Source of the DNA: an uncultured Acidobacteriota bacterium
GTDB taxonomy: Bacteria > Acidobacteriota > Vicinamibacteria > Marinacidobacterales > DATDRI01
DNA: 64,000 nucleotides
Assembly (NCBI GenBank): GCA_963722765.1
Contig: CAVROO010000023.1
Location: forward strand, 22,726 to 86,725
Reading direction: 5' to 3'
Shown here: positions 1-64,000 of the stretch, one piece after another
How positions within the stretch are numbered: the first letter of the stretch is position 1
Layout of the letters: each line of letters begins with the position of its first letter
Program-made: the position numbers and the translations under genes
Notes under the pieces: generated by a model
Seen by the model: only the letters and a program-made list of their open reading frames with translations
The model's database searches: none
What the model was told of the DNA's origin: nothing

Positions 1-1
1 G

Positions 2-1078
2 TCGGCCGCGCCGCCGACTCTCGCTCCGATACCCGACGCACAACTGCTCGCGGGCTCACCCCTTCACATCCCGCTTTTGGGCTCGGATCCGGATGGGCAA
101 CCGCTGACCTTTAGCGCCGAGAGCGCAAACAGTGTCGTGACGACTTTCATCCCCGAAGGCAACCGGAGTCTGCGAATCAACGTGGCGGGATACGGAGAGA
201 TGGTTTTCGAGCTTTTCGAAGGTCGCGTTCCACGGGTCACCCAGCAAATTATTGCGCTGGCAGAGAGCGGATTCTACAACGGTGTCATCTTTCACCGGAT
301 CATCAACGACTTTGTCATCCAGGGAGGCGACCCGACCGGGACCGGCTCCGGCGGTTCGAATCTCGCGAATTTCGACGACCAGTTCCACGTGGATCTACAG
401 CATAATCGGACCGGACTCCTATCCATGGCCAAGGCGGGAGACGACACCAACAACTCCCAGTTTTTCATTACGGAAGGCGAGACGAGACATCTCGATTTCA
501 ATCACTCCATCTTCGGCCTGCTCGTGCAAGGCGAAGAGGTTCGGGACCGGATCAGCAACGTCATCGTCGATTCGAGTGATCGCCCCCTCACACCGGTGAC
601 CATGGAAGCGGTCAGCGTGTTTGCCGACACCAAAAACGCGGTTCTCATGTTGAAGGCTCCCGAGGGAACCACCGGAACCAGCATGGTCACCGTCACCGCC
701 ACCAATGCGAGCGGCGATCAGACGCAGAAAACCTTCCGTGTCGATGTCCGCCCGGACGAAGTGAACAGCTCGCCGTTTTTAGCCGATATCCCGCAAATTC
801 GCACCAAGATGGACACTCCGATAACGGTCCAACTGGAAGCCAAGGATGTGGAAGGCGATCCTGCTTTCTATTTGGATGAACAGACCTTGGATTCCAACGG
901 AATTGCCGTACCGGTACGGGCTCCCGCTAACTTGATCTACCAGGTCGATTTCGAGACCGGAGTGCTCACGATAGCGCCACGGAACGGACTTCTAGGTGAG
1001 TGGTTCTTCACCGTTGCCACTGCCGCCACACCCGACGCGGTGGACTACCAGGTGGTCTCGCTCTTCGTCGAAGAATAG
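2..1078 (+). CDS. Cyclophilin-type peptidyl-prolyl isomerase domain protein with flanking Ig/cadherin-like domains (5' end outside window)
   Basis: The frame is open from nt 2, upstream of the listed Met at 77. Cyclophilin motifs FHRIINDFVIQGGDPTGTGSGGS and NNSQFFIT are present. A beta-rich C-terminal domain of about 130 aa follows. Stop at 1076-1078. Confidence 0.85.
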   Translation, partial: SAAPPTLAPIPDAQLLAGSPLHIPLLGSDPDGQPLTFSAESANSVVTTFIPEGNRSLRINVAGYGEMVFELFEGRVPRVTQQIIALAESGFYNGVIFHRIINDFVIQGGDPTGTGSGGSNLANFDDQFHVDLQHNRTGLLSMAKAGDDTNNSQFFITEGETRHLDFNHSIFGLLVQGEEVRDRISNVIVDSSDRPLTPVTMEAVSVFADTKNAVLMLKAPEGTTGTSMVTVTATNASGDQTQKTFRVDVRPDEVNSSPFLADIPQIRTKMDTPITVQLEAKDVEGDPAFYLDEQTLDSNGIAVPVRAPANLIYQVDFETGVLTIAPRNGLLGEWFFTVATAATPDAVDYQVVSLFVEE

Positions 1079-1149
1079 GCCATTCACTATTCGACGACGA
1101 TCTCCGGCACTCCTTCTTCCACGGTACCGATCATCGGCACACAACCCCT

Positions 1150-1934
1150 TAGGGGAAATCAAAAGAACGAATATCCAGCGGAAACAGAATTATCGACCGG
1201 GAGCAGTACCTTCCGGCTACCTCGTTTCCAGCGTGTCAGACCTTGCACGCTTCTTGGTCGCTGAAATCAAGGCTGGTTCCGGAAAAACATCACCACTCGA
1301 TTCCGAGGTTATAAAAGCGACCTGGAGTCCACCAGAAAATGTAAAGGAGGGATATGCCATGGGGTGGCAGGTGGTTGATGACCCCGTCCACGGCCGATTC
1401 CTTATACATGGTGGAGCCCTCGAGAACTATCGATCATTCTTTTGCATAAATCCAGATCTCAAACTCGGCTTCGCCCTTCTGATGAACCAGGGGGGACTTC
1501 TTCCAACGGTTCTCGGCTTTACTGCGGCTCGGGATGGACTTTTTAAAACCATTCATGGGAAAAAAACAGAAAGTGGACCAGGACGATGGCCGATATTCGT
1601 CGTTTCCGGAATATTTTTCTTCGTGATTGGAACGGGGATCTTGAAGACGATAGGACTCAGGAACTGGCCCACTCGGGCCGATTCACAGAAGCCGTGGAAA
1701 CGATGGCTTGGTCCGACCCTCGAGCTAGTAGGATCGAGCTTCCTTCTCTTTGGGTTCATTCCTCTCATGAATAGACTGATGGGTGACAAAGCCGACTGGG
1801 CCATGATTTACGGCCTTGTCCCGGAATTGTTCTATTTGTTGATTTTTTTGATTTTTCTCGGATTTTTCCGCTTTTTTTTGAAGGTCTGGATGCTCACGGG
1901 CGCCCGCCGAAATTTCGGGTCGCTGGCACGGTGA
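1150..1934 (+). pseudogene. Beta-lactamase-related serine hydrolase, 3' fragment with C-terminal TM helices (catalytic SxxK half missing)
   Basis: In ORF 996..1934 only the distal part looks like the family (PGAVPSGYLVSSVSDLARFLVA, GWQVVDDP, HGGALENYRSFF, LLMNQGG). There is no SxxK region and no plausible start. The first codons overlap the previous gene and are Arg/Ser junk. Confidence 0.5.
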
Positions 1935-2077
1935 AAGCTCAGGCGCCTCACCGCGCTGTTCTGCCAGCAGGTCCCGGACGAGAAATGCTCGGCGGCGCGG
2001 TGTTTGCCGTGAACAACCCGCTGATCCTTACGGGGAACACCGATCGAGCTATCGGCGGACCTAGATCTCATCCCTAA

Positions 2078-3220
2078 ACTTTTACGGCGCCGCTTCCGTT
2101 AAGATTCCAGGCGCTACAGAACGTTCATCCAGGATTCGAACGACCGGACCAAGTTCTCACCATGCGCGTCGCGATTCCCTACGCGGAGATCGAGGATGAT
2201 GAAGGTGTCGCTCGGGTTCACGAAACGATCATCCAACGTCTCGCCCAAATCGGCGGTGTCACCTCGGTCGGCGGATCGAACTCCGTTCCGATGGACGAAT
2301 GGGACAGCAACGACCCGATAATCGTTGAAGGCTTCCCCATGCCCAATGACACACTCCCACCCATCCGTCGGCTCAAATGGATTACAGGTGATTATTTTTC
2401 CACCATGGGTAATCCCGTGTTTGCGGGACGGCCGATCACTTGGACCGACGTCCGAAACCGGATCAAAGCAGTCGTCATCACTGAAAACCTCGCTCGGGAA
2501 TACTGGCAGGATCCATCCCAGGCCATCGGAAAGCGCATCCGCATACCACCGCCCCATTGTCCGTGGTATGAAATTGTCGGTGTTGTCGGCAACATACGTG
2601 ACGAGGGCATCAGCCGGGAACCCACCAAGACCGTGTACTGGCCCATGGTCGTTGAAAATTTCTGGGAGGAGGGCCTCTGGGCGCAACGGTCCCTGGTTTA
2701 CGTCATTCGCACTTCCCGGTCGAATTCTGAGAGTCTTTTGCCCGAGGCCCGCGAGGCCATCTGGTCCGTCAATGCCAATCTACCGCTCGCCAACGTGCGA
2801 ACCCTGCAGGAGATCCTCGACCGGTCCATGGCCCGCACGGCGTTCACGCTCGGTATCGCCGCTACGGTGGCCGTCCTCCTCGGGGCCATCGGTATCTACG
2901 GTGTGATCTCCTACGCCGTCTCGCAACGAACCCATGAGATCGGCGTACGTATGGCGCTCGGAGCCCGACACGCCGACGTGAGCCGGATGGTTCTACGGCA
3001 GGGTGGACTCGTTGCCGCGATCGGTATCGTTTTCGGCCTGGCAGCCGCCGCCGGGCTCACGAGGCTGATGTCATCCCTTCTCTACGGTGTGAACCCATCC
3101 GATCCCATCACTTATGCCCTGGTCGCCCTCGTTGTTTCCGCTGTAGCGCTCGTCGCGACCTACATCCCCGCACGACGGGCCACGACCGTCGACCCAATTG
3201 AAGCTCTGCGTTGGGAATGA
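2078..3220 (+). pseudogene. MacB/FtsX-type ABC transporter permease, 3' fragment (duplicated-permease ADOP-like family)
   Basis: The frame opens right after a TAA at 2075-2077 with RFQALQNVHPGFERPDQVLTMRVAIP, a periplasmic-domain signature. A C-terminal FtsX region with 3 TM helices follows. The preceding TM helix and the N-terminal half are absent. Confidence 0.65.
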
Positions 3221-3246
3221 GGCGCATGCTCATGTAATCTTGGGCC

Positions 3247-4998
3247 ATGAAACTGAGCAAACTTCTTCTGGGAATGTCCGCGACGGTTTGTATCCTCGCT
3301 GCCGCCCCAAAGAGGCAAGATGCGTCAGCACTGCCCACGGGTCCGCTCGCTTTCGGCGCCTTTGTCCTCGAGTTCAGTAGCGGCGGGGAGTTCCGCCTCG
3401 AAGGCCAAGGATGGCCGGCTTTCGTCGGCTCCTGGACGGTCTCCGGCCCCGAGCTCTCGCTGGTGTCCAACGAAGCGGAAAGCGACTGCTCCGGGCCGGG
3501 TCGATACACATTCGAAGTCGAAGAAGCCCGACTTCACCTGCGGCTGGTTGCCGACGATTGCTCCCCGCGACGCATGATTCTCGACGGCAGCAACTGGAGA
3601 CCGGCAGGGGAGCCCGAGCCGGCAATCGAACGCCGTATCGAGCTCACCACCGCCGAGACCCGCGGCCCGTTGCCCGATCCCAAGAGTGCCAAGGGTAGCT
3701 GGCCCTCGTTCCGTGGACCGTCCGCTTCCGGCGTGGCGGACAAGCAGAACCTCCCCGACGAATGGAACGGTGAAACCGGCAAGAACATTCTTTGGAAGAA
3801 GTCGATTCCCGGTCTGGCGCATTCGAGTCCCATCCTTTGGGGAAATCGCCTGTTCGTGACAAGCGCCGTCAGCAGTCGCGGAGACGCGAGCTTCCGTCCC
3901 GGTTTGTACGGCGACGGTGATGCTTCCGACGATCGCTCTCCACACAAATGGATGGTCTACGCTCTCGACAAAAACACCGGCGACATCCTTTGGGAACGGG
4001 TCGCCTACGAAGGCGAGCCCGTTGAAAAACGCCACGTGAAATCAACCTATGCCAGCTCGACGCCGGCCACCGACGGCCGCGTCGTCGTCGCGTGGTTCGG
4101 TTCCCAAGGTGTGTATGCTTACGACGTCGAAGGGGATTTCCTCTGGAGCGTAGACCTCGGACATCTCGATCTCGGTGCCTACGACATTCCGACCTTCGAA
4201 TGGGGGCCGGCGAGCTCGCCGATCCTCTGGAATGGAAGGGTACTCCTTCAGTGCGACACGCAGAAGGACTCGTTCCTCCTCGCCCTCGATGCAGAAACCG
4301 GAAAAACAATATGGAAGACCGACCGCGACGATTTTCCGTCCTGGGGAACACCGTCCGTTTATGAGGGGCCCACCGGCGCCGAACTAATCACCAATGCCTC
4401 CAACTTCATCCGGGGCTACAATCCACAAAGTGGTAAGGAGCTCTGGCGGCTCGGCGGCAGCTCGAAGATCACGGCACCCACACCGATCTTCACCGACGAG
4501 CTCATCGTTGTTGCCAGCGGCCGTCAACCCGAGCAACCGATCTTCGTTCTACGTCCGGGGGCCCGCGGTGACATCACCCTCGCGGACGGGCAAACCAAAA
4601 ATGATACGGTTGTTTGGAGTCTCCGGCGGCGAGGGCCCTACATGCCAACGCCGGTGATCTACAACGGCCTCCTTTACGTAGTTGCCAACAACGGCATCTT
4701 CGACGCCTACGATCTCGCGACGGGTGACGAAGTCTACCGCACTCGGATTCCGCATCTAGGCAGCGGTTTCAGCGCCTCCCCCGTCGCCGCCGACGGCAAG
4801 ATCTATCTATCGAACGAGGACGGCGACATGATCGTCGTGGGTGCCGGTCGTGAGTTCAACCCTATCGCAACCAACCCGATGGGTGAGCTGCTGATGGCAA
4901 CGCCCGCCTTGTCGGAGGGCGTGATGTACGTGCGCGCTACAAACCACCTCTTTGCCATTGGACGGCCGGAGGCTAATCGAGGTCGAGACCGTTTTTGA
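3247..4998 (+). CDS. PQQ-like beta-propeller repeat protein (BamB-like fold), secreted
   Basis: 583-aa ORF with signal peptide [20 protein letters not shown]. It carries repeated W/G-rich propeller blades ([20 protein letters not shown], ..[22 protein letters not shown], ..[10 protein letters not shown]). Confidence 0.75.
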
Positions 4999-5164
4999 GC
5001 CGGTCCATCTGTTGGTCGTCGAGCGGCTGAGATTCCAAAACCTCCAGGCGAAAAAACGAATCTCGAGCTCCACAGCTCAATCGTCCGAGAAGGAACGGAA
5101 TGTCCACGTTCGTACCTCGGTCAAGAAAAACAGTAAAATGCTCGTCCGATCCTCAGGAGGTAAC

Positions 5165-6046
5165 ATGAAAAAAGCTCAACCTGGCATTCTAGCGCCGGTT
5201 CCTCGGCTGGCACGTTATCTGACTTTCTCCCTCCGACCCGGCGCCGAGCCCGGTCAAACCCTACGATCTTTGAGTGAAACCGTGGACGGAGATGAGACGG
5301 TGGTGGGAATCGGACCATCGATGGCCCTGGCCCTCGGCGCCGAGGTCGACGGACTCAGGACCTTTCCTCCATTAGTGGGATCCGGGCTGGAAGTGCCCTC
5401 AACACCGGCCGCTCTCTGGTGCTGGTTGCGAGGAGAAGACCGTGGCGAGCTCGTGCACAGAACGCGCACCATCCGGAATACTATTGCTCCGGACTTTCGA
5501 CTGGACGACGTGATCGACGCCTTTCAATATGGGCCCAGCCTCGACCTCACCGGCTACGAAGATGGAACGGAGAATCCGGAAGGAGAAAAAGCCGTCGATG
5601 CCGGGATCGTGAGCGATCGCGGGGAAGGATTAAACGGATCGAGCTTTGTCGCCGTACAACAGTGGGTGCACGATCTCGACCGGTTCCAATCGATGCCGCC
5701 CAACGAGCAGGACGAAACGATCGGACGCCGTAAGAGTGATAACGAGGAAATCGACGAAGCGCCCACTTCGGCGCATGTCAAGAGGACCGCTCAGGAAAGC
5801 TTCGACCCGGAAGCCTTTATACTCCGACGCTCCATGCCTTGGGCCGACGCGACCCGGGAAGGCCTCGTCTTTGTCGCCTTCGGGAAATCTTTCGACGCCT
5901 TCGAAGCTCTGCTCAAACGAATGGTGGGAGCCGAAGATGGTGTCCCGGACGCCCTATTTCGTTTTACGCGACCGATCACCGGGAGTTTCTTTTGGTGCCC
6001 TCCGGTCGAGGAGAGAGGATTGGATTTGAGCGCTCTCGGCCTTTAG
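5165..6046 (+). CDS. Dyp-type peroxidase
   Basis: ATG at 5165 is preceded by AGGAGG at 5153-5158. Motifs: TGYEDGTENPEG (GxxDG), SAHVKRT (proximal His region), ILRRSMPW (distal Arg), LVFVAFGKS. Confidence 0.85.
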   Translation: MKKAQPGILAPVPRLARYLTFSLRPGAEPGQTLRSLSETVDGDETVVGIGPSMALALGAEVDGLRTFPPLVGSGLEVPSTPAALWCWLRGEDRGELVHRTRTIRNTIAPDFRLDDVIDAFQYGPSLDLTGYEDGTENPEGEKAVDAGIVSDRGEGLNGSSFVAVQQWVHDLDRFQSMPPNEQDETIGRRKSDNEEIDEAPTSAHVKRTAQESFDPEAFILRRSMPWADATREGLVFVAFGKSFDAFEALLKRMVGAEDGVPDALFRFTRPITGSFFWCPPVEERGLDLSALGL

Positions 6047-6160
6047 ACGCACCGAAGCGGGTCGGGAGGCAATCTTACGAATGGTGTTTCGGAGACCGCA
6101 GCTCTGACATACCGTCCCTACGTAGACTGAAGCAATCGCATCAAACAACCAGCCGCCTCG

Positions 6161-6175
6161 TGGCACTCATCTTGC
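6161..6175 (+). promoter_or_regulatory. Sigma-54 (-24/-12) promoter candidate upstream of the esterase-TPR gene
   Basis: TGGCAC-tcatc-TTGC is an exact match to TGGCAC-N5-TTGC. It lies 28 nt before the ATG at 6203, with a GAGGAA Shine-Dalgarno in between. Confidence 0.5.
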
Positions 6176-6202
6176 TCGGCACTCTGACGAGGAATCGAAA
6201 CC

Positions 6203-7366
6203 ATGAAGCCCTTTTCTCCGTCCGTGCTCGTCACAGCCACTCTAGCGCTATCGGCATCCGTCTTCGCCCAACCCGAAGGTGAAAACATCGTCATCGGCAA
6301 ATCCGTCGAGATGCACTCGAAGATCTACGACAAGGACATAAGGTTGTCGGTTGTATTTCCTTCAGACTATGCCGATTCGGACGAGAAATATCCCGTTTTG
6401 TTCTCGGTTCAAACCTACTTTCTCCACATTGCCGGAAGCGTAGAGCACCTTTCCCGCGGGCCAACTCCCAAATTGATCTACGTTCATGTCGAGACCTACG
6501 ATTCGGGAGACCTCATTCCGACCCCGATCGAAAGCAGGCCCGGGAGCGGAGGAGCGGGCCGCTTTATTTCTTTCTTCAAAGACGAATTGATCCCATTCGT
6601 TGATTCCAACTATCGGACGCAGCCATTCAGAGTAGTTCTGTCCAGTTCCTGGGGAGGCGTGTTTTGTCTCTATGCGCTCCTGACACAACCAGAGGTCTTC
6701 AACGGATATATTGCAGCCACTCCGTGGCTCATCTACGACGGCGAAAAACAATTCATGCTCGTAAACACTGAGACCTTTTTGAAGCAACAGGACTTCGCAA
6801 GAAATTACCTCTTTATGGCCATAGGCAACGATCCCGATCCGGGACTTCACGAAAGTTTCGATGCTTTTGTCACGATGCTGGAGCAGAATCCGAAGCAGGG
6901 ATTGAAGCTTCATCATGTCTCTTGGCCCAACGAAGACCACTGGTCCATTTCGCACAAAGCCGTTTACGACGGTTTGAAGTGGATATTCAAGGACTGGAGG
7001 GAGATTCCAGAAAGCCGACTGAACGAAGGCGTTTCGTCTGTCAAAAAATACCGGGCTGAGCTCGAGGAATTCTACGGGTATGACATCGGCATCAACCCAT
7101 CCTCCCTTCGAATGTTCTGCAATCGCTTGAGACGCGAGAAGCGGTACGAAGAAGCCATCGAGATGTACAAGTTCCAAATAGAACTGAGTCCCGACTCCCC
7201 CTATTCTCATGAAGGGTTGGGATGGACCTACGAGACCATGGGTAATCTGGAGCTTGCTCTACGGAGTTTCCAAACCGCGCGCGATCGGGCAATGAAGCAG
7301 TCCGTATCTGATTTAACCAGATTCGACGACCATATCGAGAGAGTCCAGGAGAAAATCCAGAAATAG
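6203..7366 (+). CDS. Alpha/beta-hydrolase esterase (putative-esterase/IroE-like family) with C-terminal TPR region, secreted
   Basis: Signal peptide MKPFSPSVLVTATLALSASVFA. Nucleophile-elbow-like LSSSWGG. The C-terminus has TPR-like helices (YEEAIEMYKFQIELSPDSPYSHEGLGWTYETMGNLELALRSF). Confidence 0.7.
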   Translation: MKPFSPSVLVTATLALSASVFAQPEGENIVIGKSVEMHSKIYDKDIRLSVVFPSDYADSDEKYPVLFSVQTYFLHIAGSVEHLSRGPTPKLIYVHVETYDSGDLIPTPIESRPGSGGAGRFISFFKDELIPFVDSNYRTQPFRVVLSSSWGGVFCLYALLTQPEVFNGYIAATPWLIYDGEKQFMLVNTETFLKQQDFARNYLFMAIGNDPDPGLHESFDAFVTMLEQNPKQGLKLHHVSWPNEDHWSISHKAVYDGLKWIFKDWREIPESRLNEGVSSVKKYRAELEEFYGYDIGINPSSLRMFCNRLRREKRYEEAIEMYKFQIELSPDSPYSHEGLGWTYETMGNLELALRSFQTARDRAMKQSVSDLTRFDDHIERVQEKIQK

Positions 7367-7427
7367 TCGGCGGAAATCCCAGTCATTCTTTAGTAGCTTA
7401 TCAGCGAACTGAAAGGCAGTGTCAGTT

Positions 7428-8093
7428 TCAACCGGGAATCAGAGACAGGCAATTATGCAAGGCATGAAGGATGATGCTCGTCCACACCGATCCCGTCCAA
7501 ATGACCGCTGACGAGAAGATGACCGCCATGACGAAAGAGTGCGTCAGCTTGAACGGCTCGAACGTGTGGAACAATGCCGTTAGAACCCCCACCGCAACAA
7601 TTGCGATGACCCTGCCGTAGCGTTGCTTCAAAGAGTAGAGAAGCAGTCCTCGAAAGAAGAGCTCATCCGCAAATGGCGCAGCGACCGCAATTGTGAGGAG
7701 CATGAGCAAAAACTCAGGAACGTTGCTGTAGCTCACGATGGAGCCCGCCATATCGCTGTAGACCGGCGTCGGGGGAACGATTCGTGGCAGGACGGCATTG
7801 ACTCCGTAAATCAATACGATTCCTCCGAAGACGGCGATAGCGGTCTTCAGAAAAGGGGGTCTGTGAAACCCCAGAGTCTCCTTCCAAGGAAGGCGGTTGA
7901 GCCACACGAAAATCAGGACGGGGAGAAGGATGGAAATAATCTGGTTCGCCAAAACCATCCACTTCAGCCAATTTCCCTCCGGCGCGAGCGCTTGGCGAGT
8001 ACCGAGCATGAGCTGCTGCAGAAGGTACACGACCACGACGAGAGCAAGGAGTGCGAGGAGTGGAACGTTTCTTTTATCGGGAACTTTGTTCAC
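7428..8093 (-). CDS. CPBP-family intramembrane glutamic endopeptidase (CAAX protease-like)
   Basis: Polytopic membrane ORF with the family motifs DELFFRGLLL, ALFHTFEP and ILHALHN. GTG start. Confidence 0.8.
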   Translation of the reverse strand: MNKVPDKRNVPLLALLALVVVVYLLQQLMLGTRQALAPEGNWLKWMVLANQIISILLPVLIFVWLNRLPWKETLGFHRPPFLKTAIAVFGGIVLIYGVNAVLPRIVPPTPVYSDMAGSIVSYSNVPEFLLMLLTIAVAAPFADELFFRGLLLYSLKQRYGRVIAIVAVGVLTALFHTFEPFKLTHSFVMAVIFSSAVIWTGSVWTSIILHALHNCLSLIPG

Positions 8094-8137
8094 CTAGGTC
8101 TGTCTCCTTTAGAGGTAAATCCGGCAAGGCCTGATCA

Positions 8138-9406
8138 CTACCTGCTGGTTCCCGCTCCCAATAGAAAGGACATAGAGCGAAAGTTAATGGTGTACTCGTC
8201 GAACTGGGTCAGCAGATCTTGGCCGATGTTGCAGAATAAAATGTTGTTTTTATCCTCCGTGATGGCCTCGGCAAAGACATCGATTTCCTTCAGCGTCACC
8301 GTCGTTCCTCCTATGCTCAGTTCCACTTCAGGTAACCGATGTGCGGAAATCTCACGGATGCCCCCGACTCCCCCGACGGGGGTTTTGTAGAGGCTGCCAA
8401 GCGATTCGATGTGGTTCTTATAACGGCGAAAGAAGGGTTCGTAAAACATCGTCTTGCTCGCTCCGGTGTCGAACTGGCATACGAAGGAGTCATCCCCGTA
8501 CCTTACACGCACGAGCGGCCGGAGCTCTACCAAGGCCAAGTTTTTTTCAGGATGGTCCGGTGCGCGAGCGGGAATCTCAACCTCTCCGCCTCGAAACCGT
8601 ATCTCACCCATCGCCTCGATGAGAGGAAAGCCGATGAGCCCGGGAATACGAACGCCGTGCTCCGGGAAGGACAAGGCCTCGTCCGGAAACACCAGGAAGA
8701 CAACGTGACGGTACGCGATGTTGCCGATGAGAACCCGGTCCGCCACCGCCACGTCGGCCGAGACCTTGACGTCCGTCGAGGTTCCCACTTCGAGCCCCAC
8801 CTTTTTTATATGAAGCCCGAGCGCTTGGGCTTCCGAACGCATCAAGACTGAGAGGTTGGCTCCCGTATCGAAGGTAAAGCGGCGCGGAGAACCATCGATC
8901 TCGATGGGAAGGTGGCCCGCAGGCTCGAAGCTGAGTACCGTTTCGTCCCCAATCGTGGTCGTCTGAGGTGGAACATCGCCGAGTGCTTTCAGCAGCTTTG
9001 CTGCATTTCGAAGGTCCTCGACTTCGACGGGGTCCACCGAAACGGGCGGCGCGTCGAGGATTGCCGTCGCAATCTCGTAGGCCTCCGCGTACCGGTAGAG
9101 ACGCAGATAGTTGCCGAGTCGTATCTGTCCGAGAGTAAAAACGAGGGAATCGGACAATTCGGCGTCCGAAGGGATCGAATCGATCGTGGCGTTCGAGCGA
9201 ACCGGTTCGTTGAAGGCATTTTGAACCGCCGCCAAAAAGAAAAGGGCCTCGGGAGATTCACGAGACGGCAGCTCCTCGAGTCGCTCCCGCAAAGCGAAGT
9301 AGTCACGCGCCTCGAAGATCGGCAGCAACTCGGAAACCAGCGGGCTCGATCCCGAATCACAACCCAAGATCGCGAGAAGAATTAGAAGCGGGGTCAGGCG
9401 TGGCAT
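8138..9406 (-). CDS. Retropepsin-like aspartic protease lipoprotein (two aspartyl-protease lobes)
   Basis: Lipobox in MPRLTPLLILLAILGC. Two D-T/S-G active-site motifs (FTFDTGANLSVL and QFDTGASKTMF). Confidence 0.7.
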   Translation of the reverse strand: MPRLTPLLILLAILGCDSGSSPLVSELLPIFEARDYFALRERLEELPSRESPEALFFLAAVQNAFNEPVRSNATIDSIPSDAELSDSLVFTLGQIRLGNYLRLYRYAEAYEIATAILDAPPVSVDPVEVEDLRNAAKLLKALGDVPPQTTTIGDETVLSFEPAGHLPIEIDGSPRRFTFDTGANLSVLMRSEAQALGLHIKKVGLEVGTSTDVKVSADVAVADRVLIGNIAYRHVVFLVFPDEALSFPEHGVRIPGLIGFPLIEAMGEIRFRGGEVEIPARAPDHPEKNLALVELRPLVRVRYGDDSFVCQFDTGASKTMFYEPFFRRYKNHIESLGSLYKTPVGGVGGIREISAHRLPEVELSIGGTTVTLKEIDVFAEAITEDKNNILFCNIGQDLLTQFDEYTINFRSMSFLLGAGTSR

Positions 9407-9506
9407 TCTTGAATTCTGTTCGATCGGTCAGAATGCCGCAAGTTTCAGTCCATCAAGCGCTTGGCCTCATGCGCCCCCGGGGTCAGGCTTGCAATTCTTG
9501 AATTGT
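9390..9506. repeat. Repeat locus 1: two copies each of the 13-mer AGAATTCAAGAAT and the 10-mer GCCTGACCCC (minus-strand sense), spanning the protease start codon
   Basis: Reverse complements read at 9405-9417 (exact), 9494-9506 (12/13), 9390-9399 and 9479-9488. The 27-nt blocks around them match 24/27. The same words recur at 22780-22967. Confidence 0.6.
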
Positions 9507-9535
9507 CGGAATCGGATTGATTCGGCTGAAAGACA

Positions 9536-9552
9536 GGAGTCAAAAAGACTCC
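9536..9552 (-). terminator. Possible intrinsic terminator after the SBBP gene
   Basis: Minus-strand GGAGTC-ttttt-GACTCC hairpin 18 nt after the stop, followed by tgtctttc. The stem is short and the U-tract weak. Confidence 0.35.
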
Positions 9553-9569
9553 CTACAACCGCCGGCAGC

Positions 9570-12551
9570 TCACGGGTAAAGACTCAACGGCTCTAGATCC
9601 TCGCAACTCCAACTGGAAATCGAGGTCCATTCGCCGTCATATACGTACATGCCGTTGTCGGGACCGAAATCCAAAACCAGCATTTGCTCGAGAGCCGCCA
9701 TCCGTTCGGGAATCCAGGTGGAAAGCCGACGGAACCCGGCGAATGCTTGAAAGGTATACACACCCGAATCCAGAACTACAACCAGCTTCTCACCCCACGA
9801 CAGTAACTGCTGCGGATCGCCCGTACTGATCCTTTGCCATCCAGTGATCGAATCATACAAGAACAAACCTCTGCCGGCTCCAAAATCAACCACCAGTCGG
9901 TCATACCAGGCCACCAGATTTTCCGGCTCCCAAGTCGAAAGAGCGGTCCACTGGCCGTCATAAAGAAACAGTCCTCTTCCGTTATCAAAAGCAAAGGCAA
10001 GCTTGTCGCCCCACGGTGCCATGACGTAAGGGGCCCAGGTGGTCAGATGCGTCCAATTCCCATCATAGGAGAATACACCTCGACCGGCGCCGAAATCGAC
10101 GGCTAGATGATCTTCCCAGGCAGCCACACGGGCCGGCTCCCAAATGGTCAGATGCTCCCAACCACCGTCATAGAGAAATAATCCTCTGCCGGCGTCGAAG
10201 CCTATCGCGAGCTTGTCGTTCCAGGCATTCAACAGATAAGGATCCCAACCGGTGAGATGGATCCAGCCGCTGGAATCGGTAAGAAACAAACCGCGGTTGT
10301 TCCCGAAATCCACCGCCAGCTGGCTTTGCCACGCTTCGAGAGCTTCCGGATCCCAAATCGACGATCGGGTCCAAGCGGTTTGGTAATGAAACAAGCCTTC
10401 AGAACCGAAATCGACCGCCAGTTCGTCCCACAGATCGGGGAAGTAGAACTTCGTCACAAAAGCGTCGTCTCCATAACCTACCCCAACACCTAAAGAAACC
10501 TGGATGGGATTCCGCGTTGGGAAATCCGTGGACCCAGTGACCCCTGTGACATAAGCATTGTCGCTGGCGTCCACCACTATTCCGTAGGCCTTCTCACTAT
10601 TACTTCCGCCGAGGTAGGTCGAGTAGAGGAGCGTCGTTGCCTCCGCATTGATCTTGCTCACAAAAACATCGCCGATTCCTTTATTGGAGGTTTGGAAGGG
10701 ATTTCGTGTAGGAAAATCTGTAGATGCAGTCATTCCGGCCACGTAAACGTTACCGGTGGAGTCTACGTCTAGTCCGTAAGCCGTGTCACTGCTCGAGCCA
10801 CCAAGGTAGGTGGAGTAAACAAGCGCAGTTCCCTCCGCATTGAGCTTGCTGACAAATACATCGACACCACCGCTCCTGGAATCCTGAAGAGCATTCTGAG
10901 TCGGAAATCCATCGGAGTAAGTATAACCGGTAATATAAGCATTGCCGGCGGCGTCTACAGCGATACCAGAGGCCAAGTCCTCGTAATCGCCGCCTAGGTA
11001 GGTGGAGTAGACCATTCCGATCCCATCCACATCGAGCTTGCTCACAAAGGCATCGACGTAACCACCATTAGATCCCTGAATTGGATTCAGAGTGGGAAAG
11101 TCATCGGAGTAAGTGTTCCCGGTAACATAAGCATGACCGATGGCATCCACTACGATTCCATTGGCCTCGTCTTGATCACCACCACCAAGGTAGGTGGAGT
11201 AAACCAAACCACTTCCCTCCGGATTGAGTTTGCTCGCAAAAACATCAAAGCCGCCGCCAAAAACTCCTTGAATAGGATTCTGTGTAGGAAAATCCGGGGA
11301 TGACGTAATCCCACCAATGACAGCGCTACCGTCACCATCTACTGCGATTCCACGCACTTCGTCATGGATGCTACCGCCAATATAAGTCGAGTAGACGAGC
11401 GCGTTTCCTTCCGTATTGAGCTTACTCACAAAGACATCGGAGTTCCCGCCAGGTGAGCCCTGCAGGGGATTCTGGGTTGGGAAGTCGTTGGACATGGTGA
11501 CGCCCGAGATATAAGCGTGGCCGGAAACGTCTACAGCTATTCCAAGAGCTTGGTCGCTGTCCTGGCCGCCAAGGTAGGTGGAGTAGACGAGCGCAGTTCC
11601 CTCCGCATTGAGCTTGCTCACAAAAACGTCGATTGAGCCGTTTGAGTTGCCCTGGAGTGGATTCTCAGTAGGAAAGTCATTGGACAAGGTCCACCCGGTG
11701 ACATAAGCGTTGCCGGCAGAGTCCACCGCAATTCCACGGGCTTCTTCCCAGCTACTGCCTCCTAGAAAGGTGGAGTAAACAAGCACAGGATCGATCACCA
11801 GCGGCTGCTCCTCATCGTAGTCTCCAATCGTGAAGGCTATTCGCTGCTGCTCTAGTAGTGCATAAGAACCTTCCACCCCTTTCCGTTCACCTTCGAGCTC
11901 TTGGTAGACCACCGGCGCCTTCTGTATAACCTCGCCCACACCGGTTTGAAGTACCAGATTCCCATCCTCGTCCAACGCGATCGTTTCCGCTCCTTCGAAC
12001 TGAAGTTGGATTCGTTCAGGATCCGCGCCCGGCGCCACGACGAAGTCGTACTCCAGTTGGCGTGAGTTGCCGTAAAAGATGAGATCCACACCTTGGTAGA
12101 CCTCCTCATATTTCACCCCGCCGAAATGCTCGACTCCCGTGAGCCACTTGTCGGTGTCTTTGCCGATGAAATAGTTGCTCCGGCCTTCGAGTGGATTGAC
12201 CCCGACCAGCTTCGCCCCGAGACCGGCCCCCGTGAGATTCATCTGAAGCGTGGCGTCTTTTCCAGTCCCTGTATCGATCGATGCCGGATCGTTGTTGTCC
12301 GCCGTCCGAGCAAGGACTAGAATCGCCTCGGTAGGTGTAAGGTAGAGGCCGTAACCTCTTCCCCGAGAAAGAAACTCAACGCGGGAATCCGTCTGGCCTT
12401 TGTTCGGTTCGAAGACGAGTGGCAGAGCCCCGTAGGTTTCCATCGCTTGGTCTGCGACAAACTTTGGTTCTTCAATCCCGTATTCGCTCGACGACACCAC
12501 GAAAATCGCGACCATCAAAAGTGCAACAACTAGAACCATCCCCCCACGCAT
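9570..12551 (-). CDS. SBBP (beta-propeller) repeat exoprotein with a second C-terminal W-rich repeat array
   Basis: ATG at 12551 is preceded by GAGGAGGG. There are about 9 repeats of DxxGNAYVTG..DFPT.NP.Q...DVFVSKLN..G..LVYSTYLGG. These are followed by 8 repeats of about 36 aa (LAVDFG..RGLFLYDG.W..L..W.P). Confidence 0.85.
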   Translation of the reverse strand: MRGGMVLVVALLMVAIFVVSSSEYGIEEPKFVADQAMETYGALPLVFEPNKGQTDSRVEFLSRGRGYGLYLTPTEAILVLARTADNNDPASIDTGTGKDATLQMNLTGAGLGAKLVGVNPLEGRSNYFIGKDTDKWLTGVEHFGGVKYEEVYQGVDLIFYGNSRQLEYDFVVAPGADPERIQLQFEGAETIALDEDGNLVLQTGVGEVIQKAPVVYQELEGERKGVEGSYALLEQQRIAFTIGDYDEEQPLVIDPVLVYSTFLGGSSWEEARGIAVDSAGNAYVTGWTLSNDFPTENPLQGNSNGSIDVFVSKLNAEGTALVYSTYLGGQDSDQALGIAVDVSGHAYISGVTMSNDFPTQNPLQGSPGGNSDVFVSKLNTEGNALVYSTYIGGSIHDEVRGIAVDGDGSAVIGGITSSPDFPTQNPIQGVFGGGFDVFASKLNPEGSGLVYSTYLGGGDQDEANGIVVDAIGHAYVTGNTYSDDFPTLNPIQGSNGGYVDAFVSKLDVDGIGMVYSTYLGGDYEDLASGIAVDAAGNAYITGYTYSDGFPTQNALQDSRSGGVDVFVSKLNAEGTALVYSTYLGGSSSDTAYGLDVDSTGNVYVAGMTASTDFPTRNPFQTSNKGIGDVFVSKINAEATTLLYSTYLGGSNSEKAYGIVVDASDNAYVTGVTGSTDFPTRNPIQVSLGVGVGYGDDAFVTKFYFPDLWDELAVDFGSEGLFHYQTAWTRSSIWDPEALEAWQSQLAVDFGNNRGLFLTDSSGWIHLTGWDPYLLNAWNDKLAIGFDAGRGLFLYDGGWEHLTIWEPARVAAWEDHLAVDFGAGRGVFSYDGNWTHLTTWAPYVMAPWGDKLAFAFDNGRGLFLYDGQWTALSTWEPENLVAWYDRLVVDFGAGRGLFLYDSITGWQRISTGDPQQLLSWGEKLVVVLDSGVYTFQAFAGFRRLSTWIPERMAALEQMLVLDFGPDNGMYVYDGEWTSISSWSCEDLEPLSLYP

Positions 12552-13151
12552 CGTTCCCTCCTCGGATTGTTCCGCGGACAAGATGATGGCGTCTTAAGAA
12601 GCTATTCGGATCTGCGTTGCCCCACCATCTTTTCCGACCCGGAAGCTGAAGAGCACCTATGCAAGGGACGTACCCGAGTCAACCGAGGGTGCCGATTTGG
12701 TACGTAAAGCTATCAAAGAGACGAGTTTACTATTAGAGTTTGTGGGGCAACTCTTTTCAAAGACGGACGAAGTTTTGTCATGGTGATGACAACTTTTGTC
12801 TCGTCCCGGCGGCGGAGTCCCAGCGTTTGATGTAGTCGTCGTGCTCGAACTGATCAGATTGGAAGATTTCTGTTTTATCAGGAAGACTTGGATGAATTCC
12901 TGGAACGATTCCGTGAGGGAAGCGGACTTTTTGGGGAAGAATTCGTGGCCGATCCGTGACGTTCGGTTACACGAGAGTCTTCTGGCTAGACTGAGACCGG
13001 ACCCGTACCCCCATCGGTGGATGGACGACGATGGAGTGTTTCGAGGAGGTACGGGTCGGACTCCTACCAGCGTTGACTAGAGGTGTTGCGGAATCAAGGA
13101 TGTTCATCATGACCTCAACCGTTCACGCTGATCTCTATAACCTTTTGTTTT

Positions 13152-13210
13152 CCCCGTTCCGAAAATTGTTGAATTGCTCAGCCGGTGATTTCATCCCTTT
13201 CGGAACGGGG
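13152..13210. repeat. 13-bp perfect inverted repeat (hairpin with 33-nt loop) in the gene-less gap
   Basis: ccccgttccgaaa (13152-13164) pairs with tttcggaacgggg (13198-13210). Confidence 0.6.
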
Positions 13211-13275
13211 CGAGCGGAGAGTTTTTTCGAGGTTGTTGCCATCCAGTTGTTCCTCGCCGCTCAGCAATATCTATA

Positions 13276-13290
13276 GCAAGGGTAGTGCCA
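13276..13290 (-). promoter_or_regulatory. Sigma-54 (-24/-12) promoter candidate firing leftward into the 12.6-13.3 kb gap
   Basis: The reverse complement reads cTGGCAC-taccc-TTGCt, exact to consensus. No intact annotated gene lies immediately downstream. Confidence 0.45.
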
Positions 13291-13713
13291 GGACGGGGCC
13301 AAAAGAGACAACCCGCGCAAACACTTGAAAACAAAAGCTTACTCATGATTGGCAGTGGATGATACGAATGCGCAAACTCTACCAGGCCATATCTATTCGG
13401 ATAGACCTCTATCCATAATTTGTCCATACACTGATATACGATCACAACGTCGGAGGCTGCTTTCGCCAGGCACAGCCTGGCCTACTCAACTTCCTGTGGC
13501 CAACCCGCCACAGTTGTTGCTTCACTGAGGGCAAAACGCCTCAATTCATTCTTCCTCTTACACCTCCGGGTGATTTGTGCTAACCTTTTGTGCACTGGGG
13601 CTCTCGAACCCCCGAGCCTCGGTTGTGGAGCCCCGACCCATACCTGCTCTCCGTCAGGAGACAGGGCGACTTGAGAATATCTAAATAGCGAAACTGGAAC
13701 GGGACTCGATTCG

Positions 13714-14868
13714 ATGGAGCTCGGCAAAGAAAGGAAAATCTTCGGAAAACTCGGCAGTATCAGTCTGGCCGATATCGTCCAGCTTCTAGGAGTCAACAAA
13801 CGAACGGCGACCCTCGAGCTCGATAACGACGGCGATCGCGGCAGCATCTATTTCAAAGACGGGATCGTCGTCCACGCCTCCAACGGAGGGGTTGAAGGTG
13901 AAGACGCCATCCTCCACATCCTCGAATGGCCCGATGCAAGTTTCGTGATCGAGGAAGGAATCCCCACCCTCCCAAAAGTAACCATGGCCGGGGACGCGGA
14001 AGCTTTGATGCTGAGATTGTGCAGTAAGCTCGATGAGCTTCGCCGCCACCAGCCGGACAGACACAAGCGCCGAAAAAAAAGAGTCCGGTTTTCCCTGTCT
14101 TTCAACAAAGAACCAGAGCGGCGGAGATTCTCCATGCCCGTCATCGCAGTCATCCTGGCGGTGATTGCCGCTCTTTCCGTCCTCATCCCCGGACTGTTCA
14201 TAGGCGAAAGTTTAGCCCCCATGGCCAAGGCGCCGGAGGAACAGACCACCAATCCCGTCGAAGAGAATTTCGGAGAGACGCCGGTAGATGTGGAGAATCC
14301 GTCCGAACCGACTTTGGAGAGCGCGGACCCGAACCCAGTGGAAGGGGAAAGCACGGCATCAACGCCGGAGACACGCCTAGCTCGTGCCCCGGAACAACGA
14401 GTCGCGGCCCCCAATTCCTCTCCTCCAGTCCAGCCGAGCACAACGACAGTGTCGGCGCCGCCCTCGTTCGGTTTCCTACTCGTCGTTGCGGAACCCTGGG
14501 CCGAGGTCTCCATCGACGGAGAAAAGGTCGGTGAAACCCCCATGGGCAGAATCCGACTTTCGGCGGGGGAACATACGATCTCGTTGATGAACGAGAATTT
14601 CGCCGGACTCATAACAGACCGCGTCTCAATCCCAACCGACGAGACCGTGACCCAAAAATACTCGTTCAACGAATCGGGCTATCTTCAAGTCGTGGTCCAA
14701 CCGTGGGCCGATGTTTTTGTAGATGGCCGCCCCGTCGGACAGACACCCCTTCAGAAAGTTCGTATTCCGGTGGGACGGCATACCGTCACCTTGAGGCATC
14801 CTCAACTGGGAGAAAAAGCCAACGAGGTCGAACATCAGGCTCGAAGAAACTACTTTCTTGCGGATTGA
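13714..14868 (+). CDS. DUF4388 (PATAN-like) domain protein with TM segment and two C-terminal PEGA domains
   Basis: The N-terminus LGSISLADIVQLLGVNKRTATLELDNDGDRGSIYFKDGIVVHA is DUF4388-like. The C-terminus has two PEGA-like units (..AEVSIDGEKVGETP..., ..ADVFVDGRPVGQTP...). Confidence 0.75.
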   Translation: MELGKERKIFGKLGSISLADIVQLLGVNKRTATLELDNDGDRGSIYFKDGIVVHASNGGVEGEDAILHILEWPDASFVIEEGIPTLPKVTMAGDAEALMLRLCSKLDELRRHQPDRHKRRKKRVRFSLSFNKEPERRRFSMPVIAVILAVIAALSVLIPGLFIGESLAPMAKAPEEQTTNPVEENFGETPVDVENPSEPTLESADPNPVEGESTASTPETRLARAPEQRVAAPNSSPPVQPSTTTVSAPPSFGFLLVVAEPWAEVSIDGEKVGETPMGRIRLSAGEHTISLMNENFAGLITDRVSIPTDETVTQKYSFNESGYLQVVVQPWADVFVDGRPVGQTPLQKVRIPVGRHTVTLRHPQLGEKANEVEHQARRNYFLAD

Positions 14869-14884
14869 AATGTAGGACCCGAAC

Positions 14885-15752
14885 GTGTTGACTCACAAGC
14901 TCGGTATCGTCGCGTTGGTCTTGAGCACGCTCTTGCAGGCTCAGCAGGAAGAGACATGGTTCGATCGGGTCGTCAATCTCTATTGGAATGGGGAATACGA
15001 ACAAACGCTTGCGGTTTTGGTCGCGGTCGCACCCGAAACTCTCCCCGATTTTGAACGCCTCGAGTACTACAAGTATAGCGGGTTCAGCCACATGGCACTC
15101 GGGGACCTCGATGCGGCGCTCGAGGATTTCGTCGGTCTTCTCTCGACCGATCCCGGATACAGCTTCGATCCCTCTATGGTCTCGCCCAAGATCATCGAGC
15201 ACCTCGAAACGGCGAAAGAGACCGTCATGAAGGATCTTTTCAACAAGGGAAAAACTGCCTACTACGAAGAGGACTACGAAACAGCCGTAGGCTTCATGGA
15301 CCAAATTCTTCAGATGGACCCGGACTACGAGCTGGCCAAAGAGTACAAGCAGCTTTCCGAAGAACGCGTCGAACCTTACGGAGAAGATAGCTTCCATAGA
15401 GAATCCGGAGCCCCAAGCGGAGCAAGATACGACGAGCTCTCCCGCCGAAGACGAAAATCGTATCTACCACGTGACGAGCGAGATGACCCCGCCCGTACTA
15501 CTACAAAGGATCCTTCCGGAATACCCTCGCTTCGACAGCCGGATCAAGCGAGAAGGAAGAGTCATCATTCTGATCGTCATCGAAAAGGATGGAACGGTCC
15601 AAGAAGCAAGAGTGCTACGCTCGGTGAGCGCTCGCATCGACCAAGCCGCTATCGAGGCGGTGCAACAATGGCGGTATCGTCCAGCCCTCCTGTCCGGCAC
15701 ACCGGTTCGAGTCACACAAGTGGTGGGTTTAAACTTCGAGGTCAAAAGATAG
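14885..15752 (+). CDS. TonB-family protein (N-terminal anchor + helical region + TonB C-terminal domain), frameshifted as assembled near 15393
   Basis: The frame starting at GTG 14885 turns into Arg-rich junk after about 15400. The next frame carries IENPEPQAEQD...IYHVTSEMTPPVLLQRILPEYP...GTVQEARVLRSV...AAIEAVQQWRYRPA, a TonB_C signature. Confidence 0.6.
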
Positions 15753-15943
15753 AACCTTCTGCGCGGTCTCCTTTCTCTCCTTAGCAGCTTCCGAACCTGC
15801 GTAATCCCCGTAAACCGGTTCCGCCCCCGACCTCTATATTCTAAATCTAAAAAATCTCATTGGCTTGTCGTGTTTTTCTGCCGATTGCGCATCACCATAG
15901 TGAGGTAGGCAAAACGCCCAATACATCACTAAAGGAGTAGCAA

Positions 15944-17048
15944 ATGTCTACAGCCCAAATGACGACAAGCGACACCGCCGTTGAGAGCCGCGACGCCCTG
16001 GCAGATCGCCTGGTCCAATCGGCAAAGGGAACGTGGGATATCTTCACCGTCCATCTCGGCGACCAACTAGGCTTCTATTCCGCGCTATCCGACAACGGTT
16101 CGATGACGGCGAGCGAGCTGGCGAGCCGAACCGGTACCAACGAGAGATACGTTCGCGAGTGGCTGGAGCAGCAAACGGTGGCCGGCATTCTGGCCGTCGA
16201 GGACGCCAAGGAGGACGCGAAAGAGCGCCGGTTCTGCCTCCCGGCGGGGCACGAAGAGGTGCTCGCGGACCGAGACAATTTGAACTACTTGACTAGCCCA
16301 AATCGTGGCCGGCGCGGTGAGTCCCCTCGACCAGGTGCTCGAGGCGTACCGGAGCGGCGGCGGAGTTCCGTTCGCGGCATACGGACGTGACCTTCGCAAC
16401 GGCCAGGCACGGATGAACCGAGGTGCCTTTCTTCAGCTTCTAGGCCGGGAATGGCTGCCTTCGATTCCCGATGTTCACAACCGCCTGCAAAGCGAGCCAC
16501 CCGCTCAGGTAGCCGACATCGGTTGTGGCGCCGGGTGGTCGAGCATCGGGATTGCCCAAAGCTATGCACGGGTCCAAGTCGAAGGTTTCGATCTCGATGA
16601 ACCGTCCGTCGAGATGGCACGAGACAACGCCTGGGAATCAGGAGTAGCCAAACGAGTGACCTTCGCAGCCCGCGATGTCGGAGACCCAGAACTGGCGGGC
16701 CGGTACGACCTCGTCACCGCCTTCGAGTGCATTCACGATATGTCCCAGCCGGTTGTCGTCCTCCGAGCCATGCGCCAAATGGTCAAGGACGGCGGCGCCG
16801 TCATCGCCGTGGACGAACGGGCGGGAGAAACATTCACACCAAGCGGGAATGAAATCGAAGGTCTCTTGTACGGCTTCAGCGTGATGCACTGCCTACCGGC
16901 CTCGATGGCGGAGCATCCTTCGGCGGGAACGGGAACGGTCATGCGACCTTCCACTCTTTCGGCCTATGCCCGGGAGGCCGGTTTTCGAGAGGTGGAAATT
17001 CTGCCTATCGACAACTTCTTCTTCCGGTTCTACCGCCTGCATATCTGA
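15944..17048 (+). CDS. Class I SAM-dependent methyltransferase with N-terminal winged-helix domain, frameshifted as assembled near 16293
   Basis: ORF 15944..16390 (wHTH-like N-terminus) and ORF 16305..17048 (VADIGCGAGWSSIGIA, GFDLD, DLVTAFECIHDM) join as ...DNLNYL / LAQIVAGAVSPL... Confidence 0.75.
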
Positions 17049-17098
17049 GAAGGTTCGGGCCGGTCCGAGGTTTAGAGACCTTGGGCCGGTCCTCCCCT

Positions 17099-17572
17099 TC
17101 AAGCTCCTTGCCAAATGGTTCGAATCGCTGCTTCGAGCTCTTGCGGCTTCTGCGTGCCGATGAGCAGCGACCCACCGGCACGGTATTTTAGAAGCACGCC
17201 TTGGTTTCCACTAACGTTGTAGGCCCGGCCACCGTCCTTGCCGCAGCGGATTCCCCATCCTCCGTATTCCCGAATCGGGGAATAGGTTTTGGACTGGACC
17301 TCGATGACATCCTCCAGGGGTATGCGCTTGCGAGACCAGTGGAAAGGGAAGAAACGTACAAAGAGCCCATCAGGTTTCACGATGGAAACGAGCTTGAGGC
17401 TCCTGAACAGAACAAGAACCCCCAGCAAGACGACGGAACCGATCACGTCCTTCCACATGCCCTGCGTGATCTGGCTAATCAGAAAGGCAACGCCTGCCAC
17501 CGCAACGACGGCAACCAACACATTCATCCACGGCTTGAGGAATCTTTGGGTTTCCTTGAAGATTTCTTTCAT
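17099..17572 (-). CDS. Hypothetical membrane protein (two TM helices + small cytoplasmic PH-like domain)
   Basis: 157-aa ORF with hydrophobic helices VLVAVVAVAGVAFLI and VVLLGVLVLF. No catalytic motif recognised. Confidence 0.45.
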   Translation of the reverse strand: MKEIFKETQRFLKPWMNVLVAVVAVAGVAFLISQITQGMWKDVIGSVVLLGVLVLFRSLKLVSIVKPDGLFVRFFPFHWSRKRIPLEDVIEVQSKTYSPIREYGGWGIRCGKDGGRAYNVSGNQGVLLKYRAGGSLLIGTQKPQELEAAIRTIWQGA

Positions 17573-17635
17573 CCCCTCACTCCTCTCTAATGAATTGTCG
17601 GGGCAAAGCTTGTTCCGGTTTCAAAACACTAGAGC

Positions 17636-18007
17636 TCATTTCTCTATCTCCCGCAGAAGCTTCGCCCCCTCTTTGACACTCATCTCGCCTTTGGATATGG
17701 CATCTAGAATCCGGTGCCGCTCACCTTCGAGGTCCCGCGCCGCTGCTTCCAGCTTTTTGATGATCGCGTTCAGACGATTACGAATAGTCGGATAGCTTTG
17801 ACCGTACCGCCCGGCCATCTCTTTGAGACTCCCCGACGCGCGCACGAAATAGATGATGAACTCCAGGTCCTCGCCCGGCAGATGAAGCAGCTCGTGTATA
17901 TCGAACCGACCCTCGAGCTGCATGGCACACCCAGGACAATCCAACCGGATGACTTGGAGTCGGGCTCCGCATCCGGGGCAGTTCGAAGGTAGGATTGACA
18001 TCTTCAC
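17636..18007 (-). CDS. DUF2089-family protein (zinc ribbon + HTH)
   Basis: CPGCGARLQVIRLDCPGCAMQLEG zinc ribbon, followed by an HTH-like GSLKEMAGRYGQSYPTIRNRLNAIIKKLE. Confidence 0.7.
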   Translation of the reverse strand: MKMSILPSNCPGCGARLQVIRLDCPGCAMQLEGRFDIHELLHLPGEDLEFIIYFVRASGSLKEMAGRYGQSYPTIRNRLNAIIKKLEAAARDLEGERHRILDAISKGEMSVKEGAKLLREIEK

Positions 18008-18145
18008 CTTATAACTATTTTTTTGTATTTCAATTATAGCATATTGTACTTTATATAATTAATCATATTATAAATAATATCAATATATCAATAAATTATA
18101 TTCAACATCTAGTCTTTGCACTCCTATGTGGTCGAATGACGCCCG
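18008..18145. promoter_or_regulatory. Extremely AT-rich divergent intergenic island between the DUF2089 and patatin genes
   Basis: About 120 nt that are almost entirely A/T within a GC-rich contig. It contains the direct repeat ATCAATA-t-ATCAATA and many TATAAT-like words. Confidence 0.4.
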
Positions 18146-18181
18146 GTGTGTTACCCTCTCGTCGGCGAAGGGGGCAATCCG

Positions 18182-20375
18182 ATGGTCTCGAGAAGAAGCA
18201 GTAGATACGTCGCGTTTTTGATGCTCGCGCTCATGGCATGGGCGGTGAAACCTGCTTGGAGTGCCGAACGACCCAAGATCGGTATCGCCCTCGGCGGTGG
18301 CGCCGCAAAAGGTTTTGCACACGTCGGTATCCTAAAATGGCTTGAAGAGCATCGTATCCCTGTGGACTATGTGGCCGGCACCAGTATGGGCGGACTCGTT
18401 GGGGGGGCCTATGCAACGGGCATGTCAACTTCCGAAATTGCGGACCTCTTGCGGGGAGTGGATTATGACCTCCTTTTTCTCGGTGAAACGCCGTACGAGC
18501 TCAAAGAGTTCCGCCGCAAACAAGACGCGCGAGATTTCCCGACCCGCCTGGAAATCGGACTGAAGAACGGTATCAGCCTTCCCGGTGGACTCGATCCCGG
18601 ACACCAGATCGGCCTGCTCTTGAGCCGCATCGCCCTGCCTTACTCGACCGTCGAGAATTTCGGAGAGCTCCCGATTCCATTTCAATGCGTGGCGGTGGAC
18701 ATGGAAACGGCGACTGCGGTCGCGATGGCCGACGGTTCGTTCGCCCAGGCACTTCGGGCGACCATGGCCATTCCGGGCGTCTTCACACCGATTGTTCGCA
18801 ACGACCGCCTGCTCGCCGACGGCGGCATGATTGACAACGTCCCGGCAGATGTCGCCCGTTCGATGGGCGCCGATATCGTCATTGCCGTTGACGTCGGCGC
18901 GAAGATGAAGGGCAAGGGCCAACTCACTTCGCTCCTCGAAAATGCCTCACAGGCCATCGACGTCATGATGCGCAGTAACACACGAAGGGCTTTGGAACAA
19001 GCCGACCTGGTCATTGTGCCCGATCTCGGTGAATACACCTCCTCCGACTACCGAGCCAGTGACGCGCTGGCCGACCTGGGATACCAAGCGGCGGATGAAA
19101 ATGCCGGCGCCCTCGAGCGATGGAGCCTCGGGGAAGAGGAGTGGCAACGGTATCTCGAGGAGAGAAAAGCGCGTTCGCGTGCGCGCACGGGCGATCTCAT
19201 CCCGGAGTTCTTGGTCGTCGAGGGAGTGAGCGACAAACTGGAAGGGCAGATAGAGAGAGCGCTCCAATATCACTTGAATCGACCGCTCGACATACCCGAG
19301 CTCGAGCGGGATTTGACCGCCATTACCGGTATGAAGCGCGTCGAAAGCATCCGCTATGAAGCCGTGGAAAAGGAGGGAGCCTACGGCTTAAAGCTCGTTG
19401 GCACCGAAACTTCTCATGGTCCTCCTTTTATCAAGTTCTCCCTCGGACTCATGAACGAGCCCGACAACATCGACTTCAATTTCGGCAGCCGTTTAACCGC
19501 TCTCGACGTCGGGCACGATGGGGCGGAAGTCCGGGCCGACGTCTACCTCGGTTCAACGACCGGTGTGGGGCTCGAGTATTATCTGCCCTTTTTCCGCCGT
19601 TTGTTCGTTGCGCCCCGCGGAACATTCGTTCAAAGAACTGAGAATGTTTACGACGACGACGAGTTGTTGAGCCGAGAGCGTAAACGCCGAGCCGCGATTG
19701 GAGGTGACTTTGGGATATCGTCCGGGCGGCGGAGCGAGCTCCGGCTCGGCTACACTCTGGCGGAGTCGAGATCTGAAGTTCGCGTGGGCTCACCCTCGAT
19801 TCCCGAAGCGAAGGGGCGCGAGCAACGCGTTCGGTTCCGTTGGATTTTCGATGGGCAGGACCGACCCGTAGTGCCGACACGCGGTCTACGCACGAACTTG
19901 AGCGTAGAAGGTTACCCGGAAGCCCCCGAAGCCGAACGGACTTTCTGGCAAAGCAGGTTTTCCTTTTCCGTCTACTGGCCCTGGAGCAGGAAGGACAGGC
20001 TCCTCTATCGCCGGACTCACCGGAAATACCTATGACGTCTCGATACCGACTCTCTACAATTTCACGCTGGGAGGTGCGCGACGTCTGAGCGCCTTCAACA
20101 ACGAGGAGTTCCGCGGAAGAAATGCTCTTTTGGGTCAGGTCGGATACTTGCGAACCATTGGACGGCTTCCCGACTTCGTGGGCGGCCCCATTTACGCTCT
20201 CGGACTGGCCGAGGTCGGTAGCGCCTATGACACCTTCGATATGGCAGAGTTCAACTTTAGCGCCTCGGCCGGCGTACTACTCGATACGTCCGTCGGTCCT
20301 TTGTTCGTGGGCTACGCCGTTGGCGACGATGGCTCGGGGCGGTTTTACTTTATGCTGGGGAGATTCATTCGATAA
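18182..20375 (+). CDS. Patatin-like phospholipase autotransporter (PlpD-like, type Vd: patatin + POTRA + Omp85 barrel), frameshifted as assembled near 20000
   Basis: GGGAAKGFAHVG and GTSMGG (patatin Gly-rich and GxSxG motifs) and a DGG catalytic Asp. A POTRA-like middle region follows. The barrel end (..GRFYFMLGRFIR) lies in ORF 20130..20375 and continues as ..SRKDRL / SIAGLTGNTYD... Confidence 0.75.
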
Positions 20376-20420
20376 TCGATCGCCTCGAAGGTCTCATTAA
20401 TATTTTGTTATGATGATGAC

Positions 20421-22667
20421 GTGGCCAAGCAACGTAAGAAAAAGCGCAAGAAAACGCCGCAGGTAGCGCGAGTCGCTCCCAAACGCGGGAAGCAGGCGGC
20501 AACCTCATCGAGGCAGTTGCCCTGGCGTGTCGTGCTCATGGTCGGGGTGGCGGTACTCGTCTCTTCGTGGATTTTGTGGATGTGGTCCAACCCGGACGGC
20601 ACCAGGCTCGAGTCGCTAGCTCTGCGGCCGAATCCCAATGTGCTCCTCGTGAGCGTCGATACGCTTCGAGCCGACCATCTCGGCACCTATGGAGCCCGGG
20701 TTAAAACGCCGGTTATCGATCGACTGGCCGAAGAAGGCGTAGTTTTCGAGAAAACCATTGCGTCCGTTCCGGTCACGCTCCCGTCGCACACGTCGCTCTT
20801 CACTGGAAGTTATCCCATCGCGCACGGCGTTAGGGACAACGGTTCGTTTCGGCTCGCCGATGAGCACGAAACGATCGCAGAGACGTTCAAGAAAGCAGGA
20901 TACGAGACGGCCGCCTTCATCGGCTCTTTTGCGTTGGACTCTCGCTTCGGGCTGGATCAAGGCTTCGATCTCTACGACGATTACTACGGAGACACGTCGA
21001 GCTACAGCGATTTCGGTATCTCCGAACGTCCCGCCGACGAGGTTCTAGAGCCCGCTCTCGAGTGGATGATGGAGCGAACGGAAAAACCCTGGTTCGCCTT
21101 CATCCATCTTTGGGATCCACATCACCCCTATTTACCTCCCTCTCCATTCAAGGAATCTCATCCCGAAGACCTCTATGCAGGTGAGATCGCTTACGTCGAT
21201 GATGCTCTCGGTCGGTTTCTGAACGAGCTCGAAAAGCTGAATCAGCTCGACAATACACTCATTGTTTTGACCGCCGACCACGGTGAGGGACTCGGGGACC
21301 ATGGAGAAAAAACGCACGGCATGTTCGCTTACGAGTCCACCTTGCATGTGCCACTCATTCTTCACTGGAACGGTGTGCTCCCGGGCGGCCGTCGAATTCC
21401 GGCTCGAGTTCGTCTCATCGACGCGACTCCCACGGTTATCGAGCTGGCGGGCCGCGATCCGCTGCCTAGCTACCAAGGGGATTCCCTCGTCCCGCTGATC
21501 CTCGACCCTTCCGGAGAAGAGGGGCGGCAAACGTACTTCGAAGCGATGGCATTCAATCTCAACCGCAACTGGGCCCCTTTGACCGGCCTCTATGACGGCA
21601 ACGACAAGTATGTAGACCTTCCCATTCCAGAGCTCTATGACCTCGCGCACGATCCTGGAGAGCTGCGCAACCGGGCCGATGAAGACGTAGAGACGATCGA
21701 AGGTATGAGGGAAATCCTCGAGGGGGTCATTGCATCCAACTCCACCGAGGAGTCGCGGGAGATCAAGACCTCCGCCGTCGACAGCGAAACAGCGGCCCGC
21801 CTTCAGGCGTTGGGTTACGTCGTGGATCCGGGTCAGCCTCGCGGGTCGCAGGAATTCACGGAGGACGACGACCCGAAACGGCTGGTGCATCTTTCCGACA
21901 AACTGGATGAAGGTGTGGCCTATCATGCCGCCGGCCGATCCGAAGAGGCCAAGCGACTCTTTCGCGAGATCATCGCCGAACGGCCGTCGTTTTCTAACGC
22001 CCACGCAAACCTGGCGCATGTACTTCAAGAAACCGGTCAGCTAGGAGAAGCCATCCAAGTTCTCGAAAACGCCCTCGAAAAGGGATATCAGACACGAACC
22101 ATGATGGGACGTCTCGGCTTATATCTCCAAGAATCGGGAGATATCGAAAAATCGGTTCAGGTGCTGGAATCCGTGATCGAGACCGATCCGACCTATGCCG
22201 AAGCCTACAACTATTTGAGCACGTCTTACGCGCAGCTCGGCAGAATGCAGGACGCTGTCCAGACCGTCCGAAAGCTCCTCGATCTCGATCCCAGCTATGC
22301 CAGCGGCTACAGCAATCTCGGTTCGATCTTCCTCGGTGCGAATCGGGTTGAGGACGCAGAGACCAACTTCCGCCGAGCTCTCGACCTCGATCCTCGACTG
22401 GCCAAGGGCTGGAACGGTCTCGGCGTGGTCTACGCCCGAACGGGAAGACAGCAAGAGGCCATTGACGCTTGGAAACGAACGGTGGAGCTCGACCCGCGGC
22501 AATACGACACAATCTACAATCTCGGAACGATGTTGACCCAGCTCAATCGATTCGACCAAGCCATCCCCTACCTCGAGCAGTTCGTCCGTACCGCACCACC
22601 CGGCCAATACGGAGACGACATTCCCAAGGTGAACCGCCTCATCACCCAGCTGAAAGCCGCGAGGTAA
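20421..22667 (+). CDS. Sulfatase-like hydrolase/transferase (alkaline-phosphatase superfamily) fused to C-terminal TPR repeats
   Basis: LLVSVDTLRADHLG, PVTLPSHTSLFTG and LTADHGE motifs, with an N-terminal TM anchor. About 7 TPR units sit in the last 260 aa. Confidence 0.8.
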   Translation: MAKQRKKKRKKTPQVARVAPKRGKQAATSSRQLPWRVVLMVGVAVLVSSWILWMWSNPDGTRLESLALRPNPNVLLVSVDTLRADHLGTYGARVKTPVIDRLAEEGVVFEKTIASVPVTLPSHTSLFTGSYPIAHGVRDNGSFRLADEHETIAETFKKAGYETAAFIGSFALDSRFGLDQGFDLYDDYYGDTSSYSDFGISERPADEVLEPALEWMMERTEKPWFAFIHLWDPHHPYLPPSPFKESHPEDLYAGEIAYVDDALGRFLNELEKLNQLDNTLIVLTADHGEGLGDHGEKTHGMFAYESTLHVPLILHWNGVLPGGRRIPARVRLIDATPTVIELAGRDPLPSYQGDSLVPLILDPSGEEGRQTYFEAMAFNLNRNWAPLTGLYDGNDKYVDLPIPELYDLAHDPGELRNRADEDVETIEGMREILEGVIASNSTEESREIKTSAVDSETAARLQALGYVVDPGQPRGSQEFTEDDDPKRLVHLSDKLDEGVAYHAAGRSEEAKRLFREIIAERPSFSNAHANLAHVLQETGQLGEAIQVLENALEKGYQTRTMMGRLGLYLQESGDIEKSVQVLESVIETDPTYAEAYNYLSTSYAQLGRMQDAVQTVRKLLDLDPSYASGYSNLGSIFLGANRVEDAETNFRRALDLDPRLAKGWNGLGVVYARTGRQQEAIDAWKRTVELDPRQYDTIYNLGTMLTQLNRFDQAIPYLEQFVRTAPPGQYGDDIPKVNRLITQLKAAR

Positions 22668-22779
22668 AAATCCAACTCTCTCGTTGATTTTCCGACCAGC
22701 CACGCCGCAAGACTTTTCGTACGCTTCGATGGAATGGGCCTGTATAAACTAAGGTGAGATTTTGGACTTCCCATATCTA

Positions 22780-22967
22780 AGAATTCAAGAATCGTCCGCA
22801 TCGGGCTTCCCCAACGGAATGAGATGTTGCGGGACCACCCCCAACCGGCATCCCGCTGCAAAATTACACGCCTGACCCCACCGGAAAATCCAGCCAAGTT
22901 ATTAAATTTCAATCGGTTAGGGGATTTGCGTTCGCCGTAAGAATTCAAGAAAGCCAAGGTTGACCCC
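22780..22967. repeat. Repeat locus 2: AGAATTCAAGAAT (22780-22792), GCCTGACCCC (22870-22879), AGAATTCAAGAAa (22940-22952), TTGACCCC (22960-22967)
   Basis: The same words as at 9390-9506, in the same relative order and similar spacing. The locus lies in the 458-nt gap upstream of the transglutaminase-like gene. Confidence 0.6.
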
Positions 22968-23125
22968 AATACAGATCTCCTGCTACTCTGAAGTGGTAAT
23001 CCCGATACAAAAGGAATAATTCGATTTCTGGAAGGGACGCGGTCCCCCAGCCTATAGCGTCCCGATGCAATATCGCGACTCAGCTCGTGTGGGATTCTTG
23101 CTGTCGCTGAAGGGGGAGATCTCGG

Positions 23126-26100
23126 GTGTCGCACAAGATTTTCTCAGCCGGTTTTCTGTTCTTCTACCTACTCTGTGGCTCAGCCTCCGCAGAAGTGATC
23201 GTCCTCACCGACGGTAGTCGGCTGGACGTTCTCAACTACCAAGTGAAAGACAAGGTGGTGGTGTTCGAGACCACCGAAGGGAAGCTCCGGTCCCTTCCGC
23301 TCACCTATGTCGACGTCGAAGCGACGGGTCGAGCCAACCACCGCACTGCCATCGAGCCAGAGACAGAATCTCCCACTTCCGTTGTTCACCCTCCGGAAAG
23401 CCACGATGAGCTGGCAAAGCGAGTCCTCGAGCTCTACGGAATCGAGGATTCTCGTCATCCAGTTAGTGGACGAGGTGCATCAGCAAAAAGATGGCGTGCT
23501 CGGAACGGAGTCTATGGGCGAGACTTCCGTTGTCGTTCGGGAAGCTTTCGAGGAGAGCTTCTCTGCCGAGGACATCTACCGGAACGTCAGGAAAGCGTTC
23601 GCCGGTGCCGCCGACGAAAGAGACTTGAGAGCTTGGCTGGAGCATCTTCAATCTCCTCTCCATCAACGAATGACCGAGCTCGAAGAAGCAGCAAATCGGC
23701 CCGAAGCGTCCGAATCCTTTCAGCAATACATCCAGACCCTCGAAACCATTCCCCCGCCATCGGGTCGTCTGGAGCTCGTCGGGCGTTTCGAAGAGGCCGT
23801 CGGCCTATCCGACCTCATGATCGAGTCGATTGCTGCGTTCGTCGCATCTATGATGACGAGCTCCCAGCCTGCCTCGGTCGATTCGGGATCGCTCGAAGGC
23901 GACGTAGATAGCTTCCGCGAGCAATATGCCGTCCCTCTTCGGGATCTCACCCGCAAGGGAATGCTTTTCATGTACCGCACGGTCGATGATGAAGAGCTCG
24001 AGGAATACGTCACCTACTGGGAAACGGAGGAGGGTCGCCGGCTGAATCGACTGGTGAAATTGTCTTTCCAGGAAGGCTTCGGCGTTGCCGGCCGAGTCAT
24101 GGGTCAGGCATTGGTGAAAACGGCGGAGGAGATCCGTGCTCAAAATGCATCGATTCCTGCGCCGCCGGCGCAAGTCTATGAGGAGCTCAATTTTCGATTC
24201 ACACCCCCCAACGGCCCGTGGGTTCCTCTCGACGTCGAAACCGTGAATAAAGACGCCACACTGGGTTTCTCTTTACAGAACCCTTCGGTGCTCTTCATGA
24301 TCATTGCGGAAAGCGGAGGCACGCAGAACGTTGGTTTGTCCAACGAAGGCGCGGCAGCCATCGTACGCTCCAACCTCGAAGACTCGGCCGGTTCTTGCCG
24401 CCACTTGCGAGAGGCACCGCACTCCATCAACGGGATGGAGGGAATTCTTTTGGAGTCCGAAGTCGTTCGAGACAACAAACCTTACAGTTATATCAAATGG
24501 GTTTACACGACAAACGGCTTCATCTATCAGCTCATGCTTTCCGCAGCGACGGGTGAACCGGGGCAAGAAACGTTCCAGGCCCTGGCCCATGACGTCTTCC
24601 GTGGCTTCCAACTCATCGCCCCCAATCGAATCTCGAGCAAGCCTTCGGGCAATCTTCTGGGAGACTACGCCTCGGATCGCTACGGATATCGCATACGACT
24701 GGATGGTTCCGGGTGGACCCCGTGGACGAATTTGGCCGAACAATACCCCGAGGCCGACTTCGGAGGTTTCTACGGCGCCGGCTCCGCTTTCGCGGTCGTT
24801 GCCGTGTCACTTCAAGGTCTCGAACCGGACCTCGACGTCTTGACTCCGGCGCTTCTGGAAACCCTCGAGGTTTCGCTCACGGATGATCGATTGACAAACC
24901 AACAAGAGCTCCACGAAGAAGGTTTCATCGGACAATCCTTCGATTTCGAGAGGAACGTCGATGGAACCGACTTCGTTTATCGAGCTCAAATCCGGCGAGG
25001 CGACCATATCGCGTATCTCCTGGTCGCCTGGACCCTTGCGTCCGAGCAGAGCTCCAATCTCCAGATCCTGGACGATTGGTTGGGTCGCGTTACCATCGTC
25101 CCGAGTCACGAGGGCATAACGTCTCCGGCAGCCCTACCCGAGCGGGATCGCCTCGCTCACGCCGCCCTTTTCAACAGCATGGGACTCTATCACTACGATC
25201 AGGAACGTTTCCCGGAGAGCGCCGAATATCTCGAAACCGCATTTTCATTTCAAAATTCAAACGCCACGATCTTCGAGAATATGATGTCGGCACTAACGTT
25301 TACGGGGAGGTTCGAAGAAGCTTACCAGTATCTGGACGATCACCTGGGGCGGTTTCCCGATCACCTGTCCATACGCTCCTACTCGCCGTTTCTCAAAGCG
25401 CGACTCGGCCGAAAAGAAGAGGCTTTGGACGACTACGCATCTCTCTTCGTCGCCGGCTATCAAAACGACTACGACTTGAAAGACTACGTCGAGCTTCTCT
25501 GGGAAATGAATCGTCGTGACCGAGCCCAAACGACTCTCGCAAACTATCGACGCGGCCACGACTCGCTATTCGTGACACGTCTCGCCGCCGAGCTTCACCG
25601 GCGGGCCGGAGAGTATGACGAAGCACTCCTTTTACTCCAGGACCGTCGCGGCAGAAGCGCCTTCAATCTCGAGCTCACACTCGACCTCGCCGATGTGTAC
25701 TACGACGCGGAAAGATACAAAGAGTCCTTGACTCTCGTTGCGGAGACTCTCCAGCTAGGTCATGAAACGGCAGAGGTGTATTTCTGCAAGGGGCGAAGTG
25801 AGCTCGCCCTGGGTTCTTATAGAGAGGCCAAAACGTCCATGCAATCCGCCCTGGATCGAAACCCGGGCGACTCGCTGGCGCGTGAGTATCTAGACTATAT
25901 CTCCGGCCAACTCGGAGAGGGAAGCCAGGAAGGCGTCCGACATCCCATCGAGCCCGTCGCGTTCCCAGACGCTTTGCGCGCATCCGCCGCGTCCGCGACC
26001 CAAACTCAATCGGATCACGGGGCTATTTACGAAAACCGCGTCAGCGCGGTCCACTATAAAAAGGGAGAGACCTATAAACAGACGGAGTTCATTCGCATCA

Positions 26101-27809
26101 AGATCCACAAACCCGAGGCTGTGTCGGCGTTCAACACCTTGAGATTCTCCTTCGATCCCCTCGACGAAAGGATCTTCGTCAACGCGCTAAGGGTGCTCGA
26201 CGAAGAGGGCCGGGTGCAATCGACGGGCGATGTGTCGGATTTCTACGTGCTCGACGAGGGAACGAGTGAGTCGGCGAGTCAAGACCAGACACTATCCTTG
26301 CCCGTTGCCGGTCTCGCCCCGGGAGCAACTATCGAGGTCACGATCACGACCCTTCGGAAGTCTCCGCCGGAGAAAATGCCTTTCGTTCGGTACAGCCTAT
26401 CGTCAAGCTATCCGGTGTTGCGAAGCAATTTCTTCGTGAGCGGTGACGTTTCCGACGTCATCTATCGCTCGGTCAACCTACCGGAACCTCAGAAAAGCAA
26501 TGAAACCATTCTATGGACCGCCGAGAACCCGCCCCTTTATCGATCGGAGTCTCTAGCGGCGGACGTCAACTTGTTTCTACCCATCGTTTGGGTCGGAGAC
26601 CGATCGAATACTTGGGAATCGGTGGCCAAGGACTATTTAAATTCCATCCACGATCGACTCGATACGTCGCCGCAAACCAAGGAGCTCGCCGGAGACCTGC
26701 TGGGCAAAGAGTCCGAAGCGAGCATCGAGGCACTTGCCTCGTACGTCCAAGAAAGCTTCACTTATAAGGGGATCGCCTTCGGCCACCGGGCCTGGTTACC
26801 CAATCGAGCCGAGGATATCATCCGGAATCGCTACGGCGACTGTAAGGACCACTCCTTACTTTTCTACCAGTTGTTGCGGGCCGCCGATGTTCCGGCACAT
26901 CTGGCGCTCGTCAATGTTTCCGCCGACATTCAAACAGAGATTCCGTCGCTCGATCAGTTCGACCACATGATTGTGTTCGCACCCAACTACGACGGTGGTC
27001 ATTTCTTCGACCTCACTGACAAGAACCACGACATTTCTAAACTTCCCCCCATGGGGCTGGGCGGAAAACAAGCACTGGTCCTCGATCCGGCCGAGCCGGC
27101 TCTCATACAGATTCCCGACTATCCTCTCGACAGCAGCACGGTGACTTCCGAACGCACGCTAAGAGTCATCGGCGAATCCGATATCGAGGTGGAAGAAACA
27201 CTGACGCTATCCGGCTACTACAGCGCTTACATGCGCTCGTTCCTGAAAGGGAGCGATTCCGCCGGCCGCCTTCGTCAGATTCAGGACGTCATGGCCGGCT
27301 CCGCGCAGGTCCTGGTCCGGAGCGTGGATGCGGAGCGTCTCGACACTCCCAATCATGAAGTGGTCCTGAAGCTACGCTACCTGGTCAAGGGCGCATTCCA
27401 TCCCTTGGAAAATCGAATCATCGGACGGCTGCCGGCCATATGGGAACGAGAGTTCCTCGCCGTGGATTATCAAGAAAATCGCCAGACGCCGTATCAGATC
27501 GAGTATCCGCTGACCGTCCAAACCAAGGTCATGCTCGAGCCACCGGAAGGCTACCGCATTGGATCAGCGCTTCCGGCCAAGGAGCAAGAACAAACGAGCT
27601 ATTCTCAGTGGAACGTCGAGATTGAGAACGCCCCAAAAGAGATGCTCATTCGATACAGCAACGTGCGCCCTAGAGCTCAGGGCTCACCTTCCGAGTACGG
27701 TGCTTTGGCCGAATCCTTGGGACGGGCTCTCGACGCCCTGGAGCGGAGCGTCGTTTTCGTGAAGAGCCAACAAGCGGGCCTATCCGATCCTTCTTCAGCA
27801 CCTAGATGA
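23126..27809 (+). CDS. Giant secreted transglutaminase-core protein (DUF2059-like + DUF3857-like + TPR + transglutaminase-like Cys protease core), frameshifted as assembled near 23450
   Basis: Signal peptide MSHKIFSAGFLFFYLLCGSASA. ORF 23126.. joins ORF 23307..27809 as ..LELYGIEDS / LVIQLVDEV... The core motif is RYGDCKDHSLLFYQLLRAADVPAHLALV. TPR block about 25.1-25.9 kb. Confidence 0.75.
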
Positions 27810-27826
27810 AACCAAATCCGGAAGAC

Positions 27827-27847
27827 GACGGCGGCCCGCCCGCCGTC
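27827..27847. terminator. GC-rich hairpin in the convergent gap (possible terminator)
   Basis: gacggcgg-cccgc-ccgccgtc, an 8-bp stem, 18 nt after the TGA at 27807-27809. The U-tract is poor on both strands. Confidence 0.3.
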
Positions 27848-27861
27848 CTCCAGTTCCATTC

Positions 27862-27893
27862 TGAGTTCTCGAGTCCTTGAGTTCTAGAGTTCT
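27862..27893. repeat. Four tandem octamers NGAGTYCT
   Basis: tgagttct cgagtcct tgagttct agagttct, abutting the stop codon (27896-27898) of the minus-strand cyclodeaminase gene. Confidence 0.6.
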
Positions 27894-27895
27894 TC

Positions 27896-28881
27896 TTAGA
27901 GCTCCACCTCCGTGCCAACTCCCTTTTCGCGGGCGGCATTGTAAATCGCCAGCGCCGTGGAAACGTCTTGAATGGCCAGGCCACACGACTTGAAGACCGT
28001 AATTTCCTCTGCGTTCTCACGACCGGGCTTGTCGCCGACCACGATCTCACCCAAGCTGGCATAGATGTGGTCTTCGGTCACCGCGCCCTCCTTGATGGGA
28101 ATCAAGATATCACCCGCTTCTGCCAAGTTCGCCTCTTTGAGGTCGGCCACGAACTTGGAGCGCTTGACGGTGATCGTGTCCATTTCGCGCGCGTCCGGAG
28201 TGTGGGAACCGATATTGTTGACGTGGGTTCCGGGTTTCAGCCAATTCCCGTCGAACACCGGGTCATGAGAGCTCGAGGCCGTCACGATGATGTCGGACTC
28301 ACGGACTATTTTTTCCACGTCTTGACTCGGCACGATCTCGATACCCAGCGAAGCACTCAAGTCCCCGGCAAAGCTTTCCATGGCTTCTTTAGAGATATCG
28401 TTGACATAAACTCTTTCCAAAGGTCGAATGATCTGTACGGCTTCCAACTGTTTTCGGGCTTGAACACCCGCGCCGAAAACAGTGCAAACCTTCGAGTCCT
28501 CGCGGGCGAGATACTTGGTGGCGACGCCGCTCGCCGCTCCTGTTCTGACCGCAGTGAGATAGCCGGCATCCATGATGGCTATCGCTTTCCCCGTCGCCGG
28601 ATCGCACAACATCAAGGTGCCCAAAATCGTCGGCAGGTCGTATTTCGAAGGATTGTTCGGATAAACCGTGACAACCTTGAGACCGAGCGCGTTCATGTCA
28701 CCCCCGATGTAACCAGGCATGGCCAAGTAGATGCCCTTGTGGTCGGGGATGGGAATGACGGCCCGCTGAGGCATGACGGTTCTGCCACGGGCGAGCTCAC
28801 CGAAAGCAGTCTCCACTGCCTGAGGCAGTCGTCCATGGTGAGGATGGACTCAACGTCCTTGCGTGAAAGTAGTAACGGCAT
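27896..28881 (-). CDS. Ornithine cyclodeaminase / mu-crystallin family protein, frameshifted as assembled near 28817
   Basis: The N-terminus MPLLLSRKDVESILTMDDCLRQ (ORF 28693..28881) continues as VETAFGELARGRTVMPQR... (ORF 27896..28816). Rossmann motif VFGAGVQARKQLEAV. Confidence 0.8.
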
Positions 28882-28934
28882 GATTCGTCTCCTGGTTCTG
28901 GATTATCAATCCGTTTGAGTTGAAATTTCGGGAT

Positions 28935-29315
28935 CTATTCGATACTCGCGATGGCCTCGACCGCGACAAGGGCTCCCTTGGGAAGCGCAGACGCTTCGAT
29001 GACACCTCTCGCAGGCAGATTCTCCGCAAAGAATTTGGTGTACACTTCGTTGACAGCTACAAAATCCGTAATGTCCGCCAAATATATCGTCGTCTTCACG
29101 ATGTCGTTCATCGAGCCGCCCGCCGCTTCGACGATGGCCTTGATGTTCTCGAGACACCGACCGGCTTGTTCGGGCGTGCCCTCGCCCGTCATTTCCCCTG
29201 AGTCCGGATCGAGAGGGATTTGCATCGAGGTGAACAGCATCCCCCCGGAAACCACACCTTGAGAATAAGGTCCAATGGCTGCCGGTGCCTTATCCGTGTT
29301 GACCGTTCGTGACAT
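28935..29315 (-). CDS. ridA: RidA/YjgF family reactive-intermediate deaminase
   Basis: ATG at 29315 is preceded by AAGGAGG. APAAIGPYSQGV..., DIVKTTIYL and PARGVIEASALPKGALVAVEA are typical of the family. Confidence 0.85.
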   Translation of the reverse strand: MSRTVNTDKAPAAIGPYSQGVVSGGMLFTSMQIPLDPDSGEMTGEGTPEQAGRCLENIKAIVEAAGGSMNDIVKTTIYLADITDFVAVNEVYTKFFAENLPARGVIEASALPKGALVAVEAIASIE

Positions 29316-29452
29316 GATTGCCTCCTTGGTGGGCGACCTTGGTCTACGGCAGCCCGGACGATTCCGAGGCGCCGACGCGCCCGACGAAGATAGCACATCG
29401 GATCAAGCGATAGAAAATCCGACGCCACCCGACCCATATCCGTCACGCTAGC

Positions 29453-29477
29453 GAAGCTCGCGCCGTACGCGAGCTTC
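29453..29477. promoter_or_regulatory. Perfect 10-bp palindrome GAAGCTCGCG-N5-CGCGAGCTTC between ridA and the sucrose cluster (operator or hairpin candidate)
   Basis: Read directly at 29453-29462 and 29468-29477, 95 nt upstream of the fructokinase ATG. Confidence 0.3.
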
Positions 29478-29571
29478 ACCACCCTCGATGTGATAACATT
29501 TCGGCCATCGAAAAACTAACTTTCATGTATGGACGTCGCCTCTCAGCATACAGCACCGGCGTGAGTGTTTC

Positions 29572-30489
29572 ATGACCGGTGAGACCGACATTGTTGTGGG
29601 GATGGGAGAGCTGTTGTGGGACTGCTTCTCCGACTCGAGGCGACCGGGCGGCGCGCCCGCCAATGTCGCCTTTCACGTCCAGCAATTGGGCCACCGGGGA
29701 GTTATTTGTTCTCGAGTCGGTGACGATGCACTTGGAAACGAGATCCTGAAGTATCTGACGGACCACGGGATGGACACGGGACACATCCAGAAGGATGCGC
29801 ATACGCCCACCGGTACCGTATCGGTCGATACGACGCGGCCGAAAGCACCGTCGTTCGTCATTCACGAGAATGTGGCTTGGGATCACCTGGTCTTCGATGA
29901 ATCGCTGGATGCTTTGATGAAAAAAGCGTCTGCTGTATGTTTCGGGACCTTGGCGCAGCGCCATCCCGACAGTCGCAAGACGATCCGTCGCGCCCTCGAA
30001 GCCTCCCGGCAAGCGGTCATCGTTTACGACGTCAACCTACGTCAATCCTGGTATCGAAAAGACTGGATCGAAGAGTCCTTGCAGGCATCAAACGTCGTGA
30101 AGCTCAACGAGAGTGAGCTCATCATGCTGGCCGACATGATTGCCACCGGACCGAACCGACCGGGAGACACGGCCCGTTTCTTGCTGGAACGTTACTTACT
30201 CGATCTCGTCGTCGTTACCCGAGGAGAGCGCGGTTGCCTGCTCGTTGGAGAACAAGTGACCGTAGATGAACCGGGGATGCCCATCGATGTGACGGACTCG
30301 GTGGGCGCCGGAGACGCCTTCACGGCGGCGATCATCTCCTCACGACTCCGCGGTTGGCCGCTCGACGTCTCGGCTTGGTTCGCCAACCGAGTCGGTTCGT
30401 TGGTCGCGGCGCGCCCCGGTGCCATGCCGGACCTCAGCGAAGCGCTCCAACGGGTCGTTACAGACGCGGAGTATCGAGTTTACCGCTGA
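29572..30489 (+). CDS. PfkB-family carbohydrate kinase (fructokinase-like)
   Basis: 305-aa ORF with an N-terminal GELLWD..GGAPANVA and the C-terminal anion hole DSVGAGDAFTAA. It sits next to sucrose genes. Confidence 0.8.
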   Translation: MTGETDIVVGMGELLWDCFSDSRRPGGAPANVAFHVQQLGHRGVICSRVGDDALGNEILKYLTDHGMDTGHIQKDAHTPTGTVSVDTTRPKAPSFVIHENVAWDHLVFDESLDALMKKASAVCFGTLAQRHPDSRKTIRRALEASRQAVIVYDVNLRQSWYRKDWIEESLQASNVVKLNESELIMLADMIATGPNRPGDTARFLLERYLLDLVVVTRGERGCLLVGEQVTVDEPGMPIDVTDSVGAGDAFTAAIISSRLRGWPLDVSAWFANRVGSLVAARPGAMPDLSEALQRVVTDAEYRVYR

Positions 30490-30532
30490 TATTGATACCG
30501 GGCGACATCCACACACAAGAGAAAGGTGTGAG

Positions 30533-32708
30533 ATGCCACAACATAGCCATCGTTACATTTTGCTGGTCAGCGTCCATGGACTCGTTCGCGGCTCCGATAT
30601 GGAACTGGGTCGCGACGCCGACACCGGGGGGCAGGTTAAATACGTCGTCGAGCTGGCACGGGCCCTCATCGAGCACCCCGGCGTGGAGAAAGTCGACCTG
30701 GTTACCCGCCGGGTTCCCGACTCGCGAGTGGACGCAGGCTACGCCAAGCCTGTCGAGGTGCTCCAACCGGGCGTAAATATCATTCGTATCCCTTGCGGGC
30801 CGAACCGCTACGTCGCCAAGGAGTCTCTGTGGCCCTACCTCGACAGTTTCGTTGACAACACGCTTCAGTATCTGCGGTCGCAGGGACGGCCGCCCGATCT
30901 GGTTCACGGTCACTATGCCGACGCCGGTTATGTCGCTTCCTGCTTGTCGGGAGTGATGAACATCCCCATGGCTTTTACGGGTCACTCTCTGGGTCGGGTC
31001 AAGCGCGAGCGTCTCCTCGAAAAAGGCTCCAAACCGGAATCCATCGAAAAACGCTATCGTATCTCGCGACGCATCGAGGCGGAAGAAAACGCCCTCGACC
31101 ATGCCGCGCTGGTGGTTGCCAGCACCAGCCAGGAAGTCGAAGAGCAATACTGCGCTATACGACTACTATCAACCGCGACGGATGCTCGTCATCCCGCCGG
31201 GCGTGGATCTCAGCCGATTCTCGCCGCCGGGCCGAACCTGGCTCCGGCAACCTCCCATTTTGGATACGGTGAGAACGTTTCTCGACAACTGGCGAAAGCC
31301 CATGATCCTCGCCCTATCCCGGCCCGATCCGAGGAAGAACATCGCGACCTTGCTCAAGGCATACGGTGAAAATGCCGCGCTCCGCGAAGCCGCTAATCTG
31401 GTCATCGTGGCGGGTAATCGTTCCGACATCCGGGAAATGGACAAGGGCGCCCGGGAAGTTCTCAATGAGATCCTCTATCTGGTCGACTACTACAACCTGT
31501 ACGGCCACGTCGCCTATCCCAAATTTCACGAGCCCGACGATGTCCCCGACCTCTATCGTCTGGCTGCAAAAACCAAAGGTGTGTTCGTCAATCCCGCCCT
31601 CACCGAGCCTTTCGGTCTGACACTACTGGAAGCGGCGGCGAGCGGATTGCCGGTCGTTGCAACGGCGGACGGCGGGCCGCGCGACATCGTCTCCCTTTGC
31701 AGGAACGGCATGTTGTTCGATCCCCTCGACGTAGAAGGGCTCGGCGAAGCGCTGCTATTCGCGTTGAGTGACAACGGCCGGTGGCGGAAGTGGTCTCAAA
31801 GCGGCGTCCGGGGTGTCCATCGACATTTCTCCTGGAACGCGCACGTCAAGAAGTACATGCGGGCCGCCAACATGGTGATCCAGCAGTCGGAACGGCGCCG
31901 TTTCTACAAGCCCAAGAGCCGCTTGATCACGGCCGACCGAATTCTCGTGAGTGACATCGACAACACGCTCGTCGGAGACCGGACCGCGCTGCGTCTGTTG
32001 CTCAGGATGCTCAAAGATGCCGGAGAGCAGGTGGCCTTCGGGATCGCCACGGGACGCAGCATGGAATTGACTCTCGAAGTCCTGGAAGAGTGGAAGATTC
32101 CAACCCCACAACTTCTCATCACGTCGGTCGGAAGCGATATTCACTACGGCCCCCATCACGTTCAGGACAAAGCATGGGAAAGACACATACATTACCGTTG
32201 GAGGCCGGATGCTCTGCGAAAGGCCATGAGAAAGCTGCCCGGCGTGAAACTCCAGCCTCCAAAAGGGCAGGGAGATTTCAAGGTCAGCTATTCCGTAGAC
32301 CCGAACAAAATGCCCTCCATCGAAAAGATCGTCAGTCGTCTCAGACGCCAGCGCCTGCATGCACGCGTCATCTATTCTCATCGCGCCTATCTCGATCTTC
32401 TTCCGATCCGCGCTTCCAAAGGCATGGCATTGCGCTACTTCGCCACCAAGTGGGGAATCCCCTTGGATCGCTGCCTGGTCGCCGGAGACTCCGGCAACGA
32501 CGAGGAAATGTTGACCGGTAATACCTTGGCTGTAGTCGTGGGCAACCACGATCCCGAGCTCGAGATACTGCGCGGCGAGCCCTTTGTCTACTTCGCCGAG
32601 GGTCGATATGCGCGTGGTATCATCGAAGGCATCGAGCACTACGACTTCCTCGGCGGGATGAGCCAAACTCAATTGGAGACTTCACCCTATGTTCGAATCG
32701 CTCATTGA
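30533..32708 (+). CDS. Sucrose-phosphate synthase with C-terminal sucrose-phosphatase-like HAD domain, frameshifted as assembled near 31150
   Basis: [16 protein letters not shown]...DTGGQVKYV and [20 protein letters not shown] are GT4 motifs. ORFs join as ..SQEVEEQY / [19 protein letters not shown]. The HAD motif I SDIDNTL is intact. Confidence 0.85.
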
Positions 32709-35082
32709 TTATCTTCAAAATCATCGTGATGAAGCCTACTTGCTGTTTCGACGGTACGTAACCCGAGAAAGGAATTTTCTTTTGCGCTCGGATCTGATCG
32801 ACGAGCTCGAGGCTTTCGCAGCGGAGAATCATGCCGTGAGCATCGGGGAATCACCGTTGGGAGATACCGTCCGAGTCGGCCAGGAAGCCGCCCTCGAGGC
32901 GCCGTGGCTTTTTCTCGCCATCCGGCCTCGTATCGGGGAATGGCGCTACCTACGATTCCACGTCGAGACGGTGGATGTCGAGGAGGTCAACGCGTCGGAC
33001 TACCTGGCATTCAAAGAACGCATTTTGAACGGCCAGGCGGCGGTCGACGAGTGGCCTTTGGAGATCGATCTAAAACCGTTCAATCGGGAGTTCCCTCGCC
33101 TGAAAGAAGCGCGGTCCATCGGTCAAGGCGTATCCTTTCTGAATCGGAAACTGTCGAGCGAGCTCTTCGAGAAACTCGACAAGGGAGACGAGAGGCTCCT
33201 GGACTTCCTTCGCCTTCATCAAGTGCGTGGAACGCAGTTGATGCTGAACCAGCGCATCGTCAACGTGGCGGAGCTACGCGGGGCGGTCCGGCGCGCCGGT
33301 GAGTATCTGGAAAAGCAGCCCGAAGACTCCACCTGGGACCAGGTCGGGCACAAGCTGCAGGAGCTGGGTTTCGAGCCCGGTTGGGGCAAAACCGTCCAAA
33401 GGATGCTGGATACGTTTCATTTGCTCTCCGACATCTTGGAGGCTCCGGCGCCGACCAATCTCGAGGAGTTCCTTTCGCGGATTCCCATGATCTTCAGCAT
33501 CGTCATCCTTTCACCGCACGGCTATTTCGGACAATCCAACGTCCTCGGACTTCCCGACACGGGCGGGCAGGTTGTCTATATCCTCGATCAGACGCGGGCC
33601 TTGGAAAAGGAAATGCACGAGCGTCTCGACGAGCAGGGCGTCGATCTGGAGCCGAAGATTCTCGTCGTGACGCGTTTGATTCCCGAAGCCCATGGTACGA
33701 CCTGTGACCAGCCGATCGAGAAGATCATGGGAACCCGGAACGCCCTCATCCTGCGCGTGCCGTTTCGCGGAGAAGACGGAGAGATCGTCCCCCATTGGAT
33801 CTCGCGCTTCGAGGTTTGGCCCTATCTCGAACGCTTCGCACTGGAAGCCGAGAAAGAAATTGTTGCCGAGCTCGAGGGACGGCCCGCACTTCTTATCGGT
33901 AACTATTCCGACGGGAACTTGGTGGCTTCACTGATGTCGCGCCGCCTCCATGTGACGCAATGCAACATCGCCCACGCTCTCGAGAAAACCAAATACCTCT
34001 GGTCCGACCTCTATTGGCGACAAAACGACGACCAATATCATTTCGCATGTCAGTTCACGGCGGATCTCATCGCGATGAACACCGCCGACTTCATCATCAC
34101 CAGCACCTATCAGGAAATTGCCGGCACAAAAGAGAGCGTGGGCCAGTACGAGAGCTACGGTTCCTTCACCATGCCCGATCTTTATCGCGTGGTCAACGGA
34201 ATCGACGTTTTCGATCCCAAGTTCAATGTCGTTTCTCCCGGCGCCGATCCCGACGTCTATTTCCCGTATACGGATACGGATCGACGTCTCCAGGGCTTAC
34301 ATGACGAGCTACAAACACTCATCCTGGGGGACGGTGGAGGGCATCCGTACCGGGGACGGTTTGCAGAATCAGGCAAACCCATTATTTTTACTATGGCACG
34401 GTTGGATCGCATCAAAAATCTCACCGGATTAGTGGATTGGTACGGCCGCTCTTCTCGTTTGAGAGAGCTGGCCAATCTACTCGTCATCGGTGGGAACATC
34501 GACCCCGGCCGGTCGAACGACCATGAAGAACGCGAGCAAATTCAGCGGATGCACGAGCTGATCGACTCACACCGACTCGAGTCGAACCTGCACTGGGTCG
34601 AGTTTCAAGCGGAGCGCACGCTGGTGGGTGAGCTCTATCGCTTCGTGGCCGATTTCAGAGGGGTCTTCGTTCAGCCGGCTCTGTTCGAGGCTTACGGCCT
34701 AACGGTCATCGAGGCCATGAGCTCGGGGCTTCCGACGTTCGCTACTTGTTACGGCGGACCGTCTGAAGTCATAGAGGACGGAGTTTCGGGTTTTCATATC
34801 GACCCGAATCACGGCGACGCAGCCGCCGACAAAATCGCCGATTTTCTCGAGAGGAGTGGGGAAAATCCAGAGCATTGGGAAAGCATCTCCCGAGGTTCTC
34901 TCGATCGCATCGAGACTAGGTACACCTGGAGACTCTACGGCCGGCGCATGATGACCCTGGCACGAATTTACGGTTTCTGGAAGTTCGTGACCAATCTCGA
35001 GCGCGAAGAGACCCGCCGTTATTTGGAAATGTTTTACGGCCTGCAGTACCGACCTTTGACGGAACGAATCAGCTCTACCTAA
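32689..35082 (+). CDS. Sucrose synthase
   Basis: 797 aa. [30 protein letters not shown] and the C-terminal GT-B motifs ([24 protein letters not shown]) are characteristic. It overlaps the SPS gene by 20 nt. Confidence 0.9.
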
Positions 35083-35108
35083 ACGAGTGAGATCGAGCTA
35101 CCGGGAAG

Positions 35109-35360
35109 ATGCTTGGTTTGAGATGGCCCCTGAATCCAACAGTTTTCGAGATCAACACGTGGACCTGGCTACACGAGCTATCGAAAAAGCACGAGCACAG
35201 GGTGACACTCGACACCGTCCCTCCGGGTGAGCTCGACGGACTGCGGCGATTCGACGCCGTGTGGCTCATGGGCGTCTGGGAACGCAGTCCGAAAGGCCGC
35301 GAAATCGCACTTCGCCACCCGTCCTTGCAAGGCGAACAATCCCCGAACGTCATCCTTTGA
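35109..35360 (+). pseudogene. Alpha-amylase-family (GH13-like) gene, 83-codon 5' stub
   Basis: PTVFEINTWTWLHELS...LDTVPPGELDGLRRFDAVWLMGVWERSP resembles the N-terminus of a much longer glucan-active enzyme family. The frame ends at 35360 and no continuation appears in any frame. Confidence 0.5.
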
Positions 35361-35459
35361 GGCGTTTTTGCGGTCCGCTCGCAGTGCTACAATGCGGTAT
35401 CTCCACGACACGAACCATTGAGCCGGAGTCTCTTTTCGATCGATAGAGGAAGCGAACTT

Positions 35460-37208
35460 ATGGATGCGAAAACAAATCATCGACCCGGCAAGGACGTTAT
35501 CCCGGGTCAAATCAAGCCGACGCGGGTCGACACGGATCTCTTGGAGCTCGGCAACCGAAAGATCTACTGGCCGCAAAAGGTCGCCGTGTCGAGAAAAGGC
35601 ATGATCTCCACCGCGCATTACCGAGCCACGGAAGCCGGTGTCGAGATGCTCGAAACGGGAGGTAACGCCTTCGACGCAGCCGTCGCCGCCGCCTTCGCCC
35701 TCGGCGTTTGTGAGCCGGCCGCCTCGGGGCTGGGCGGACAGACCATGCTCCTGATCCACGATGCCGAGACCGCACAGACCATCGCTCTCGACGGATCTTC
35801 ACGGGCGCCCAATCGCGCCACAGCGGAGGCACTTTCCAAAGTCGAGCGCCGCCGAGGCTACCGTGCGGCTACCGTTCCAAGCACCCCCGCGGTTCTGCGC
35901 TACGTGCTCGAACGTTATGGCAAGCTAAAGCTTGCCCGGGTGCTCGAACCGTCCATCCGACTTGCCGAAGACGGATACGCGGTGAGTGTCCTCCAGCGCG
36001 CGCTCGCCCGGCGCGAGCTCAAAAACCTGAAGTCCCACACCGCGGGCCCGCTCTTTCTCCAAGGTGGCGCAAAAACCTATCAAGCGGGAACGATCTTCAA
36101 ACAGCAGGCGTTGGCCGATACTTTGAGACGGCTTGCCAAAAAGGGAATCAAGGACTTCTACTCCGGCCAGATCGCGAAAGCAATTCACGACGATATGGCG
36201 CGACACGACGGCTTCATCCAGCAAGACGATCTGGCACAGGTTCCCCGTCCCATAGAGCGACGTCCCGTCACGACGCGCTTCAACGGGCAACGGGTCTTCA
36301 CGTTTCCGCCGCCTGGAGCCGGTCGGACGCTCATCGAGATGATGAACGTCTATCAACAGTTGCCCGCCTCGCGCCAGGCACTGGATCGGCCCGAAGGGGC
36401 CGTGTTTCTGGCAGAGATCATCCGCCGCGCTTTCGTGGACCGACAGGATCGGCCTTTCGACCCCCACTTCTTCGCCCAGGTCTCGGAAAAACGGATGCTG
36501 AGCCAGGACTACGCGAAGCTCGTGGCAAAACAAGCGCTGAAGAGATTCAAGGGCCACGGAGAGACGACACACTTGTCCGTCATGGACCAGGATGGAAACA
36601 CCGTCGCCCTCACTCAATCGATTGAGAGAGTCTACGGTTCGTATTCGGCGACGGCGGAGCTGGGTTTTCTCTACAACAACTACATGAGCGCCTTCGAGTA
36701 CGAGGACATCTCTCACCCCTATTACATGCGCCCCAATGCCGTTCCTTGGGCGAGCGTGGCCCCGACCATCGTCTTTCGTGGAAGAAGGCCCTGGCTCGCC
36801 ATCGGGTCTCCGGGAAGCGAGCGAATCACCTCCGCGATCCTTCAAGTGCTCATCCGGCTCGAGTCGGGAAGCCCACTCGCTGCGGTGGACGCACCGCGGC
36901 TGCACAGCTCTTTGCTTGGAAAGGTCTCCCTCGAGGCGACGCGCATGAGAAGCGACATTCCGGAGGCGCTCAAGCGTTATGGCTTCGAGGTCGACGTCAG
37001 GGATCCCTATTCTTTCTATCTGGGTTGCGTCCAGCTCGTGATGCGCGACAAACACGAGCTCATTGGAGTCGCCGACCCCCGCCGCGATGGCGCCGCCGGC
37101 GGCCCGACCCACCGAGCGGTGACGACCGTCTCTTCGCACTCCGCGAAAGCAGCCAGAAATACCAAAACCCCCGTGGCGAAAACCGATAAGAAAGCAGCAA
37201 CAAGATGA
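35460..37208 (+). CDS. ggt: Gamma-glutamyltransferase family protein
   Basis: ATG at 35460 after GAGGAAG. GGNAFDAAVAAAFALGV, SGLGGQTMLL and the autoprocessing/nucleophile site GETTHLSVMDQDGN are present. No obvious signal peptide. Confidence 0.85.
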   Translation: MDAKTNHRPGKDVIPGQIKPTRVDTDLLELGNRKIYWPQKVAVSRKGMISTAHYRATEAGVEMLETGGNAFDAAVAAAFALGVCEPAASGLGGQTMLLIHDAETAQTIALDGSSRAPNRATAEALSKVERRRGYRAATVPSTPAVLRYVLERYGKLKLARVLEPSIRLAEDGYAVSVLQRALARRELKNLKSHTAGPLFLQGGAKTYQAGTIFKQQALADTLRRLAKKGIKDFYSGQIAKAIHDDMARHDGFIQQDDLAQVPRPIERRPVTTRFNGQRVFTFPPPGAGRTLIEMMNVYQQLPASRQALDRPEGAVFLAEIIRRAFVDRQDRPFDPHFFAQVSEKRMLSQDYAKLVAKQALKRFKGHGETTHLSVMDQDGNTVALTQSIERVYGSYSATAELGFLYNNYMSAFEYEDISHPYYMRPNAVPWASVAPTIVFRGRRPWLAIGSPGSERITSAILQVLIRLESGSPLAAVDAPRLHSSLLGKVSLEATRMRSDIPEALKRYGFEVDVRDPYSFYLGCVQLVMRDKHELIGVADPRRDGAAGGPTHRAVTTVSSHSAKAARNTKTPVAKTDKKAATR

Positions 37209-37897
37209 AACTGCCGCTCCTAGGTTCCGTACCGCATGCCGGACTGCGCGTTCCCGAAGAGGCGGAACCTTACTGCATCCTCACGCCGGAGGAGGTGGAA
37301 GAGGACGGCGACGTGGGCGCGGCGGAGATTTATGCGCTCGAGTCGGAGCTCGATGCCTACCTAACGTCGGACATAGCCCGCGCCATCGTGGACCTCAACC
37401 GAGCCGTCGACGATCGCAGGCCCGACGGAGTGGTCAAAACGCACACATGCTGGAACGTTCCGGTGTACGGCGAGTTTCCTCCGGTCGAGGTCGTGAATCA
37501 ACTACTCGATCGCTACTACCACCCCTACCACGGGCGTCTGACCGAGCTGGCCGGGACCGGAGTCCGATTGGCATTGGACCTCCACACGATGGCTGCAACC
37601 GGTCCACCCGTGGGGCCGGATCCCGGAATCGAGCGTCCTTGGGTTTGCCTGAGCAACGGCGACGGAACGACATGCCCGCAAGAGTGGATCGAATCTCTCG
37701 CAAAATGCTTTGAAAAAGAATTTGGACCGAAGGTCCAAATCAACGATCCGTTCAAAGGCGGCTACATCACCCGCTCGCACGCCCCTGAGCTTCCCTGGAT
37801 TCAAGTGGAGCTTTCGCGCGGACCTTTCATGACGAACGCGGACAAGCGCCGCGCCGTACTCGAAGCGCTCACGCGATGGTGCCGGCAGAATCCGTGA
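37205..37897 (+). CDS. N-formylglutamate amidohydrolase (FGase) family protein
   Basis: The start overlaps the ggt stop (ATGA at 37205-37208). SVPHAGLRVPEE, DLNR, LDLHTM and WIQVELSR are family-like motifs. Confidence 0.75.
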   Translation: MKLPLLGSVPHAGLRVPEEAEPYCILTPEEVEEDGDVGAAEIYALESELDAYLTSDIARAIVDLNRAVDDRRPDGVVKTHTCWNVPVYGEFPPVEVVNQLLDRYYHPYHGRLTELAGTGVRLALDLHTMAATGPPVGPDPGIERPWVCLSNGDGTTCPQEWIESLAKCFEKEFGPKVQINDPFKGGYITRSHAPELPWIQVELSRGPFMTNADKRRAVLEALTRWCRQNP

Positions 37898-37949
37898 ACG
37901 TCGAGTCGTTACGCCCCGCGTGACGTTTTGTATCTCGCGAAAAAGCGCT

Positions 37950-39182
37950 TCACCATCGCAGCCGGACCTCCTGGATCGCCTGAGAAGTACTTCGTTCAAC
38001 GGTGAAAGTAACGCCCCTTGATTTGATGACGGTTCCCGGGGGTGATATCTCACCCGATTTCTCGAGCAAGTACCCAGCCAACGTCGCATAGTTGCCCTTA
38101 GGTAGCTGGATGCCCAGTTCCTCCTCCAATCGATCCAATTCGATGCGGGCACTCACGATGTAGTCTTTCTTGGAGATCTTGCGTATCCACTGTTGCGGTT
38201 TCTCCCCGATGTCATACTCATCTTCGAGCTCTTCGACGACTTCCTCCATGATGTCTTCCATGGTGACCAGTCCCGCCGCCCCTCCGAATTCATCAACGAC
38301 CACGGCGACGGTGTCGCCGTCCTTGCGAAGATCCAGAAGTAGCTCGCTGATGTTCTTGGAGGGAGGTACGAATCGAACTTCACGCACGAAAGGCTTGATG
38401 GATATTTGGCCATCGGCATCGAGAAGCTCCAGCGCGTTGAGCACTCCCACGATTTTGTCCACCCGTTCGATATAAACCAGCAGCCGGACGTGTGATTGGC
38501 TTCCTGCCAAACGAATGGCTTCCGCGCAGGTGGCGCCCTGCTCGATAGCCACCACGTCGATCAGGGGAATCATCACTTCATAGGCCGTTGTCTCGGAAAA
38601 GGTGAAGACACGCTGGATCATGTCTCGTTCCACCGGTTGAATATCCCCTCCGGTGGCGGGCAAATGCAGCATGGTGAGAATTTCTTCACGGAGTGTGAAA
38701 GGACTTTGAACCTGCTGCCCGAATCCTTTCGTGAGAGCGCGAGTGATCACGGAAAAGACAATGAGTATCGGGAAGAAGACATAGGAGGCGAAACGAAGCA
38801 GGAAGATGACGCGTGGAGTGATCGTGTCGGCGCGTTGTTGAAAAATGCTCTTCGGTACGATCTCTCCCAAGATCCAGATCAGGGGAGCCACGAGTACAAT
38901 TGCCAGCCAGCTGTTCTGCTCCCCGAACAGATCTATCATCAAAGCCGTGACAATCGTGGTATTGCTTACCACGGCGATATTGGTTCCCACGAGAGTGGTG
39001 GATAGGAGCCACTCGGGCTCCTTCAACATATGCAGCGCGATCTTCGCTCCCCGGGACCCTTTGGCGGCAGCGTGGCGGAGTTTCATCTGATCCGCACTCA
39101 CGACTCCCAACTCAGAACCGGAAAAGAAGGCTTCCATGAGAAGGAAAGCCAACATCAAGATCAGAGTCGTGACTACGTCCAT
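37950..39182 (-). CDS. CNNM/CorC-family transporter (DUF21 + CBS pair + CorC_HlyC)
   Basis: FFSGSELGVVS is the DUF21 signature. A CBS pair and the C-terminal GNYATLAGYLLEKSGEISPPG follow. I prefer the ATG at 39182 over the TTG at 39218, but the start is uncertain. Confidence 0.8.
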   Translation of the reverse strand: MDVVTTLILMLAFLLMEAFFSGSELGVVSADQMKLRHAAAKGSRGAKIALHMLKEPEWLLSTTLVGTNIAVVSNTTIVTALMIDLFGEQNSWLAIVLVAPLIWILGEIVPKSIFQQRADTITPRVIFLLRFASYVFFPILIVFSVITRALTKGFGQQVQSPFTLREEILTMLHLPATGGDIQPVERDMIQRVFTFSETTAYEVMIPLIDVVAIEQGATCAEAIRLAGSQSHVRLLVYIERVDKIVGVLNALELLDADGQISIKPFVREVRFVPPSKNISELLLDLRKDGDTVAVVVDEFGGAAGLVTMEDIMEEVVEELEDEYDIGEKPQQWIRKISKKDYIVSARIELDRLEEELGIQLPKGNYATLAGYLLEKSGEISPPGTVIKSRGVTFTVERSTSQAIQEVRLRW

Positions 39183-39195
39183 GGTTGCGATGTAT

Positions 39196-40583
39196 TTACC
39201 TCGTGCATTCGCCGTCAAAGGCCCGGTGCAAAGTATTAGCCTCGATTATTGTCGTCATCCCGCGGAGGCTCGAGCTCGGGGGATGAAGACGGAGTCCCTC
39301 AGATCCCGTTTCTTCCTGACTCACTACGAACTCCAATGTTTTGATTCGGTTTTCTTCGACTTCCAAGACGAGGAACCGGAATCTGTCGATCTCTATTTCG
39401 GCCCCTTCGGGCGGCAACTCACCGTAATGATGCAAGTATCAATCCCCCGATGGTATCCCCCCACTCATCCGAAAGATCCGATTCCATTTCCCGGTTGAAC
39501 TCCGCAATGGGGATGCCGCCCTCCACCGTATAGCGACCTTTGCTCGGATCTTTCGCGCTGATATTGTGCTGCTCATCGGAAGGGCTGTGGATCTCACCGA
39601 AGATGCATTCGAGCAAATCTTCCATGGTAACGAGACCGGTGACACCACCGTATTCATCGACGGTGAGGGCGATGGATAGTTTGCGCTCTCGAAAAGTGCG
39701 GAAGAGATCAGCCGCCAATTTGGATTCCGGCACGAAATAGGGCTCACGTAAAAGCCGCCGAAAGGCGTCTTTATCCGGAGAAAAACCATCAATGTCTATG
39801 CCGAGAAGATCTCTCGCATGGAGTATTCCGGCGATATCGTCCTTGTGCTCATCGTAAACAGGGACCTTCGTGTGACGAGTTTCACACAGTTCCTTTGTTA
39901 TTTGATTTATCGGCGAATCGAGACTCAAGAAAAAAATATCCGATCGAGGCGTCATGACGTCATTCAGGGTCTTGTTCCCGAAGTCGAATATCTGCTCGAT
40001 ATATTGAGCTTCGAGATGATCCAAGGCGCCTTCTCCAAGGGCCTCCCTGGCCAGAACTCGAACCATATCTTCCGTGATGATATTGCCGCGGGAGCGGTCC
40101 TTGCCGATGAAGAGAGTGATGATCCGGTCCGCGATCTTGCGGATCACCCAGCGTAACGGCTTGATCATGCGGGCAAAGGTGTCGATGAGGCCCGCTCTCG
40201 AACCCGGCAAAGGCCACGTTGTGACGTATCGCCAAAGCTTTGGGAGTTATCTCACCCAAGAGCAGCAGGAGCGGCACCATGATGAGCAGGTTCATCCACT
40301 TGCTCTCGGCACCCATCACCTTTATCAAAACCGCCGCCGATATGACGGAGGCCGTCACATTGACCAGTTCGTTTCCGATCAGGATGGTGATGATGAGTCG
40401 ACGCGGTTCACTGAGTAGGCGTTGGATGATTTCGACCCGCGGATGCCGGTCCCGCCGCATTTGCTCCAGCTGTACGTCCCTCAGGGAGAAAAGCGAAGTC
40501 TCCGAGCTCGAGAAAAAAGCCGAAAACCCCATCATGACCGCGAATAGCACCAGCTCGAGCCAGAGCACGTAGTCCATGGTCAA
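39196..40583 (-). CDS. Second CNNM/CorC-family transporter, two frame breaks as assembled (near 40195 and 39425)
   Basis: ORFs 39960..40583 (FFSSSETSLFS, DUF21), 39419..40210 (CBS pair) and 39196..39435 (..HHYGELPPEGAEIEIDRFRFLVLEVEENRI, CorC_HlyC) form one colinear protein. Confidence 0.75.
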
Positions 40584-40860
40584 TCCATCGGCCTCTTGTA
40601 GTGAAACGTCACCGTTCCCTCGTCGCTAAAGCCGCAGACGTCCCGGCTACTTGACATAGAGGATGGTCCTCGAAGGTTCGATCTCCACCGCTCGGCGAAC
40701 GCACCGAGCACCGCACATCGCCATCAAAATCGTATCTTATCACCGAACGAGAGGCCCTCGGTTACCAAGAAATAATGATGGTCCACGATTGGCAGGCAGG
40801 TTTCGAAGCCAAGAGCGTATGTATGCATTTTTCGATTTCCCTAACGATCGGATCCCCACG

Positions 40861-43031
40861 CTACTCCAGAGGTCCGTTGTTCGGAAGCCGGTGGTTCTTC
40901 TTGAGAAGAATTCGCGCATCAACGACGGTCAAACCGTCTTCGCGGACGATGACCGGATTGAGGTCCATCTCCTGGATCTGAGGATAGGACTCGACGATCT
41001 CGGCGACCGCCATGAGGAGATCGACTAGAGCTTCGTGGTCGACGGAGGGCTGACCGCGAACCCCATTGAGAATGGGCGCCGAACGAATCTCGGAGAGCAT
41101 CTGTTTGGCGGAACCGCGGCTGATAGGGAGGACCCGAAACACGACGTCCTTGAGCACCTCGACCAGGATCCCGCCGATACCGAACATGATGACGGGACCG
41201 AACTGAGGGTCGATTTTGGTGCCGACGATGACCTCGGTCCCCGGATCGGCCATGGGTGAGACGACACACCCTTTGATGTCGGCCTTCGCCTTGAAACGTT
41301 TGGCGCGGCGTACGATGTCGGTGAAGGCTTTTCGAACTTGGGGTCCGTCCTCGAGCTGTAGTTTGATCCCGCCGGCTTCGCTTTTGTGAAGAATGTCGGG
41401 AGAGCAGATCTTGAGAGCAACAGGTGCCCGAATCTTAGCCGCAATCGCCACGGCTTCCTCGGCTGTGCGGGCGAGTCGGTCCTTCGAGACCGGCACATCG
41501 TGCAGTCTCAGAAGCTGCTTGGCCTCATGCTCGAGAAGAGAGTACCGCCCGTCCTTCTCCGCCGCCGCCAGGATATTCTGTCCTCCGGTTTTCGCTCTCA
41601 CACCCCAGTTGAAGACGAAATTCGTCCAGCGGTGCGATGTTCCCAGATAGTGGCCGTACTGCGACAGGGCGGCGACGCATTTGCAGGCCACTTCCACCGA
41701 GTCGAAGACGGGTATGCCGTAGTACCTGAGTAGGTCGAGAGAATGGGGTCGGGCAAAGTTGTACAGACTGTGGACAACGATTGGCTTGCCGGTCTCCCTA
41801 ACCAGTTTGCCCATCCGATGGGCGGCGTCCTCCTCGATGAAACGCAATCGCTCGGAGAACCGGAGCCCGTAGCCGCCAAAGAGGCCGACGACGAGCAGAC
41901 CGCCGATCTGGTAGCTCTCCAGAAGAATGCGCGCGCAGTCGGCAAAAACGCCGGGGTCCGAATCTCCGCTTCCCGCGACATCGACGGGATTGTGCAGCGA
42001 GGCGTTGGGAAGCAGCACATCGGCCAGCTTCTGCCGCGTGGGCTTGGTGAGCTCGGGGATCTTGATTCCCTGGTCGCTCAAGACATCGGCGGCGACGGTG
42101 GCGTGGCCACCGCCATCGGCCAGGATGGCGACGCGGCTGTTCCGATCGTCGGCAGACTCGACAGCGCTTCTGCCACCGGAAAAAGCTCGTCCGAGCTCTC
42201 GATGGTGATGATGCCGGCACGGGCAAAAGCCGTAGCGCGACACCTCCGAAATCCCGGCCAGGGCGCCGGTGTGAGAGCCGGCCGACTTGCTCCCCTTCGC
42301 CGAACGTCCGCTTTTGAGTAGGATCGACGGGTTTTTTCCGAGTCGTCTGATACGCCTGCTGCAGAAAACGACGTCCGTCGCTCATCCCCTCCACGTACAT
42401 CACGATCGCTTTCGTCTTCGGATCTTCGGTGAAGAACTCGAGGTACTCGTGGAACTTGATATCGGCCTCGTTGCCCACGCCCACGTAGTAGGAAAAGCCC
42501 TTCTGGCTCTTGAGTTGTGCCTCCGTGATGAGATGCAGCGCCATGTTTCCACTTTGCGTCAGCAGGGCGAGGTCGCCTTTGGGTACCCGTTCCAGGCCCA
42601 CGAGATTGAGGCCGGAGTGGACGTTGATCATTCCGCTGGTATTCGGGCCGAGAATGCGCATGTCGTGACCTGCCGCGATTCCGACGATCTTGTCCTGTAG
42701 CTGTTTACCCTTCCTTCCCAGCTCGCCGAATCCGCCGGCCACGACCACGGCCCCGGCGACGCCCTTGCTCCCGCACTCCTCCAGAATTTCCGGTAGGGTC
42801 TCGGCCGGCGTGGTGACCAGGGCCAGATCCACCGGGCCCTCGATATCGAGAACGCTGCGATAGCATCGCAAACCCAGGATGGTCTCCTCGTGCGGATTGA
42901 TCGGGATAGACAGAACCTTCGTACTTGCTTTCGATCAGAGCCCGAACGGCATGGAAACCGCGCTTCTTCTCGTCGCGGGAGGCACCCACGACCGCCACCG
43001 ACCGCGCGTCTAGCAGCTTTCCAAGAGACAT
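40861..43031 (-). CDS. ADP-forming acyl/acetyl-CoA synthetase (CoA-binding + CoA-ligase + ATP-grasp), four frame breaks as assembled
   Basis: MSLGKLLDARSVAVVGAS, RILGPNTSG, SGRSAKGSKSAGSHTGALAG, AFARAGIITIESSDELF and RVAILADGGGH lie in alternating frames. Breaks are near 42897, 42335 (T6 run), 42240 and 42145. Confidence 0.8.
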
Positions 43032-43032
43032 T

Positions 43033-43843
43033 TCACCTCCCGAGAAACTTGGGTTTCCGTTTCTCGCGGAATGCGGCATGACCTTCGTGCCAGTCCGCGC
43101 TGTCCATGCAGGCGAGGATCGCCTTCGTCTCTTGCTCGAGCGCCGTCTCGAAGTCGCGGCCCGGCGAGCGCTGCAGGAGCTCTTTGGCAAAGGCGATGGA
43201 GATCGGCGCTTTTTCGGAAATCTCGAGAGCGAGCGCGCGAGCTTGCTCCATGAGGCGTTCCACCGGACAGCAGCGAATCGCAAGCCCAAGCTCGACAGCG
43301 GTTTTTCCATCGATGACCCGGCCGGTGAAAACCAGTTCTTTGGCCCTGGCCAAACCGATGAGGCGCGGCAGGATGTGAGTCACACCGCCGCCCACGAACG
43401 TCCCGAGTCCGGTCTCGGGCAGCCCGAGCGTGGCCTCCTCGGCCATCAGGAGCAGGTCGCAGGCGAGGGCCATCTCGGTTCCCGGCGCCTCGTGCCGGCC
43501 CGTTGACGGCAGCGAGGACGGGCTTGGGAAACTCGACGATCTTCCGGATGGTTTCGTGGGCGAGCCGGATATATTCCTCTCGCTCGGTCGCGCTCCGTTC
43601 CCCGGACGAATGCTTCTTGAGATCGGCGCCGGCACAAAATGCTTGCTTCTCGACTCCGTCCCTTTCGAGAACCGAGCCGGTGAGGATCAGACAACGGATC
43701 CCGTCTTCGGCGCCTGTACTGGCAAGGACGTCCTGAATCTCGAGGTACATCTCCTCGATCACCGCGTTCATGCGTTCGGGCCGGTTGAGCTTGACCGTGG
43801 CCAAAGGTTCGTTGACGAGAAGCTCAATCGTCTCGTAGCTCAT
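43033..43843 (-). CDS. Enoyl-CoA hydratase/isomerase (crotonase) family protein, frameshifted as assembled near 43482
   Basis: ATG at 43843 after GGAGG. LILTGS...AFCAGADL continues in the second frame as GTEMALACDLLLMAEEATLGLPE. The stop is 1 nt before the acyl-CoA synthetase ATG. Confidence 0.8.
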
Positions 43844-44074
43844 CTCTACCTCCGTCACGAGCGTGTACGGCATTCTGCACCTGTCTGTCTATCCGGGACA
43901 CAGGCCAGAATTATATACGAGCCCTTCCATAGAGACGTCCAACAAAGTGTGGCAGACAGGAACCGATGTGGCGATTCTGCAACGCGGAGCGGTACGAAAC
44001 AACTCCCCTCACAGGCGCCTATCCATCAGCGCCTCAAATACTTCCTCGAAACGGGTGTGCTAATATCCAACGCC

Positions 44075-44920
44075 ATGGTTTCGGAACGTGAATTGCAGTC
44101 GGCAGGAAATGCAAAGGAGTTCGAATCGGAGGTGGCCAAGGCGACTCGAGAACTGGAGGAAAAGAACCGTGAGCTACGTCGGCTGAACGAGGAGCTTTAC
44201 TACATTCAGCGACGATTGGCTCGAATGGAACGACTCTCCGCAGCACAGCATGTCGCGGCGCGGTTCGCCCACAAGATCGGAACGCCCCTCAATCTCATCT
44301 CGGGACATATACAAGTTCTTCTGCAAGGCCGCAAAGAGGACGAGCCTCTTTCAGAAAAACTGCAATTGATACAATCTCAAATCGGGAAACTCGAAACGAT
44401 CGTTCGGGAAATAATGGATGAGACACGCAAGACCGATTCTCGAGCTCGAGTCCTTCGATTTGACCCGACTGCTCGACCGGATTTGCGCGCTCGTGGAGCC
44501 CACCTTCGCCGGCCGGGGGATTCCGGTCGACAGGAAGTTCGCCAGCCGATCCGCTCACGATTCTCGGGGACGAGGCACAACTCGAGCAAGTGTTTCTCAA
44601 TCTCTTCAACAACAGCCTTGGACGCCATGCCGGAAGGAGGCACACTTACAGTTCGGACGGAACCAAGCGAAGAAGGTGTTCGGGTCGAGCTCGTAGATTC
44701 CGGCGAGGGAATGACGGAAAGCGCTCTTTCTCAGATGTTCCGGCCCTTCTTCACGACGAAGGAAATGGGACGCGGGACGGGACTCGGTCTATCCATCGTC
44801 AAGGAAATTCTCAGCGCTCACGGCGCGACCATCGATGCAGAAAGTGAGCTCGGACAAGGCACCACGTTTAAGCTCGTGTTTCCTGTGGGGAACAGACGAT
44901 ACGGAGGTATCAGGAAATGA
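44075..44920 (+). CDS. Short cytoplasmic sensor histidine kinase (coiled coil + HisKA + HATPase_c, no sensor domain), three frame breaks as assembled
   Basis: H-box RFAHKIGTPLNLISGH, N-box QVFLNLFNNSLDAM, and DSGEGM and GTGLGLSIV. The reading frame switches near 44430, 44540 and 44622. Confidence 0.75.
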   Translation: MVSERELQSAGNAKEFESEVAKATRELEEKNRELRRLNEELYYIQRRLARMERLSAAQHVAARFAHKIGTPLNLISGHIQVLLQGRKEDEPLSEKLQLIQSQIGKLETIVREIMDETRKTDSRARVLRFDPTARPDLRARGAHLRRPGDSGRQEVRQPIRSRFSGTRHNSSKCFSISSTTALDAMPEGGTLTVRTEPSEEGVRVELVDSGEGMTESALSQMFRPFFTTKEMGRGTGLGLSIVKEILSAHGATIDAESELGQGTTFKLVFPVGNRRYGGIRK

Positions 44921-46293
44921 CTCGGCTCCTAGTAGCTGACGACGACCCCTTGACCTGTGATTTCTTCAAGGAGATCCTCCAAGAGCTTCCGCTCGAGATT
45001 CGACCTGTCTCGACCCTAGAAAAGCTGTTATTCTCGCAACGGAAGATCGTTTCGATGTCGTCATCAGCGACATCAACTTCGAGCAGGCAACGACCGGCAT
45101 CGACGTGCTGCGGGCCATCAAGAAGGCGCAGCCCGAAACTCAGGTGATTCTGGTGAGCGGTTTCGGAAGCCTCGACACCGCAATCGCCGCCGTTCGGGAG
45201 GGCGCTTTCGACTACGTCAGCAAGCCCTTCAATGTGGAGGAAGTTCAGGCCACGGTCCGCCGAGCCCTGGAAAAGCGAAAAGTCGGGCTGGCCGTTCAAG
45301 GACATGAAGGTGCTGCGGGAGAGGAGCCGATTCTGATCGGCTCGAGCGCCAAGATGCTGGCGGTCTACAAGACCATAGCCTATGTAGCCGACTCGAGAAC
45401 GACGGTACTCATACAAGGTGACAGTGGTACCGGAAAAGAGCTCGTGGCGCGTGCGATCCACGCCAAGGGCCCTCGTAGCTCGAAACCCTTCATCGCAGTC
45501 AACTGCGGAGCTCTGACCGAGACCCTGCTTGAAAGTGAGTTGTTCGGTCACTGTGAAGGGGTCGTTCACGGGTGCGGTAGCGGACAAACACGGCCTTTTC
45601 CATGCCGCCCAGGGAGGGACTCTCTTTCTGGACGAGATCAGTGAGACCAGCCCGGCACTCCAGGTCAAGCTGCTGCGGGTCCTTCAGCAGGATGAGTACA
45701 CTCCGGTGGGAAGCACGAAAGTCGCTCAAAACCGACGCTCGCGTCATCGCGGCAACCAATCGGGACCTCGAGAAAAGGGTCGACGCGGGCCTTTTCCGTG
45801 AAGACCTTTTCTACCGGCTGAACGTTGTCACCATCGAGGTTCCTTCGCTTCGCGAGCGCCGGGAAGACATCCCCAAGCTCATTGCCTATTTCATACGGCG
45901 ACTGGCCTCCAAGGGACAAACGGCGCCTCAATTCTCCTCCAAGAGCGCTCGAGATTCTGGTGCGATACCCCTGGCCGGGCAACGTTCGGGAGCTGGAGAA
46001 CACCATCGAGCGGCTGGCCCTTTTCAGCCGGGGCCGTCTCATCGAGGTCCAGGATCTTCCGGAAAAGATCAGGCAGAAGCAGGTATCCTTAGAGAGCAGA
46101 ATGTTCAAAGAGCTCCCGTCACTGGAGGAAATGGAGCGCCGCTACCTCTTCCACGTGCTGAAGGCGGTGGGAGGAAACCGGAAGACGGGCCGCCGAGGTC
46201 CTGAAAATCGATCGGCGAACGCTATACCGCATGCTCGACCGCTTCGAGCCCATGGACGAAAAAGGGACTCCAGAGGACGAAGTCGGAGCCTGA
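44917..46293 (+). CDS. Sigma-54-dependent response regulator (NtrC family: REC + AAA+ + Fis-type HTH), about five frame breaks as assembled
   Basis: [19 protein letters not shown] (REC), GDSGTGKE (Walker A), GSFTGA (GAFTGA variant), GGTLFLDEI and RRTLYRML (HTH). Breaks near 45020 (A4 run), 45548, 45718, 45925 and 46185. ATGA overlap with the kinase gene. Confidence 0.85.
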
Positions 46294-46493
46294 TGCGGGG
46301 CCTGTCCGCCGTGTGGCATTTTGCCCCAACGAGCGAGAACCTTGCCCCAAAAACGGATACCGCCCGCAAACGGCAAACGACGGCACAACCGCCCCACCGC
46401 ACCATTCCATAGGCGCCACGACCATCCTCGACCTCGATTCTTAAAGCACGGTAAACGTTGAACGTAGCCGACTCGTTCAGTCAGAGTCAAAGC

Positions 46494-46507
46494 GGCACAG
46501 GTCTTGC
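46494..46507 (+). promoter_or_regulatory. Sigma-54 (-24/-12) promoter candidate 200 nt downstream of the NtrC-like gene
   Basis: cGGCAC-aggtc-TTGCg with correct GG-N10-GC spacing. A GGGGGT Shine-Dalgarno-like element and the ATG at 46539 follow. Confidence 0.45.
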
Positions 46508-46538
46508 GATGACCTAAGCGATTGGGGGTATCAGAACT

Positions 46539-46622
46539 ATGCGCAAGATCGGCGTAGGGCTTACAACAATTCTTCTTTTCCTCCTCCCATTGGGATTCGG
46601 GCAATCCGATATGGAGACTTGA
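46539..46622 (+). CDS. 27-codon orphan ORF that is essentially only a signal peptide (MRKIGVGLTTILLFLLPLGFGQSDMET)
   Basis: ATG has a Shine-Dalgarno-like GGGGGT 10 nt upstream and lies directly behind the sigma-54 element. It could be a truncated gene remnant or part of an sRNA. Confidence 0.25.
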   Translation: MRKIGVGLTTILLFLLPLGFGQSDMET

Positions 46623-46687
46623 TCGACCTGGAGGACCGTGTGGGTCGAAGTGACTACTTGAACCGTGTTCTGGGGAACATCATCAAG

Positions 46688-47670
46688 TTATTGTCCCCAG
46701 CGGGCTCGAAATCCCCTCACATCCACGTGGACAAAGGGGCCGTGGGCAGTCGTTTTCCGGTACCTTCCCAAACCGCCCGTAAAGGGCGCATAGAAAGGTC
46801 TCCCGAACAGATCATCAACAATGTCGTAGACGACGGCGGCATCACGGAAATCAATCACTCCATCCTGGTTGAGGTCATCCATCATCGCGTCTTTGGGATT
46901 TTCGTCCACGAAGATATCGGCCGCACCTCCCCATACGTGTCGGCTGTAGCGCACGTTTCCGATGGCCTTGTTGTAGTAGGGCGTGCGGTAGCCGCTCATG
47001 ATGTGGAAGGTGTCACAGCGATATCCGCGCTCGTTCGTCCGTTCCAGGATGAGTTCGAGCTTCAGTAGGAGCCTCTCCTTCAACACAAGATAGACGGGAT
47101 ATCCGCCTTCCTGCTTGCACAAAAATTGCCGGAGAACAAAATGGGGGGAGATCTCCGTGTTCTGATTCCTCTCGGTGACCTCGATGAAGCCGAGCGGGGT
47201 TTGTAGATGGACAACCCCTTCAACGGATTTTTAGGATAGGCACCAATCCGGTACCCGTTGATGTACTCGCCTTTTAGCTCGTCGAACGGCACAAGAACGA
47301 AAACGGTGAAGTGCATCACTTCACCCGTCCCTTGATGATGGATTTCCAACGGGTAGACGCCCTTTTCAACGGGAGCCTTCCAAAGCCAGACGCACGGTCC
47401 CTGGCGGGTCACGAACCCCGACTCCGCGCGCATCTCGAAGCGAGCCGAGTCGCCGCTACCGATAGCTTCGAAGCGATGTTCCTCGCCGGGCAGAACGAAG
47501 ATCCCCATGATCCGATAAGGTGAGATCTCGTCCTTGAACTTCACCGAGAAACCCACTCGCCCGGTTGAAAAAGGCTCGCGAGCCGCCGGTCGAGCGAAGA
47601 TCCCGGGACGATCCAAACCGGCAGAAAAAACGCCCAGGAAACCGATGACGAGTAATTTGCGCCGGAGCAA
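46688..47670 (-). CDS. Peptidase M15A / DUF882 (YcbK/MepK-like) metallopeptidase, frameshifted as assembled near 47198 (G4/C4 run)
   Basis: Signal peptide MLRRKLLVIGFLGVFSAG. ..IYKP / PLGFIEVTERNQNTEISPHFVLRQFLCKQEGG joins the two ORFs. Zn-site pattern SGYRTP...SRHVWGGAADI...HVDVR. Confidence 0.75.
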
Positions 47671-47671
47671 C

Positions 47672-49380
47672 TTATTCCCTCGACGGAGGCTTGTCTTTCA
47701 AAGCTTCGTCCAAGAGTCGATCGCGGCCGTAAACGTCATTTCTGAAATGGATGGTTCCTGCCTGGTCAACCCAGCTCGTCCAATAGAGGAGATGCACTGG
47801 AATAGGTCGAGGCAGCCGAACGGTTTGTTCCATACCTTTCTGCGAAGCGGCAGTAATGTTCTCGGGGCTCCAACCGGCGGCCTCGCGCAGGAGATACTCC
47901 GCCAGCTCGAGAGGCTTCTCAATCCGGATACAACCGGAGCTGAACGTGCGCTCCGTCCTCCGGAACAACTCTCGGGAGGGCGTATCGTGGAGATAAACGT
48001 TGTAAGGATTGGGAAACATGAACTTCACTCCACCCAAGGCGTTATCCGGACCGGGTTCTTGACGAAATCGATAAGGAAAGCCTTCTCGTTTCAAGCTCGA
48101 CCAGTCAACCGCCGCCGGGTCAACCTCCTCGGCCTCCGAGCCCCAGCCGCGAAATACTTTGATGCTCTTCTTCGCCAGATAGTCTCCTTCTTTCTGAACC
48201 GCGGGAAGGACGTCTTGAACGGCAAGACTCGGCGGAACATGCCAGTACGGACTGAATACGAGATAGGTCATGGGGGAGCTGAACACCGGGGTTCGCCGAT
48301 ACGGTCTCCCAACAACAACCCGCATCGCCAGCACCATCCTTCCACCTTCGATGACTTCGAGATCGAAGCCGGGGATGTTGACAAGAATGTAGCTCTCACC
48401 CAAATCGAGAGGTAGCCATCGCCATCGCTCAAGATTCAGCTCGAGTTGCCGGACACGATCTCCCGCCGAAACGTTGAGGGCCGCCAACGTACCCTTGCCT
48501 ACCACACCGTCGGTATCGAGTCCGTGACGCCGCTGAAATCTTTTCACCGCCTCTTTTACGTCGGCATCAAACCGCACCGGTACCTCGGATGTTGCCGGGG
48601 CCAAATCCCCTGATGCTTCGAGCCGGCGGCGCAGGACGGTTACACGGTCATCCCGGTCGTCGAGCTGCAGCTTGGGTCCGTCCGCGAATCCGAGTCCAGC
48701 CACCTTCCCCGGCGAGGTTTCGATAACCGGCGAGCGCCTCCTTCATCCTCGAATATCCGTCGTCTCTCGGAAGCAGGCCACTCAAGGCTTCCGAGATATT
48801 GCCCGAGTCGAGAGCCGATTCGAGCAGACTGACAAAGTCCGCCTCTTTCGATTCGACGACGTGCCATTCGGTATCGAAAGTCGTGGGATTCACGCGGCCG
48901 GAGAGCAGATGGGAAGCGTAAACGATGAAGCCGTCCGTCAGCAACAAGTCGAGATCGACCAGACGTCGAGGGTCGATAGGTTTACCCGTCCGTGCGTCGA
49001 GCTCGATTTCACCCAACGTTGTGTCTATCTTGGCCAGGTGGTAGACGCTTGGATCCATGCCCTCCTGTTCGGCGTTGCGTAACGCTTGCAGCAAACGCAC
49101 CGCTCGAGGAAGGGCTCCTTGGTCGGCACTCCATGCGGGCTGGTAAAGACGTTGTTGATAAAAGAGAGGTAGGAATCGTGAGGCGTAGATCGCCTCTCCA
49201 CCCACCTCGATTCGATGCAGAGCTCCGGCCGCCTCGATTCGATTGCGTATGGACTCGGCGACTCGTTCTGCTTGGGAGGCTGCAGAAAGGGCGGGAACGA
49301 GAGATCGAATAGAGCATCCAAGCTCTCAAAATAAAACAAAGCTTCAAAGTCCCGCCCACGCCCGAGCCACTATTGCCCAT
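47672..49380 (-). CDS. L,D-transpeptidase of the YcbB/LdtD type (PG-binding + YkuD domains), two frame breaks as assembled (near 48685 and 49300)
   Basis: VKRFQRRHGLDTDGVVGKGTLAALNV is PG_binding_1. LHDTPSRELF...FSSGCIRI is the YkuD catalytic Cys. The N-terminal part sits in ORF 48648..49205. The start near 49380 is approximate. Confidence 0.8.
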
Positions 49381-49409
49381 CTCACGAACCGTTACAGCAC
49401 CAATCGACT

Positions 49410-49830
49410 TCAGGAAGATTCCCCTTCCGCAGCCCACGTCAAGAGTCCGGGCATAAACGGAGTGGCCAGGTCGGGGTGGTTGGGCAAGACACGAAAGGTA
49501 TATCCGTGCAGCCCACTTCGCTTGCAACGGACTCCTCGTGACTCGAAGGTGTGATTTCCTTCGTTATCGGACTCGGTCCTGTGCATGGTCGCCGCCTGGG
49601 CGCTCACAAATTCACCATCCGAGCTCAGGAGCCCGAAGAAGAGTTGTACCGAGACGGCCGCGGGGCCGAGATCACCAAGCTGGACGCGCGCACGAACCTG
49701 TATCTCATCTCCAACGGAAAGCTCGGCCTTCGCATGGTCACCTGAATCCACCGGCCCCAAACGGATCCGATTCCAAGATTCTCGGACGCCACGCTTCCAA
49801 GTCGCAAGGGCCCTGGCTCCGCTATCAAAT
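49410..49830 (-). pseudogene. Alpha-glucan phosphorylase (GlgP-type), C-terminal about 140-codon remnant only
   Basis: ..LATWKRGVRESWNRIRLGPVD..VGDEIQVRARVQLGDLGPAAVSVQLFFG...SGLHGYTFRVLPNHPDL..PGLLTW matches the tail domain of a protein of about 850 aa. The frame opens right after a TAA and no upstream part exists. Confidence 0.55.
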
Positions 49831-49883
49831 GATGCCCTTTAGTCCCAATCGTTTCCAGCCGCACCATCTTCTTCCGACTTGGG

Positions 49884-50474
49884 TCAAGCCGCCTCTCCCG
49901 ACCGCCTCGTCCGGCTCGGATGGAGTTTCTTACTCAATGCGAGGATTCTATCCTCCAATTGCCACTGGATCCTGAATCCCCGTCTTTGCGCCATCTCGAT
50001 TACCTGTCGGTTGTCGGGAGTCGTTACGGCAACGATCTCTTTCACGCCCCCGCGGCACACCACGTCCAGACAATAGTCCGCCAGCGCACTGCCGAGTCCC
50101 AGGCCTTGCCAGCGATCCGCGACGAGAACGGCCACCTCTACCGATCGTTGGAGCGTTTCGGCCGCCAGGTCGCCGAAGCCGATCAGTTTTTTCGTTCCCT
50201 CAGATTCGATCTCGGCCACTATCACTTTCTCATGTTTGCCTTCGACGTCACAGAACCTCGATGCCAGCTCGCCCAGGCGCTTGGTCACATAGTGGAAGCG
50301 GCGATAGAGCGATGTGGGAGAACAGGACTCCAAAAGCTCCTGCAGCAGAAGTTGATCTTCCGGTTGCACCCCTCTCAACACAACAGACGTACCGTCCCTT
50401 AGCCGGGCGGTAACGGGACCTGACCCGACCGCCGAATCCAGGGGCGTCATCGATTTGTGGGAGGTCTGGGTCAT
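49884..50474 (-). CDS. GNAT-family N-acetyltransferase (Pat-type stand-alone domain)
   Basis: LRGVQPEDQLLLQELLESCSPTSLYRRF and the acetyl-CoA site RWQGLGLGSALA. The start lies 4 nt after the upstream gene's stop. Confidence 0.8.
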   Translation of the reverse strand: MTQTSHKSMTPLDSAVGSGPVTARLRDGTSVVLRGVQPEDQLLLQELLESCSPTSLYRRFHYVTKRLGELASRFCDVEGKHEKVIVAEIESEGTKKLIGFGDLAAETLQRSVEVAVLVADRWQGLGLGSALADYCLDVVCRGGVKEIVAVTTPDNRQVIEMAQRRGFRIQWQLEDRILALSKKLHPSRTRRSGEAA

Positions 50475-50478
50475 GTAT

Positions 50479-51048
50479 CTATTTCTTTTTCAACACCGCT
50501 CTCCATCCACTGGGATGCGGAAAGGGGGTGAAGTGGCTCGTCTCCGAGAAACGATCCACCACGCAGAAAACGTTCGGATCGACATCCCTCGCCGCTCGAA
50601 TGGCTTCCGGCAGGTGTCAACGTGCCATGGTAGCGAAGACCAACCGGCTGCGGGAGCCGTTGACCTCACTTTGAAAGACGCCGAGCACGCGGCCGAAAAA
50701 GGAAAGCGGCTCGACGATTGCTTTCCCCTTCGCCGAGATCATGCGAACCACGCACTGTCCGAAAGCGAGCCTTCGCTCGAGGACAATCCCGACTGCATTG
50801 CCGGCGGCGAAACCGGCGGCATAGGCAACGACGAGCACAGGGTGCTCACGGACTCTCAGAATCACCTGGGAGATGGACGTCATCCACAACAAGACCTCGA
50901 AGAAACCGAGAGCCACGGACAGACGTAGTCTTCCGTTGACGACCATAATAGTACGCATCGTGCCCAAAGACACATCGACCACCCTCAGTACAAAGATGAG
51001 TCCCGCCAACGCCCACACCGGCAGCCCGTTATCGAGGAATGATCCCAT
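50479..51048 (-). CDS. UPF0316/DUF2179-family small membrane protein, interrupted by an in-frame TGA (50617-50619)
   Basis: LIFVLRVVDVSLGTMRTIMVVNGR...GFFEVLLWMTSISQVI is typical of the family. After ..ATMAR-TGA the same frame continues as HLPEAIRAARDVDPNVFCVVDRFSETSHF, a DUF2179-like end, to the TAG at 50479. Confidence 0.7.
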
Positions 51049-51049
51049 T

Positions 51050-52125
51050 TCACGATCCTTCCTTCGGAAGACCACCGAGTCCGGGAGCCTCTTTGGGATA
51101 GAGGTAGCCTCTCTTGAGAACCACCGCCCCCGCGAAGAGGTCGCCCTCCAAATCGAGATGGCCGTCGAGATCGGCGTAAACGACATTGGGCCGGGCGAGG
51201 GCGTAGTGGAGCCCAGCCGCAATGGCCAGCGCCGATTCGTCCATGCAGCCCACCATGACCTCCAAGCGAGCGGCAAGGGCGACGGCATTGATTTGGAGCG
51301 CCTCGTCGATACCGCCCACTTTCATGAGCTTCACATTGACCATGTCGGCGAAATCCCGACGCGCCAAAGAGAAAGCGTCGCGCAGGCTCATCAGGCTTTC
51401 ATCCGCCATAACGGGTATGGCGAGTGGCGGCGACCACGCGCCCCATCAGATCGGGTTGGTTGCGCGGCGTCGGCTGCTCGAGGATCTCGACTTTCGCCGA
51501 TTTGGTTCGGCGCACAGAACTCGATAGCTTCCGAGGCGGAATAGCCTTGGTTGGCGTCGCACCGAAGCGCCACGCCCGCGCCTATCACCTCCCGAACACG
51601 AAAAACCCGGTCAATGTCCTCCTCGAGGTTACTTCCAGTCTTGATCTTGACGGCGCGAAAGCCCTCCTGCACAAACTGTCTGGCACGCGCGGCCGTTTCG
51701 TCCACACCCATGATACCGATGGTGATGCTGGTCAGGATGCGGTCTCGATACCCACCCAACACTCTCCACAAGGGTTGACCGGCCGCCTTGCCGAGAAGAT
51801 CGTGAAGCGCCATGTCTACGGCCGCACGGGCGGAAGGCCGGTCGGGGATCTTTTGCTTCAACTTCACAAGTAGACGTAGACGTCGAAGCGGATCGGCGCC
51901 TTCGAGTAGAGGAGTGGCCACCTCGCGGAGCGCGGCGAGGACATCGGACGCCTTCTCGCCGGTGACGGGCTCGTCGGGAGCCGCACATCCGTAGGCGACG
52001 AGTCCCGTGTTGGTTTCCAGGCGGATGAAAACATTGGTCGTTTTCTCGACCGTCTCGTAAGCAATGGTATAAGGTTCCCGTAGACGCATCTCCCACGGCC
52101 AGATCTCGATTCGATTGATTCGCAT
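51050..52125 (-). CDS. Enolase-superfamily dipeptide / N-acylamino-acid epimerase (L-Ala-D/L-Glu epimerase-like), two frame breaks as assembled (near 51495 and 51420)
   Basis: FRAVKIKTG (KxK), [14 protein letters not shown] in the shifted frame, [16 protein letters not shown] and YADLDGHL together make up the complete catalytic set of the family. Confidence 0.85.
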
Positions 52126-52126
52126 T

Positions 52127-54481
52127 TTAAAAACGCCTCTGGTAGATCTCGTCGAGGGTCATACTCTTGAGAGATTCCACCAGCTCTACGAGATGGCGGA
52201 TCATGACCTCCCACATCTTCTCACCCTTGGACCGGCTGGCGCAGGTCGGGTCTCCGAAGACGCCACTGGGCGTGATTCTCGCCGTGCGTGCGTACCAGCC
52301 GACCCCTCGTAGGGACGCGAGATCGAGATACCGGCTCGAAAACTTGGGAACGAACTTCTCGGCCCGCTCCATTCGCACCAACTCCGGTCTCACCGCGAGC
52401 GCCGTGGACGTTTCGATGTCACCGGCATGAACGTCGTTGGGGACTTCGGACATGGCAGCAATGTCTGCATCGGAGGTCTCGCCGGTGTCCACACAGGTGA
52501 AGATATGAGCGTCGCGGTTGATCATCTGAGCGGCGAAATGAAGCGCCGGTTCATTGCCTCCGTGGCCGTTGATGATGACCAGTTTGGTGATTCCGTGCTG
52601 TGCGACGCTCATTCCGATTTCATAAACGAGTTTCGACAACGTTTCGGGGCCGATACTCACCGTGCCGCTGAAGTCATCGTGGGCGTAAGAGACACCGTAA
52701 GGAATGAGCGGCAATACCAGGGGCTTCGGATTCGAGCACGAGGCCGCCACTTGTTTCGCGAGGTAGTCGGCATCGAACGCATCGGTATCGAGGGGCAGAT
52801 GGGGTCCGTGCTGCTCGATAGAACCCACCGGCAGCAAGGCCAAGTCCACTTGCTTGAAACGGTGCTCGGCTTCCGGCCAGGTCAGCTCGGCCAACAAGAA
52901 TCGATGCGACAAGCTCTTATCCTCCGCAGCAGCAGCGTCGTCACAGGTTTCGAACCGATAAGGTAGGTCCGCATCGGGGTCTTCGAGCGGATCGGTCTCG
53001 ACCCACAACCGTCCGACGTGCTTGACGGCGCCTTCGGTATGTTCCATCAGAATCCTATACAAGGGAACCCGAAGATCCATGGGAATCGCATTCATGGGCG
53101 AACGCTGGCGGTCGAATCGGAGCTTGAGCACTTCCGGTTGCGCCTCGGCTTTGACCTTACCAAGACGAGGGCGATCGATCTTTCCCTGGCTGTAAAGTAG
53201 ATGCCCCAGATGGCGGACCGCCGGCAGCTCCTGATGTACGCCCTTTTCTACGAGGCTCTTCAGGCAGTACTCCATTTGCTTGTCGCTGAAACCACAGTCT
53301 TTAGGATCCTTGTCGAAAGCGACGAGCATGCCGACGATGCGCCGGCACTTTTCGCACTTGCCGCAGGGACGGACCTTGTCGTTTTCCACGTGGGTCGCGT
53401 GGCAAGAGGTCTGCAATCTCAACAATTCGGGATAGCGCGAAGCGAGAGTCTTCTGGATGAGCATCTCCGACATGGGCCGGAGCAACGAGAACTGGTTGAT
53501 GCCCCAGCCCTTCCTTCGAAAGTAGCTGCTCATGGTCTCATCGAAATATCGACTCTGGTCGTAAAGGCCGTTGTAATGCGTGATCCCCCGGAACGTCGTT
53601 CTTTCCGTCGTGTCGTACTCATCCCCCAGCAGCAGACGACCCACGCCGCGTTGTTTAAGGAGCGGTAAGGCCCCGAAAAGGAAAACCGCTACAGTCCAGA
53701 GTCGGATGGGATACTCGTCGGATCGCACTTCGGCGAAATCCTCTCGGACGAAAGGAAGATGGCGAAGCATCCAAGAAAAGACCCGATCGGAGTTGGTCCA
53801 AACGCGAGCCGTATGGGGAATCTCACGCGTGAAGTACCGATAGGCATTGAGAGCGGTGAACCAGTGACGGCCCGACTCGTTCAGGAACACGGGGTGTGTC
53901 TCCCAGCCCATCTCGCGTAACAACCCGAAGGTCAAAAGACTATCTTTCCCACCGCTGGACAAAACGGCGTGCTTCTCCGTCGAGGCCGCCCAAGGTTTCA
54001 GCCGCTTGTCCTTCGTTTCCGGAAACACGAGCTCCGCCCGAAGGTAGTTCTTCCTACGCTCCGGAGGGAGGCCTGCCGCCTCTCCAACGAGGAAAGGATT
54101 GGGCTCGAGGAACTTCTTGACATAAATCTCCCGTGCCGTGTTCTTGGCCATTTCCAGAAGGAACGCCCGGTCCGCTTTGTCGAAGGTCCCGTGAAAAACA
54201 ATCGTCCGGGAGAAAAGGCCGTAGTTGAGAGCCAACTGAGCGGCGATCATGCCGGCCAGATTCGCGTCTCCCAAATCTTCCGGGTCGAAAACCGGCTCCT
54301 CGTATTTGTACGCGAGCTCCGTGGTGAACGTACCTTTCGTGGTAGTGACCTGGTAGGCAACGGCAAAACGATCGGGCTTCAGACGGACCGGTCCGACCTC
54401 GAGACGATCTATCGCAAGGAGCGGATTGGACTCGTCCAAGTCACGAATGTCCTCTATCAATTCAGTCTGTTTCTCGTTCAT
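52127..54481 (-). CDS. Fusion protein: unknown N-terminal domain + PP-loop ATP pyrophosphatase-like domain (QueC-like Cys cluster) + creatininase-family amidohydrolase
   Basis: 784 aa, intact. SGGKDS at aa 176-181, PCGKCEKCRR at aa 372-381. The creatininase-like C-terminus from about aa 527 has LLPVGSIEQHGPHLPLDTD, IINGHGGN and VHAGDIETS. Confidence 0.75.
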   Translation of the reverse strand: MNEKQTELIEDIRDLDESNPLLAIDRLEVGPVRLKPDRFAVAYQVTTTKGTFTTELAYKYEEPVFDPEDLGDANLAGMIAAQLALNYGLFSRTIVFHGTFDKADRAFLLEMAKNTAREIYVKKFLEPNPFLVGEAAGLPPERRKNYLRAELVFPETKDKRLKPWAASTEKHAVLSSGGKDSLLTFGLLREMGWETHPVFLNESGRHWFTALNAYRYFTREIPHTARVWTNSDRVFSWMLRHLPFVREDFAEVRSDEYPIRLWTVAVFLFGALPLLKQRGVGRLLLGDEYDTTERTTFRGITHYNGLYDQSRYFDETMSSYFRRKGWGINQFSLLRPMSEMLIQKTLASRYPELLRLQTSCHATHVENDKVRPCGKCEKCRRIVGMLVAFDKDPKDCGFSDKQMEYCLKSLVEKGVHQELPAVRHLGHLLYSQGKIDRPRLGKVKAEAQPEVLKLRFDRQRSPMNAIPMDLRVPLYRILMEHTEGAVKHVGRLWVETDPLEDPDADLPYRFETCDDAAAAEDKSLSHRFLLAELTWPEAEHRFKQVDLALLPVGSIEQHGPHLPLDTDAFDADYLAKQVAASCSNPKPLVLPLIPYGVSYAHDDFSGTVSIGPETLSKLVYEIGMSVAQHGITKLVIINGHGGNEPALHFAAQMINRDAHIFTCVDTGETSDADIAAMSEVPNDVHAGDIETSTALAVRPELVRMERAEKFVPKFSSRYLDLASLRGVGWYARTARITPSGVFGDPTCASRSKGEKMWEVMIRHLVELVESLKSMTLDEIYQRRF

Positions 54482-55569
54482 GCGCTTCTTCTCGAACGTT
54501 TAATCTCGGCGATGATCTCGCGGACGATTTCTCCCGGACCGTCGAGCAAAACGTCGGTTGTAGGTAGGTCTATCTGAGAGTTAATGGCACTACAGACCCG
54601 TCTTACCTTCTCCATAGGTATCCCCTCATGATTCACGGCGATGGCAACGACCGGCCGACCCGATATAAGCTCGACGGCCTGAATCTGGGTGGGCAGTCCA
54701 TGAAGCTTGTAACCGGGGAACCCGTCGTATTCCTTGCGGGCCGGGGCATGCTGGAGCACCACCGCGTCCGGCCTCCCGGCGGCCAGGATTTCGAATCCAC
54801 CCGGATAAGCCGGATTCAGTAGACTGCCTTGACCTTCGATCACGATAATGTCGGGTTGCGCCTCTTTCCAAGCGCTCCAGATGACGTGCTCGATCTCTCC
54901 CGCAACAAAGTCGTTGACCAGGCTGTCCAAAACGATCGAGTAACGGGCCCCTTGCAGCCAGGCGGTCTGACCGGTCCCAACCATCTCCGCGGTGAAACCG
55001 GTCTCTCGAAATCCTTCAACCAATCGCCAGGCCGTCGTTCGTTTTCCCACTGCCGAGTCCGTTCCCAGAACGGCGACCTTGAACGACCGAACTTCTTCGA
55101 TCTTTCCGCTGAAGAAATGGAGACCCGAGACCGGCGGTGGTCTACGGATATCTCTCAACTGCACTTGGTGAGCGCGGGCCAGCTCAACCAGCGCCGGGTC
55201 GTCACTCAGGTAGTCGTGAAGACCGCAATCGACATGGAGGCCCAGACGAATAGCAACTCCGATGTCTTCTTTGGCCCAGGACGGAAGACGGCCTCCGTCG
55301 GGAGCCAAACCGACAACGAGATGGGTCGCCGGCGCTCCGCCACGCCGAGCTTTCTCAACCGCCACCCCGATTTCGGAAAAAATCGGAATAGCCGATGGCC
55401 GGCCGTCGAGCACCTCGCCTGCGTCGCGACCCGCGCAGGCCGAGTCCACCACCGAGAGGACTTTGTAACGCTTCGTAAAACGCACCAGCCCGTGAGCGGT
55501 TTTACCGTTCGTGGTGTTGAAAGCCTTTTCGCAATAGACGATGGCATTGCCTTCCTCTACTTCTTTCAT
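54478..55569 (-). CDS. DUF1611-family P-loop protein (DgcN-like)
   Basis: 363 aa, intact. GTDSAVGKRTT P-loop, IVIEGQGSL, and the general DUF1611 layout. ATGA overlaps at both ends. Confidence 0.8.
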   Translation of the reverse strand: MKEVEEGNAIVYCEKAFNTTNGKTAHGLVRFTKRYKVLSVVDSACAGRDAGEVLDGRPSAIPIFSEIGVAVEKARRGGAPATHLVVGLAPDGGRLPSWAKEDIGVAIRLGLHVDCGLHDYLSDDPALVELARAHQVQLRDIRRPPPVSGLHFFSGKIEEVRSFKVAVLGTDSAVGKRTTAWRLVEGFRETGFTAEMVGTGQTAWLQGARYSIVLDSLVNDFVAGEIEHVIWSAWKEAQPDIIVIEGQGSLLNPAYPGGFEILAAGRPDAVVLQHAPARKEYDGFPGYKLHGLPTQIQAVELISGRPVVAIAVNHEGIPMEKVRRVCSAINSQIDLPTTDVLLDGPGEIVREIIAEIKRSRRSA

Positions 55570-56777
55570 GTTCGTCTCCCTGTGAGTACGGCTACGTAGC
55601 GATCGGGCGCCAAGGGCTCACTTTGATGCCGTTCTAAAAAGGCCTGAAGTCCGGCGGTTGAAGCGGGTAGGATGCTAAGCCCTTCCGAATCACGCAGCTT
55701 TTTCGATACCGCCAGCATGTTCTTGTCGCTGGCATAGGCGGCCCAACCGTTCGTCTGCTTGACCGCGTCGAGGCAGATGTTACCGTCGATGGAATGCCAG
55801 TTCACCAGCGGTTCGTTGATGGGAGTTTCTTTGATGCTTCTCGGCGCAAGATCCTCGCAGCGATCCAGTTTTTTCAGAAAAGAACTGACAATCGGATTTT
55901 TGCCGTAAGAGGAGCCCGCCACCATTTTCGGCATGCGGGACGTCTTGCCGCGACGGTAAAGACTCTGGAAGCCGCGGTGGATTCCCGCAAGGGTGGTGCC
56001 GTTGGAAACAGGTACCGCCACTACCGCCGGAGCATCCCTGAGCTCATCGTAGATTTCAAAAGCGATTTGACCGTAGGCTTGAAGCTGCAGAACCGTGTTG
56101 GCGCCGCCCGGATTGGCATCGTAGAGCTCGTCTTTTTGCGCGCGCCGACAGCTCTCCTCGACGGCGCTCTCATAGTCGCCCTTCACACGGACGATTTCGG
56201 CGCCTTGGGATTCCATCTCCTGGATCCGCCGGGTTTGAAAGGCTTCCGGAATATAGACGAGGCATCGAAGACCCGCCGTAGCCGCGGCGAAGGACATGGC
56301 GGCGCCGAAGTTGCCGCAGGTCGCCACGGTCACTGTGTCAAAGCCACGCCGTAGCGCGTCCATAGCTTGAGCGAAAGCGATACGGTCTTTCTGCGTTCCG
56401 GTGGGATTTCCACCCTCGAACTTGAGGTAGAGCTGCCTTAGGCCTACCTCACGCTCGATGTTTCTCGCCCGAGACAGGTTGGTGTCGCCGACTTCGGAGT
56501 CGAAAATGTCCTCGTAGGCTTCCAGACGCTCGGTTAGAGGTAAGGTCGCGTCGGAGGCAATCTTCCGCTGTCGCTCCTTATCAGGAGCAAGGATAGGATC
56601 ATGAGAAGTTGCGCCGTTCAGCAGCGGCCGAACGTTTTCCGTATCTCCAACCGTTTGTTCATGCCCGATAGGGTCCAAGGGTCGCTCCTTAATGAATGAG
56701 TCTCCGTTCATTCTCCGGCCGCATAAAGGCCATCGACTCTCGTAAGGAGACAGAAAGGGCAAGAAGCGTGCCACCAT
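55566..56777 (-). CDS. PLP-dependent fold-type II enzyme (threonine-synthase / Trp-synthase-beta-like)
   Basis: LKFEGGNPTGTQKDR (PLP lysine), ATCGNFGAA, and VPVSNGTTLAG (phosphate loop). The start is uncertain: ATG 56777 or ATG 56711. Confidence 0.75.
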   Translation of the reverse strand: MVARFLPFLSPYESRWPLCGRRMNGDSFIKERPLDPIGHEQTVGDTENVRPLLNGATSHDPILAPDKERQRKIASDATLPLTERLEAYEDIFDSEVGDTNLSRARNIEREVGLRQLYLKFEGGNPTGTQKDRIAFAQAMDALRRGFDTVTVATCGNFGAAMSFAAATAGLRCLVYIPEAFQTRRIQEMESQGAEIVRVKGDYESAVEESCRRAQKDELYDANPGGANTVLQLQAYGQIAFEIYDELRDAPAVVAVPVSNGTTLAGIHRGFQSLYRRGKTSRMPKMVAGSSYGKNPIVSSFLKKLDRCEDLAPRSIKETPINEPLVNWHSIDGNICLDAVKQTNGWAAYASDKNMLAVSKKLRDSEGLSILPASTAGLQAFLERHQSEPLAPDRYVAVLTGRRT

Positions 56778-56805
56778 AGCAAATAGGGCATTGTCCGTAT
56801 ATGAT

Positions 56806-57064
56806 TTAACCCTAATCCGACAATAAACTCAGGGTAAATTGCAGGAAAAACGGGGACAGGTCCCTTTTTGGCAAAGACAACGGTCGGATTAGGGTTCGCC
56901 CTGAAGCGAACACGAGCCAACAAAGCCATTGCGTAAAGACACATTAGAACGGCTTCATAGTTGAGTGCATCACAGACCCCTTTCCCAACAATAGCGGTCA
57001 CTATCATGGCTTTTGTCGCGTCTGCCAAAGCTGATTCGCTTATTTATTGTCGCTTCAGGGTTAA
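56806..57064. repeat. Pair of adjacent inverted-repeat (BIME/MITE-like or leader-RNA) elements in the operon upstream region
   Basis: Outer 22-mers ttaaccctaatccgacaataaa (56806-56827) and the reverse complement of 57043-57064 match 19/22. Inner perfect stems are 56808-56821/56883-56896 (14 bp) and 56899-56909/57050-57060 (11 bp). A competing 6-bp hairpin lies at 56894-56911. Confidence 0.55.
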
Positions 57065-57276
57065 ATAATAGACTTATACAAAAGAGAGCAGAAGGCTAGA
57101 GATCGAGCCTAGGGAAAGTGTGGCGAAATTGTCGATTACCCCCCGCCCGTCCGCCGCCTGAAAACCCGGCCCACCGCGACGTGCGGACAAAAACGCCACA
57201 CGCACCACTTTTGCGCCCCATTCGAAGAAAGGAAAAGCACCGTAACCCGCGGGTTTCAAGAGACTTTGCTTTTGTA

Positions 57277-57305
57277 TTGCTTTTCAAATCCCCCTCTACT
57301 AATAT
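57277..57305 (+). promoter_or_regulatory. Sigma-70-like promoter candidate for the APC-Usp permease
   Basis: TTGCTT (57277-57282), 17-nt spacer, TAATAT (57300-57305), 36 nt before the GTG at 57342. Confidence 0.3.
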
Positions 57306-57341
57306 CGCTCCGCCAAAACCTGAGCTCCCGAGGTCCCATCA

Positions 57342-59591
57342 GTGTCCATTGAAGTTCGATTGAGCCGCGAGATGAAGCTCATGGACATCACCATGATCGG
57401 CGTTGGGGCCATGATTGGTGCAGGGATTTTCGTTCTCACAGGTATCGCCGCCGGCGTGGCCGGACCGGCACTGCTTCTCGTCTTTCTGCTCAATGGGGTC
57501 GTTGCACTTCTAACCGCGACGGCCTATGCGGAGCTCGGTAGCGCCATCCATGGTGCCGGCGGTGGCTATCTCTGGATCAAAAGGTCACTCCCCGATCCGA
57601 GCGGCTTCCTCGCCGGATGGATGGACTGGTTCGCCCATGCCGTAGCCTGCTCACTCTACGCTCTGGGATTCGGCGCCTATTTCCGGTTGGTGCTCGAGTT
57701 CCTCAACATCCCCGAGCTCTCGGTCGGATTCATGGGACTCGAGAAATGGTTGGCCGTTGTTTGCGTTGCCCTTTTCTCCTATATCAACTTCAGCGGGGCA
57801 TCGGAGACAGGCAAAGCCGGCAACGTCGTTACGATAGGAAAAGTCGCCATCATCGGCGCCTTCATCGTAGCCGGCCTTTGGACTGTTGCAAATCGTCCGG
57901 GCTGGCAGGTCTCCTTCAAGCCGTTTCTGGCGAACGGTTGGGGCGGCGTCTTTGCCGCCATGGGGCTCACTTTCATCGCTTTCGAAGGCTACGAGATCAT
58001 CGCCCAGACCAGCGAGGAAGTGCAGAACCCGAGGCGGAACGTGCCGAGGGCCGTTTTTCTTTCACTGTTGATCGTCGTCCCCATCTATCTCTTAGTGGCC
58101 TTTGTCGCGATCGGGGCGGTGACCCCGATCGAAGGACTCAGCGTGACGGAGTACTTGGCGCAAGAGAAGGAGATTGCGCTGGTATCGGCGGCCGACCAAT
58201 TCGTGGTCGGTGGCGGCCTCGTCATCTTGGTGGGCGGGCTTTTGTCTACGCTTTCGGCATTGAACGCTACCATCTACTCCTCCTCACGAGTGGCCTTTGC
58301 CATGGCCCGTGACGCCAGTCTCCCGCAGTGGATCGGCCGCGTTCACCGCCGGCGTCTCACTCCGCACATCGCCATTTTTTTCTCTGCACTCATCGTCATT
58401 ACCATGGCCATTACCCTTCCCATCGAAGAGGTGGCCGCGGCAGCGGACATCATGTTTCTGCTGCTCTTCGCCGGGGTGAACATCGCTCTCATCCGCCTGA
58501 GGAAACTACGTCCCGATCTCGACCGCGGCTTCCGAGTACCCTGGGTACCCTTTACACCAATACTGGCCATTATCACCATGCTCTTCCTCGCCGTCTTCTT
58601 GTTCTTCCACTACCCCATGGCCTGGGTGGCCGCCGGCGGCTGGATCGGCGTCGGTTGTCTCGTTTATTACAAATACAGCCATCGACGGGAGGTGGCTTTC
58701 GTCGAGCGAGAGAAGTGGATGGAGCGGATCGAGCGGAAAGAATATCGCGTCCTGGTCGCCGTCTCGAGTCCGCGGAGCGTGGAATCTCTCATGGAAGCCG
58801 CTTTGCCGCTGGCCCGTAGCCACCAGGGCGAGCTCGTCGTGGTTTCGGTCGCCGAGGTGCCGGAGGGCGAAAGTCTCATGCGTGAACGCCCGTTGAACCG
58901 CGAGCTCGAAGAGGTCTTGCAGCAGGCCGTCCGGCTCGCCGAGGAACGCGGCATCAAAGCACGACCCGTGGTCAAGATCGGGCACCGGATCAGCCATTCG
59001 CTGGTTCAAACCGCCCGGGAGGAAGCCTGTAATTTCCTCATTATCGGTCAGCCCACGAGCCAATCTTTTTTCGAGCGTATCGTCGCGACGATCGTCGAAC
59101 GAGTTCTGGAAGATGCGCCTTGTCGAGTGGGCGTCGTTTACGGCACCCTTCGCCGCGATGGGATTCGGGGGATCGCATTGCCCGTAACCCGGGGCATGAA
59201 CTCCAAGCTGGCAGCCTCGCTGGCTCCCGCCTATGCCGATTGGTTTGGTGCGAAAACCCGTCCCGTCACGATTGTCGAACGGGAAACAAACGAAGAAGAG
59301 GCCCAAAAACATACTGCCGAAGCGGAAATGACCCTGAGAGAAGTCGGACTCGAAGAATCTCTCCAAGTCTTACGTCGGCGCGACGTCGGTCAGGGACTAT
59401 CCGGTGCCGTCAGGATGGGCGAGCTGGTCCTCATCGGAGCGCCGAGCTCAGGGCCGGTGGCGCCGCTTCTGGGGGAGACCATCCCCTCGTTGATGGCCAA
59501 ACGAGGCCGTACACCCGTCATGGTGGTGCGCGATGTGGAGGAGCGGCGAGCTCGTCGCTTCGAGCGTGTCTTCTTCTCAAGCAACAAGTAG
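57342..59591 (+). CDS. APC-superfamily amino acid permease fused to two C-terminal universal stress protein (Usp) domains
   Basis: 749 aa, intact. ITMIGVGAMIGAGIFVLTG and about 12 TM helices, then two Usp-like units (YRVLVAVSSPRS..., IALPVTRGMNSKLA...VMVVRD). Confidence 0.85.
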   Translation: MSIEVRLSREMKLMDITMIGVGAMIGAGIFVLTGIAAGVAGPALLLVFLLNGVVALLTATAYAELGSAIHGAGGGYLWIKRSLPDPSGFLAGWMDWFAHAVACSLYALGFGAYFRLVLEFLNIPELSVGFMGLEKWLAVVCVALFSYINFSGASETGKAGNVVTIGKVAIIGAFIVAGLWTVANRPGWQVSFKPFLANGWGGVFAAMGLTFIAFEGYEIIAQTSEEVQNPRRNVPRAVFLSLLIVVPIYLLVAFVAIGAVTPIEGLSVTEYLAQEKEIALVSAADQFVVGGGLVILVGGLLSTLSALNATIYSSSRVAFAMARDASLPQWIGRVHRRRLTPHIAIFFSALIVITMAITLPIEEVAAAADIMFLLLFAGVNIALIRLRKLRPDLDRGFRVPWVPFTPILAIITMLFLAVFLFFHYPMAWVAAGGWIGVGCLVYYKYSHRREVAFVEREKWMERIERKEYRVLVAVSSPRSVESLMEAALPLARSHQGELVVVSVAEVPEGESLMRERPLNRELEEVLQQAVRLAEERGIKARPVVKIGHRISHSLVQTAREEACNFLIIGQPTSQSFFERIVATIVERVLEDAPCRVGVVYGTLRRDGIRGIALPVTRGMNSKLAASLAPAYADWFGAKTRPVTIVERETNEEEAQKHTAEAEMTLREVGLEESLQVLRRRDVGQGLSGAVRMGELVLIGAPSSGPVAPLLGETIPSLMAKRGRTPVMVVRDVEERRARRFERVFFSSNK

Positions 59592-59597
59592 GCGCTT

Positions 59598-60281
59598 ATG
59601 CAACAACAACCATCGGGTCCGCTTGCCGAGCTCGGGCTAAAATTCGTCGGCTACCTACCCACCTTGGCGGGCGGTCTGTTCGTAGTGGCCCTCGGCTTGG
59701 CCGTTGGCTGGATCGTGAAACGCGCCGTGATCCGGGTCCTGATCTGGCTACGGCTCGATCGCCTCGGGGGACGACTCGGTTGGCGGGCCGCCTTCGGCAA
59801 GGGCGATGTCCGTGGCGCGCTTTACAACGTCGCGGGTTCAGCAGCCGCGGTGGTGGTGGTTCTCGTCTTTCTCGACAACGCTCTTCAGATATGGGGACTC
59901 ACCGTCCTTTCCCGCTTGCTCGAGAGCTTTCTCATTTACCTGCCCAACCTCGCGATGGTCGCCCTCATTGCCGGAGCCGGCTTGGTCCTTTCCAATGCCG
60001 CGGCCAACGGTGTCGAACGTGCTCTAGAGGAGGAGGATTTTGCACGCGGGCGACTGGTGGCGAAGGTGTGTAAGGCGGCTCTGCTCTCGGTGGTCAGTGC
60101 TCTGGCACTCTGGCAGCTCAACTTCGCAAGGGAAATCGTTTTGTCCGCGTTCCTCATCATTTTCGGTGCTGTAGGTGTTGCGTTTGCCGTGGCCGTCGGG
60201 CTGGGCTCGGCCAAAGCCATCGAGCGTGGCTGGCAGGCCCTATTTGGAAATCGAGAAGATGACCAGAACCGAAACGGATGA
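59598..60281 (+). CDS. Membrane protein with repeated conserved-TM-helix units (CmpX / mechanosensitive-channel-associated type)
   Basis: 227 aa with 4-5 hydrophobic helices, each followed by short basic loops. Family assignment comes from the overall pattern only. Confidence 0.5.
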   Translation: MQQQPSGPLAELGLKFVGYLPTLAGGLFVVALGLAVGWIVKRAVIRVLIWLRLDRLGGRLGWRAAFGKGDVRGALYNVAGSAAAVVVVLVFLDNALQIWGLTVLSRLLESFLIYLPNLAMVALIAGAGLVLSNAAANGVERALEEEDFARGRLVAKVCKAALLSVVSALALWQLNFAREIVLSAFLIIFGAVGVAFAVAVGLGSAKAIERGWQALFGNREDDQNRNG

Positions 60282-60705
60282 AGACAGGGTCGTTCACGAA
60301 AGCGGCGCAGGCGCAACCAGACAAAGCCGAAGGCCGGGGCCGACAACAATTCCTCAAATGTAATCGGGCTCACTTCCGCTTTCGTCCCCTGGCAAACCCA
60401 AAGATCGTCGTGATCAAAAAGATAGCAAGCAGTATCGCCAGAATAGTCGAGGTCTTCGTTTTGCTGGCGTTTGCAGCTTCGAGCTCTGCTGCAAGACCTC
60501 CATTTTCGCCTCGGACGGACTGGTTCGTTGAGAGACCGGAGACTCAGTGTCGAGGTTTCTCAATGTCGAGGCGGCCAAATGATTGGGTGGACTTCGAATT
60601 GACCCGGGCCTGTTTTCATTATCCGTTTGGACACAGATTGTGCTAGTTTCCCAACTTAATTGGACGCGCGATGCCTGTGCGCCGTCTGGTTGATCCGCCT
60701 GCGGG

Positions 60706-61914
60706 ATGGATGAATCGAAGTTGAGTGCACAAACGAATCTAAAGCGGAACCCGGCAAGTTGGAGCGGCAGCCGGTCAAGAAGTTCGGCACCTTCCTAGGG
60801 GTTTTCACTCCCTCCGTACTGACGATCCTCGGGCTCATCATGTACCTGCGCTTCGGATGGGCGGTTGGAAACGTCGGTTTGCCCTTGACTCTTTTGATCG
60901 TGCTGCTCTCGAGCTCGGTCACTTTCCTGACGGCGCTCAGCGCCTCGGCCTTGGCAACGAATATGCGCGTGGGCGGCGGCGGAGAGTACTACATGTTCGC
61001 CCACAGCTTGGGGTTGGAGCTGGGTGGTGCGATCGGGATTCCGCTGTTTCTTTGTCGAACGTTGAGCATTACCTTTTACTCCTATGGTTTGTCGGAATCG
61101 ATCTTGTGGCTGTGGCCTTCCGAATGGGGTGCGGTTCCGGAGTCTGCCGTTCCGTTGATTGCCGCCATCACGGTTATCACCACAGCCATGGTTGCCGGCA
61201 AGAGCGCGGAGCTGACGCTCAAGCTCCAGATCCCCATCATGATTGCGGTCGGGGTCTCCCTCCTCGCGATGATCGGCGGCGTCTTGAGCGGTCCTACGCA
61301 CACGCCGGAGTTGGTGGCCACTTATCGGACGGCACCCGAAGGTTTTTGGTACGTATTGTCCATCTTCTTTCCTGCCGTCACCGGTTTCACGGCCGGCATC
61401 GGTTTGAGTGGAGACCTGAAAGACCCAAGGCAATCCATTCCCGTTGGAACACTTTTGGCCGTCGTGGTTGGCACTCTCGTTTATCTGTCCGTGCCGACCT
61501 TTCTCTCCCTTACCGGGCGCGTCAGCATGGAAGAGTCGGCAATGCCTGGTGTCGGCGTTTGGACCTCCGTGGCCGTTTTGGGAGCTTGGTTGGTCTTCCC
61601 CGGCATGTGGGGCCATTGCTCGAAATGAACAAGAGCACGAGACTCAGGCCAAGAACCTGGCGGCTCTTCCTGGGGAGGTCCGTACTGGAGCCAGTACGGA
61701 TATCATCATGGCGCGTTCAGAGCATAGCATCCGGGACGTCATCCACGAGCACAGTGCCCGAGCCGACGTGGTCTTTCTCGGACTGCAAGAACCTCGCCCC
61801 GGCACCGAGTCCCGCTACGCACGATGGCTGGAAGAGATGGTCGAGGGGCTCAACACCACGGTTTTCGTGCGCAATGCCAGCGAGTTCGCCGGGAAGTTGA
61901 TCTCGCGAATGTAG
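60706..61914 (+). pseudogene. Cation:chloride cotransporter-like (SLC12/APC) gene with a frame break near 60750 and an internal deletion near 61615
   Basis: KKFGTFLGVFTPSVLTILGLIMYLRFGWAVG to ..FPGMWGAI covers about 7 TMs. It then jumps directly into the extreme C-terminal tail (..DVIHEHSARADVVFLGLQEP...VFVRNASEF). Roughly half the protein is missing. Confidence 0.65.
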
Positions 61915-61931
61915 TCAACCCTGAAACACCT

Positions 61932-62732
61932 TCAAGCAGAACCATCCCCGTCGGACAGGACGGTTAGGACGGGAGAAACGGTAGACGCCAAGGCTTGGCG
62001 AATCATTTCCATCGTCTCCGGAACAGGCTCACCGGTCCATTCATCCATGAAGAACTTCTTGAGCTCGATGGCGAGAGCACAACCGGACCCGGGGAAATTT
62101 TCCTGGACCCACTTCGAAAGATACGCTCCCCGGAACTTGACATTCTCGCGAACGTCCAAGTGTCGTCCCCCGAAGTCAAATTCGCGTAAAGCCGACATGA
62201 ACGATTCGACCACCGGCCCCCAACGCTCACGGTCCAAGTTGCCGGTGCCGACGTTCACCTCCGGATTCTCCTCCTGCGCTGCCGGGGGTGCCTCGGGCCC
62301 GGACCGCCGGTGATTATAGGAGTGCAGATCGAACAAAACGAAACGCTCGTGACTCTTTTCGACCTTCTGCAATAACTGCTTCAGCTCGGCGTAGAACGAA
62401 TCGTGCAGAGATAAGGAAAGGTCCACCTTTTCCGGCTCGAGCGGTTCTTTCCATAAGTTCAGCCCCCAGGCATCCTCGGGCCGAAGGTAAACCGCCCTCT
62501 CGCGCGGCCGGTTCAGATCCACCTCGAAGCGTGACCGGTGAACCACAACCTGTGTGTCCGCCACCGTCGTCCACTCGCCTGTGAACGGATCCTCCTCCCG
62601 CAACCTTTCCGACTCGGGGAGGGCAAACCGCGGTCTCAGTTCCTGGCGGATCGCGTGCCCGTTATGGATCGCGGTCGCAACGAGAGGGCCTTCCCCCGCA
62701 ACGATTGTCCAAGTTGGTTCGCCCACTATCAC
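61932..62732 (-). CDS. N-formylglutamate amidohydrolase (FGase) family protein (second paralog)
   Basis: GTG at 62732 after GGAGA overlaps the upstream stop (GTGA). ATAIHNGH, FEVDLNRPRE and FDLHSYNHRR are family-like motifs. Confidence 0.75.
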   Translation of the reverse strand: MIVGEPTWTIVAGEGPLVATAIHNGHAIRQELRPRFALPESERLREEDPFTGEWTTVADTQVVVHRSRFEVDLNRPRERAVYLRPEDAWGLNLWKEPLEPEKVDLSLSLHDSFYAELKQLLQKVEKSHERFVLFDLHSYNHRRSGPEAPPAAQEENPEVNVGTGNLDRERWGPVVESFMSALREFDFGGRHLDVRENVKFRGAYLSKWVQENFPGSGCALAIELKKFFMDEWTGEPVPETMEMIRQALASTVSPVLTVLSDGDGSA

Positions 62733-62995
62733 TTCTCCTCGGGCCGATCGACCCCGAATCGAGCGGCCTTGTGTCTCCTGCTCGCTCGCAATAGATAGCC
62801 ACCCAGAATTCCTGCAAACGCTCCCATTACGAATGTGCCCAACAGAACCAGGATTCTCGACAAGGTAAGACTCCAAAACAGAAGTTGGATCGTCACGATT
62901 TCCGCGTTCTGAAATGCGATGATGATCATCAACCCGGCGAGAATCACTACGAAAGCTACCCTTGCGTTTTTCAAAATATCACCGGCCATATTCAT
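62729..62995 (-). CDS. LapA-domain (DUF1049) small inner-membrane protein
   Basis: 88 aa with two TM helices and the typical ..IQLLFWSLTLSRILVLLGTFVMGA.. core. AAGGGGCGAGG Shine-Dalgarno before the ATG at 62995. Confidence 0.6.
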   Translation of the reverse strand: MNMAGDILKNARVAFVVILAGLMIIIAFQNAEIVTIQLLFWSLTLSRILVLLGTFVMGAFAGILGGYLLRASRRHKAARFGVDRPEEK

Positions 62996-63020
62996 CCTCG
63001 CCCCTTTTCGGGAAAAGTCT

Positions 63021-64000
63021 TTACAGTGTCGCCATCTCTATATTGTCGAAGTTGCGCCTGTAGTACTTCATGTATTCCACCTTACGTTCCATGGCATGAA
63101 GAACGGCATGCGTGAAATTCACCCCTTCGAACTTCTGGGCGCTTCCCAAACCGCCGGGGCTGAATACGTTAATCTCCATCAGTTTGTCCCCGACGATATC
63201 GAGTCCGACGAGGAACATACCGTCTTGTACGAGCTTCGGGCGAACGATCTCGACGATTTTCAGATGGTCGCTGGTGATCTCGGCCTGGCGGAGCTTACCT
63301 CCTGCGTGGATATTGCTTCGCATGTCATCGCCTTGACGGACCCGCCGGAACGCGGCGTATTTGCCTTTATAGCGCAGCGGTTGTCCATTCATTACAAACA
63401 GACGCGTGTCCCCTTCCGCGGCGGCCGGCAAGTATTCTTGGCAGATGACGTACCCCTCGCGGCTGACCGCTTCAATCATCTGGTTCAGATTCGGCACATC
63501 GTCCGGGCGAACCAAAAAAACGCTCTGTCCCCCTGAACCTTGAAGCGGCTTCAAGACGATACTGCCCCCCAACTCCTTGGCAAAGGCTTTGATCTCGTCC
63601 CGGTCCCGGGTGATGAGCGTCTTCGGTCGGACTTCTTCGGGAAACAACTGAAAATACATCTTGTTCATCGCCTTCGACAGACCGTTGGGGTCGTTGACCA
63701 CGATCACTCCATGACGCATGGCAACGCGGCCGAAGATGATACCCGAGGCCTGTGCCCAAGCGCGCAGTCCCGTATCATTCGAGGGATCGCTGCGCAGCAT
63801 GAGCACGTCGAGATCATCGACGGTAATCCTCTCCGTCTTGGCCTTTTTACCCTGCAAGTCGCTCAGAAAGATCTCTGATGACTTGTACTTGGACTTGGAG
63901 GCCGTCTTCGCCCGGGCGCGGATGATCTCATCCGGATCGTAGGCAAAGTCGCCGGCTCCCATCAACCATGCTTCGTGACCCAGGTTGATAGCCGCCATGG
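63021..64000 (-). CDS. gshB: Glutathione-synthetase-like ATP-grasp ligase (GshB family), 5' end outside window
   Basis: LDVLMLRSDPS, VLKPLQGSGGQSVF, GDTRLFVMNGQP and LVGLDIVGDKLMEINVFSP are colinear with prokaryotic GshB motifs. The ORF runs to the window edge. Confidence 0.8.
   Translation of the reverse strand, partial: MAAINLGHEAWLMGAGDFAYDPDEIIRARAKTASKSKYKSSEIFLSDLQGKKAKTERITVDDLDVLMLRSDPSNDTGLRAWAQASGIIFGRVAMRHGVIVVNDPNGLSKAMNKMYFQLFPEEVRPKTLITRDRDEIKAFAKELGGSIVLKPLQGSGGQSVFLVRPDDVPNLNQMIEAVSREGYVICQEYLPAAAEGDTRLFVMNGQPLRYKGKYAAFRRVRQGDDMRSNIHAGGKLRQAEITSDHLKIVEIVRPKLVQDGMFLVGLDIVGDKLMEINVFSPGGLGSAQKFEGVNFTHAVLHAMERKVEYMKYYRRNFDNIEMATL

Follow-up and report, generated by a model that had tools for sequence, protein, structure and literature searches.

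A conserved gene cluster combining a ThrC-like enzyme, a DUF1611 protein, a PP-loop/creatininase fusion and a predicted dipeptide epimerase matches no characterised pathway

Introduction

What is made or broken down by six closely packed ORFs whose enzyme families do not add up to any named pathway? The question is raised by positions 49884-56777, minus strand, of a 64,000-nucleotide stretch of DNA from an uncultured Acidobacteriota bacterium (GCA_963722765.1 CAVROO010000023.1:22726-86725), referred to here as the window. A sequence-only reading had described the six ORFs as a translationally coupled operon, plausibly for the synthesis or salvage of an N-acylated or amidated D-amino acid or dipeptide. 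Here, the window is compared with 22 related loci, giving a set of 23. The region contains a real gene cluster, the core of which matches no characterised pathway; it probably serves to make or modify a small molecule that contains a D-amino acid, and the product class proposed earlier is a reasonable one.

Results

A tightly packed operon with one candidate promoter

All six ORFs and all five junctions of the earlier description are present in the window (Table 1). Junction spacings are -4, -4, +1, +1 and +4 nt, with stop and start codons that overlap or nearly abut: ATGA at 55566-55569 and 54478-54481, TAA-A-ATG at 52123-52129, TGA-A-ATG at 51046-51052 and TAG, 4 nt, ATG at 50472-50481. Consistent with the contention that there is no room for internal promoters, sigma-70-like promoter and terminator matches within the operon showed no excess over the shuffled expectation. 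The sole promoter candidate is a sigma-54-type element upstream of the first gene, which lies at the same distance from that gene in the 83%-identical locus L001 (perfect match) and in L084 (one mismatch), and sigma-54 activator genes are found within 10 kb of the cluster in 8 of the 23 loci. The region thereby has the appearance of a sigma-54-driven, tightly packed operon. The longest ORF of the first gene extends to an ATG at 56777, which overlaps the sigma-54-type promoter; the TTG at 56678 is preceded by AAGGAG-N6, an arrangement conserved in L001, and is most likely the true start.

Table 1. Features of the cluster in the window
Feature	Position	Strand	Supporting match or motif
Sigma-54-type promoter element (candidate), TGGCAC-N5-TTGC, upstream of first gene	56759..56773	-	Perfect core match
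ThrC-family fold-type II PLP enzyme, 370 aa from TTG 56678	55566..56678	-	PALP 1.2e-54
DUF1611 protein, Rossmann-like N domain and P-loop C domain	54478..55569	-	DUF1611 4e-63, DUF1611_N 3e-21; GTDSAVGKRTT
QueC-fold, MurL-like PP-loop domain (putatively adenylating), N-terminal ~505 residues of 784-aa fusion	52967..54481	-	SGGKDS; Cys360/373/376/379
Creatininase-family metal amidohydrolase (predicted), C-terminal domain of fusion, closest to MftE	52127..52891	-	Creatininase 1.9e-72
Enolase-superfamily dipeptide epimerase (predicted), interrupted by two +1 insertions	51050..52125	-	MR_MLE_N/C matches split over two ORFs
Small membrane protein, UPF0316-like, lineage-specific accessory	50479..51048	-	DUF5698 5.6e-19
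GNAT acetyltransferase, lineage-specific accessory	49884..50474	-	Acetyltransf_1 6e-10

Four of the six genes form a core conserved across phyla

The families co-occur well beyond this contig. The order PALP, DUF1611, PP-loop and creatininase (fused or separate), enolase is kept in 22 of the 23 loci, covering at least six phyla (Acidobacteriota/Aminicenantes, Krumholzibacteriota, Bacteroidota, Calditrichota, Desulfobacterota and Gemmatimonadota) and including the cultured Lutibacter citreus; Marinimicrobia is represented solely by a named homologue of the PP-loop protein, not by a locus. Such recurrence is more than chance. Furthermore, the identities of the five core parts co-vary from locus to locus. 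In the window a single protein carries the PP-loop and creatininase parts, which are separate genes in Bacteroidota and Calditrichota, overlapping or adjacent in L013, L014, L006 and L087-L089, while in the protein P0127 it is DUF1611 that is fused to the PP-loop domain. This pattern of fusion and fission suggests that the parts catalyse consecutive steps or form a complex.

The conserved unit is therefore one of four genes rather than the six first proposed. A DUF5698 gene lies within or near the cluster in 4 of the 23 loci (the window, L001, L084 and L086), and the GNAT gene in two (the window and L001). Profile searches returned the expected PALP, DUF1611_N and DUF1611, Creatininase, MR_MLE_N/C and GNAT domains; the small membrane protein, previously called DUF2179, matches DUF5698 instead, a DUF2179 match being weak and seen only in a relative. 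GNAT membership of the last protein stands, and its resemblance to Pat is weak (43.6 bits; cut-off 460).

The suggested connection to murein-peptide genes did not survive comparison: the LdtD and M15 peptidase genes downstream of the cluster in the window occur in 0 of the 22 other loci, and in L001 their place is taken by glycogen phosphorylase. Nine of the 23 loci, among them Flavobacteriaceae, Desulfobacteraceae and Gemmatimonadota, have a gene for CorA, MgtE, CNNM, an MscS-type protein, a Na/Ca exchanger, SLC12 or a Usp-bearing APC permease within 10 kb, and the APC-family permease with Usp domain directly adjoins the cluster in four loci. This association concerns a minority of loci, several from related lineages, and no consistent transporter partner was found among the 23.

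The earlier view that the cluster maps to no named pathway was borne out: the DgcN, DgcA, AEE, MurL, MftE and creatininase equivalog models all fall below their cut-offs for the cluster proteins, and a search for literature on this gene combination found none.

A ThrC-like enzyme and a DUF1611 protein

Only one curated model in the cluster clears its cut-off, the threonine synthase model NF004996/PRK06381, which scores the PLP enzyme at 427.9 bits (cut-off 266); TIGR00260 thrC reaches 109.7 bits, under its cut-off of 167.1. The nearest PDB matches are threonine synthases, at ~1e-25. In Thermus threonine synthase numbering, Lys61, Asn87 and Asn154 are kept, whereas Arg160 and Thr88, which we take to be phosphate-binding residues, are replaced by Gln and Phe, respectively. 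The phosphate-binding Arg is thus absent from the alignment of this enzyme, and the Gln in its place is not invariant across the family. The DUF1611 protein matches the PDB entries 2g0t, 2obn and 7xrj; it was rejected as DgcN, scoring 150.9 bits with NF041892 against an equivalog cut-off of 480.

A QueC-fold domain fused to a creatininase-family domain

The PP-loop call for the N-terminal part of the fusion was correct, and can be narrowed to a QueC-fold, MurL-like domain on the basis of Foldseek and the MurL model NF041275. The domain has no significant Pfam family match; Pfam QueC gives a best E of 0.0011, in 6 of 13 members, which is not significant. NF041275 is the only NCBIfam match common to all 13 members (best E 9e-10), other matches having E of at least 0.07 and each occurring in no more than 2 of the 13. 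Scores are low relative to the cut-off of 700, at 31.5 bits for the window protein and 37.9 bits for the distant relative P0262, and the domain was rejected as MurL itself on this score and for want of a Mur ligase, such as MurD2, in the annotated neighbourhoods. An AF2 model (pLDDT 82) matched QatC best in Foldseek, along with QueC, Cap9 (lower), TtuA and MnmA, with TM scores of 0.61-0.71, normalised by target, for the QueC structures 2pg3 and 3bl5. The SGGxDS and four-Cys residues are invariant in the homologue alignments. With motif, four-Cys site and predicted fold all present, the domain is, as modelled, a QueC-like PP-loop ATPase.

The C-terminal domain spans residues 531-768 of the 784-aa fusion and matches PF02633 Creatininase at 244 bits (gathering score 31.3), with PDB creatininases at 1e-20 to 1e-23. 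Residues E556, H558, D567, H640, H685 and E690, presumably the counterparts of the creatininase metal ligands, are invariant among 22 sequences. Its best curated match is TIGR03964 MftE, at 166.4 bits just under the cut-off of 172, and it scores 105 bits with the curated creatininase model (cut-off 235). Some homologues carry the JGI name 'mycofactocin system creatininase'. Assignment as MftE was rejected on the score and on the lack of conserved radical-SAM or precursor neighbours.

A predicted dipeptide epimerase with an altered specificity residue

Among solved structures, the intact L001 orthologue matches 3rit, 3jva and 1jpm, all of them dipeptide epimerases, at 1e-66 to 1e-69, and alignment to YkfB (1jpm) places the KxK motif, second Lys, three metal ligands and DxD. 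The counterparts of YkfB K162/K268 and of the ammonium-binding D321/D323 are invariant in 16 orthologues. Judged by these family features, the protein is a dipeptide epimerase of the MLE subgroup of the enolase superfamily. In YkfB, the Glu carboxylate of the substrate is held by Arg24, a capping-loop residue, and the substrate alpha-ammonium by DxD (10.1101/2022.05.01.490185). The Arg24 position is Glu in 16 of 16 orthologues, which makes L-Ala-D/L-Glu an unlikely substrate, and retention of the DxD clamp favours a free N-terminus on the substrate over an N-acetyl group. The candidate substrates put forward earlier (D-Glu, N-acetyl-Glu and L-Ala-D/L-Glu) are accordingly disfavoured from sequence. 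Two specific identities were also rejected: AEE (L-Ala-D/L-Glu epimerase), given the Glu at Arg24 and the missed cut-offs of NF041118 and NF011708, and DgcA, given NF042940 scores of 64.3 and 62.4 bits for the two fragments (cut-off 400).

Reading-frame defects in the window copy

The catalytic motifs quoted earlier are all in the DNA of the window; they are not, as had been stated, intact in every member. The epimerase gene is here two ORFs (51391-52125 and 51050-51409), and its motifs are spread over three frames (KIK and DANQG in frame 0, EQP in frame 1, MADES and KLMKVGG in frame 2) because of two single-base insertions relative to L001, at ~51516 and ~51421; a full-length epimerase is regained once both are taken out. 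An in-frame TGA also interrupts the DUF5698 gene at 50617-50619, the L001 codon being CGA (Arg), which brings the operon to three frame defects, two insertions and one nonsense codon, in two genes.

These defects are most likely long-read assembly errors. Frameshifted cassette genes, differing by locus, are confined to 'contig_N' long-read-style records (L001, L002, L015 and the window), and the other loci examined have one unbroken tblastn match per gene or normal-length gene calls. It is rather unlikely that the defects are real and that the cluster is a decaying pseudogene array, its pathway inactive in this genome and the family functional elsewhere. Decay would account for the operon defects, for neighbours that are truncated or internally deleted (GlgP reduced to residues 731-862, SLC12 without residues 327-677, a truncated histidine kinase) and for at least five frame changes in the 1.4 kb of the sigma-54 activator gene. 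The CGA-to-TGA substitution and the large neighbour deletions are untypical of indel errors, such that the copy may really be decaying. However, the PLP enzyme, DUF1611 protein and fusion together run for 5.1 kb without a frame defect despite the density of changes in the activator, sister long-read contigs are frameshifted in different genes of the same cassette, and the epimerase frames are otherwise well kept, with 95% amino-acid identity to L001 over residues 236-357. The question concerns the state of the window copy and is independent of the choice of functional model.

Discussion

A scheme for the cluster can be built on its genes and their domains, the conserved catalytic residues, the conserved order and the fusion/fission pattern; its substrates, step order and biosynthetic direction are what we infer. 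We tentatively propose a dipeptide-handle pathway, possible rather than probable, in which an amino-acid derivative would be epimerised, activated with ATP and then trimmed. The ThrC-family PLP enzyme would provide a non-standard or side-chain-modified L-amino acid, to which the DUF1611 protein, by analogy with N-acylation by DgcN, would add an N-terminal aminoacyl 'handle', giving a dipeptide with a free N-terminus. The enolase-type epimerase would invert the C-terminal residue, the carboxylate of which the QueC/MurL-like domain would adenylate and convert to an amide by amidation, ligation or cyclisation, before the MftE-like domain cuts the peptide bond of the handle to release a D-configured amino-acid derivative and recycle the handle. 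ATP use would give direction to an otherwise reversible epimerisation. The roles of the DUF1611 protein and PLP enzyme, like the order of steps, are drawn by analogy. The core would be a four-enzyme cassette, or five enzymes where the fusion is split, and its product a metabolically inert, possibly cationic, small solute; the cluster may have a connection with ion or osmotic homeostasis.

Several observations speak for the dipeptide-handle pathway: conservation of core order, co-varying identities and the fusion/fission pattern; nearest solved epimerase relatives that are dipeptide epimerases, with invariant catalytic residues; a QueC fold with its four-Cys site and MurL as the sole recurrent curated match; a hydrolase domain closest to the peptide-cleaving MftE, with invariant metal ligands; DgcN-DgcA as an earlier example of a DUF1611 and enolase pair; and the ion, osmotic and amino-acid transport genes near 9 of the 23 loci. 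Against it, DgcN transfers acetyl groups and is no aminoacyl ligase, sigma-54 control of the NtrC type is a common feature of nitrogen catabolism, the enolase epimerase and MurL-like domain could be redundant together, and the transport genes accompany a minority of loci only.

The precedents also count against it, as DgcN-DgcA, the known DUF1611/enolase pair, and the AEE enzymes serve catabolism or recycling (NCBIfam names; PMC10845958). An alternative that we consider unlikely is that the cluster performs catabolism or salvage, with an imported D-amino-acid peptide or lactam epimerised to the all-L form and cleaved by the creatininase-family hydrolase, and the amino acid set free then deaminated or converted by the PLP enzyme. 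The imported compound might, for example, come from the cell wall; this route is close to the salvage option of the sequence-only reading. Besides those precedents, the sigma-54 promoter and nearby NtrC-type activators, the adjoining APC-family permease and the downstream LdtD and M15 genes fit this route, but the last are peculiar to the window, no transporter is consistently linked, the Arg24-to-Glu change speaks against L-Ala-D/L-Glu, and hydrolytic salvage would be an odd setting for an adenylating domain that consumes ATP and for a synthase-type enzyme of the ThrC family.

That the cluster is another way of making a peptidoglycan D-amino acid, with MurD2/MurL as its functional parallel, is very improbable: MurL, the recurrent match of the PP-loop domain, epimerises a peptide C-terminal L-Glu with ATP, but scores are ~30-38 bits against 700, no Mur ligase was seen in the Pfam-annotated neighbourhoods of the loci, and the Glu-binding position of the epimerase is occupied by Glu instead of Arg. 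Scarcely more can be said for maturation of a ribosomal peptide, with the MftE-like domain trimming a modified C-terminus as in mycofactocin; the near-threshold MftE score and the JGI names recall it, but the flanks of the cluster show no conserved gene for a radical-SAM MftC, an MftB or a precursor peptide, and the epimerase active site has a dipeptide-sized architecture, making this highly implausible. A role in anti-phage defence, as a module akin to the QueC-like defence enzymes QatC or Cap9, can practically be dismissed despite QatC being the best Foldseek match, as PADLOC models gave 0 matches to the six proteins, the partners are ordinary small-molecule enzymes and the neighbourhoods hold chromosomal housekeeping genes rather than defence islands.

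Comparison with known systems

D-glutamate catabolism by DgcN-DgcA(-DgcH) uses a DUF1611 N-acetyltransferase, an enolase-type N-acetyl-Glu racemase and a deacetylase. It is the precedent for the DUF1611 and enolase pair (PMC10845958; NCBIfam model names), and it shares with the cluster a single operon with DUF1611, an MLE-subgroup racemase and an amide hydrolase, and a 'cap, invert, uncap' logic. The cluster proteins differ in their scores (151 against 480 for DgcN, ~64 and 62 against 400 for DgcA), in the retained dipeptide-type DxD clamp, in a hydrolase of the creatininase family rather than the DgcH type, and in the added PP-loop domain and ThrC-like enzyme.

MurL depends on ATP for epimerisation, and the proposal is that it adenylates the C-terminal alpha-carboxylate of a peptide (PMC8788868). 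Both it and the cluster domain are Pfam-less, PP-loop-type ATP-dependent enzymes with a proposed action on a short-peptide C-terminal carboxylate and a change of stereochemistry, but the homology is distant (~5% of the equivalog cut-off), the cluster lacks a Mur ligase partner, and its PP-loop domain is joined to, or lies next to, a hydrolase, with a separate enolase epimerase. The dipeptide epimerases YkfB, YcjG, 3rit and 3jva resemble the cluster epimerase (1e-66 to 1e-69; catalytic Lys pair, metal ligands and DxD), which differs from YkfB/AEE in its invariant Glu for Arg24, in missing all AEE equivalog cut-offs and in partner genes that are not murein-peptide peptidases. MftE, a creatininase-family peptidase that acts in mycofactocin maturation and the top curated model for the C-terminal domain, shares its metal-binding residues; the score is just under cut-off, there are no mft genes and the cluster domain is fused to a PP-loop domain.

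Unlike QueC, the 7-cyano-7-deazaguanine synthase, the PP-loop domain has no significant Pfam QueC match and bears extra N- and C-terminal subdomains (~500 aa against ~220), and its context is unrelated to the queuosine or defence settings of QueC, QatC and Cap9. With these three it shares the fold, the SGGxDS motif and the four-Cys site, and enzymes of the QueC family adenylate a carboxylate, which a nitrogen nucleophile then attacks.

Conservation of a four-gene core

The order PLP enzyme, DUF1611 protein, PP-loop domain, creatininase-family domain and enolase-type epimerase is complete in 19 of the 23 loci compared (the window and 22 further loci), the window included. Three others are interrupted by contig ends, yet are consistent with the core order, and only L011, from a Gemmatimonadota MAG, departs from it, with a permease following the PP-loop gene. 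Among the named sources of these loci are Aminicenantes, Krumholzibacteriales, Calditrichaeota, Desulfobacteraceae, Desulfobacula, Gemmatimonadota, Chitinophagales and Flavobacteriaceae. Lutibacter citreus, a cultured species, and Prolixibacteraceae bacterium Z1-6 are also represented; for Marinimicrobia, Saccharicrinis and Draconibacterium, named homologues of the PP-loop protein are known from the protein rather than the locus. Sequence identity between the window proteins and their orthologues in six phyla amounts to 46-74%, and that of the five parts co-varies across loci. The comparison establishes both the parts list of the cassette and its conservation. Homologues of the 784-aa PP-loop/creatininase fusion number in the thousands; the PP-loop family, with 629 representatives at E <= 1e-3 among 1.84 billion proteins, is a small one.

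The sequence-only reading had proposed a six-gene unit, possibly linked to the adjacent LdtD and M15A genes, and neither proposal held. DUF5698 lies in or near the cluster in 4/23 loci and the GNAT gene in 2/23, while LdtD and M15A are both absent from all 22 other loci and were rejected as parts of the system; in L001, a locus 83% identical to the window, glycogen phosphorylase takes their place. Since DUF5698, GNAT, LdtD and the M15 peptidase all fall outside the conserved set, the conserved unit is four genes, and a murein connection is not supported. All-against-all clustering of the flanking ORFs of 16 loci gave no extra conserved partner except an APC permease and sigma-54 regulators of a generic kind.

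PP-loop (about 503 aa) and creatininase (266 aa) proteins are encoded by separate overlapping or abutting genes in five loci (L013, L014, L087-L089), and by separate, spaced genes in L006. The five-gene copy of L. citreus occupies L087 6870-12368 (GCA_003260195.1, QEIH01000001.1, about 118.0-123.5 kb, reverse strand). In a single representative (P0127, 855 aa), DUF1611 is fused N-terminal to the PP-loop domain; this could be an artefact, e.g. a frameshift across the ATGA overlap, and if real would be a second Rosetta-stone link inside the cassette.

Operon layout and the state of the window copy

The six minus-strand ORFs at 49884-56777 are present as originally described, together with every junction listed for them: ATGA overlaps at 55566-55569 and 54478-54481, TAA-A-ATG at 52123-52129, TGA-A-ATG at 51046-51052, and TAG plus four bases plus ATG at 50472-50481. 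Profile searches likewise recovered the PALP, two-domain DUF1611, creatininase-family, MR_MLE enolase and GNAT assignments, placed the creatininase-family domain at residues 531-768 of the fusion and assigned the small membrane protein to DUF5698. Sigma-70-like promoter and terminator matches in the operon do not exceed shuffled expectation. TTG 56678, preceded by AAGGAG-N6 as in L001, is the probable start of the first gene. Upstream lies a perfect sigma-54 core, which overlaps ATG 56777, the longest-ORF choice of start; a copy of this element sits equally far upstream in L001, and another, with a single mismatch, in L084. An Rfam scan of the whole window and a permissive scan of the leader region found no riboswitch or other RNA.

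Catalytic motifs had been reported as intact in every member; all quoted motifs are present in the DNA, but the enolase and DUF5698 genes are broken. The enolase gene is split into two ORFs, with its motifs spread across three frames, and alignment against L001 revealed two single-base insertions, deletion of which in silico regained a full-length orthologue. The DUF5698 gene carries an in-frame TGA where L001 has CGA. Assembly error would account for such defects: other cassette genes are frameshifted in L001 (DUF1611), L002 (PALP) and L015 (PP-loop domain), all of which have long-read-style 'contig_N' record names, and the remaining loci examined have either a single unbroken tblastn match per gene or normal-length gene calls. 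In the window itself, the neighbouring sigma-54 activator changes frame at least five times over 1.4 kb, and the LdtD, M15 and enoyl-CoA hydratase genes are likewise split. Real inactivation in the window genome is rather unlikely, a judgement independent of the functional model, although the TGA in DUF5698 is a substitution, not an indel, and GlgP, the SLC12-type permease and the histidine kinase have large deletions relative to L001. Many genes within 43036-49823 are damaged relative to that locus.

Features of the window and of related loci
Feature	Locus	Coordinates	Strand	Observation
Enoyl-CoA hydratase	window	near 43480		split
Sigma-54 activator	window	44917-46281		>=5 frame changes
Histidine kinase	window	within 43036-49823		only residues 317-572 left
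M15 peptidase	window	47080-47122		split here
LdtD	window	48648-49205 (Scaffold domain); 47672-48703 (PG_binding/YkuD part)		split between the two
GlgP	window	49428-49823		only residues 731-862 of 867 aa left
DUF5698 stop	window	50617-50619	-	in-frame TGA
Enolase ORFs	window	51391-52125; 51050-51409	-	insertions near 51516 and 51421
Sigma-54 core TGGCAC-N5-TTGC	window	56759-56773	-	~80 nt upstream of likely TTG start
APC permease with C-terminal Usp domain, then small MS_channel_1st_1 protein	window	57342-60281	+
	L011	11634-14490
SLC12-type permease	window	60717-61911	+	lacks residues 327-677 of L001 orthologue; ~1-kb internal deletion or assembly collapse
FGase-MATCAP-RimK/GshB triad	window	61932-64000	-
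	L001	866-4957
	L002	3727-7489
	L086	468-4202
CorA and MscS-type channel	L087	12761-14752
CorA, MscS-type channel and CNNM protein	L002	1-3363

Properties of the catalytic domains

The PP-loop domain (residues 1-505 of the fusion) has no significant Pfam family match. Searching the fusion against the sequences of solved structures returned creatininases only, plus PP-loop matches at E ~0.5; structure prediction was needed to assign the domain. The AlphaFold model (pLDDT 82) structurally matches QatC, QueC, Cap9, TtuA and MnmA, and both SGGKDS and Cys360/373/376/379 are invariant. MurL (NF041275) is the sole recurrent curated match of the domain, found in 13/13 members at a score far under the cut-off, and in a 457-aa relative the MurL match continues into the PP-loop region; a MurL-type cell-wall route is nevertheless unlikely for the cassette. 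MurL has been proposed to adenylate a C-terminal carboxylate (PMC8788868). A stand-alone paralogue of 523 aa (P0132), in which SGGKDS is replaced by ESGTND and several conserved residues are gone, may be a non-catalytic relative. The creatininase C-domain is nearest to MftE (TIGR03964; 166.4 bits, cut-off 172) and its putative metal ligands are invariant; mycofactocin-like peptide maturation is likewise an unlikely role.

Similarity to 3rit, 3jva and YkfB (1jpm, an L-Ala-D/L-Glu epimerase) identifies the enolase-type protein as a predicted dipeptide epimerase. It retains the Lys pair and the D321/D323-type ammonium clamp (YkfB numbering), while an invariant Glu occupies the position of YkfB Arg24, the binder of the substrate Glu carboxylate. 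Together, the Arg24 to Glu change and the retained clamp point to a dipeptide substrate with a free N-terminus and a C-terminal residue other than Glu, which would most naturally be guessed to be basic or polar. The enzyme 3rit reportedly binds cationic dipeptides, which serves here as a hint only.

The PLP enzyme is ThrC-like, scoring above the PRK06381 cut-off (NF004996) and below that of the thrC model (TIGR00260), and has Gln and Phe at the positions of Arg160 and Thr88, the phosphate-binding residues of Thermus ThrC. As TIGR00260 failed and both residues are replaced, the identity of the PLP enzyme as a threonine synthase is doubtful. The DUF1611 protein is DgcN-like, well under the DgcN cut-off.

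Genomic neighbourhood

Ion, osmotic or amino-acid transport genes (CorA, MgtE and CNNM for Mg2+, mechanosensitive channels, a Na/Ca exchanger, SLC12, and an APC permease with Usp) lie within 10 kb of the cassette in 9/23 loci, including Lutibacter, a Desulfobacteraceae MAG and a Gemmatimonadota MAG, a weak hint that the cassette may serve ion or osmotic homeostasis.

CorA and an MscS-type channel directly adjoin the cassette in cultured L. citreus, and both recur, with a CNNM protein, in a distantly related metagenomic contig. In four related loci the cassette adjoins a triad of FGase, MATCAP (DUF1704) metallopeptidase and RimK/GshB-like ATP-grasp genes, which resembles a self-contained peptide-ligase/peptidase system.

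The APC-Usp/MS_channel_1st_1 pair of the window is 79% and 66% identical to that of L011, where it comes immediately after a stand-alone PP-loop gene, in the position that creatininase and enolase genes have elsewhere. These identities exceed the 54-58% between the cassette proteins of L011 and the window, suggesting that the pair was transferred separately from the cassette.

Proposed pathway and significance

A biosynthetic route of handle attachment, epimerisation, activation and trimming is the reading with the best support and is put forward tentatively, its substrates, step order and direction being inferred. The PLP enzyme would supply an amino acid, DUF1611 would attach an N-terminal handle, the epimerase would flip the C-terminal residue, the PP-loop domain would adenylate the carboxylate of that residue for amide formation, and the adjoining hydrolase would take the handle off; fusion of the PP-loop and hydrolase domains fits consecutive steps.

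A catabolic or salvage version of the pathway is less probable still: its precedents are catabolic and sigma-54 control would suit it, but the cassette has no conserved transporter and contains both an ATP-dependent adenylating domain and a ThrC-type enzyme. Anti-phage defence is unlikely, PADLOC having given no defence model match for the six proteins.

A bolder and improbable reading is that the biosynthetic route yields a previously undescribed D-amino-acid-containing small molecule by new enzymatic logic, and that many phyla of sediments and the sea use it as an inert solute or counter-ion. Such a product might, for instance, bear a cationic side chain and be a D-amino-acid amide, lactam or D-aminoacyl dipeptide. 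Inversion of the residue by the enolase epimerase would depend on an N-terminal aminoacyl handle that can be recycled; the C-terminus would then be ATP-activated by a new MurL/QueC-like family, and the MftE-like domain would strip the handle.

The cassette is highly conserved and widespread in sediment and marine bacteria, including cultured strains, and its function is directly testable because L. citreus and Prolixibacteraceae Z1-6 have intact copies. One of its five catalytic domains is without a Pfam family, and the only characterised distant relative, MurL, has a mechanism that is still unsettled. Elucidating the chemistry of the cassette might bring to light a new ATP-driven route to D-amino-acid derivatives, perhaps along with a new type of bacterial solute, and would correct a likely systematic 'threonine synthase' misannotation of the first gene. 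As already suspected, the cluster fits no named pathway: no publication on it was found in the literature on its family combinations, and in NCBI/JGI annotation the fusion goes by 'creatininase family', the PP-loop protein by 'hypothetical'.

Chemistry and product are probably not both new, though the chance that they are is a real one. The biosynthetic route draws together three precedents: DgcN-DgcA (a DUF1611 N-acetyltransferase and an enolase-type racemase) for capping, inverting and uncapping, MurL for ATP activation of a peptide C-terminus, and MftE for peptide-bond cleavage that frees a C-terminal unit; the cassette logic would be a variation on this known cap-epimerise-uncap and MurL-type logic.

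Follow-up and report, generated by a model that had tools for sequence, protein, structure and literature searches.

A widely conserved protein joining a QueC-like PP-loop module to a creatininase-family hydrolase within a four-gene operon of an uncultured Acidobacteriota bacterium

The window, a 64,000-nucleotide stretch of DNA from an uncultured Acidobacteriota bacterium, contains at 52127..54481 an open reading frame of 784 codons that starts with ATG and has no internal stops, as determined from the ORF list and its translation. The original prediction had described it as a single uninterrupted frame, and this was correct; its location on the minus strand had been left unstated. From the ORF list, the translation and the homologues, the frame encodes a MurL/QueC-like, putatively adenylating module followed by a creatininase-family hydrolase. 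Three other minus-strand genes make up an operon with it. The first (55566..56777) encodes a threonine synthase-like fold-type II PLP enzyme, the second (54478..55569) a DgcN-like DUF1611 protein, and the one downstream of the fusion gene (51050..52125) a YkfB-like dipeptide epimerase. The ATG of the fusion gene overlaps the stop codon of the DUF1611 gene (ATGA), and the epimerase ATG lies 1 nt past the fusion stop. Two lineage-specific genes trail the operon on the same strand, encoding a DUF5698 membrane protein (50479-51048) and a GNAT acetyltransferase (49884-50474), and both are also found in the relative locus L001. Promoter and terminator sites predicted between 49 and 58 kb were no more numerous than in shuffled sequence, and scanning the window for Rfam families and tRNAs returned nothing.

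The region had been described as prone to frame breaks, and comparison with L001 (fusion protein 83% identical, regulator and permease about 91%) confirmed it. Relative to L001, the sigma-54 regulator at 44917-46281 carries at least five frameshifts, the window permease has an internal deletion, and GlgP is reduced to a remnant. The epimerase gene of the window contains two frameshifts, near 51515 and 51420, with its tblastn matches falling in frames -2, -3 and -1.

The fusion itself is genuine. A join introduced by assembly had been raised as a concern, and in five independent assemblies (ENA, NCBI and JGI) the fusion appears as a single called gene of 769-802 aa; more than 120 full-length homologues, 61-85% identical, come from independent assemblies of lineages that include Desulfobacterales, Syntrophobacterales and Acidobacteria. 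A database search returned thousands of homologues, so the conservation of the ORF is far beyond chance. The architecture had been considered unusual, but it is common: each of the 120 best database matches, which stem from numerous assemblies and lineages, aligns over 93-100% of the query with 61-85% identity. Across 41 aligned orthologues, mean column identity was 70%, with invariant residues in every part of the protein. At the Chitinophagales locus L008, the two halves are separate, neighbouring and overlapping genes, and a stop/start overlap replaces the linker. No match was found by tblastn against plasmids. A contig scan with a single-sequence query returned six loci and rested on poorly conserved peptides.

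In the databases, the fusion protein is named “creatininase family protein” and nothing more. A literature search on the architecture and on the operon partners found nothing relevant, and no paper describing the architecture, in keeping with the original view that it does not belong to a described enzyme; a search on DgcN returned unrelated ‘DGCN’ papers only. The possibility that this would turn out to be a common, characterised family therefore held for the first adjective and failed for the second. Thus, the fusion is a real, widely conserved and so far uncharacterised two-part enzyme, with predicted activation and hydrolysis activities.

Residues ~15-512 form a single compact folded unit (AF2 model of aa 1-525: pLDDT 92.5, pTM 0.91). 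The first 165 residues had been set apart as an N-terminal domain of their own; they are instead an integral subdomain of a ~500-aa module, which also occurs without the creatininase domain. This module is found stand-alone, fused to DUF1611 (P0124) and fused to a methyltransferase (P0123). Its N-terminal accessory subdomain (aa ~16-165; 53987..54481, minus strand) is modelled at pLDDT above 90 as a three-stranded beta meander with helices, gave no match in Pfam, NCBIfam or the PDB, and carries the family-specific conserved residues N86, F90 and D104, the first of which is invariant in 30 divergent family members. The C-terminal accessory subdomain (aa ~396-512; 52946..53296, minus strand), also modelled at pLDDT above 90, packs with the core, and in Foldseek neither accessory subdomain matched a known fold. 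A PDB profile search with the family alignment gave marginal PP-loop matches only (E about 0.05-0.1), and none of the relatives has a solved structure.

Between the two accessory subdomains lies a QueC-like PP-loop ATP-pyrophosphatase core (aa ~166-395; 53297..53986, minus strand), recognized by Foldseek and by the MurL HMM. The module model matched QatC (E=1e-6), QueC (2pg3, E=5e-6) and Cap9 (E=6e-4), with TMt values of 0.67-0.74 against QueC (0.74 for 3bl5), and the QueC match supports the predicted QueC-like PP-loop fold with a Zn-Cys4-type site in the middle part of the protein. The PP-loop motif SGGKDS, identified by translation and conservation, is at aa 176-181 (53939..53956, minus strand), exactly where it had been reported, and follows a strand at 167-175 in the model; in the PP-loop superfamily, this motif comes after the first strand of a Rossmann-like fold. 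S176, G177, G178, K179 and S181 are invariant in the 41 orthologues and position 180 is variable. Of 30 more divergent members, 25 contain S-x-G-[KR]-[DE]-S, 24 of them at the aligned PP-loop position; two creatininase fusions, P0151 and P0153, are among the few divergent relatives that lack it. A zinc-ribbon-like cluster of four cysteines, C360, C373, C376 and C379 (53345..53404, minus strand), was likewise recognized by translation and conservation. The PCGKCEKCRR segment had been placed correctly at aa 372-381 and rightly likened to the zinc site of QueC, and an upstream cysteine, Cys360 in an S-C-H motif, completes the predicted Cys4 site. All 30 divergent members keep C360, C373 and C376, and 29 of them also have C379.

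Similar to QueC, Cap9 and QatC, the module thus combines a Rossmann-like PP-loop fold, an S-x-G-x-D-S motif and a C-terminal Cys4 site that is predicted to bind zinc. In contrast to them, it adds about 150 N-terminal and about 115 C-terminal residues that form one unit with the core, and the fusion gene has neither deazapurine nor defence neighbours. The Pfam QueC family (PF06508) scored 12.5 bits (E=0.1; cut-off 22), over ~29 residues around the Cys cluster. We rejected identification as a true QueC because PF06508 is not significant and deazapurine neighbours are absent from the long loci compared. A broader role in nucleobase, deazapurine or pterin metabolism, with the QueC-like enzyme acting on a 7-deazaguanine-type carboxylate and the second domain acting as an ArfB-like formamide hydrolase, would be consistent with the fold, with a weak ArfB match (E=4e-7) and with automatic JGI names that mention 7-cyano-7-deazaguanine synthase. 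However, no queD, queE, queF, tgt or riboflavin genes were found within about 8 kb in six long loci (the window, L001, L002 and L009-L011), and the genes that invariably accompany the fusion gene encode enzymes of amino-acid and dipeptide chemistry; we consider this role very improbable.

The only family model outside the creatininases that matched the fusion protein was MurL (NF041275), over ~90 residues (aa 302-391, E=4e-8). The same model matched 11 of the 30 family members, at best with E=7e-10 over positions 130-354 of 447. Scores were 31-32 bits for the fusion protein and 38 for the best family member against a cut-off of 700, and the module family is therefore distinct from MurL. The two are alike in size (~450-500 aa for the module, 447 positions for the MurL model), and the use of ATP and Mg, the release of AMP and the action of MurL on a peptide C-terminal residue would fit a PP-loop adenylator encoded beside a dipeptide epimerase. 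MurL requires ATP and Mg, releases AMP and is unidirectional (PMC5808125, PMC8788868). The distant homology to this ATP-dependent peptide epimerase, together with the invariant operon containing a dipeptide epimerase, DUF1611 and a PLP enzyme, gives the most informative clues to the fusion protein; both had been overlooked in the original prediction. Unlike MurL, the fusion protein carries a hydrolase. No Mur-ligase Pfam families, including a MurD2/mur context, were present in the examined neighbourhoods, and the substrate of the fusion protein is almost certainly not a UDP-MurNAc-peptide.

A variable linker (aa ~513-530; 52892..52945, minus strand) connects the module to the second half. Its length and sequence differ among orthologues, and pLDDT falls below 50 at aa 513-518. 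The full-length AF2 model has a pTM of 0.65 and no confident prediction of the relative orientation of the halves, so substrate channelling is conjecture.

The second half is a predicted MftE-like, binuclear-metal amidohydrolase of the creatininase family (aa 531-768; 52178..52891, minus strand), as judged by Pfam, NCBIfam, alignment and Foldseek. Pfam Creatininase (PF02633) spans aa 531-768 and the entire profile (1-238/238) with E=1.9e-72 and 244 bits against a gathering score of 31.3, upholding the family originally assigned. The nearest named family is the peptidase MftE (TIGR03964, 166.4 bits versus a cut-off of 172) rather than creatininase proper: creatinine amidohydrolase (TIGR04448) gave 105 bits versus 235, and MftE scored far higher than ArfB. 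In Foldseek the domain matched creatininase 1q3k with E=7e-12. We located the predicted metal ligands by alignment to the Pseudomonas creatininase (1q3k/1j2t), whose reference ligands are E34, H36, D45, H120 and E122, plus H178/E183. E556, H558, D567, H640, H685 and E690 align with ligand positions and are invariant; the position of Glu122 is Gly642 (NGHGGN). The putative metal-binding set, which had been called complete, is therefore nearly but not fully so. Like MftE, creatinine amidohydrolase, ArfB and IolN, the domain has the full-length Pfam match, the putative E/H/D/H/E ligands and the fold; it differs in scoring below every equivalog cut-off, in the replacement of Glu122 by Gly, in the absence of nearby mft genes, and in the attached ATPase module.

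The proximity of the MftE score to its cut-off, the top rank of QatC and Cap9 among the structural matches and the many frame breaks of the window could be taken to suggest, in turn, a mycofactocin-like RiPP peptidase, a defence enzyme of the QatC/Cap9 kind, or a mere product of an assembly or frameshift join. Against these, the same single gene occurs in independent assemblies; no radical-SAM, MftB or precursor genes lie nearby; and the gene context is a metabolic one that different phyla share. PADLOC returned no match for the fusion protein or its three operon partners, and the examined neighbourhoods contained no radical-SAM or PqqD-like genes that would indicate a mycofactocin context. 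Together, these explanations are extremely improbable, and the independent assemblies, the neighbours and PADLOC largely refute an assembly artefact, a mycofactocin peptidase and a defence system.

The order PALP, DUF1611, module (with or without creatininase), MR_MLE is the same in all 13 loci compared (the window and L001-L012), and the four operon genes retain 45-70% identity from Desulfobacterales to Chitinophagales. Operons L012 and L013 carry the module without any creatininase, and we therefore regard the hydrolase step as accessory rather than core. The PLP enzyme, assigned by Pfam PALP, NCBIfam and the PDB, exceeds the cut-off of PRK06381 (428 versus 266 bits), and its best PDB matches are threonine synthases (E about 1e-26). 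The DUF1611 protein matches Pfam DUF1611_N and DUF1611 and the structures 2g0t, 2obn and 7xrj; its score with the DgcN model (NF041892) was 151 bits, under the cut-off of 480. The epimerase was identified by Pfam MR_MLE_N/C and tblastn. An orthologue matched the B. subtilis L-Ala-D/L-Glu epimerase 1jpm with E=5e-70 and keeps K160/K162, D191, E219, D244 and K268, together with the dipeptide-specific D321-x-D323. Thus, the epimerase resembles YkfB (1jpm/1tkk) in its catalytic and metal residues and its D-x-D motif, and differs in that Arg24 of YkfB is an invariant Glu in seven of seven operon epimerases. In YkfB, Arg24 binds the Glu side chain of the substrate, so a different C-terminal substrate residue, possibly a basic one, is expected here.

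The two families flanking the fusion gene are those of the DgcN-DgcA D-glutamate pair, a DUF1611 N-acetyltransferase and an enolase-superfamily N-acetyl-D-Glu racemase. This suggests a logic of acylation, inversion and deacylation in which the creatininase domain would be the deacylase. However, scores with the Dgc models are low (151 versus 480 for DgcN; 64 versus 400 for DgcA with the truncated window copy), the operon epimerase is nearer to YkfB-type dipeptide epimerases, whose D-x-D motif it keeps, and the Dgc pathway has no counterpart of the PLP enzyme or the PP-loop module. The fixed four-gene operon points to an undescribed dipeptide or amino-acid pathway.

One reading of this gene set is that the module drives a MurL-type stereoinversion: adenylation of an N-acyl amino acid or dipeptide at its C-terminal carboxylate would render the alpha-proton labile, perhaps by way of an oxazolone or a cyclic intermediate, and the creatininase domain would resolve or hydrolyse the intermediate stereoselectively to give one-way L/D conversion. 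MurL, unidirectional and AMP-forming, is the sole characterised sequence relative, the DUF1611/DgcN and MR_MLE/DgcA partners are named for D-Glu handling, and creatininase-family enzymes hydrolyse cyclic amides. However, a MurL-type epimerase role would look redundant because the operon already encodes a cofactor-independent, enolase-type epimerase; MurL is a remote relative in sequence, the neighbourhoods examined contain no MurD2-like ligase, and some operons have the module without the creatininase. We consider this stereoinversion doubtful.

The wider neighbourhood bears on another reading, that of a ligase or amidase: the module would form an amide from a carboxylate and an amine or ammonia, in the manner of QueC or Cap9, and so build or amidate a modified dipeptide. 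This product could serve as a compatible solute or signal and could itself be acetylated or methylated in later steps; the creatininase domain would take off a protecting or carrier residue, or catalyse a ring closure, as creatininase does reversibly. The closest structural relatives are all amide-forming, and so high a level of conservation is compatible with a place in primary metabolism. A GNAT gene follows the operon in the window, in L001 and in L013, methyltransferases are fused to the module (P0123) or encoded adjacent to the operon (L002), and frequent neighbours are mechanosensitive channels, transporters of amino acids or ions, and an ATP-grasp ligase of the GshB/RimK type. Channels and transporters are common and nonspecific neighbours, though, the osmotic association rests on this gene context, and a hydrolase joined to a ligase would be odd for net synthesis. 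Overall we hold this ligase role to be possible but on the unlikely side.

The explanation that we favour, and to which we give an even chance, is that the fusion is a bifunctional enzyme of a conserved four-gene pathway for a small substrate derived from amino acids, with a free dipeptide or an N-acyl amino acid as the likeliest candidate. Taking the folds, motifs, conservation, fusion and fission states and gene order as established for the protein and its operon, we infer the adenylation chemistry, the order of steps and the class of substrate as follows. The module (aa ~15-512) would use ATP to adenylate the substrate carboxylate with release of PPi. The acyl-adenylate could then react with an amine or ammonia to give an amide, the course taken by QueC and Cap9, or could render the alpha-carbon labile, as proposed for MurL. 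The fused MftE-like hydrolase (aa 531-768) would cleave an amide or peptide bond, either of the product or of the intermediate that follows, and the fusion would keep activation and cleavage coupled. Functional coupling is supported by the constant gene order, the start/stop overlaps, the neighbouring, overlapping halves at L008 and the DUF1611-module fusion P0124, and the substrate class by the match of the epimerase to the B. subtilis enzyme with its conserved D-x-D motif. Among the partners, the threonine synthase-like PLP enzyme would make or convert an amino-acid building block, the DUF1611 protein may perform a DgcN-like acyl transfer or ligation, and the YkfB-like epimerase would invert the C-terminal residue. 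A two-step amide exchange or a synthesis/proofreading pair, as first suggested for the fusion protein, is possible. An acyl-adenylate route has been reported or proposed for QueC, Cap9 and MurL alike; in Cap9, carboxylate adenylation is followed by amine attack (bioRxiv 10.1101/2025.04.06.647259). Several points count against the bifunctional enzyme that we favour: the weak MurL likeness, the non-significant Pfam QueC score, the operon's own epimerase, beside which a MurL-type role would look redundant, the related operons that have no creatininase, the few divergent relatives that lack the PP-loop motif, the low confidence in the relative orientation of the halves, and the frameshifts in the window's partner epimerase gene.

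More tentatively, and with more doubt than belief, we speculate that the module and the creatininase domain could stand at the centre of an undescribed pathway, shared by several phyla, for free dipeptides or N-acyl amino acids, one that combines MurL-like, ATP-driven activation of the C-terminal carboxylate with stereochemical inversion and selective amide cleavage. If true, this would be a new route for making or salvaging D-amino acids or for building a modified dipeptide solute, and it would assign MurL, for which ‘no known domains’ were reported on publication, to the QueC-like PP-loop superfamily, which would explain its ATP-to-AMP chemistry. MurL is a candidate antibiotic target in Xanthomonas and Stenotrophomonas whose mechanism has been described as unclear, and a confident QueC-like model with conserved residues offers a means of testing its mode of action. 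Should the module prove to ligate or epimerise dipeptides, the scope of QueC-like enzymes would extend past deazapurines and protein N-terminal tagging to small-peptide metabolism. Because the operon holds four amino-acid-chemistry enzymes in fixed order, establishing what one member does would provide annotations for thousands of genes of bacteria from sediments, soils and anaerobic reactors. Where the module stands alone, in L013 and L014, it is adjoined by a GNAT gene.

The gene at 52127-54481 (minus strand) proved, as originally predicted, to be a single uninterrupted reading frame of 784 codons, with an ATG start and no internal stop. The stop of the upstream gene overlaps this start (ATGA), and the downstream gene starts 1 nt past the fusion stop. 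The SGGKDS and PCGKCEKCRR motifs lie where predicted, at aa 176–181 and 372–381; the cysteines of the latter, together with Cys360, constitute a Cys4 cluster in which C360, C373 and C376 were invariant among 30 divergent relatives and C379 was present in 29. An AlphaFold model of aa 1–525 using the divergent alignment (pLDDT 92.5, pTM 0.91) indicates that residues ~1–512 are one compact unit, into which a previously proposed separate N-terminal domain of 165 aa is absorbed.

In Foldseek searches of the PDB, the top matches of this N-terminal module were exclusively QueC-type PP-loop proteins (QatC, 1e-6; QueC 2pg3, 5e-6; 3bl5, TMt 0.74; Cap9, 6e-4), with tRNA thiolases next. These matches were confined to the core, aa ~166–395. 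The N-terminal (aa ~16–165) and C-terminal (aa ~396–512) subdomains matched nothing in structure or profile searches; conserved positions occur in both, among them the invariant N86. A PDB search found no solved structure of the module. The fusion protein belongs to the PP-loop superfamily and tested negative as a QueC proper, which, with the gene neighborhoods, makes a role in deazapurine metabolism unlikely. A role in phage defense, where QatC and Cap9 act, is likewise unlikely, since tests for defense-system membership were negative and the neighborhoods also argue against it.

When every Pfam and NCBIfam model was considered, the module matched one family only, MurL, the ATP-dependent peptide epimerase (NF041275; E = 4e-8 for the fusion protein). 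Eleven of 30 family members matched, the best with E = 7e-10 over model positions 130–354 of 447. The module scores far under the MurL cut-off, so the fusion protein was not classed as a MurL, and its sequence suggests a remote relative instead. Published work on MurL recognized no known domains in it (PMC5808125, PMC8788868); the module would give it a structural home.

The C-terminal half contains a complete Pfam creatininase domain (aa 531–768, E = 1.9e-72). Its metal-binding set, predicted to be complete, is nearly so: in alignment to Pseudomonas creatininase, E556, H558, D567, H640, H685 and E690 are conserved, but the Glu122 position is Gly642. The top named model was the mycofactocin peptidase MftE (166.4 bits; cut-off 172), followed by creatininase (105 bits; cut-off 235), IolN and ArfB. 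The protein falls within the creatininase family and is neither creatininase proper nor MftE. We read the domain as a probable active binuclear-metal amide or peptide hydrolase. RiPP maturation is an unlikely role, given that no mycofactocin genes lie nearby and given the neighborhoods.

The fusion had been thought unusual, and it turned out to be common. A search of ~5.8 billion proteins returned 2933 matches at E ≤ 0.001, the best 120 of which were all 733–839 aa long, with 93–100% query coverage and 61–85% identity. Source labels were Acidobacteria, Deltaproteobacteria, Syntrophobacterales or just “bacterium,” and the loci recovered from genomes belong to MAGs of Desulfobacterales and Chitinophagales. 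Five independent assemblies call the fusion as one gene (769–802 aa). In one Chitinophagales MAG (locus L008), the module and the creatininase are two genes (7983-9494 and 9484-10284) with an 11-nt overlap, the second with its own ATG. The interdomain linker (aa ~505–530) varies in length and sequence and was modeled with low confidence. The existence of fused, split-adjacent and creatininase-less states favors a functional link and makes an assembly artifact unlikely. In automated annotation the protein already goes by “creatininase family,” and names given by JGI even refer to both halves; our literature search turned up no publication that describes the architecture or operon, consistent with the original prediction.

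Searching the complete set of 1.84 billion representative proteins by HMMER, with aa 1–525 as the query, gave 472 clusters, in which the module also stands alone (~460–520 aa) or is fused to DUF1611 (P0124, 855 aa) or a DVU_1556-type methyltransferase (P0123, 825 aa). Among further variants (P0151, P0153, P0206) are divergent members without the SGGxDS motif, two of which (P0151 and P0153) retain the creatininase fusion.

By tblastn mapping, the window and 12 further loci (L001–L012) share the order and orientation of a four-gene operon: a Thr-synthase-like PLP enzyme, DUF1611, the module with or without creatininase (some related operons lack it), and an MR_MLE epimerase. The partners are each 45–70% identical across lineages. 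For the PLP enzyme, the score exceeds the cut-off of the legacy “threonine synthase” model PRK06381, and the closest proteins of solved structure are Thr synthases. The DUF1611 protein resembles the D-Glu N-acetyltransferase DgcN (151 bits; cut-off 480). The MR_MLE protein matches the B. subtilis L-Ala-D/L-Glu epimerase (E = 5e-70) and conserves K160/K162, D191, E219, D244, K268 and D321-x-D323. Where that enzyme (YkfB) has Arg24, all 7 of 7 operon epimerases have Glu. In dipeptide epimerases this position recognizes the C-terminal side chain of the substrate; the substrate's C-terminal residue is therefore likely non-acidic, possibly basic. In the window the epimerase gene (51050-52125, minus strand) is split over frames -2, -3 and -1, the frame changing near 51515 and again near 51420, and its orthologs are intact (354–357 aa); the broken copy may be either a pseudogene or the product of indel errors.

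We observed the folds and motifs, the conservation, the gene order, and both fused and split forms of the protein; the adenylation chemistry is inferred and is of the kind that earlier work reports or proposes for QueC, Cap9 and MurL. With middling confidence, we propose an adenylating module and a fused amide-cutting hydrolase whose partners act on a dipeptide or N-acyl amino acid. The module would adenylate the substrate's carboxylate, releasing PPi; an amine or ammonia would then trap the adenylate, or the adenylate would serve to labilize the alpha-carbon; and the hydrolase would cut an amide, either of the product or of the intermediate that follows. Of the partners, the PLP enzyme would provide the substrate, DUF1611 would acylate or ligate it, and the epimerase would invert it. 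How the two halves are oriented to each other is predicted with little certainty (full-length model, pTM 0.65). Of the specific versions of this scheme, a module serving as an amide-forming biosynthetic ligase, possible but less probable than the general proposal, ranks above MurL-type stereoinversion, which we consider doubtful, since the module's structural relatives are amide-formers and the operon already has an epimerase. Widespread and tightly conserved, the operon could represent a new pathway for dipeptides or D-amino acids.

Frequent outer neighbors were mechanosensitive channels, amino-acid/ion transporters, and a trio, itself uncharacterized in bacteria, of FGase, MATCAP/DUF1704 carboxypeptidase and GshB/RimK-type ATP-grasp ligase, which adjoins the cassette in L001, L002, L009 and L011. 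The window contains the FGase (61965-62720) and ATP-grasp (63021-63992) genes, both on the minus strand; MATCAP was not found within it. GNAT or methyltransferase genes also occur beside cassettes, and in L008 a GNAT+CN_hydrolase fusion gene (4168-5703) is directly upstream. Divergent from the window operon is a 749-aa amino-acid permease that carries a universal-stress-protein domain at its C terminus (57342-59591, plus strand), and the next ORF (59598-60281, plus strand) includes a mechanosensitive-channel TM helix; L002, L009 and L011 likewise have such channels or ion transporters close to the cassette. Just past the operon are a 343-aa L,D-transpeptidase (YkuD plus peptidoglycan-binding domain; minus strand, region 47672-49205) and an adjoining “Scaffold” domain ORF (48648-49205, minus strand).

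Other window genes are also broken. A sigma-54 response-regulator gene (44917-46281, plus strand), preceded by an intact histidine kinase (43430-44920), lies in at least five frame segments and is 91% identical to its L001 counterpart. Compared with L001, an AA_permease/SLC12 gene (60717-61911, plus strand) retains only aa 28–326 and 678–777, with a frame change, and a glycogen phosphorylase past the GNAT gene (49428-49823, minus strand) only its last ~130 aa; both losses look like deletions relative to this close relative.
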